Notes: a model not told the origin generated them from the letters alone. A stretch of DNA of 16,126 nucleotides from Clostridium sp. CAG:793 (GCA_000433915.1 HF993645.1:1-16126), one strand, 5' to 3'; counted from the stretch's first letter, positions 1 to 16,126 are shown. Numbers and translations: made by a program.

Positions 1-275
1 AAAAAACAAAAAAATTAATAAATTTTAAATAAAAAAATAAAAAAATTAATTAAAATTCAATTTAAGACTATTTAAAAAAATAAAAATATAATTACACAAA
101 ATAATAAAAAAAATAAAATAAAGCAAATTTGAAAAGAAAAATAAATAAAAAATATAAAAAAAAACTAAAAAACGTTAAAAAATATAAAAAATTTATTAAA
201 AATCGCTCAAAAAAATAAAAAAAACATTAAATTTTATAAAAAAAGGGCCAAAAAAATAAAATTTAATTAAAAAGC
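1..275. other. ORF-free, extremely A-rich (+ strand) A-tract array upstream of gyrB
   Basis: No ORF in any frame in the track. The + strand is almost entirely A with scattered T and very few G/C. A 16-nt direct repeat TAAAAAATATAAAAAA occurs at 146-161 and 176-191, exactly 30 bp apart, with many further A5-A9 tracts. Confidence 0.6.
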
Positions 276-304
276 TTGACAAAAACAAAAAATAAAAATA
301 AACT
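276..304 (+). promoter_or_regulatory. Candidate sigma-A promoter of gyrB (TTGACA-N17-TAAACT)
   Basis: TTGACA at 276-281, 17-nt spacer, TAAACT at 299-304. GGAGGA SD at 312-317 and ATG at 328 follow. Confidence 0.4.
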
Positions 305-327
305 TATAACTGGAGGATAGAATAAAC

Positions 328-2244
328 ATGGAAAAATATAACCACGCATACGGTGCAAATCAAATACAAGTATTAGAAGGACTCGAAGCAGTTAGAAAAA
401 GACCAGGAATGTATATTGGAAGTGTATCAATTAGAGGATTACATCACTTGGTATATGAAATTGTAGATAACTGTGTAGATGAAGCTTTAGCAGGATATTG
501 TGACCGCATAGAAGTAAAAATTGAACCAGGTAACATAATATCTGTTGAAGATGATGGAAGAGGAATTCCAGTTGACATACATCCTAAAACTCACATCTCA
601 GCCGCAGAAACAGTTTATACAGTATTGCATGCCGGTGGAAAATTTGGAGGAGATAGTGGATATAAAGTATCTGGTGGACTTCATGGAGTTGGAGCATCCG
701 TAGTAAATGCATTATCAGAATGGACTGAAGTAACAATACAAAGAGATGGCGGAATCTTCCAAATGAAATTTGAAAGAGGAAAAACAGTAGAGAAACTAAC
801 AAAAATAGGAGAATCAAATAAAACTGGAACTCGTGTTAGATTTTTGGCTGATGGAACTATATTTGAAACATTAAACTATGATTATGACACTTTAGAAGAC
901 AGATTCAGAGAAATGGCATTTTTAACTAAAGGATTATATATTAGCATTGAAGACTTAAGAGGTGAAACACCTAAAAAAGCAGAATTTTGCTTTGAAGGAG
1001 GATTACGTTCTTTTGTTGAATATTTAAATAAAAATAAAGAAAAAATAAATCCAGAGCCTATATATATTGAAAAAACAAATGCAGAAATACCAGTAGAAAT
1101 TGCACTACAATATACAACTGCATATAATGAAAATATATATTCATTTGTCAATAATATAAATACAATAGAGGGTGGAACACACCTAGAAGGATTTAAAAGA
1201 GCATTAACAAAAGTATTTAATGATTATGCAAGATCACATGGAATATTAAAAGAAAAAGACAATAATTTACAAGGTGAGGATATCAGAGAAGGACTTACAG
1301 CTGTTATTTCCGTAAAGGTTAAAGAACCACAATTTGAAGGACAGACAAAAACAAAACTTGGAAATAGTAATGTCACAGGAATTGTACAATCAATAGTAGT
1401 GGATGCATTAAGCACATATTTAGAAGAAAATCCTACTGTTGCAAAATCAATATTAGAAAAATGCGTTAGTGCATCACACGCACGTGAAGCAGCAAGAAAA
1501 GCAAGAGAACTAGTTAGAAAGAAAAGCTCACTAGAAGTAACAACATTACCAGGAAAATTAGCAGATTGTAGTAGTAAAAATGCAGATGAGTGTGAAGTTT
1601 ATATCGTAGAGGGAGACTCTGCTGGAGGAAGTGCAAAGCAAGGAAGAAATAGAAAATATCAAGCAATTTTACCGTTATGGGGAAAAATGCTTAATGTTGA
1701 AAAATCAAGAGCTGATAAAATCTATAATAATGATAAATTAAAACCAGTTATACAAGCTATTGGAGCAGGAATAGGAGCTGACTTTGATGTAACTAAAATA
1801 CGTTATGGTAAAGTTGTAATTATGGCAGATGCCGATGTTGATGGAGCACATATTAGAACATTATTATTAACATTCTTCTTTAGATATATGAGACCTCTAA
1901 TAGAACAGGGACATGTATTTTTAGCACAACCCCCTTTATATAAAGTATCAAAAAAAGGAATAAAAGATGTATACTGCTATACAGATGAAGAATTAGATGA
2001 AGAACTTGAAAAAATAGGAAGAGATAATGTATCAATACAAAGATATAAAGGACTTGGAGAAATGAATCCAGAACAACTATGGGAAACAACTATGGATCCA
2101 GAAAATAGAATATTTGTAAAAGTTACAATGGATGATGCAATAAAAGCTGATCAAATATTTACTATTCTTATGGGAGATGAAATTGAACCTAGGAGACAAT
2201 TTATAGAAAAAAACGCAAAATTTGTAAAAAACTTAGATGTATAG
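328..2244 (+). CDS. gyrB: DNA gyrase subunit B
   Basis: 638-aa ORF with GHKL ATPase motifs ([37 protein letters not shown]), Toprim motifs ([30 protein letters not shown]) and a C-terminal [23 protein letters not shown] lies 10 nt upstream of the ATG. TAG stop. Confidence 0.97.
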
Positions 2245-2332
2245 AAATAATGTTTTTGACAAAAAAAGACATTATTCGACAAACACAAATTTAAATGAAA
2301 GACTTAGAACTGTAACGAAAAATATAAAAAAC

Positions 2333-2370
2333 AAACAGCATGTAATAGTAGTATTACATGCTGTTTTGTC
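2333..2370 (+). terminator. Rho-independent terminator after gyrB
   Basis: Perfect 15-bp stem AAACAGCATGTAATA (2333-2347) / TATTACATGCTGTTT (2352-2366), 4-nt loop GTAG, followed by a short T-run (TTTTG). Confidence 0.7.
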
Positions 2371-2392
2371 GATTTATGTCGAACGATTTTTG

Positions 2393-2421
2393 TTGACATC
2401 TTATGGAAACCGTAGTATCAT
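2393..2421 (+). promoter_or_regulatory. Candidate sigma-A promoter of the VirB4-like block (TTGACA-N17-TATCAT)
   Basis: TTGACA at 2393-2398, 17-nt spacer, TATCAT at 2416-2421. AAAGGAGAA SD (2431-2439) and ATG 2442 lie downstream. Confidence 0.55.
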
Positions 2422-2441
2422 AAAAACAAGAAAGGAGAAAA

Positions 2442-2975
2442 ATGAAACTTGAACAAATCCATTCTGTTCAAAATTGGCTTCCATTCGAAAAGATTTTAGA
2501 GAAAGGAATAGTAAAATTAAAAGACAACTCCTATATAAAAATATTAAATATAAGTCCAATAAATTATATACTAAAATCAGATTTAGAAAAAGAAGCGATT
2601 TTAAATTCATATAACAATATTTTTAAAAATTGTAATTTTAATATGCAAATATTAGTGCAAAGCAAAAAAATAGATTTATCTAATCATATAAAAAAAATAA
2701 AAAGTAATTCCTTCCAACAGAACTTAAAAGAAAAATATATAGATTATATAAATCAATATGTATCAACAAAAAAATCATCAAACAAAAAATTTTATTTAAT
2801 AATAAAAAGTCCAAAAGAAGAACAAGAAGAATCAGTAATTTTACAAAATTTGCAAGAAAATTACATAAAAGTCAGAGATTTATTTTCAAGATGTGGAAAC
2901 TTGGTATCTGAATATACAGAAGAAAAACAAATTTATGAGATTTTACACTCATTCTTTTATTCAACAAAAAATTAA
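2442..2975 (+). CDS. VirB4/PrgJ/TcpF-type T4SS ATPase, N-terminal domain fragment (ends at an in-frame TAA)
   Basis: 177 aa. The N-terminus (NWLPFEKILEKGIVKLKDNSYIKILNISPINYILKSDLEKEAILNSYNNIFKNCNFNMQILVQSKK) follows the pattern I recall for the N-terminal domain of Gram-positive VirB4-like conjugation ATPases. Good SD and ATG. Same reading frame as the next ORF. Confidence 0.7.
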   Translation: MKLEQIHSVQNWLPFEKILEKGIVKLKDNSYIKILNISPINYILKSDLEKEAILNSYNNIFKNCNFNMQILVQSKKIDLSNHIKKIKSNSFQQNLKEKYIDYINQYVSTKKSSNKKFYLIIKSPKEEQEESVILQNLQENYIKVRDLFSRCGNLVSEYTEEKQIYEILHSFFYSTKN

Positions 2976-3062
2976 AATAATAACAAAAGAGGTGGAAATA
3001 TAGATAATTATATAGGAGGAACATTTTCAAAAAGGGATTATTTAAGTCCGTCATATATTAAC

Positions 3063-4748
3063 TTGAATAATCCCAAATATATTGAAATTGACGGAACATA
3101 TTATTCAAGTCTAATAATAGTAAACTATGTAAGAGAACAAAATGATTTAATATTTCAAAATATTATTGATACAGATGAAAATATTTATTTATCAATATTT
3201 TACGAAAAACAGGACACTTACAAAGTAATAAAAGATTTAACATATAATATTGGAAATGTAGGAGTTGATCTGGAAAACATAGGAAAAAGTAGACAAGACT
3301 ATGAAATTGCAGCATTTACGTATAATGACGCAAAATACATAAGAAAACAACTACAAATTGATAATGAAGAATTATACTACATATACACGTATGTTACAGT
3401 ATTTTCAAACAATAAAAAAGATCTAGAATATAAAACAAATAAAATTGAAGGATTATTAAGAAGTAGAGGAATGCAAACTAAAAAAGCATATTTTAGACAA
3501 GAACAAGTGTATCAGGCAAGTCTTCCATTATTAATAAATAGTAAAGATATAAAAGAAGTATCAAAAAGAAACATTTTAACTAGCTCTATATCAGCGACTT
3601 ATCCTTTAATATCATCATCATTATTTGATGAAAATGGAATATTTATAGGAACTAATGTATATAACAATTCATTAATTTTCATAGATAAATATAACAGAAA
3701 TAAATATAAAAATTCAAACATGTGTATATTTGGAACAAGTGGTTCAGGAAAATCATTTTTTACAAAATTAATGATATTAAGAAACAGTTTAATGGGATTG
3801 GAACAATATATAATTGATCCAGATAGAGAATATAATAAACTAGCAGAAGAATTAAATGCATCTATTATAAAATTAGGAGCAAGCTCAGAAAGTTATATTA
3901 ATATTTTTGATATTAGAGAAGAAAGCTTAGAAGAAGATCAAAAAGGTTATCTAGCAACAAAAATAAATAAATTAATTAATTTTTTCAATTTAATTTTTAA
4001 TTCAATGACAGAAATAGAAAAATCAATATTAGAAGAAAAAATAATACAAATATATGAAGAAAAGGGGATAACTTTTAATGATAAAACACTATACAAAAAT
4101 AAAAAATTCAAAACCACAAAAGATATGCCAATACTTGAAGATCTATATAATAAACTCGAAGGAAATTTAAAAACAAGATTAAAACCATTTGTTTATGGGT
4201 CACTAAGCTATCTAAACAAACATACAAATGTAGAATTAAATAATTCAATAATAATTGCAGATATTTATGAACTAGGAGAAGAAAACATTAAATTTGGAAT
4301 GTATATTTTTATAGAATTATTTTGGGATAAAATAAAAAAAGATAGAAAAATAAAAAAATCAATTTATTTAGATGAAATATGGAAACTAATTGGGGTAACG
4401 TCAAACAAAGACGTAGCAAGCTTTATTTACAAAATTTTTAAAACAATAAGAAAATATGGAGGTAGTGCAGTTGCAATAACACAAGACATATCAGACTTAT
4501 TTAGCTTAGAAAATGGAACCTATGGAAAAAGTATATTAAACAACTCAGAAATAAAAACATTTTTTTATCTTGAAGAAGAAAATATAAAAATATTAGAAAA
4601 ATATTTAAATATTTCACAAAAAGAAAAATTAGAAATAAATTCATTAAAGAGAGGAGAATGTGTAATGTTTGTAGGAAAAGAACACATATTAGCAAAAATT
4701 GAATCTGCAGATTTTGAAAAAGAAATAATAGGAGGTGAAAATAATTAA
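3063..4748 (+). CDS. VirB4/PrgJ/TcpF-type T4SS ATPase, central and C-terminal P-loop part
   Basis: 561 aa from a TTG with no SD. Walker A IFGTSGSGKSFF, Walker B SIYLDEIW, AITQDISDL motif. The frame is actually open from 2976, directly after the TAA of the upstream ORF. The 29 intervening codons read NNNKRGGNIDNYIGGTFSKRDYLSPSYIN. The true start is uncertain. Confidence 0.8.
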   Translation: MNNPKYIEIDGTYYSSLIIVNYVREQNDLIFQNIIDTDENIYLSIFYEKQDTYKVIKDLTYNIGNVGVDLENIGKSRQDYEIAAFTYNDAKYIRKQLQIDNEELYYIYTYVTVFSNNKKDLEYKTNKIEGLLRSRGMQTKKAYFRQEQVYQASLPLLINSKDIKEVSKRNILTSSISATYPLISSSLFDENGIFIGTNVYNNSLIFIDKYNRNKYKNSNMCIFGTSGSGKSFFTKLMILRNSLMGLEQYIIDPDREYNKLAEELNASIIKLGASSESYINIFDIREESLEEDQKGYLATKINKLINFFNLIFNSMTEIEKSILEEKIIQIYEEKGITFNDKTLYKNKKFKTTKDMPILEDLYNKLEGNLKTRLKPFVYGSLSYLNKHTNVELNNSIIIADIYELGEENIKFGMYIFIELFWDKIKKDRKIKKSIYLDEIWKLIGVTSNKDVASFIYKIFKTIRKYGGSAVAITQDISDLFSLENGTYGKSILNNSEIKTFFYLEEENIKILEKYLNISQKEKLEINSLKRGECVMFVGKEHILAKIESADFEKEIIGGENN

Positions 4749-5859
4749 GAACGTTATAACTGCAATAGGAAACCAAAAATTAATAAAGGATTTAAAAGAA
4801 AATCAAATAAATGTATTATGCAATGATATTTCATATAGAGAAGGAATATTAGAATTCTTAGAAGTAAATAAAAATATTGATTATATTATAATAAACGAAA
4901 AAATAGAAGGAGAAATACCAATAGAAGAATTAATTGAAAAAATAAAAGAATCAAATAGAAAAATAAAAATAATTTTAATAAGTGATAGTAAAAGAAGATA
5001 TAATAAAATTCATTATAAAATGAATAAAATTGATGAAAGAAAAATAGTAGAAATTATAAATAATAATGTAATGAGTAAAAAGACTATACCAATAAATAAT
5101 TTTTTTTCAGAAGAAACTAAAGATGGAAAAATACTCACAATATTAGGCGCAAATGGAATAGGAAAAAGTATATTTTCAGTAACATTTGCAGCAAACATTA
5201 AAGATAAAAAGGTATTAATAATAGACTTTGATATTTTAAATAATAGTTTACAATATTTATTAGCGGTAAAAAATTATGATAAAGATATAAAAAATAAAAT
5301 AATGAAAAATAATTTAAATTCAAATATCAATATAAATGACTATGTAATAAAAACAAAATATAATGTTGACCTAATATCAGGAGTAAATTTAATTTTTAAT
5401 AATGCAAAACAATCAAGTATTACAAAAATAAAAAATACAATAAAACAAGCAAAAAAATTATATGATTTAATAATAGTAGATACTTCATCAGAATGCTTTA
5501 TGGATTATACAAAAGAAATGATAAAGATGTCAAATCAATCAATATTAATATCAGGGGCTAATTCATTAGAAATAAAGAAAGCAAAAAAATTATTACAAAT
5601 ATATACTGAAGAATGGAACATTGCAAAAGAACAACTAAATATTATATTTAATAAATGCACAAAATATTCAATTGACGATGAGATTTTAAAAGGAGTATTT
5701 AAAGGATATAATATTTTAGGAAAAATAAAGTTAGATGATTATTATGATTTAGTAATTAATAAACAATCAAATCAAGAAAAAGTAATAAAAGAAGAACTAT
5801 CATATATAAGAGAAAAAATATTAAATAAAAAGATTAAAGAACAAATGAAAAGGAGGTAA
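4735..5859 (+). CDS. Pseudo-receiver + ParA/MinD-family P-loop ATPase (TadZ/CpaE-like architecture)
   Basis: The N-terminal ~120 aa resemble a CheY-like fold but lack the acceptor Asp (DYIIINEKIEG). The C-terminal part has a deviant Walker A ILGANGIGKS and hydrophobic-Asp Walker B motifs (VLIIDFD, LIIVDTS). Overlaps the VirB4-like stop by 14 nt. The start codon is uncertain because GTG 4735 lies inside the SD. Confidence 0.65.
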   Translation: MKIIKNVITAIGNQKLIKDLKENQINVLCNDISYREGILEFLEVNKNIDYIIINEKIEGEIPIEELIEKIKESNRKIKIILISDSKRRYNKIHYKMNKIDERKIVEIINNNVMSKKTIPINNFFSEETKDGKILTILGANGIGKSIFSVTFAANIKDKKVLIIDFDILNNSLQYLLAVKNYDKDIKNKIMKNNLNSNININDYVIKTKYNVDLISGVNLIFNNAKQSSITKIKNTIKQAKKLYDLIIVDTSSECFMDYTKEMIKMSNQSILISGANSLEIKKAKKLLQIYTEEWNIAKEQLNIIFNKCTKYSIDDEILKGVFKGYNILGKIKLDDYYDLVINKQSNQEKVIKEELSYIREKILNKKIKEQMKRR

Positions 5860-5899
5860 TTAAATAGAAGCAATATTAACAAATCAATTAGACAATACC

Positions 5900-6601
5900 A
5901 TGCAAAATGAGATAACAAACACCATACAAATAGCAAAAGAACAAAACAATTTTTTAGAAACAACAATAGGAAAATTAATAAATACAGGAATAAATACTGG
6001 ATTAAGAGTATTATTACCAGATTTAATAGAAGACCAGATTATATCAATTAAAGATGAAATAATAAAAAACGGATTTAAAGCAGGAATACAGCAAACTGTC
6101 TCATCAGCAATAGAATTAGGAAAAAGTGTAGTAGGTATGGTGACTGGTAAATTTGATAATATAAATCAAGCACAAACTGTAATAAAATCAGGAGGTCTAA
6201 TAGATACAGTATCAAATTTACTTGACAAGGGAATAAATACAACAATAAAAAATAATATAATTTCTACAAATGTAGGCAAAGTAATAAAAAGAGGAAAAAA
6301 TACCATATTAAATACCATAAGCAATAATATAGAAAATAATTTTACAAGCCAAATAAATAGTATAGAAAAAATTAATAAATATTCAAACAATTGGAATAAT
6401 TATTATAAAAATAAAGACCTAGATGGAATGGAAAGAGAATATAAAAAAATCAAAGAAAAATTAAAAGAAACAATGCCATTAGAAAAAACAATAATAGATG
6501 CTAGAAAAATTGAAAATATACATAAACTAATAAAAAACAATGGAGGAAATTTTAATTTAAGTGCAGAAGAAATTGGACTGGCTCAAAAATTAATATACTA
6601 A
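5900..6601 (+). CDS. Hypothetical protein, predicted soluble and helical, N/K/I-rich
   Basis: 233-aa ORF with no TM segment or signal peptide. Co-oriented and tightly packed with the preceding ATPase genes. No motif I can assign. ATG 5900 lacks an SD, and the frame is open from 5864. Confidence 0.5.
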   Translation: MQNEITNTIQIAKEQNNFLETTIGKLINTGINTGLRVLLPDLIEDQIISIKDEIIKNGFKAGIQQTVSSAIELGKSVVGMVTGKFDNINQAQTVIKSGGLIDTVSNLLDKGINTTIKNNIISTNVGKVIKRGKNTILNTISNNIENNFTSQINSIEKINKYSNNWNNYYKNKDLDGMEREYKKIKEKLKETMPLEKTIIDARKIENIHKLIKNNGGNFNLSAEEIGLAQKLIY

Positions 6602-6661
6602 ATTTCAATAAAATTAATACTCTCAAATATGCTGTAAATTAATAAAAAAAGCAATTTTTCC

Positions 6662-6690
6662 TTGCAATTTTAAAAGGACTTTAGTATAAT
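6662..6690 (+). promoter_or_regulatory. Candidate sigma-A promoter of gyrA (TTGCAA-N17-TATAAT)
   Basis: TTGCAA at 6662-6667, 17-nt spacer, consensus TATAAT at 6685-6690. GAAAGAGGT SD and ATG 6727 lie downstream. Confidence 0.55.
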
Positions 6691-6726
6691 AAAGAAGTAA
6701 AAAATAGCTAGGAAAGAGGTAAACAA

Positions 6727-9222
6727 ATGGACAAGAAAGAAGAACCAGAGTTCAAAGAAGGAAAGATAATTAATAGAGACATTGAAGAAGAAATGAAAAC
6801 TGCCTATATTGATTATGCGATGAGCGTAATTGTTCAACGTGCTCTTCCAGATGTAAGAGATGGTTTGAAACCAGTACATAGAAGAATTTTATATACAATG
6901 TATGAAGATGGATTAACTACTGAAAAGCCATACAGAAAATCAGCTACAACAGTAGGAGATGTTTTAGGTAGATATCATCCACATGGAGATTCATCTGTTT
7001 ATGATGCAATGGTTAGACTAGCACAAGATTTCTCACTTAGATATCCTTTAATTGATGGACATGGAAATTTTGGATCAATTGATGGAGATGGAGCAGCTGC
7101 ATACCGTTATACAGAAGCAAGAATGTCAAAAATAGCAGAAACAATGCTAACAGACATAGAAAAAAATACTGTAGACTTTATGCCAAACTTTGATGGTATA
7201 AGACAGGAACCAACTGTTTTACCAGCTAAATTACCAGCTTTGTTAGTAAATGGATCATCAGGAATAGCAGTAGGAATGGCAACAAATGTTCCACCACATA
7301 ATTTAACAGAAATATTAAATGCTGTTATTAGAATGGTTGAGCTAAAAGAAAAATCAGAAGAAATAACTGACGAAGAATTATTGAAAATAGTAAAAGGTCC
7401 AGATTTTCCAACAGGAGCAACAATTTTAGGAAGAGAAGGAATAAAACAAGCATATTTAACAGGAAGAGGAAAAATATTATTAAGAGCTGAAGCTGAAATT
7501 GAAGAAATGTCAGGAAATAGACAAAGAATAGTAGTATCTTCACTTCCTTATCAAGTTAATAAAGCAAAATTAATAGTAGACATAAATCAATTAGTAAGAG
7601 ACAAGAGAATAGAAGGTATATCAGAAGTTAGAGACGAATCTGATAGAGAAGAAAAAGTAAGAGTTGTTATAGAATTAAAGAGAGATGTAAATGCTAAAGT
7701 AATATTAAACCAATTATACAAAAACACTCAATTACAAGATTCTTTTGGAATAATAATGCTTGCTTTAGTTGATGGTGTTCCAAGAATCCTTACATTAAGA
7801 CAATGCTTAGATTATTATATAGAACATAGAAAAAATGTAATAGTACGTAGAACTAAATTTGACTTAGATAAAGCACTTGCAAGAGCTCATATATTAGAGG
7901 GATTAAGAATTGCAATTGATAATATTGATGAAGTAATCAGAATAATTAGAAATTCTTATGATGATCCAAAAGAACAATTAATGAAGAGATTTGGATTAGA
8001 TGATATACAAGCCCAATCAATATTGGATATGAGATTAAAGACTTTATCAGGTTTACAAAGAGAAAAGATAGAAGAAGAATATCAAGCTCTTATGAAACTA
8101 ATAGCTCATTTAAGAGAAATATTGGCAAACGATAATTTAGTTGATGACATTGTAAAAGAAGAATCTCTAGAAATGAAAGAAAAATATGGAGATGAAAGAA
8201 AAACTAAGATTGTTGCTGCAGCAGATGAATTTGAAGATGAGGATTTAATTGCAGAAGAACAATCAATTATAGCATTAACTAGATTTGGATATATTAAAAG
8301 AATGCCATTAGACACATATAAAAGCCAGAAACGTGGAGGAAAAGGAATTACAGGAATTACAACAAGAGAAGATGATTTTGTAAAACAAATATTTACAGCA
8401 TCAACACATGATATAATTCTATTCTTTAGCAATAAAGGTAAGCTATATAAACTAAGAGGATTTGAAGTTCCAGAAGCAGGAAGAACTGCAAAGGGAACAG
8501 CAATAGTTAACTTGCTATCATTAGATGGTGGAGAAAAAATTACAGCAGTAATTCCAATTAAAGAATTTTCAGAAAATCAATTTTTATTAATGGGTACAAA
8601 AAATGGATTAATTAAAAAGACACCTTTAAAAGAATATGATTCTGGAAAGAAAACGGGGTTAATGTCAATTAACTTAAAAGAAGACGATGAATTAATTGAT
8701 GTAAGACTAACAGAAGGTGAAAATAACATTGTAATGGTAACAAGAAAAGGCCTATGTATTACATTTAATGAAAAAGATGTTCGCCCAATAGGAAGAACAT
8801 CACAAGGTGTTCTTGGAATAAGAATAGATAAAGACGATAGTGTTATCGGAATGGAAACAATTAATGCTAATAGCAAAGGAACATTACTTGCAATAACAGA
8901 AAACGGATTTGGAAAAAGAACTGAATTAGACGAATACCGTGTACAAGCAAGAGGTGGAAGAGGAGTAGTTACATACAAAATCACATCTAAGACCGGAGAA
9001 ATTGTAGGAATAAGAATTACTGGAGAAGACGACGATATATTAATGATTACAGATACAGGAACAGTAATAAGAATAAAAGCTTCGGAAATAAGTGTACTAG
9101 GAAGAAATACTCAAGGAATAACATTAATGAGAACGAGCGATGGAGGAAAAGTAGTTAGCATTGAAAAAGTAAACGATAATGACACAGAAGAAATAGAAAA
9201 AGAAGACGAAAAAAATAAATAA
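6727..9222 (+). CDS. gyrA: DNA gyrase subunit A
   Basis: 831 aa. Contains [35 protein letters not shown] (Ser and Asp at the positions equivalent to E. coli S83/D87, i.e. wild-type-like), catalytic-Tyr context [11 protein letters not shown], GyrA box QKRGGKG (argues gyrase rather than ParC) and an acidic C-terminal tail. Confidence 0.97.
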
Positions 9223-9225
9223 AAT

Positions 9226-9272
9226 AAAAAACTTATACACATAATGTAAACAAAATGTGTATAAGTTTTTTT
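9226..9272. terminator. Bidirectional rho-independent terminator between convergent gyrA and the dnaC/dnaI-like gene
   Basis: 12-bp perfect stem ACTTATACACAT (9231-9242) / ATGTGTATAAGT (9255-9266) with a 12-nt loop. An A-run lies 5' and a T7 run 3', so it can terminate from either direction. Confidence 0.75.
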
Positions 9273-9284
9273 AATTTCATCAAT

Positions 9285-10289
9285 TTAAACTTTTAATTTT
9301 TTCTTAATACGAATATCATCTCCGAAAAAATAACAAGCATTATAATTACCAATGATTCTAGAAACTATTCTTTCTTCATAAGTATTATATAAATCTTGCA
9401 AAGATAAATTCGTAGAAATAATAGTCTTAGTTATTTTATTATTTTGATTCAATAAACGAGTATTGATAATATTAAACAATTCAGTAATTTTTAAATTGTT
9501 TTTAGATTCAGTTCCTAAATCATCTATAATTAATAAATCAACAGAATTAATTGAACTTATAATATTATTACTACTTTTTCCAAATTTATAATCAATTATA
9601 TTATCTAGCATCATAGGAGCAGTTTGATATAATACAGTCTTTCCACGCTTTATCATCTCATTAGCAATGCATGAAGAAAGAAAAGTTTTACCTAAACCAG
9701 GACTGCCACAAAATAATAAATTGCTTTCATCAGGATCATCAAAATGATCGATAAAATGCTGACAAATCTTCTTTATAGATATAATATTATCTCTAGGAGA
9801 TATATTTTTACCATATTTATATTCATCAACTAAATCAGAATAAAAACTTAGTCTGAAATTATCAAAATTTTGATTTTGCAAATCATAAATATTTGAATGA
9901 TTATATTCAATATTATATAACTTTTGCTTTATACAATTACAAAGAACATTATTATTATTTTGCTTAACAAATCCAGTATCTTTACAAATTGGACAATCGA
10001 ATTTAGGCAAGAAATCATCTTGAGAAAGATTATGCTTTTTTAAAATATCCAATTTTTGAGACTTTAAACATGCAATTTGCTTATTTAAATTGTCAATTAA
10101 AGATTTATCACGAGTAGTTAAAATTAATTTAATAGCTTTAATTGATAAAGAATTTATATCATTTTCAACTTTTTCTAATTCCGGAATAGAAGAAATAATC
10201 TTCTCTTTTTTTAAATTTGCATCGGCAATTTTTGAATTTCTCTTTCTTTCATAATTGGCTAACAAAGACTTTAAATTATCATTATTCAT
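9285..10289 (-). CDS. DnaC/DnaI-like replicative helicase loader (AAA+, IstB-like ATP-binding)
   Basis: 334 aa. Cys cluster CPICKDTGF...CNC (zinc-binding N-domain as in DnaI), Walker A CGSPGLGKTF, Walker B LLIIDDLGTE, sensor-like TIISTN. SD GAGGTGAT sits before the ATG. Confidence 0.85.
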   Translation of the reverse strand: MNNDNLKSLLANYERKRNSKIADANLKKEKIISSIPELEKVENDINSLSIKAIKLILTTRDKSLIDNLNKQIACLKSQKLDILKKHNLSQDDFLPKFDCPICKDTGFVKQNNNNVLCNCIKQKLYNIEYNHSNIYDLQNQNFDNFRLSFYSDLVDEYKYGKNISPRDNIISIKKICQHFIDHFDDPDESNLLFCGSPGLGKTFLSSCIANEMIKRGKTVLYQTAPMMLDNIIDYKFGKSSNNIISSINSVDLLIIDDLGTESKNNLKITELFNIINTRLLNQNNKITKTIISTNLSLQDLYNTYEERIVSRIIGNYNACYFFGDDIRIKKKLKV

Positions 10290-10317
10290 AACATCACCTC
10301 GCTTTCATAAAAAGACA

Positions 10318-11289
10318 TTAAATATTACTGTAAAAACTATTTAAATTATTATAATTTCTTTGAGGATAATTTGCAGAAGCATTGCCAGAGTTAGTAGAAC
10401 TACTAGAATTCTTTTGAACTGGAATATTTTTCTGCTTTTCAATATATTCTAATACTTGAGAAGAAGTCTTTAAACCTCTTTCGTGCCAATCAGAAATTAA
10501 CTTATCAAGGTATTCAAAACTAGGATTAAACTTAGAAGTAGTCTTTTTCAAAGCAATATCAATAATATCTAAACCATATCCGTAAGTCAAATTCCATTTT
10601 TCAATATATGCTTCTTCATAAACAGATAAATTACGAGCAATACGCATCTTCTTTCTAATAGAATTACCAATAGACTTTAATTTTTCTTCTTTCTGATAAT
10701 ATAAATCTAAGTCACTAAAAGTTTTAATTTTATTTTTATTCCAAGCCTCAGCGACAGTTGAAATATAAGATCTATGTAAAGCTGATTTATTAAAACAATA
10801 TCTAAATAGTGCAATCATAACCTCTTCGTCAAAACCATATTTCTTGAACCATAAATCAATATCGCCATACCAAGATGGAGACATAACGCCTTGAAAGAAT
10901 TCATTATTAATTGTATCAATAGCTTTAGCTCTGTACTTGTTTTCAGCTACTTTCTTAACGTCTTGAGCAGACATAGAAATTCTAGGCTTATAAACCTTAT
11001 TCAATTCTATTTCTTGTAAATTAGCAACAATAAAGCCTTGATTTTTACGAATCAAAAGACCTGCTTCTTCCCAATACTTAACTGCATCTTGAATTATTTT
11101 AAGAGGCAATTCCAATTTTTTAGATAAATCATTTATCTTCACATCTTTATTATATTTAGACAAAAAATAAAGATATAAATAAACTTTTACAAAGTCACCA
11201 CTAGCCTGTGAAAGATACTCTGTAAAAAAAACATCTGGAATACTAGTCTGTGAAAAAATTAAAGATACATCATTTTGCTCTAGTTTCAT
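10318..11289 (-). CDS. DnaD-domain replication initiation protein (DnaB/DnaD-like, two DnaD-type repeats)
   Basis: 323 aa with an N-terminal winged-helix-like region and two DnaD-like C-terminal repeats (WFKKYGFDEEVMIALFRYC...YISTVAEAWNKNKIKT and YGYGLDIIDIALKKT...YLDKLISDWHERGLKT). TAGGAGGTAATT SD and ATG. Immediately upstream of the loader gene, like the dnaB-dnaI arrangement. Confidence 0.8.
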   Translation of the reverse strand: MKLEQNDVSLIFSQTSIPDVFFTEYLSQASGDFVKVYLYLYFLSKYNKDVKINDLSKKLELPLKIIQDAVKYWEEAGLLIRKNQGFIVANLQEIELNKVYKPRISMSAQDVKKVAENKYRAKAIDTINNEFFQGVMSPSWYGDIDLWFKKYGFDEEVMIALFRYCFNKSALHRSYISTVAEAWNKNKIKTFSDLDLYYQKEEKLKSIGNSIRKKMRIARNLSVYEEAYIEKWNLTYGYGLDIIDIALKKTTSKFNPSFEYLDKLISDWHERGLKTSSQVLEYIEKQKNIPVQKNSSSSTNSGNASANYPQRNYNNLNSFYSNI

Positions 11290-11310
11290 AATTACCTCCT
11301 AACAAAGCGA

Positions 11311-11339
11311 ATTATATCATTGTTTATACTTTTTTACAA
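11311..11339 (-). promoter_or_regulatory. Candidate extended -10 promoter for the dnaD/dnaI-like pair (TTGTAA-N17-TGaTATAAT)
   Basis: Minus strand reads TTGTAA (11339-11334), 17-nt spacer ending in TGA, then TATAAT (11316-11311). It lies in the 92-nt gap between the PrgI-like gene and the DnaD-like gene. Confidence 0.55.
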
Positions 11340-11381
11340 CTATTAAAAAGATAAAAAATGATGGTAATAGATAACATACAG

Positions 11382-11660
11382 TTAAAAATAAAGATATATT
11401 TTAGGCTTAATTAAAAACTTTAAAATATAAAAAAGCGAATATAGAATATTTTCATGATTAAAACCAACAATACTAAAAAGAAAAATTGGAAAATAAAAAA
11501 CAATAATAAAAATAATTCTAATATTTATACTAGAGAAAAGTAAATAATTAATACCAAAAATAATTAAAAAATATATAACATTAAAAATTGCAGTAGGATA
11601 ATCTATAATACCAAGCAATTTATTCTTAAAAGAATAATTAGAAGGAAAAATAAAATTCAA
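11382..11660 (-). CDS. PrgI/VirB3-like small T4SS membrane protein
   Basis: 92 aa with two hydrophobic helices. The C-terminal FNHENILYSLFYILKFLIKPKIYLY resembles the PrgI-family tail. TTG start 6 nt after a GAGGTG SD that overlaps the upstream stop codon. Confidence 0.55.
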   Translation of the reverse strand: MNFIFPSNYSFKNKLLGIIDYPTAIFNVIYFLIIFGINYLLFSSINIRIIFIIVFYFPIFLFSIVGFNHENILYSLFYILKFLIKPKIYLYF

Positions 11661-11672
11661 AAAATCACCTCA

Positions 11673-12536
11673 CTATTTCTTAAAAAACGAAAGAACATTA
11701 CCAAATTGATTAGAAACATCTATTCCAACACCACCAAACAACTCTCGAACATAACTATTAATTTTAGTCAAAGCATAAATTCCTCCAATAAACAAAATTT
11801 TATTCGAAAAATCAATTGAGAAAATAACTATTAAAACAATAGGAATAAAACATTGAATTATCAATAAAGAAAACATACACTTAAACCATGATCTAAAAAT
11901 CCAAGAAGTAGAAGAAACAATAAGACTTAGAAGAGCAAAAGGTGTAAACAATAAAAATACTTGTAAAATAATGTATCTTAAAGAATATGAAAAAAGTAAA
12001 TTCATTAAGCCAACACTTACAAAACTCTTGATTATTCCAGAGATAGAAAACAGATCAAAGGAAGATTCACCAACAGAAACAGTACGGTTAAGCTGAGTAA
12101 TCAATTCAGAAAAAGAAATATCAATTCCTAAAATATTCTTACCAATTTCCTGAATAGAAGAAGAGAACAATAAGTTAATATTAAGAACTTGCTCGCATAA
12201 AAAATATGAAAAATTAACTAAAAAAGTAAAAATAATAAGCTTAAAAATAAACTGGCTAGGTTTTTCAATATTAGTTTCAACATAATTAGCATAAAAAAAT
12301 TTAACACAATAAAACATAGAAATAGCAACAAGCATTGCATCAGCCAAATAAATAAGTCCATATTTTCCATTAGCACCAAGCAATTTTTCAAAAGAAGAAT
12401 TTTTAATAATATCTGGCCCAATAAAAATAACACTATCAAGACTAGAATACATACTATTATCAATTGAGGAAATAATATTACCTAATATAGTATTTATAGT
12501 ATCAATAATTATATTAACAATTTCACCTTTTTCCAC
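11673..12536 (-). CDS. VirB6/TrbL-like polytopic T4SS membrane protein
   Basis: 287 aa with about 5-6 predicted TM helices and a soluble N-terminal stretch. GTG start 5 nt after a GGAGA SD. Flanked by the pilin-like and VirB3-like genes. Confidence 0.55.
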   Translation of the reverse strand: MEKGEIVNIIIDTINTILGNIISSIDNSMYSSLDSVIFIGPDIIKNSSFEKLLGANGKYGLIYLADAMLVAISMFYCVKFFYANYVETNIEKPSQFIFKLIIFTFLVNFSYFLCEQVLNINLLFSSSIQEIGKNILGIDISFSELITQLNRTVSVGESSFDLFSISGIIKSFVSVGLMNLLFSYSLRYIILQVFLLFTPFALLSLIVSSTSWIFRSWFKCMFSLLIIQCFIPIVLIVIFSIDFSNKILFIGGIYALTKINSYVRELFGGVGIDVSNQFGNVLSFFKK

Positions 12537-12597
12537 AAAATCTCCATAAATATAAATTTAGATTCTAAAGAAGAACCTATAAGACTTTTATTAAAAT

Positions 12598-12622
12598 CTG
12601 TACACCTGTAATAGGTGTACAG
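12598..12622 (-). terminator. Intra-operon hairpin (attenuator or stabiliser) immediately after the pilin-like gene
   Basis: Perfect 10-bp stem CTGTACACCT / AGGTGTACAG with a 5-nt loop. It starts 2 nt after the TAA stop (12627-12625) and is followed on the minus strand by ATTTTAAT. Confidence 0.55.
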
Positions 12623-12624
12623 CA

Positions 12625-12954
12625 TTATATTAAAGACTCAATTGCTGATAGAATTAAATCAAGAGCAAGGAATAAAGCATAGGCAACAAAAGAGCCTCTA
12701 ATAATTTTCTTTGACATACGAATACGCTCTTCATCTCCAAAACTAAATTTTTTCATAAAAAGACCTGCTCCAACAGCAACAGCAGCTGCTGGAGTTGCCA
12801 GCTTTAAAAGCCAACTTTTAATATCCTTAAAAGCAGAAGAAAGTTTAGTAACCAATTTAGGCGTAGCTGCAAAAGAAAATGGCATAAAAATAGAAAATAA
12901 AAAACAAACAATAAAAACAAATACACAAATTTTTATTAGTCGTTTTTTTCTCAA
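12625..12954 (-). CDS. VirB2/TrbC-like pilin-type small membrane protein
   Basis: 109 aa. Basic N-terminus plus hydrophobic signal peptide ending SFA|AT, then two hydrophobic helices (ATPAAAVAVGAGLFM and FVAYALFLALDLILSAI) separated by a charged loop. This is VirB2/TrbC topology. TTG start 6 nt after GGAGG. Confidence 0.55.
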   Translation of the reverse strand: MRKKRLIKICVFVFIVCFLFSIFMPFSFAATPKLVTKLSSAFKDIKSWLLKLATPAAAVAVGAGLFMKKFSFGDEERIRMSKKIIRGSFVAYALFLALDLILSAIESLI

Positions 12955-12968
12955 AATAAACCTCCAAT

Positions 12969-14429
12969 CTATTTAATAAAATAAGGAATCATCTGCAATT
13001 CTGTAGGAGGTAAAATCTTATTACCATCAGATAAAAAAGATAAACAATGAAAAGTAGATAACTCCTGAGTAAAAAAATGATAATCATATTTAAATTCTAA
13101 TTGAGAATAAGAATTTAAACTCTCAGAATAACTTGAATCACTACTAATAAACTTTTTAGAAAGAGGATTATAAGAACTATGCTTAGAATTTTCAGAAAAA
13201 GATCTTGAAAAATGTTCACGTTCTTCTTTGCCAATTTGCTTCTGAATATCTTCAATAGTAAAAATATCATCACTTCTAAACCATAACTTATTAACCAAGC
13301 TCTGAATAATTACTTTAGAAGCATATTGATTATTAAGACTATTAAGTATAGAAGTATAGCTTTGAGTGGCAACAATATTAATACATTTTGCTTCTCTACT
13401 TTGAGAAAAAAATGATGCATCAGATGAAGTAACATATTCTTGATATTCATCAGAAATAAACACAGAAGGTCTAATTAAATTACAGGAATGATTAGACAAC
13501 TGCTCCAAAACATCAGATTGAAAATCTAACTTCAAATATGCTGCAATAATCTTAGATAAATTCTTATACTTTGCAATATTCATATTCAAAATAACGATTT
13601 TTCCAGAATGTAAAGCATCATGAAAACCACAAAAATTTTCATCTTCTTTAGAAGGACAAAAAGTATTTTTAACATCTAAATTAGACACAAAACAATTTGT
13701 GATTCTAGTAATTTCTGACTGAAGTATATGCAAATTTCTATCATCAAGAGAATAAAAATCATTCTCAAGAAAACTAATAGATCTGTATAAATTAAATATA
13801 TCAACATCCGAAAGTTTACGAGAAATAAAATAATCTCGAACAATAGAAAGTTTGGATAAATAATAAGAATGATCAGTAATCAAATTATGCAATTCATCGA
13901 AAGAGACATATCCATCATTATAAATTCTACAAAAACTAATACATGCTTCAATAACTTGTTCAGACTTATCAATCCAAAAAGACTCAGAATTATTAGGCGA
14001 GAACAATAGTAAAATCTCTTTAAGCCTATTAGCCAAGACAGATGGTAAGAGCGAAGGCTTGTCTAAAGGATTGTAGCGATATTTACCATTAATCTCAATA
14101 ACAATTACATCATTTAATCTGTTACAATCATGTGCAAACTCAAGTACTTTAGAATAATAATTTCCTTTAACATCAAGTATTAGAAGAAATAATTTGCTAT
14201 CAAAATCATTATCAAAATAATCAATCAATTGTCTTGTAAAAGGGTACAAAGCAGACGCAGTTTTACCAGATCCAATAGTACCAGTAACAAGAAAATTTTG
14301 ATACAATCCACTTTCTGGAACAAACACAGGATTATCATTCATATCATTTCCAATATATAAGCCGAAAAGTAGGAGCTTTATAAATAAGTAAATTATTCTT
14401 ATTATAGTTAAGAAAATAAGAAAAAACAA
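12969..14429 (-). CDS. T4SS coupling-protein-like ATPase (VirD4/TraG/TraD family)
   Basis: Walker A VTGTIGSGKT, ILDVKGNY, Walker B-like VFISDEYQEY, then SREAKCINIVATQSYTSI (TraG-D_C-like). The 14429 start is a TTG inside the upstream ORF. An alternative ATG at 14342 (MNDNPVF...) lies 1 nt after the upstream TGA and gives about 457 aa. Confidence 0.7.
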   Translation of the reverse strand: MFFLIFLTIIRIIYLFIKLLLFGLYIGNDMNDNPVFVPESGLYQNFLVTGTIGSGKTASALYPFTRQLIDYFDNDFDSKLFLLILDVKGNYYSKVLEFAHDCNRLNDVIVIEINGKYRYNPLDKPSLLPSVLANRLKEILLLFSPNNSESFWIDKSEQVIEACISFCRIYNDGYVSFDELHNLITDHSYYLSKLSIVRDYFISRKLSDVDIFNLYRSISFLENDFYSLDDRNLHILQSEITRITNCFVSNLDVKNTFCPSKEDENFCGFHDALHSGKIVILNMNIAKYKNLSKIIAAYLKLDFQSDVLEQLSNHSCNLIRPSVFISDEYQEYVTSSDASFFSQSREAKCINIVATQSYTSILNSLNNQYASKVIIQSLVNKLWFRSDDIFTIEDIQKQIGKEEREHFSRSFSENSKHSSYNPLSKKFISSDSSYSESLNSYSQLEFKYDYHFFTQELSTFHCLSFLSDGNKILPPTELQMIPYFIK

Positions 14430-14595
14430 ATTTAAGAATTATAAAATTGGCAATAAATGAAAATAATATAAATAAACCTCTTGTGAATAACCATAAAGTA
14501 GGATTAGTAATAAGAAAATTAAAAATTCTAAAATTACTATAATAATTAATAGCCTTAGAAAAAAGTATAGGCTTAAAAAGCAAAATTATTAACAC
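14344..14595 (-). CDS. Small hydrophobic protein, possible detached or frameshifted N-terminal TM domain of the coupling protein
   Basis: 83 aa from GTG 14595, which has no SD. The frame is open up to 14649, with an AGGAGGA SD at 14640-14634. At least one TM helix (LFILFSFIANFIILKFVFSYFL). It overlaps the coupling-protein ORF in another frame. Confidence 0.4.
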   Translation of the reverse strand: MLIILLFKPILFSKAINYYSNFRIFNFLITNPTLWLFTRGLFILFSFIANFIILKFVFSYFLNYNKNNLLIYKAPTFRLIYWK

Positions 14596-14744
14596 CTGGG
14601 TTAAGCACAGTAAAAAAGCAAAAAGAATATTAATCCTCCTTTCTAAATTTTAGTTTTAACTTGGAACCTAAAAGATTATGAAAAATTGATATTTGTAAAA
14701 AACTATAAAAAGAATAAATACAAATAAGAAAATTAATAATAAAA

Positions 14745-14773
14745 ATTATAAAAAATAAATCAAGTAAAGTCAA
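14745..14773 (-). promoter_or_regulatory. Candidate sigma-A promoter of the minus-strand T4SS operon (TTGACT-N17-TATAAT)
   Basis: Minus strand reads TTGACT (14773-14768), 17-nt spacer, TATAAT (14750-14745). It lies about 100 nt upstream of the AGGAGGA SD at 14640-14634. Confidence 0.55.
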
Positions 14774-14825
14774 AATATGACATCACTCCTTCCAACACTT
14801 GGCATTATACAATATAATTTTAAAT

Positions 14826-14854
14826 TTGTCTATACTTTTTTGAAAAAATATGAT
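14826..14854 (+). promoter_or_regulatory. Candidate promoter of the DUF1858 gene (TTGTCT-N17-TATGAT)
   Basis: TTGTCT at 14826-14831, 17-nt spacer, TATGAT at 14849-14854. An alternative TTGAAA-N16-TATAGA lies nearby, so the assignment is ambiguous in this AT-rich spacer. Confidence 0.3.
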
Positions 14855-14933
14855 AAAATAATATAGATATGACAAAAAAGGACAAGAAGATACAAAAAGT
14901 GACATATGCACTTCTTGGGAAAGGAAAAGAAAA

Positions 14934-15119
14934 ATGGAATTCAACAAAGACACAAAAATCGGAGAATTACTAGAGAAAGCTCCAGAAAAAGCAGACATTT
15001 TATTAGAAGCAGGAATGCATTGCCTAGGATGCCCAGCATCACAAGCAGAAACGCTTGAAGAAGCATGCATGGTACATGGAATAGATGTTGAAGAAGTATT
15101 AAAAGAATTAAATAAATAA
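14934..15119 (+). CDS. DUF1858 / hybrid-cluster-protein-associated redox disulfide domain protein
   Basis: 61 aa. IGELLEKAPEKADILLEAGMHCLGCPASQAETLEEACMVHGIDVEEVLKELN matches the GMHCxGCP...ETLEEA...HGID signature of this family. GGAAAGGAAAAG SD region lies upstream. Confidence 0.85.
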   Translation: MEFNKDTKIGELLEKAPEKADILLEAGMHCLGCPASQAETLEEACMVHGIDVEEVLKELNK

Positions 15120-15125
15120 AATAAT

Positions 15126-15151
15126 TCCCCTATTACAAAAATAATAGGGGA
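15126..15151. terminator. Bidirectional terminator between the DUF1858 gene and the convergent SDR gene
   Basis: 10-bp stem TCCCCTATTA (15126-15135) / TAATAGGGGA (15142-15151), loop CAAAAA, with AT-rich flanks on both sides. Confidence 0.65.
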
Positions 15152-15206
15152 TTAATTATTACTATTGCAAATTAATTGCTACCACCAATCAATATCAACT
15201 TTATGT

Positions 15207-15926
15207 CTATTGCAAATTCCAACCACCAGTAACTTGAATAACCTGTCCCGTAATATAGCTGTTTTTGTCAAGAAATAAAACCGTATCAGCCACATCAGAA
15301 GGAAGTCCAATACGTTCAAGTGGAATATCATTAACAATTTCACTTAATTCCTCTTTAGAAAGAAAAGAATTCATATCAGTATCAATAATTCCAGGTGCAA
15401 TACTATTAACTCTAATATTAGAAGGACCAAGTTCTTTTGCAAGAGACTTAGTCATAGCATCAAGACCAGCCTTGCTAACCGAATACGCCATTTCACAAGA
15501 AGCTCCGACAATTCCCCATATAGAAGAAATATTAATAATCAATCCAGATTTAGCATTAATCATATAAGGAGAAACTTCTTTAGATAAATAAAAAGCTGAA
15601 TATAAATTATTTCTCAAAACCGTATCAAAGTCAGAATCAGAAGTATCAGACAAAGTATTAATAAAATCAATACCTGCATTATTAACTAATAAATCAATGC
15701 GCCCAAACTTACTAATAGTAAAGTCAACTAAAGACTTAACTTGAGCATGATCTGAAACGTCTGCTTGAAAAGTAACAACATTAGAAAACTTAGAAGCAAT
15801 ATCATTAGCCTTATTGGCAGAAAATCTATAATTAAGAACAACATCAAAGCCTGAGCTAGCAAGAGTTTCAACAATAGAAGCTCCAATTCCTCTAGAACCA
15901 CCAGAAACAATAGCAACTTTATTCAT
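15207..15926 (-). CDS. Short-chain dehydrogenase/reductase, FabG-like (3-oxoacyl-ACP reductase family)
   Basis: MNKVAIVSGGSRGIG (TGxxxGIG), NNAG, catalytic Ser and YSVSK (YxxxK), IRVNSIAPG. I prefer the ATG at 15926 with a GAGAGG SD. The ORF-track start at 15974 is an upstream TTG that adds a hydrophobic leader. Confidence 0.85.
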   Translation of the reverse strand: MNKVAIVSGGSRGIGASIVETLASSGFDVVLNYRFSANKANDIASKFSNVVTFQADVSDHAQVKSLVDFTISKFGRIDLLVNNAGIDFINTLSDTSDSDFDTVLRNNLYSAFYLSKEVSPYMINAKSGLIINISSIWGIVGASCEMAYSVSKAGLDAMTKSLAKELGPSNIRVNSIAPGIIDTDMNSFLSKEELSEIVNDIPLERIGLPSDVADTVLFLDKNSYITGQVIQVTGGWNLQ

Positions 15927-15999
15927 AATAAAACCTCTCAAATATAAAAAAATAAAAGCCAGTAATAATAGCAACTCTAAAATTACAGACCTTTAAAAA

Positions 16000-16075
<76 letters not shown>

Positions 16076-16080
16076 ATATA

Positions 16081-16126
16081 TGGTGACCCCGACGGGAATC
16101 GAACCCATGTCTCCGCCGTGAAAGGG
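16081..16126 (-). tRNA. tRNA-Glu (anticodon UUC), 3' part only, truncated by the window edge
   Basis: The reverse complement reads ...CCCTTTCACGGCGGAGACATGGGTTCGATTCCCGTCGGGGTCACCA. Anticodon loop CTTTCAC with stem GGCGG, T arm ATGGG/CCCGT, encoded CCA. The CCGCCCUUUCACGGCGG core is typical of bacterial tRNA-Glu. Confidence 0.8.

Follow-up and report, generated by a model that had tools for sequence, protein, structure and literature searches.

The stretch of DNA analysed here (the window; 16,126 nucleotides from Clostridium sp. CAG:793, GCA_000433915.1 HF993645.1:1-16126) carries T4SS genes in two convergent blocks that lie on opposite strands around gyrA and dnaD/dnaI, an arrangement already described in the first-pass annotation. 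Block 1 is bordered on its left by gyrB (328..2244, + strand), which encodes a full-length GyrB of 638 aa identical to CCY99928.1 (Clostridium sp. CAG:793); in relatives, dnaA-dnaN-recF are found directly upstream of gyrB. Between gyrB and block 1 lies a terminator-like hairpin with a 15-bp stem (2333..2366), which the scan called on the - strand only, the T tail being weaker on the + strand. Block 1, on the + strand, comprises genes for a TrsD-like protein of 177 aa, which corresponds to the N-terminal domain of VirB4 but has a gene of its own (2442..2975), for the C-terminal two thirds of a VirB4 ATPase (about 3000..4748), for a TadZ/CpaE-like ATPase (4735..5859) and for an all-helical orphan protein of 233 aa (5900..6601). 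It is separated from block 2 by gyrA (6727..9222, + strand). On the - strand follow the genes for a DnaC/DnaI-type helicase loader (9285..10289; NCBIfam PRK06835, 3.7e-97, 325 bits, the cut-off being 215) and for a DnaD-domain protein (10318..11289; Pfam DnaB_2, 3.5e-26; TIGR01446), the latter directly downstream of block 2 and on the same strand. Block 2, also on the - strand, encodes a putative PrgI/VirB3-like protein of 92 aa (11382..11660), a putative VirB6/TrbL-like polytopic membrane protein of 287 aa (11673..12536), a VirB2-like T4SS pilin with a 109-aa precursor (12625..12954) and a VirD4/TraG-type coupling protein, whose ATPase domain ORF (12969..14438) and N-terminal membrane segment (14344..14649) occupy different frames. 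Where a near-consensus promoter had been ascribed to each block, a promoter-like site was found, matching at 11/12 positions in both cases: TTGACA-17-TATCAT for block 1 (2393..2421, + strand) and TTGACT-17-TATAAT for block 2 (14745..14773, - strand). The block 1 site is conserved, since a match of at least 10/12 occurs at this position, 20-30 nt before the first gene, in 59 of 77 related loci compared with 35 of 225 random control windows. The GC content of the T4SS blocks is 19-26%, compared with 27-32% for the gyrase genes, and no sharp island boundary is observed.

All T4SS genes called in the first-pass annotation were found at or near the positions given there, and profile searches backed their families, albeit weakly for the PrgI/VirB3-like and VirB6-like proteins. 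VirB4, which had been taken as one gene at 2442-4748, was assigned to the right family but is encoded by two genes. These lie in different frames in 52 of 78 relatives, and the ATPase gene possesses its own ribosome-binding site. Its likely start is the ATA at 3000, preceded by AAGAGGTGG, where relatives have ATG; the ORF lister started it at the TTG at 3063. The ATPase matches VirB4 in the PDB (4ag5, E 1.6e-50), the CD1110-family VirB4 of NCBIfam (7.5e-82) and Pfam P-loop_TraG (5e-23). Its Walker A and B motifs (GxxGxGKS and DE) are invariant among 13 sequences and its ORF is intact in 85/85 loci. Identity to the nearest plasmid VirB4 is no more than 33%. The TrsD-like protein matches positions 1-167 of the NCBIfam CD1110 VirB4 (E 2.8e-9) and residues 124-302 of a PrgI-VirB4 fusion (hhalign probability 98.4%, E 7.8e-15); its orthologues carry PF26593 TraC-like, and its ORF is intact in 81/81 loci.

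VirD4-type coupling proteins recruit cytoplasmic cargo for export. The coupling ATPase, previously placed at 14429-12969, belongs to the family proposed for it, but the gene is frameshifted: in a tblastn search, the 549-aa orthologue from a related locus (L003) is split over two frames in Clostridium sp. CAG:793. Three other independent assemblies of the species show the same sequence, and elsewhere each orthologue is encoded by one uninterrupted ORF (about 545-570 aa); the frameshift is species-specific. Taken alone, the window protein gives marginal matches (TrwB_AAD_bind 1.4e-4, TraG-D_C 3e-4), and a PDB sequence search yielded no TrwB match. Both domains are matched by 13/13 orthologues (best 1.2e-11 and 1e-7, respectively), and the Walker B residues D327/E328 are invariant. 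The best NCBIfam matches at the locus were the CD1110 VirB4 and the CD1115 VirD4, with window scores below the NCBIfam cut-offs. The protein reported as a ParA-type ATPase is indeed of the ParA/MinD family and can be described more exactly as TadZ/CpaE-like, with an N-terminal receiver-like domain and a C-terminal ParA/MinD domain. Its C-terminal half matches MinD/ParA structures (best PDB 1ion, 1.9e-9), AAA_31 is found in its orthologues, and its P-loop residues G138/G141/G143/K144 are invariant.

Among the remaining components, the pilin is the best defined: PF18895 (T4SS_pilin) is found in 19 of 20 orthologues (best 1.2e-5) and TrbC/VirB2 in four. It exhibits a signal peptide, which is variable, and a highly conserved mature part with two hydrophobic helices flanking a charged loop; its dN/dS is 0.23. 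For the VirB6-like protein, one of 20 orthologues matches PF04610 (TrbL/VirB6; 4.5e-4), and the top four PDB matches in Foldseek are R388 TrwI/VirB6 (7o3v_F, E 0.036, probability 0.99), obtained with a model whose pLDDT is only 49.6. A PDB sequence search gave no match for this protein, and the assignment may be considered weak but consistent. The PrgI/VirB3-like protein, with two hydrophobic helices, has no match in Pfam or NCBIfam; hhalign aligns it at weak scores (E 2e-4, probability 46%) with the PrgI domain that forms part of a Vescimonas PrgI-VirB4 fusion, and this assignment is a tentative one. The 233-aa protein has no signal peptide or membrane segment and no match in Pfam, NCBIfam or the PDB. 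Its AlphaFold2 model is all alpha (pLDDT 75.5), with no Foldseek match below E 0.5. It has 1935 homologues, with no Pfam domain among the 120 matches listed.

A relative is encoded on 561 stretches in species-representative genomes, of which the best 80, representing 80 species-level genomes, were compared; these all stem from uncultured gut Clostridia. Gene order is identical in the 80 genomes, whose gyrB differs by 8-19%. In 60/60 loci, block 1 lies between gyrB and gyrA, the latter sharing its strand; the two membrane-protein genes of block 2 are present in 39/40 loci, and the pilin and coupling-protein genes in 31/31 loci that reach them. The T4SS ORFs of relatives are intact as often as gyrB and gyrA. 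The dN/dS ratios, which are overestimated because dS is near saturation, amount to 0.19-0.51 for the T4SS genes; dnaD/dnaI give 0.23-0.32 and the gyrase genes 0.13. The T4SS genes are under purifying selection comparable to that on dnaD/dnaI. In deeper lineages, too, members of this VirB4 lineage (43-52% identity) are encoded beside gyrB or gyrA. At one locus (L089), which ends within dnaD, dnaD follows block 2 on the opposite strand, which indicates that at least dnaD moved as a unit with block 2.

No relaxase, integrase, hydrolase or VirB8-like gene was detected in the window, as had been noted before, or in the 7-10 kb beyond it, and Pfam and NCBIfam searches gave no peptidoglycan hydrolase or NTF2-like protein at the locus. 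No relaxase or MobC was found within about 10 kb at any related locus examined, no integrase or DDE recombinase in the window or in the flanks of related loci, and no ComEC, DprA or similar gene near the latter. The genome may encode a relaxase, hydrolase or VirB8-like protein elsewhere. The canonical organisation that the first-pass annotation took as its yardstick, with contiguous parts and prgI immediately 5' of virB4, is displayed by a metagenomic conjugative element (L091), whose VirB4 is 44% identical to that of the window. Homologues of seven window proteins (PrgI-like, both VirB4 halves, pilin, T4CP, VirB6-like and CpaE-like) form one contiguous cluster in L091. Its T4CP is 38.5% identical to the coupling protein (E 6e-97), its 316-aa T4SS protein 23% identical to the VirB6-like protein (E 2e-7), and the small gene immediately 5' of its virB4 31% identical to the PrgI/VirB3-like protein (tblastn E 2e-5). 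Residues 4-229 of the TadZ/CpaE-like protein align with a Response_reg+CbiA protein of L091, which adjoins RcpC there. The 233-aa protein is absent from L091, and its homologues end the distant chromosomal VirB4 clusters L090 and L092. L091 also carries Tad genes, as well as a relaxase, MobC and a peptidoglycan hydrolase (Peptidase_M23), and thereby shows what the system of Clostridium sp. CAG:793 has lost. Known systems of this kind are the conjugative T4SS of monoderms, MPF-FATA (pGO1 TrsD/TrsE; C. difficile CTn2 CD1110/CD1115). In contrast to these and to L091, the system described here has no visible relaxase, MobC, peptidoglycan hydrolase or VirB8-like gene, its genes are not contiguous, prgI is apart from virB4, and inheritance is vertical. 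In the published view, Gram-positive T4SS classes do not possess VirB2 homologues.

The split into two blocks, the missing relaxase, hydrolase and VirB8-like genes and the frameshifted coupling-protein gene in Clostridium sp. CAG:793 would all be expected of a decaying, rearranged ICE remnant that no longer functions, one of the two explanations offered in the first-pass annotation. Such a remnant should occur as sporadic, degraded copies in relatives, and the opposite was observed. The identical order and intact ORFs across 80 species, dN/dS ratios well below 1, invariant catalytic motifs and a conserved block 1 promoter refute this explanation and leave it extremely improbable; nor were att-like repeats found, the direct repeats present being AT-rich and 75-91% identical, with no exact pair flanking the region. 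A working apparatus for conjugation or chromosome mobilisation would pass DNA within the clade by means of a relaxase, oriT and hydrolase supplied by other parts of the genome or by elements that make use of the machine. In favour of it are the conserved VirD4-type coupling protein, the ParA-like ATPase and a closest mobile relative that is truly conjugative. It is also common for coupling proteins and relaxases to be encoded apart from virB4 (PMC12102498). Nevertheless, we regard this explanation as unlikely, given the lack of a relaxase or MobC within about 10 kb of the loci examined, a strict vertical synteny that is unlike that of a mobile system and the frameshift in the coupling protein of Clostridium sp. 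CAG:793.

Import of DNA or nucleotides in the manner of Helicobacter ComB or archaeal Ced would feed a reduced-genome cell or provide repair templates; uptake of DNA, with ComB as the model, had been suggested before. Import is consistent with the lack of a relaxase in view, with the reduced genomes of the clade and with the location among replication genes. Like the system described here, ComB of Helicobacter pylori is a chromosomal, relaxase-less T4SS derivative with a non-conjugative use. It belongs to a diderm host and includes VirB7-10 components, whereas no outer-membrane parts are found here. ComB and Ced are not known to have a VirD4-type coupling protein, whereas here every one of the 31 loci long enough to include it has a conserved coupling protein; the ComB analogy therefore fits poorly. 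No ComEC, DprA or similar gene lies near the locus either, and import is rather unlikely in our estimation, even though nucleotide acquisition has been raised as a possible need for Patescibacteria (PMC12102498). The machine could also be mainly a pilus or adhesion organelle, working with the Tad pilus cluster of the order TANB77 and translocating no cargo. The pilin ranks with the best-conserved parts, the ParA-type protein resembles TadZ/CpaE, VirB4 adjoins T2SSE and T2SSF-like genes in distant relatives, and Tad genes accompany the T4SS in L091. The Tad (type IVc) cluster, described as conserved in and exclusive to TANB77, resembles the T4SS in occurring clade-wide and in single copy, in what is probably the same host clade, with TadZ/CpaE-like ParA ATPases (PMC11680825). 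It differs in being another machine (CpaB, TadA/CpaF, TadB/C and type IV-like pilins) at another locus, and the paper describing it makes no mention of VirB4 or a T4SS (PMC11680825). A physical or regulatory connection between the two would be conjecture, and no role in pilus building alone is known for a coupling ATPase such as the one conserved here, which makes such an organelle very unlikely.

Synteny, intact ORFs and selection lend strong support to the other explanation of the first-pass annotation, a domesticated chromosomal T4SS-like machine. Judging from sequence comparison, we consider it fairly probable that the locus encodes a vertically inherited, chromosomally fixed, relaxase-less T4SS that derives from a monoderm conjugative element and was repurposed by uncultured, reduced-genome gut Clostridia. 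Clostridium sp. CAG:508 is represented in the family of one T4SS component. CAG-508 ranks as a major family within TANB77, the order to which CAG-793 probably belongs, judging from this indirect link. The genomes of TANB77, an order still uncultured, are reduced (PMC11680825); the VirB6-like gene is carried on contigs of 1.2-1.34 Mb. Our literature search found no paper describing this T4SS in this clade. Among published systems, the closest analogue is a T4SS of Patescibacteria/CPR (Saccharimonadia and others) that is encoded close to the origin and has no relaxase; it comprises TrsD and VirB4, VirB3, VirB6 and VirB2-like pilins near dnaA, and its VirB4 forms a monophyletic clade (PMC12102498). 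Common to both systems are a separate TrsD-like protein beside VirB4 (PMC12102498), VirB3- and VirB6-like proteins (putative ones in the Clostridia), VirB2-like pilins found with PF18895, a chromosomal location near dnaA/dnaN/rnpA/rpmH with no relaxase nearby, a monoderm conjugation origin and reduced-genome, hard-to-culture hosts. In contrast, the host here is a lineage of Clostridia, one pilin gene replaces the pilin arrays of CPR, the coupling-protein gene, mostly distant in CPR, lies inside the locus, and the two blocks are interleaved with gyrB/gyrA and dnaD/dnaI. The Patescibacteria system had not been named in the first-pass annotation. The rvh T4SS of Rickettsiales is likewise vertically conserved in a reduced-genome lineage, with genes in several chromosomal islands (PMC12102498), but it belongs to the P-type systems of diderms, has duplicated components and targets eukaryotic host cells, and sequence kinship exists only at the superfamily level.

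If the domesticated T4SS operates as its parts suggest, the PrgI/VirB3-like and VirB6-like proteins would form a membrane translocon on which the VirB4 ATPase docks, its N-terminal domain being supplied as the separate TrsD-like subunit. VirB4 would provide the energy to extract the Sec-exported VirB2-like pilin and to polymerise it into a fibre or conduit across the wall. The VirD4-type ATPase would pick cytoplasmic cargo, although the frameshift in Clostridium sp. CAG:793 fits poorly with an essential cargo-selecting role in that species. The TadZ/CpaE-like ATPase may position the machine, and the 233-aa helical protein could be an adaptor or cargo. A functional tie between the T4SS and the replication genes is speculation. 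In one species of Patescibacteria, the T4SS genes are essential for epibiotic growth (PMC12102498). By analogy with what has been proposed for the Patescibacteria T4SS, the apparatus of these gut Clostridia may serve contact-dependent exchange of macromolecules with neighbouring cells rather than the self-transfer of a mobile element.

Gene calls over the window, which has a G+C content of about 25% and uses the standard bacterial genetic code, revealed that the two-block layout of type IV secretion system (T4SS) genes described in the first-pass annotation is real. Entries CCY99928-CCY99937 of Clostridium sp. CAG:793, a species from human-gut metagenomes, match the encoded proteins exactly. 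On the forward strand, gyrB (328-2244) is followed by genes for a 177-aa TrsD-like protein, predicted to be the VirB4 N-terminal domain (2442-2975), a VirB4 ATPase (about 3000-4748), a ParA/MinD-type ATPase (4735-5859) and a 233-aa protein (5900-6601), and then by gyrA (6727-9222). The reverse strand carries genes for a coupling-protein-like ATPase in two frames (14649-12969), a 109-aa pilin-like protein (12954-12625), a 287-aa polytopic membrane protein resembling VirB6 (12536-11673), a 92-aa PrgI-like protein with two hydrophobic helices (11660-11382), a DnaD-domain protein (11289-10318) and a DnaC/DnaI-type loader (10289-9285). The gene set proposed earlier was confirmed with three corrections: VirB4 is encoded by two genes, the coupling-protein gene is frameshifted, and the ParA-type protein is TadZ/CpaE-like. 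The sign of the GC skew switches where gyrA and dnaI converge (about 9200-9300, cumulative maximum near 9250); the skew tracks gene orientation, with the replication origin upstream of gyrB. If the origin adjoins dnaA, the genes from dnaI to tRNA-Thr would be transcribed against the replication fork. A structured RNA in the G+C-richer stretch at 14900-15100 was ruled out, as Rfam returned nothing even at an E-value of 1; this stretch, between the T4SS and an SDR gene, corresponds to a 61-aa DUF1858 gene (14934-15119, forward strand).

With regard to VirB4, the family assignment is secure from profile matches to PDB 4ag5 (1.6e-50) and to the NCBIfam CD1110 family (7.5e-82). The 177-aa protein matches positions 1-167 of the NCBIfam CD1110 model and, with a probability of 98.4%, can be aligned to a PrgI-VirB4 fusion encoded on a Vescimonas replicon over residues 124-302 of the fusion; judged by these alignments, it is the N-terminal domain of VirB4, encoded separately. 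A nonsense mutation in VirB4 was ruled out, since the two genes lie in different frames in 52 of 78 relatives and the second, which encodes the ATPase, has its own conserved Shine-Dalgarno sequence, followed by ATG in some species and by ATA in the window. Genetic code 4 was also rejected as the cause of the break, because the stop codon is TAA and translation table 4 leaves the reading frames unmerged. The same TrsD/TrsE arrangement is found in pGO1 and is typical of Patescibacteria. In several genes of the clade, an apparent ATA or ATT (Ile) start follows a good Shine-Dalgarno sequence in place of the ATG of relatives, including window 3000-3002 and the first genes of block 1 in loci L034, L048, L068 and others; ORF finders restricted to ATG, GTG and TTG shorten or miss such genes.

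The window copy of the coupling protein gave a marginal family match on its own, and all 13 of the orthologues tested matched TrwB_AAD_bind and TraG-D_C. Its gene is frameshifted in the window species between the membrane segment (14344-14649) and the ATPase domain (12969-14438, both on the reverse strand), with the same sequence in three independent assemblies, and is a single reading frame of about 545-570 aa in other species. The frameshift could mean that two polypeptides are made, that the shift is programmed, or that this single gene has begun to decay. PF18895 was matched by 19 of 20 pilin orthologues, which exhibit a variable signal peptide, a nearly invariant mature part and a charged loop flanked by two hydrophobic helices. 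A strong hairpin (10-11-bp stem, 12598-12622) lies between the pilin and VirB6-like genes and could act as an attenuator raising the pilin ratio; as a conserved feature it was ruled out, being missing in other species, most of which have no more than 14-50 nt between the two genes. Evidence for the VirB6-like and PrgI-like assignments is weaker, though its lines agree, and AlphaFold2 gave a poor model for the VirB6-like protein. The ParA-type protein comprises a MinD/ParA C-terminal half and an N-terminal half that aligns with a Response_reg+CbiA protein of the CpaE/TadZ type. The 233-aa protein is, in its predicted structure, an all-helical orphan, for which sequence and fold searches gave no match. 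PDB sequence searches with the coupling-protein, VirB6-like, pilin and 233-aa profiles returned nothing useful.

A VirB4 profile scan over one genome per species yielded 561 stretches encoding a relative, and the window proteins were mapped onto the best 80, all from uncultured gut Clostridia of humans, mice, rabbits, chickens and ruminants. One order and orientation was found throughout. The TrsD-like, VirB4 and 233-aa genes lie between gyrB and gyrA in 60 of the 60 loci holding both gyrase genes, 59 of which also gave a ParA hit; the two membrane proteins of block 2 are encoded in 39 of 40 loci reaching 2 kb past dnaD, and the pilin and coupling protein in all 31 reaching further. Both modules thus occupy the same positions in relatives, a comparison that the first-pass annotation had proposed. 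Upstream of gyrB in related loci are recF, dnaN and dnaA, and then the divergent rpmH-rnpA-yidC-jag group, which places the locus in the origin region. In loci L006, L007, L043, L047 and L051, insertions of 3-6 kb separate the 233-aa gene or gyrA from the conserved gene that follows; they fall at block boundaries and leave the T4SS genes undisturbed. In locus L061 dnaD and dnaI are inverted, and in L084 the membrane genes were not found within 2.7 kb past dnaD.

Two readings had been put forward for such a gene set: a decaying remnant of an integrative conjugative element (ICE), or a domesticated chromosomal machine. The absence of transfer genes, on which both were partly based, extends beyond the window: no relaxase, integrase, hydrolase or VirB8-like gene was detected within about 10 kb on either side, and no convincing att-like repeats flank the region. 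Past the window's right end, at a distance of about 4-6 kb, related loci L086-L088 encode a LexA-like repressor (HTH_3 + Peptidase_S24) and a VanW/G5 peptidoglycan-binding protein, neither of which is a recognised T4SS hydrolase. The remnant reading is refuted by constant gene order and orientation, T4SS reading frames intact at a rate equal to that of the gyrase genes, invariant catalytic motifs in the T4SS ATPases, and selection on the proteins. Pairwise dN/dS was 0.19-0.51 for T4SS genes, 0.23-0.32 for dnaD/dnaI and 0.13 for the gyrase genes, all upper estimates because synonymous sites are near saturation. The promoter of block 1 is also conserved: a sigma-70-type sequence 20-30 nt before the first gene scored at least 10/12 in 59 of 77 loci, versus 35 of 225 controls. 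Such conservation, combined with the absence of transfer genes nearby, is the opposite of the pattern of a decaying element and supports the domesticated machine.

VirB4 relatives sought among 1.84 billion cluster representatives form a series of decreasing identity (64, 52, 51, 48, 45, 44 and 43%), followed by 37% or less; the nearest VirB4 among 72,556 plasmids was 33% identical. The relative at 44% lies on L091, a conjugative metagenomic contig of 47 kb that also encodes a relaxase (PF03432), MobC/NikA and a methylase. Here, a PrgI-like gene directly precedes a fused 849-aa VirB4 gene, followed by T4SS_pilin, coupling-protein, Peptidase_M23, VirB6-like and CpaE-like genes, the last adjoining RcpC. 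The PrgI-like, TrsD-like, VirB4, pilin, coupling-protein, VirB6-like and ParA-type proteins of the window all match this element, which is the canonical contiguous conjugative form and reveals exactly what the chromosomal version is without. Since its VirB2-like T4SS_pilin, fused VirB4, coupling protein and M23 peptidase lie next to Tad pilus genes (CpaE-like, RcpC; L091 5426-22550), the T4SS and the Tad pilus appear to travel together in this element family; in the order TANB77, a T4SS and a Tad cluster are likewise both present, each of them fixed.

The loci L089 (52%), L090 (48%), L093 (45%) and L094 (43%) lie on chromosomes, and in each of them VirB4 again adjoins gyrB or gyrA, from which it follows that the gyrase link is old and the two-block form a later rearrangement. 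In L090 the coupling-protein block lies upstream of VirB4 on the same strand, and in L089 the second block and dnaD are inverted as a unit. L092 and L095 (35-37%) are chromosomal clusters away from gyrA that combine VirB4 with a ParA-type protein, a T2SSE ATPase and a T2SSF-like gene, L092 also holding a homologue of the 233-aa protein. The order VirB4, ParA-type gene, T2SSE ATPase (VirB11/CpaF-like) recurs in L090 (13124-14419), L092 (12930-15004) and L095 (5892-8019); the T2SSF-like membrane protein is found in L092, with unannotated 314- and 328-aa genes instead in L090 and L095, and the homologue of the 233-aa orphan comes next in L090 and L092. By gene content, these would form a hybrid of VirB4 and pilus-type genes outside any known class that we recognise. 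The series from contiguous conjugative element through contiguous chromosomal cluster beside gyrA to the split form of the window could show a route from a conjugation system to a housekeeping organelle.

Among published systems, the T4SS of Patescibacteria is the closest analogue; it descended from monoderm conjugation systems, comprises TrsD adjoining VirB4, together with VirB3, VirB6 and VirB2-like pilins, has no relaxase and is often near dnaA (PMC12102498). In one species of Saccharimonadia it is essential for epibiotic growth, and the coupling protein is not (PMC12102498). Given this likeness, we read the window genes as a domesticated T4SS that is functionally of one kind with the Patescibacteria system but belongs to a lineage of Firmicutes. 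By analogy with the roles of the same families elsewhere, we infer that the VirB3- and VirB6-like proteins would form the translocon, VirB4 with its separate N-domain subunit would drive pilin assembly, the coupling protein would recruit cargo and the TadZ-like ATPase would position the machine. Conservation of the coupling protein speaks for export of cytoplasmic cargo and against the ComB-like uptake raised earlier, an argument weakened by the frameshift of its gene in the window species. Block 1 is transcribed in the same direction as gyrA, and block 2 in that of dnaD/dnaI; gene dosage or co-transcription close to the origin may be all that lies behind this, and a functional tie to replication is speculation.

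The VirB6-like family includes Clostridium sp. CAG:508, its gene lying on contigs of 1.2-1.34 Mb; CAG-508 is a major TANB77 family, to which CAG-793 presumably belongs. One paper has assigned the genus CAG-793 to the GTDB phylum Firmicutes_A. TANB77 is an uncultured, gut-prevalent order of Clostridia with reduced genomes and unusual G+C, found in humans and animals and linked to cancer immunotherapy response (PMC11680825). The conserved TANB77 "pilin" treated in the same paper belongs to a conserved Tad pilus cluster, which is a different locus; the paper makes no mention of a T4SS (PMC11680825). A literature search pairing TANB77 with T4SS or VirB4 found nothing relevant, and a domesticated T4SS is apparently unreported for this clade. 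Its VirB2-like pilin contradicts the general statement that Gram-positive T4SSs lack such pilins. A far-reaching proposal, which we consider rather unlikely, is that TANB77 and allied uncultured gut Clostridia are obligately partner-dependent (epibiotic or contact-dependent), with the origin-proximal T4SS essential for drawing macromolecules from neighbouring bacteria or injecting effectors into them, and perhaps sharing ancestry with that of Patescibacteria. If true, this would be a Firmicutes counterpart of the Saccharibacteria lifestyle and could explain the resistance of the clade to cultivation. A clade-wide, origin-near secretion machine without conjugation genes would mean that a phenomenon described until now for Patescibacteria also occurs in Firmicutes; it is a testable clue to a small-genome lifestyle and provides a testable hypothesis on how these abundant uncultured gut bacteria live.

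Follow-up and report, generated by a model that had tools for sequence, protein, structure and literature searches.

The MPF_FATA systems of Firmicutes, such as TrsD-TrsE of pGO1/pSK41, Prg of pCF10 and CD1110/CD1115 of CTn2, are carried by mobile plasmids and ICEs. Other T4SSs are chromosomal derivatives of conjugation machinery that lack a relaxase, have been exapted for DNA uptake and combine a VirB4-type ATPase with a pilin of VirB2 type and a channel of VirB6 type; Helicobacter ComB is one of them. The archaeal Ced/Ted systems are others (PMC9905601). In the Patescibacteria (CPR), a chromosomal, vertically inherited T4SS derives from monoderm MPF_FATA machinery (Quinonero-Coronel et al. 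2025, PMC12102498), a system for which Wang et al. 2023 is also cited in PMC12102498 and PMC12857230; here, as in pGO1, the VirB4 N-domain has a gene of its own, TrsD (PMC12102498).

Here, we describe a T4SS locus in Clostridium sp. CAG:793 (GCA_000433915.1, HF993645.1:1-16126), where the window, meaning the whole stretch of DNA analysed, is 16,126 nucleotides long. By its layout and gene content, the system appears to resemble that of the Patescibacteria: both are chromosomal, vertically inherited and MPF_FATA-derived, have a separate TrsD-like VirB4 N-domain gene beside virB4, include VirB3/PrgI-, VirB6- and VirB2-like (PF18895) genes, although those of the window score below threshold, have no relaxase nearby, with VirB1 and VirB8 homologues mostly absent in the Patescibacteria, and lie close to dnaA, dnaN, rnpA and rpmH at the origin (PMC12102498). 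They differ in host, a patescibacterium as opposed to a Clostridia-type Firmicute, and in arrangement, since the window genes form two half-clusters around gyrA with the coupling protein adjacent and no pilin arrays; the window also has genes for which no counterpart is reported in the Patescibacteria system, namely those of the TadZ-like ATPase and of the ORF4 family (PMC12102498). Like the Firmicutes MPF_FATA systems, it has a CD1110-related VirB4, a TraD/CD1115-like coupling protein and candidate PrgI- and VirB6-like components, but no mobile element carries it, and no relaxase, integrase or hydrolase gene accompanies it in the window. It would share with Ced/Ted and ComB the features listed above; no competence genes are adjacent to it in the window.

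A gene cassette between gyrB and gyrA

The interval 2245-6726 is exactly the gap between gyrB, which ends at 2244, and gyrA, which starts at 6727. gyrB (328..2244, plus strand, 638 aa), recognized from its ORF and translation with Pfam domains taken from the identical gene in locus L001, forms the left border of the cassette, while gyrA (6727..9222, plus strand, 831 aa), recognized from its ORF and translation, separates the two T4SS half-clusters. Between them lie four co-oriented ORFs, called at 2442-2975 for a VirB4 N-domain protein, at 3063-4748 for a VirB4 ATPase, at 4735-5859 for a TadZ-like pseudo-receiver/MinD ATPase and at 5900-6601 for a helical protein of 233 aa; these ORFs and their domain calls had been correctly given in the original prediction. 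The order in this lineage is dnaA-dnaN-recF-gyrB, then virB4N-virB4-tadZ-like-ORF4, then gyrA, then dnaI-like and dnaD-like genes and finally virB3-like, virB6-like, virB2-like and virD4-like genes, all six genes after gyrA being on the minus strand.

With its jag-yidC-rnpA-rpmH/dnaA-dnaN-recF-gyrB order and DnaD/DnaI-type loaders, the host looks like a Clostridia-type Firmicute; the lineage consists of uncultured gut Clostridia that are very AT-rich (about 25% G+C), and the GyrB of the clade is at most 65% identical to that of any other sampled lineage. Adjacency of gyrB and gyrA had been put forward as the usual Firmicutes state, and synteny supports this: across 43 non-clade loci containing both genes, gyrA follows gyrB with a gap of at most about 380 nt in 36 and of as much as about 1.4 kb in the others, and none has a VirB4 match. 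The comparison thereby supports the cassette as an insertion relative to that arrangement. Misassembly of its junctions is excluded because the same junctions recur in independent contigs, well over 100 of them, that represent different species and come from different samples.

A conserved pair of VirB4 genes

The first gene of the cassette (2442..2975, plus strand) encodes a 177-aa VirB4 N-terminal-domain protein that matches positions 1-167 of the NCBIfam CD1110 VirB4 model (E 2.8e-9) as well as VirB4_plasma, and for which a TraC-like domain, PF26593, is precomputed. The second (3000..4748, plus strand) encodes the VirB4 ATPase, with P-loop_TraG, AAA_10 and DUF87 domains and matches to VirB4_plasma (3.6e-76), TraC (2e-43) and positions 200-730 of CD1110 VirB4 (E 7.5e-82), the two proteins being collinear with that model. 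Both the Walker A (GTSGSGKS) and the Walker B (DEIW) motifs are intact in the translation. While the called ORF begins at TTG 3063, an ATA at 3000, giving 582 aa, is the more likely start since it follows an RBS, AGAGGTGG, at 2988-2995 and is homologous to the ATG of L007. The ATPase scores 276 bits, under the equivalog cut-off of 325, and a probable MPF_FATA affiliation is suggested by the best-matching families, CD1110 and Mbov_0397 (both monoderm), and by the closest plasmid matches, in Clostridia and Bacilli. Among its 6075 homologues, the best 120 have 69-81% identity and lengths of 427-634 aa; the plasmid VirB4 nearest to it shares 33% identity.

The identities of a VirB4-like N part and C part, as first proposed, hold, but not the sense of a broken gene. 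That candidate was rejected, as the N-domain protein is encoded separately in all relatives and the frames differ between lineages: in L007, the C gene is read in another frame than the N gene and begins at an ATG behind an RBS of its own, and in L099 the two overlap by 4 nt. The single in-frame TAA of the window is therefore incidental, and the apparent split is a conserved two-gene arrangement and no nonsense mutation. An N-terminal homologue encoded directly upstream of virB4 is also the arrangement of TrsD/TrsE in pGO1, and a T4SS on a Pontibacillus megaplasmid has a separate N-domain gene too, whereas in the Vescimonas plasmid pMM35_02 VirB3 and both VirB4 parts are fused into one 943-aa protein. 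A tblastn search for the N-domain gene in 72,556 plasmids gave 30 matches, none of them in Staphylococcus, where TrsD itself would be expected.

A TadZ-like ATPase and a clade-specific helical protein

The positioning of secretion machines is a known role of ParA-like ATPases, one that VirC1 plays for the Agrobacterium T4SS. The third gene of the cassette, ORF3 (4735..5859, plus strand), encodes a 374-aa protein predicted to join a pseudo-receiver to a MinD/ParA-type ATPase; it may start at ATA 4741 or ATT 4744 rather than at GTG 4735. Profile searches gave weak CbiA/ParA matches only, but the AF2 model (pLDDT 77) has as its best Foldseek match in the PDB 3FKQ, which is TadZ, across both domains (412 columns, E 2.4e-11), followed by ParA/MinD structures, in agreement with the pseudo-receiver/ParA identity originally claimed. 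The phospho-acceptor Asp position of the pseudo-receiver is not conserved, and the Walker A motif (GANGIGKS) follows the classical GxxGxGKS pattern and lacks the signature lysine. On the modelled fold, ORF3 has the two-domain TadZ architecture of an atypical receiver and a MinD/ParA ATPase. It is thus like TadZ/CpaE of Tad pili in this fusion (3FKQ), but those proteins are encoded in a tad locus, whereas ORF3 stands beside T4SS genes and neither the window nor related loci contain any Tad component (TadA, TadB/C, Flp pilin or prepilin peptidase).

The last gene, ORF4 (5864..6601, plus strand), encodes a clade-specific, all-helical protein of 233 aa from ATG 5900, or possibly of 245 aa from ATA 5864, behind the RBS AAAGGAGGT. 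Its description as an unknown protein stands, with no sequence match in Pfam, NCBIfam, PHROG or the PDB and no significant fold match in the PDB for its AF2 model (all helices, pLDDT 78). There are 1414 homologues, Pfam-free except for one listed protein with PF01969. The family also has 484 representative clusters, the full-length ones being mostly about 240 aa, and no plasmid homologues were found. ORF4 is always directly upstream of gyrA, this being so in all 71 informative loci among 80 from metagenomes; the other 9 contigs end too early.

The second half of the system beyond gyrA

The cassette does not stand alone: membrane components that match a T4SS, together with a coupling protein, are encoded across gyrA, at 11382-14628 on the minus strand. 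They are separated from gyrA by genes, also on the minus strand, for a DnaC/DnaI-like helicase loader (9285-10289; NF005304, 325 bits, full length; also IstB_IS21 and Bac_DnaA) and a DnaD/DnaB_2-domain protein (10318-11289; DnaB_2), which are probably housekeeping replication genes and have dN/dS values of 0.09-0.14.

The membrane components begin with a 92-aa, two-TM VirB3/PrgI-like protein (11382..11660, minus strand), for which PrgI was matched by 3 of 8 orthologues (best E 0.0042) and TcpE by 1 of 8. A 287-aa polytopic VirB6/TrbL-like protein follows (11673..12536, minus strand), with TrbL/VirB6 matched by 3 of 8 orthologues (best E 9.3e-5) and TrwI, the VirB6 of R388, as the sole match of its profile in the PDB (E 0.81). 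The sizes and TM topology of both candidates fit, and all scores are below the curated cut-offs. Of 8 orthologues of the candidate VirB2-like pilin (12625..12954, minus strand, 109 aa), 7 match PF18895 T4SS_pilin (best E 1.6e-5) and 2 match TrbC/VirB2, again below threshold; the alignment of the pilin candidate suggests a signal peptide followed by two hydrophobic helices flanking a charged loop, and no plasmid homologue was found. As all three assignments are built on sub-threshold matches, we use them in the sense of VirB2-, VirB3- and VirB6-like only. No VirB1/TrsG/CD419-like hydrolase and no VirB8-like (PrgL/TcpC) component was found among the window ORFs scanned for domains.

The VirD4/TraD-like coupling protein (12969..14628, minus strand) has TrwB_AAD_bind, TraG-D_C, SXT_TraD and CD1115 matches, and all 7 of its orthologues match TraD (best E 7.9e-10), with DotL at E 0.006. 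In the window species its sequence is divided over two frames, with a TM piece at 14344-14628 (ATT as the probable start) and a nucleotide-binding piece at 12969-14429, the frameshift having been mapped against the intact 549-aa protein of L007. Six other assemblies of the species carry the nucleotide-binding piece with its ORF calls at 99-100% identity, and the gene is also split in L009.

A coupling protein of TraD/VirD4 type and a VirB4 whose nearest named families, CD1110 and the Mbov_0397 ICE family, are conjugal are what would be expected of a working chromosomal conjugation system with its relaxase and oriT elsewhere in the genome, comparable to Hfr-type or Mycoplasma chromosomal transfer; in real conjugative systems, the coupling protein and relaxase genes are often far from virB4 (PMC12102498). 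We nevertheless consider this unlikely, as the coupling protein is frameshifted in the window species, no relaxase (MOB) was found among the window proteins or in the called genes of any locus read, about 20 kb each, and strict vertical co-divergence at a fixed position is unlike a self-transmissible element. The window proteins also have no integrase or recombinase domain, and a search for flanking att-like direct repeats returned low-complexity chance repeats only, as the original prediction had it. The marks of an ICE or conjugative plasmid, namely patchy presence and foreign composition, are absent, the cassette being in all informative relatives with host-like GC3 and dS.

Age, composition and selection

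In relatives whose GyrB is 81-90% identical, the cassette is at the same site wherever there is enough sequence (in L007-L011, L015 and L032 and in the 71 informative metagenome loci), and 73 gyrB loci from other, more distantly related bacteria all lack it. Total GC is 0.218 in the cassette and 0.31-0.32 in the gyrase genes, and the N/K/I content of the proteins is 0.33-0.44 and 0.21-0.22, respectively, so the cassette is more AT-rich and N/K/I-rich, as had been noted by eye. This composition and the absence of the cassette from other Firmicutes would both fit a recently acquired foreign cassette, a reading to which we now give next to no credence. GC3 is host-like (0.10-0.15 in cassette genes, 0.124 in gyrB and 0.126 in gyrA), the housekeeping genes recF and rnpA and the DnaC-like gene are equally low in total GC, and the lower total GC of the cassette follows from amino-acid content. 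There are no repeats and no recombinase, dS is the same as in the flanking genes, and synteny across the clade already refutes recent acquisition; same-site presence with host-like composition across the clade is what the original prediction had named as evidence against itself.

Selection was assessed for nine genes, with dN/dS of 0.07-0.45 and dS of about 0.4-1.1 throughout. Between L009 and L135, dN/dS is 0.36 for VirB4N (0.29-0.36 overall), 0.14 for the VirB4 ATPase, 0.33 for ORF3, 0.16 for ORF4 (about 0.15 overall), 0.07 for the pilin candidate, 0.17 for the VirB6-like protein and 0.16 for the coupling protein, and dS is 0.42-0.82, or 1.13 for the pilin gene, compared with 0.40-0.48 for gyrB and gyrA. 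Distances between relatives in the cassette follow those in the gyrase genes (r = 0.64, 0.86 and 0.59). The genes of the cassette and of the second half are under purifying selection, and the cassette is, from these comparisons of sequence, an old, selected acquisition long carried beside the replication origin.

These values bear on whether the locus is what remains of an ancient integrative conjugative element, one that came to lie around gyrA by chance and is now decaying and without function. Such decay would fit a set with no VirB1-like, VirB8-like, relaxase or integrase gene, the frameshifts in the coupling protein (window species, L009) and apparently in VirB4 (three metagenome loci, L111, L148 and L155), the absence of ORF3 and the adjacent second half from some loci, and the weak AUA/AUU start codons. 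It is quite improbable, however, given ORFs of about 580 codons that stay open in a 25% G+C genome while the proteins of different species are only 63-81% identical, the dN/dS values, the intact Walker motifs and the good RBS before each non-canonical start.

The loci in question form layout B (20 loci, one sub-lineage), where the TadZ-like gene is missing and a second half is absent from the 6-8 kb adjoining gyrA, VirB4N, VirB4 and ORF4 remaining at the site with dN/dS of 0.14-0.29. Where the interval from VirB4 to ORF4 is readable, the TadZ-like gene is present in 17 of 17 layout-A loci and 0 of 15 layout-B loci, and it co-occurs perfectly with the second half-cluster. The three genes that layout B keeps might instead work at oriC as a DNA motor of FtsK/HerA type, in replication or segregation, and no longer take part in secretion, which would account for a core that stays between gyrB and gyrA with no adjacent membrane half. 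The neighbours are all replication genes, and VirB4 belongs to the HerA/FtsK ATPase superfamily, with cross-matches to DUF87/HerA and DndH/mad8. We judge this very improbable: the best matches are conjugal VirB4 families over their full length, the membrane components of layout A are retained and selected, and in layout-B genomes the second half may sit elsewhere.

Transcription and translation signals

The strong hairpin predicted after gyrB was found as a perfect 15-bp stem (2333..2366, no strand assigned; dG -23.5 kcal/mol, z = -6.0 against shuffles). The terminator scan scored the minus strand, the plus-strand sequence 3' of the stem being TTTTGTCGATTT, and the hairpin is a probable (bidirectional) terminator. 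In relatives, the spacer between gyrB and the cassette holds a candidate new structured RNA of about 450 nt, on the minus strand, which the equivalent hairpin would also end.

The cassette promoter region (2367..2421, plus strand) contains the near-consensus TTGACA-N17-TATCAT that had been pointed out (2393-2421; -35 at 2393-2398, -10 at 2416-2421), preceded by a direct repeat of TGTCGA (2367-2372 and 2377-2382, the copies 10 bp apart), which may bind a regulator. Positions 2366-2398 match the equivalent region of L009 at 85%, and the block cgatttttgTTGACA is common to the promoter region and L009, L011 and L014. Before gyrA, the TTGCAA-N17-TATAAT also pointed out is present (6662..6690, plus strand) as a consensus match only. 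Promoter-like sites are no commoner in the region than in shuffles (51 and 54), so both sites count only by position, the cassette site counting additionally since its region is conserved in relatives. The terminator scan found no site between ORF4 and gyrA, as expected, and the read-through into gyrA that had been suggested may occur. AUA/AUU start codons are enriched in the cassette genes, and each non-canonical start is preceded by a good RBS.

A proposed exapted T4SS at the origin

Our preferred reading, held with moderate confidence, is that the cassette is one half of a chromosomal, vertically inherited, conjugation-derived MPF_FATA-like T4SS that is fixed at oriC and exapted for a host function. 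Exaptation is favoured over mobile-element transfer because there is no relaxase, integrase or element boundary in the window and because the genes co-diverge with the gyrase genes. The frameshifts and splits in the coupling protein and VirB4, layout B, and the absence of VirB1-like and VirB8-like genes from the window count against an exapted T4SS, as do the sub-threshold matches behind the VirB2-, VirB3- and VirB6-like genes and the chance of a relaxase gene elsewhere in the genome.

In such a system, the VirB4 ATPase and its separate N-domain protein would dock on a VirB3/VirB6 membrane platform, with VirB4 powering the assembly of the channel and perhaps, from the VirB2-like pilin, of a pilus, while the coupling protein would pass substrate into the channel. 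The TadZ-like ATPase might hold the machine at a defined place in the cell or serve as its scaffold, a role that TadZ has for Tad pili and VirC1 for the Agrobacterium T4SS, and ORF4 could be a lineage-specific cytoplasmic accessory, whether adaptor, chaperone or substrate. One regulated promoter, overlapping or abutting genes and AUA/AUU starts would keep expression low and coupled. For these gut Clostridia, the T4SS may serve in contact-dependent transfer, or in the import or export of DNA or protein.

An insertion in the origin region

The window lies in the origin region of the chromosome (about 26% G+C), and the order jag-yidC-yidD-rnpA-rpmH / dnaA-dnaN-recF-gyrB-cassette-gyrA is found on contigs with identical encoded proteins that reach up to 667 kb. 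Between the end of gyrB (2244) and the start of gyrA (6727) stand four ORFs of the same orientation, preceded by a hairpin with a perfect 15-bp stem (2333-2366; dG -23.5 kcal/mol, z -6.0) and by a promoter-like site, TTGACA-N17-TATCAT (2393-2421), with a second such site, TTGCAA-N17-TATAAT (6662-6690), before gyrA. Coordinates and scans thus agree with the original prediction, which had described this arrangement accurately and had seen no clear terminator between the cassette and gyrA; scanning the ORF4-to-gyrA interval for terminator-like sites returned none. Promoter-like matches are no rarer in shuffled sequence (51 versus 54), so both sites count solely through their position, the first counting additionally because its region, cgaacgatttttgTTGACA, recurs in relatives. 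Immediately 5' of its -35 box are two TGTCGA direct repeats, 10 bp apart (2367-2382) and partly kept in the relatives L009, L011 and L014, which could be a regulator-binding site. Many independent contigs carry the junctions, which excludes misassembly, and gyrB, gyrA and every other gene are open under table 11, which rules out an alternative genetic code.

Several features of the neighbourhood deserve mention in their own right. Missing from the window but present in most related lineages is a conserved element, about 450-480 nt long and free of ORFs, on the minus strand between gyrB and the cassette (L009:8250-8790 (minus), L099:5200-5700, L013:4065-4590, L015:3490-4010 and others), with its own conserved TTGAAT-N17-CATAAT promoter-like site and its end at the hairpin shared with gyrB. 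The RNAalifold consensus of 11 element sequences has 144 pairs, with compensatory changes in 72, and the structure conservation index on the minus strand is 0.52-1.18 (at least 0.84 in four of six windows) against about 0.2 in most windows of the plus strand. The element has no match in Rfam 15 and is neither tRNA nor tmRNA; we consider it a candidate new structured RNA. Long, extremely AT-rich ORF-free spacers also occur (L099:5650-7480, L009:8820-9110, window 1-327): the gyrB-cassette spacer of L099 spans 2.3 kb with internal repeats of about 90-300 nt, L009 has a T-rich stretch of about 300 nt, and in the window a 327-nt A-rich stretch (GC 0.19) lies upstream of gyrB. Several contigs from relatives end within or close to spacers of this kind. 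Some 4 kb before the window begins (L001:3051-3059), dnaA of this species is divided between two reading frames, residues 1-94 and 98-445, in all five assemblies checked; L007 and L009 have it intact (440-445 aa). Such a frameshift, fixed in an essential gene, points to recoding, reinitiation or a DnaA made in two pieces.

Age and inheritance of the cassette

The distribution of the cassette was followed by comparing GyrB with one genome per GTDB species and searching all loci with the proteins of the window. Every close relative (GyrB 81-87% identical) with sufficient sequence carries the cassette at this site, between the two gyrase genes, and a T4SS match is absent from all 73 loci whose GyrB is at or below 65%; gyrA follows gyrB in 43 of these, with a gap of at most about 380 nt in 36 and of up to about 1.4 kb in the others. 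A metagenome scan with an ORF4 profile gave 80 loci, and gyrA comes next in all 71 that have sequence past ORF4.

The composition of the cassette is no mark of foreignness. Its GC3 (0.10-0.15) lies in the range of gyrB (0.124), gyrA (0.126), dnaN (0.104) and recF (0.085), and its lower total GC, correctly noticed beforehand and taken as a sign of acquisition, is due to codon positions 1 and 2 and is common to the housekeeping genes recF (GC 0.201) and rnpA (0.225). AT-rich genes in a 25% G+C genome should accordingly not be called foreign in annotation.

Pairwise distances follow those of gyrase (r = 0.59 for VirB4N, 0.64 for VirB4 and 0.86 for ORF4), and between the relatives L009 and L135 dS is 0.42-0.67 for cassette genes, 0.48 for gyrB and 0.40 for gyrA. 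In this single pair dN/dS is 0.36 for VirB4N, 0.14 for VirB4, 0.33 for ORF3 and 0.16 for ORF4, and, among the genes beyond gyrA described below, 0.07 for the pilin-like protein, 0.17 for the VirB6-like protein, 0.16 for the coupling protein (T4CP) and 0.45 for the VirB3-like protein. These comparisons place the entry of the cassette before the radiation of the clade, with vertical inheritance since then and upkeep by selection. An insertion it is, as originally predicted; the recent acquisition proposed with it is refuted by the clade-wide presence at the same site with host-like composition, the cassette being instead ancient, domesticated and half of a larger system.

Two separate VirB4 genes

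ORF1 (VirB4N, 2442-2975) aligns to positions 1-167 of the CD1110-family VirB4 model and ORF2 (VirB4) to positions 200-730 (E 7.5e-82), the latter with P-loop_TraG, AAA_10 and DUF87 domains, and the two are jointly collinear with a single full-length VirB4. Within the window one TAA divides the two, which are read in the same frame and so had the look of N and C parts left by a nonsense break, an appearance that relatives do not uphold: the L007 genes differ in frame, with a separate RBS and ATG for the second, those of L099 share a 4-nt overlap, and those of L032 stand about 1.1 kb apart. These arrangements rule out a nonsense-mutated VirB4 and stop-codon read-through. The homologue search for VirB4 returned 6075 matches at E <= 1e-20, and the best 120 ORF2 homologues listed (identity 69-81%) measure 427-634 aa and hence represent the C part alone. 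A separate gene for the VirB4 N-domain is also present on a Pontibacillus megaplasmid; such a protein is the TrsD of pGO1-type systems and the commonest T4SS component in Patescibacteria (PMC12102498). The two genes should not be labelled a pseudogene.

Other origins for these ATPases were considered and rejected. For a defence system PADLOC offers mad8 (E 8.5e-24) and DndH on VirB4, with no coherent set among the other genes; a phage origin would draw on PHROG 2666 ("terminase") for VirB4 and one ParA PHROG, other phage genes being absent. The VirB4 matches to mad8, DndH and "terminase" are cross-hits within the HerA/FtsK (HerA/VirB4) superfamily and score much below the VirB4 families; the ParA PHROG is likewise a superfamily cross-hit.

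A TadZ-like ATPase and a lineage-specific family

ORF3 (4735-5859) encodes an N-terminal flavodoxin-like domain in which no acceptor Asp is conserved and, after it, a MinD/ParA ATPase whose GxxGxGKS is invariant; the best fold match of its AlphaFold model (pLDDT 77) is TadZ (PDB 3FKQ; E 2.4e-11), spanning both domains. Loci of the L135 type have a short ORF3 of about 207 aa without the receiver domain. ORF4 (5900-6601) is all-helical (pLDDT 78) and has no significant match in Pfam, NCBIfam, PHROGs, PDB sequences or PDB folds (AF2 model with Foldseek), a marginal PADLOC match, PDC-M62B (E 4.2e-4), being its sole one there. Plasmid tblastn gave no homologue, and a profile run against 1.84 billion representatives connected the protein to no known family. 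ORF4 forms a coherent lineage-specific family of 1414 homologues in 484 representative clusters, with full-length members mostly of about 240 aa.

A second half beyond gyrA

On the minus strand beyond gyrA lie genes for a DnaC/DnaI-like loader and a DnaD-domain protein, then four more (11382-14628). Three encode small membrane proteins whose matches each fall below curated cut-offs and are consistent across orthologues and with one another: a 92-aa two-TM protein (PrgI/VirB3 in 3/8 orthologues), a 287-aa polytopic protein (TrbL/VirB6 in 3/8; sole PDB match TrwI) and a 109-aa protein with a signal peptide and two hydrophobic helices (T4SS_pilin in 7/8, TrbC/VirB2 in 2/8). The fourth encodes a VirD4/TraD-like coupling protein (TraD in 7/7 orthologues; also TrwB, TraG-D_C and CD1115). 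Combined, the two half-clusters would supply equivalents of VirB2, VirB3, VirB4 (two genes), VirB6 and VirD4. Further on, a 61-aa ORF with a CxxC motif (14934-15119, plus strand) stands between the genes for the T4CP and an SDR/FabG-like protein, and a tRNA gene (16003-16075, minus strand; 72.6 bits) at the right end is the only match from Rfam searches across window and relatives; no link of either to the T4SS is apparent.

The coupling protein of the window's species is frameshifted at 14344-14429 (minus strand), between its N-terminal transmembrane part (14344-14628) and its nucleotide-binding part (12969-14429), a junction located by comparison with the intact 549-aa protein of L007. Six further assemblies of the species match the nucleotide-binding piece and its ORF calls at 99-100% identity; L009 has its coupling protein split differently. 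VirB4 appears frameshifted in L111, L148 and L155, where assembly errors could be responsible. Such frameshifts keep alive the reading of the locus as a decaying remnant, which we consider quite unlikely beside the apparent upkeep by selection.

A second layout bears on how far the parts belong together. In one sub-lineage, termed layout B (20 loci, a good number of them from a small set of species; L096, L099-L113, L119, L127, L142, L146, L148 and L157) the site holds VirB4N, VirB4 and ORF4 only, and the second half and the DnaC/DnaD pair are absent within 6-8 kb after gyrA; in L099 a minus-strand gene for a 1418-aa protein stands there instead. With a readable VirB4-to-ORF4 interval, all 17 loci that have the second half after gyrA carry the TadZ-like gene and none of 15 layout-B loci does, which ties it to the genes for the membrane components. 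The core trio might have a separate role; layout B keeps alive a non-secretory, DNA-motor role for the core genes, which we consider very unlikely.

Non-canonical start codons

At the aligned N-terminus of several cassette genes ATG, GTG and TTG are all lacking, and a strong RBS is followed there, 5-8 nt on, by ATT or ATA. Counted as distinct lineages without a canonical start available, this holds for VirB4N in 9/19, VirB4 in 5/21, ORF3 in 4/9 and ORF4 in 1/54, and for gyrB, gyrA and the loader, DnaD-like, VirB3-like and VirB6-like genes in none. Codons of this kind are seen at L009:9131, L116:6887, L128:1564 and elsewhere, as well as at four places in the window. There, VirB4 likely starts at ATA 3000 behind AGAGGTGG, at the position of the L007 ATG; ORF3 at ATA 4741 or ATT 4744 (4741-4746), within GGAGGTGA, which holds the annotated GTG; ORF4 at ATA 5864 behind AAAGGAGGT; and the transmembrane piece of the T4CP at ATT 14628. 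We infer that translation would be weak, coupled and possibly IF3-sensitive.

A putative chromosomal T4SS at the origin

We read the locus as a putative exapted chromosomal T4SS of monoderm type at oriC. By analogy with their families, VirB4 and VirB4N would power a VirB3/VirB6 platform that the TadZ-like protein would position, and ORF4 may be an adaptor or a substrate; a VirB1-like hydrolase and a VirB8-like protein were not found in the window. That flanking repeats and a recombinase are missing, as first noted, is upheld by the window, which holds no relaxase, integrase or att-like repeats, and neither a relaxase nor an integrase is among the genes called in related loci of 20 kb. A conjugation system whose relaxase lies elsewhere in the genome would accommodate these absences; given the vertical inheritance of the cassette, we hold it rather unlikely and favour the exapted system.

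The closest described system is the T4SS of Patescibacteria, which is MPF_FATA-derived, has a TrsD-like gene beside virB4 and VirB3/B6/B2-like genes, lacks a relaxase and often adjoins dnaA, dnaN, rnpA and rpmH (PMC12102498). A review of December 2025 calls this chromosomal system unique among monoderms in that the bacterium itself needs it and in its potential pili (PMC12857230). The same design is met in an abundant uncultured lineage of gut Firmicutes, but with the genes split around gyrA, an adjacent T4CP, a TadZ-like ATPase and the ORF4 family. A literature search found no earlier description of this locus.

More speculatively, and rather unlikely in our view, this widespread lineage of gut Clostridia might depend, in the fashion of Patescibacteria, on an origin-proximal, pilus-capable chromosomal T4SS for uptake or exchange that depends on contact with other cells (DNA import akin to that by archaeal Ced, or an epibiont-like interaction), with dosage or timing tied to replication through the gyrB-gyrA position and output throttled by AUA/AUU initiation. 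Such a system would be the first of its kind in Firmicutes, and of all cellular relatives of the Patescibacteria T4SS it might even be the closest. Two regulatory features lend themselves to testing, the place within the dnaA-gyrA block and the enrichment of AUA/AUU starts. Should the system prove functional, conjugation machinery would have been exapted for host functions more widely than assumed, a TadZ-like positioning ATPase and the ORF4 family would be two new T4SS-linked parts, and the lineage would offer a tractable comparison for the origin of the Patescibacteria system.
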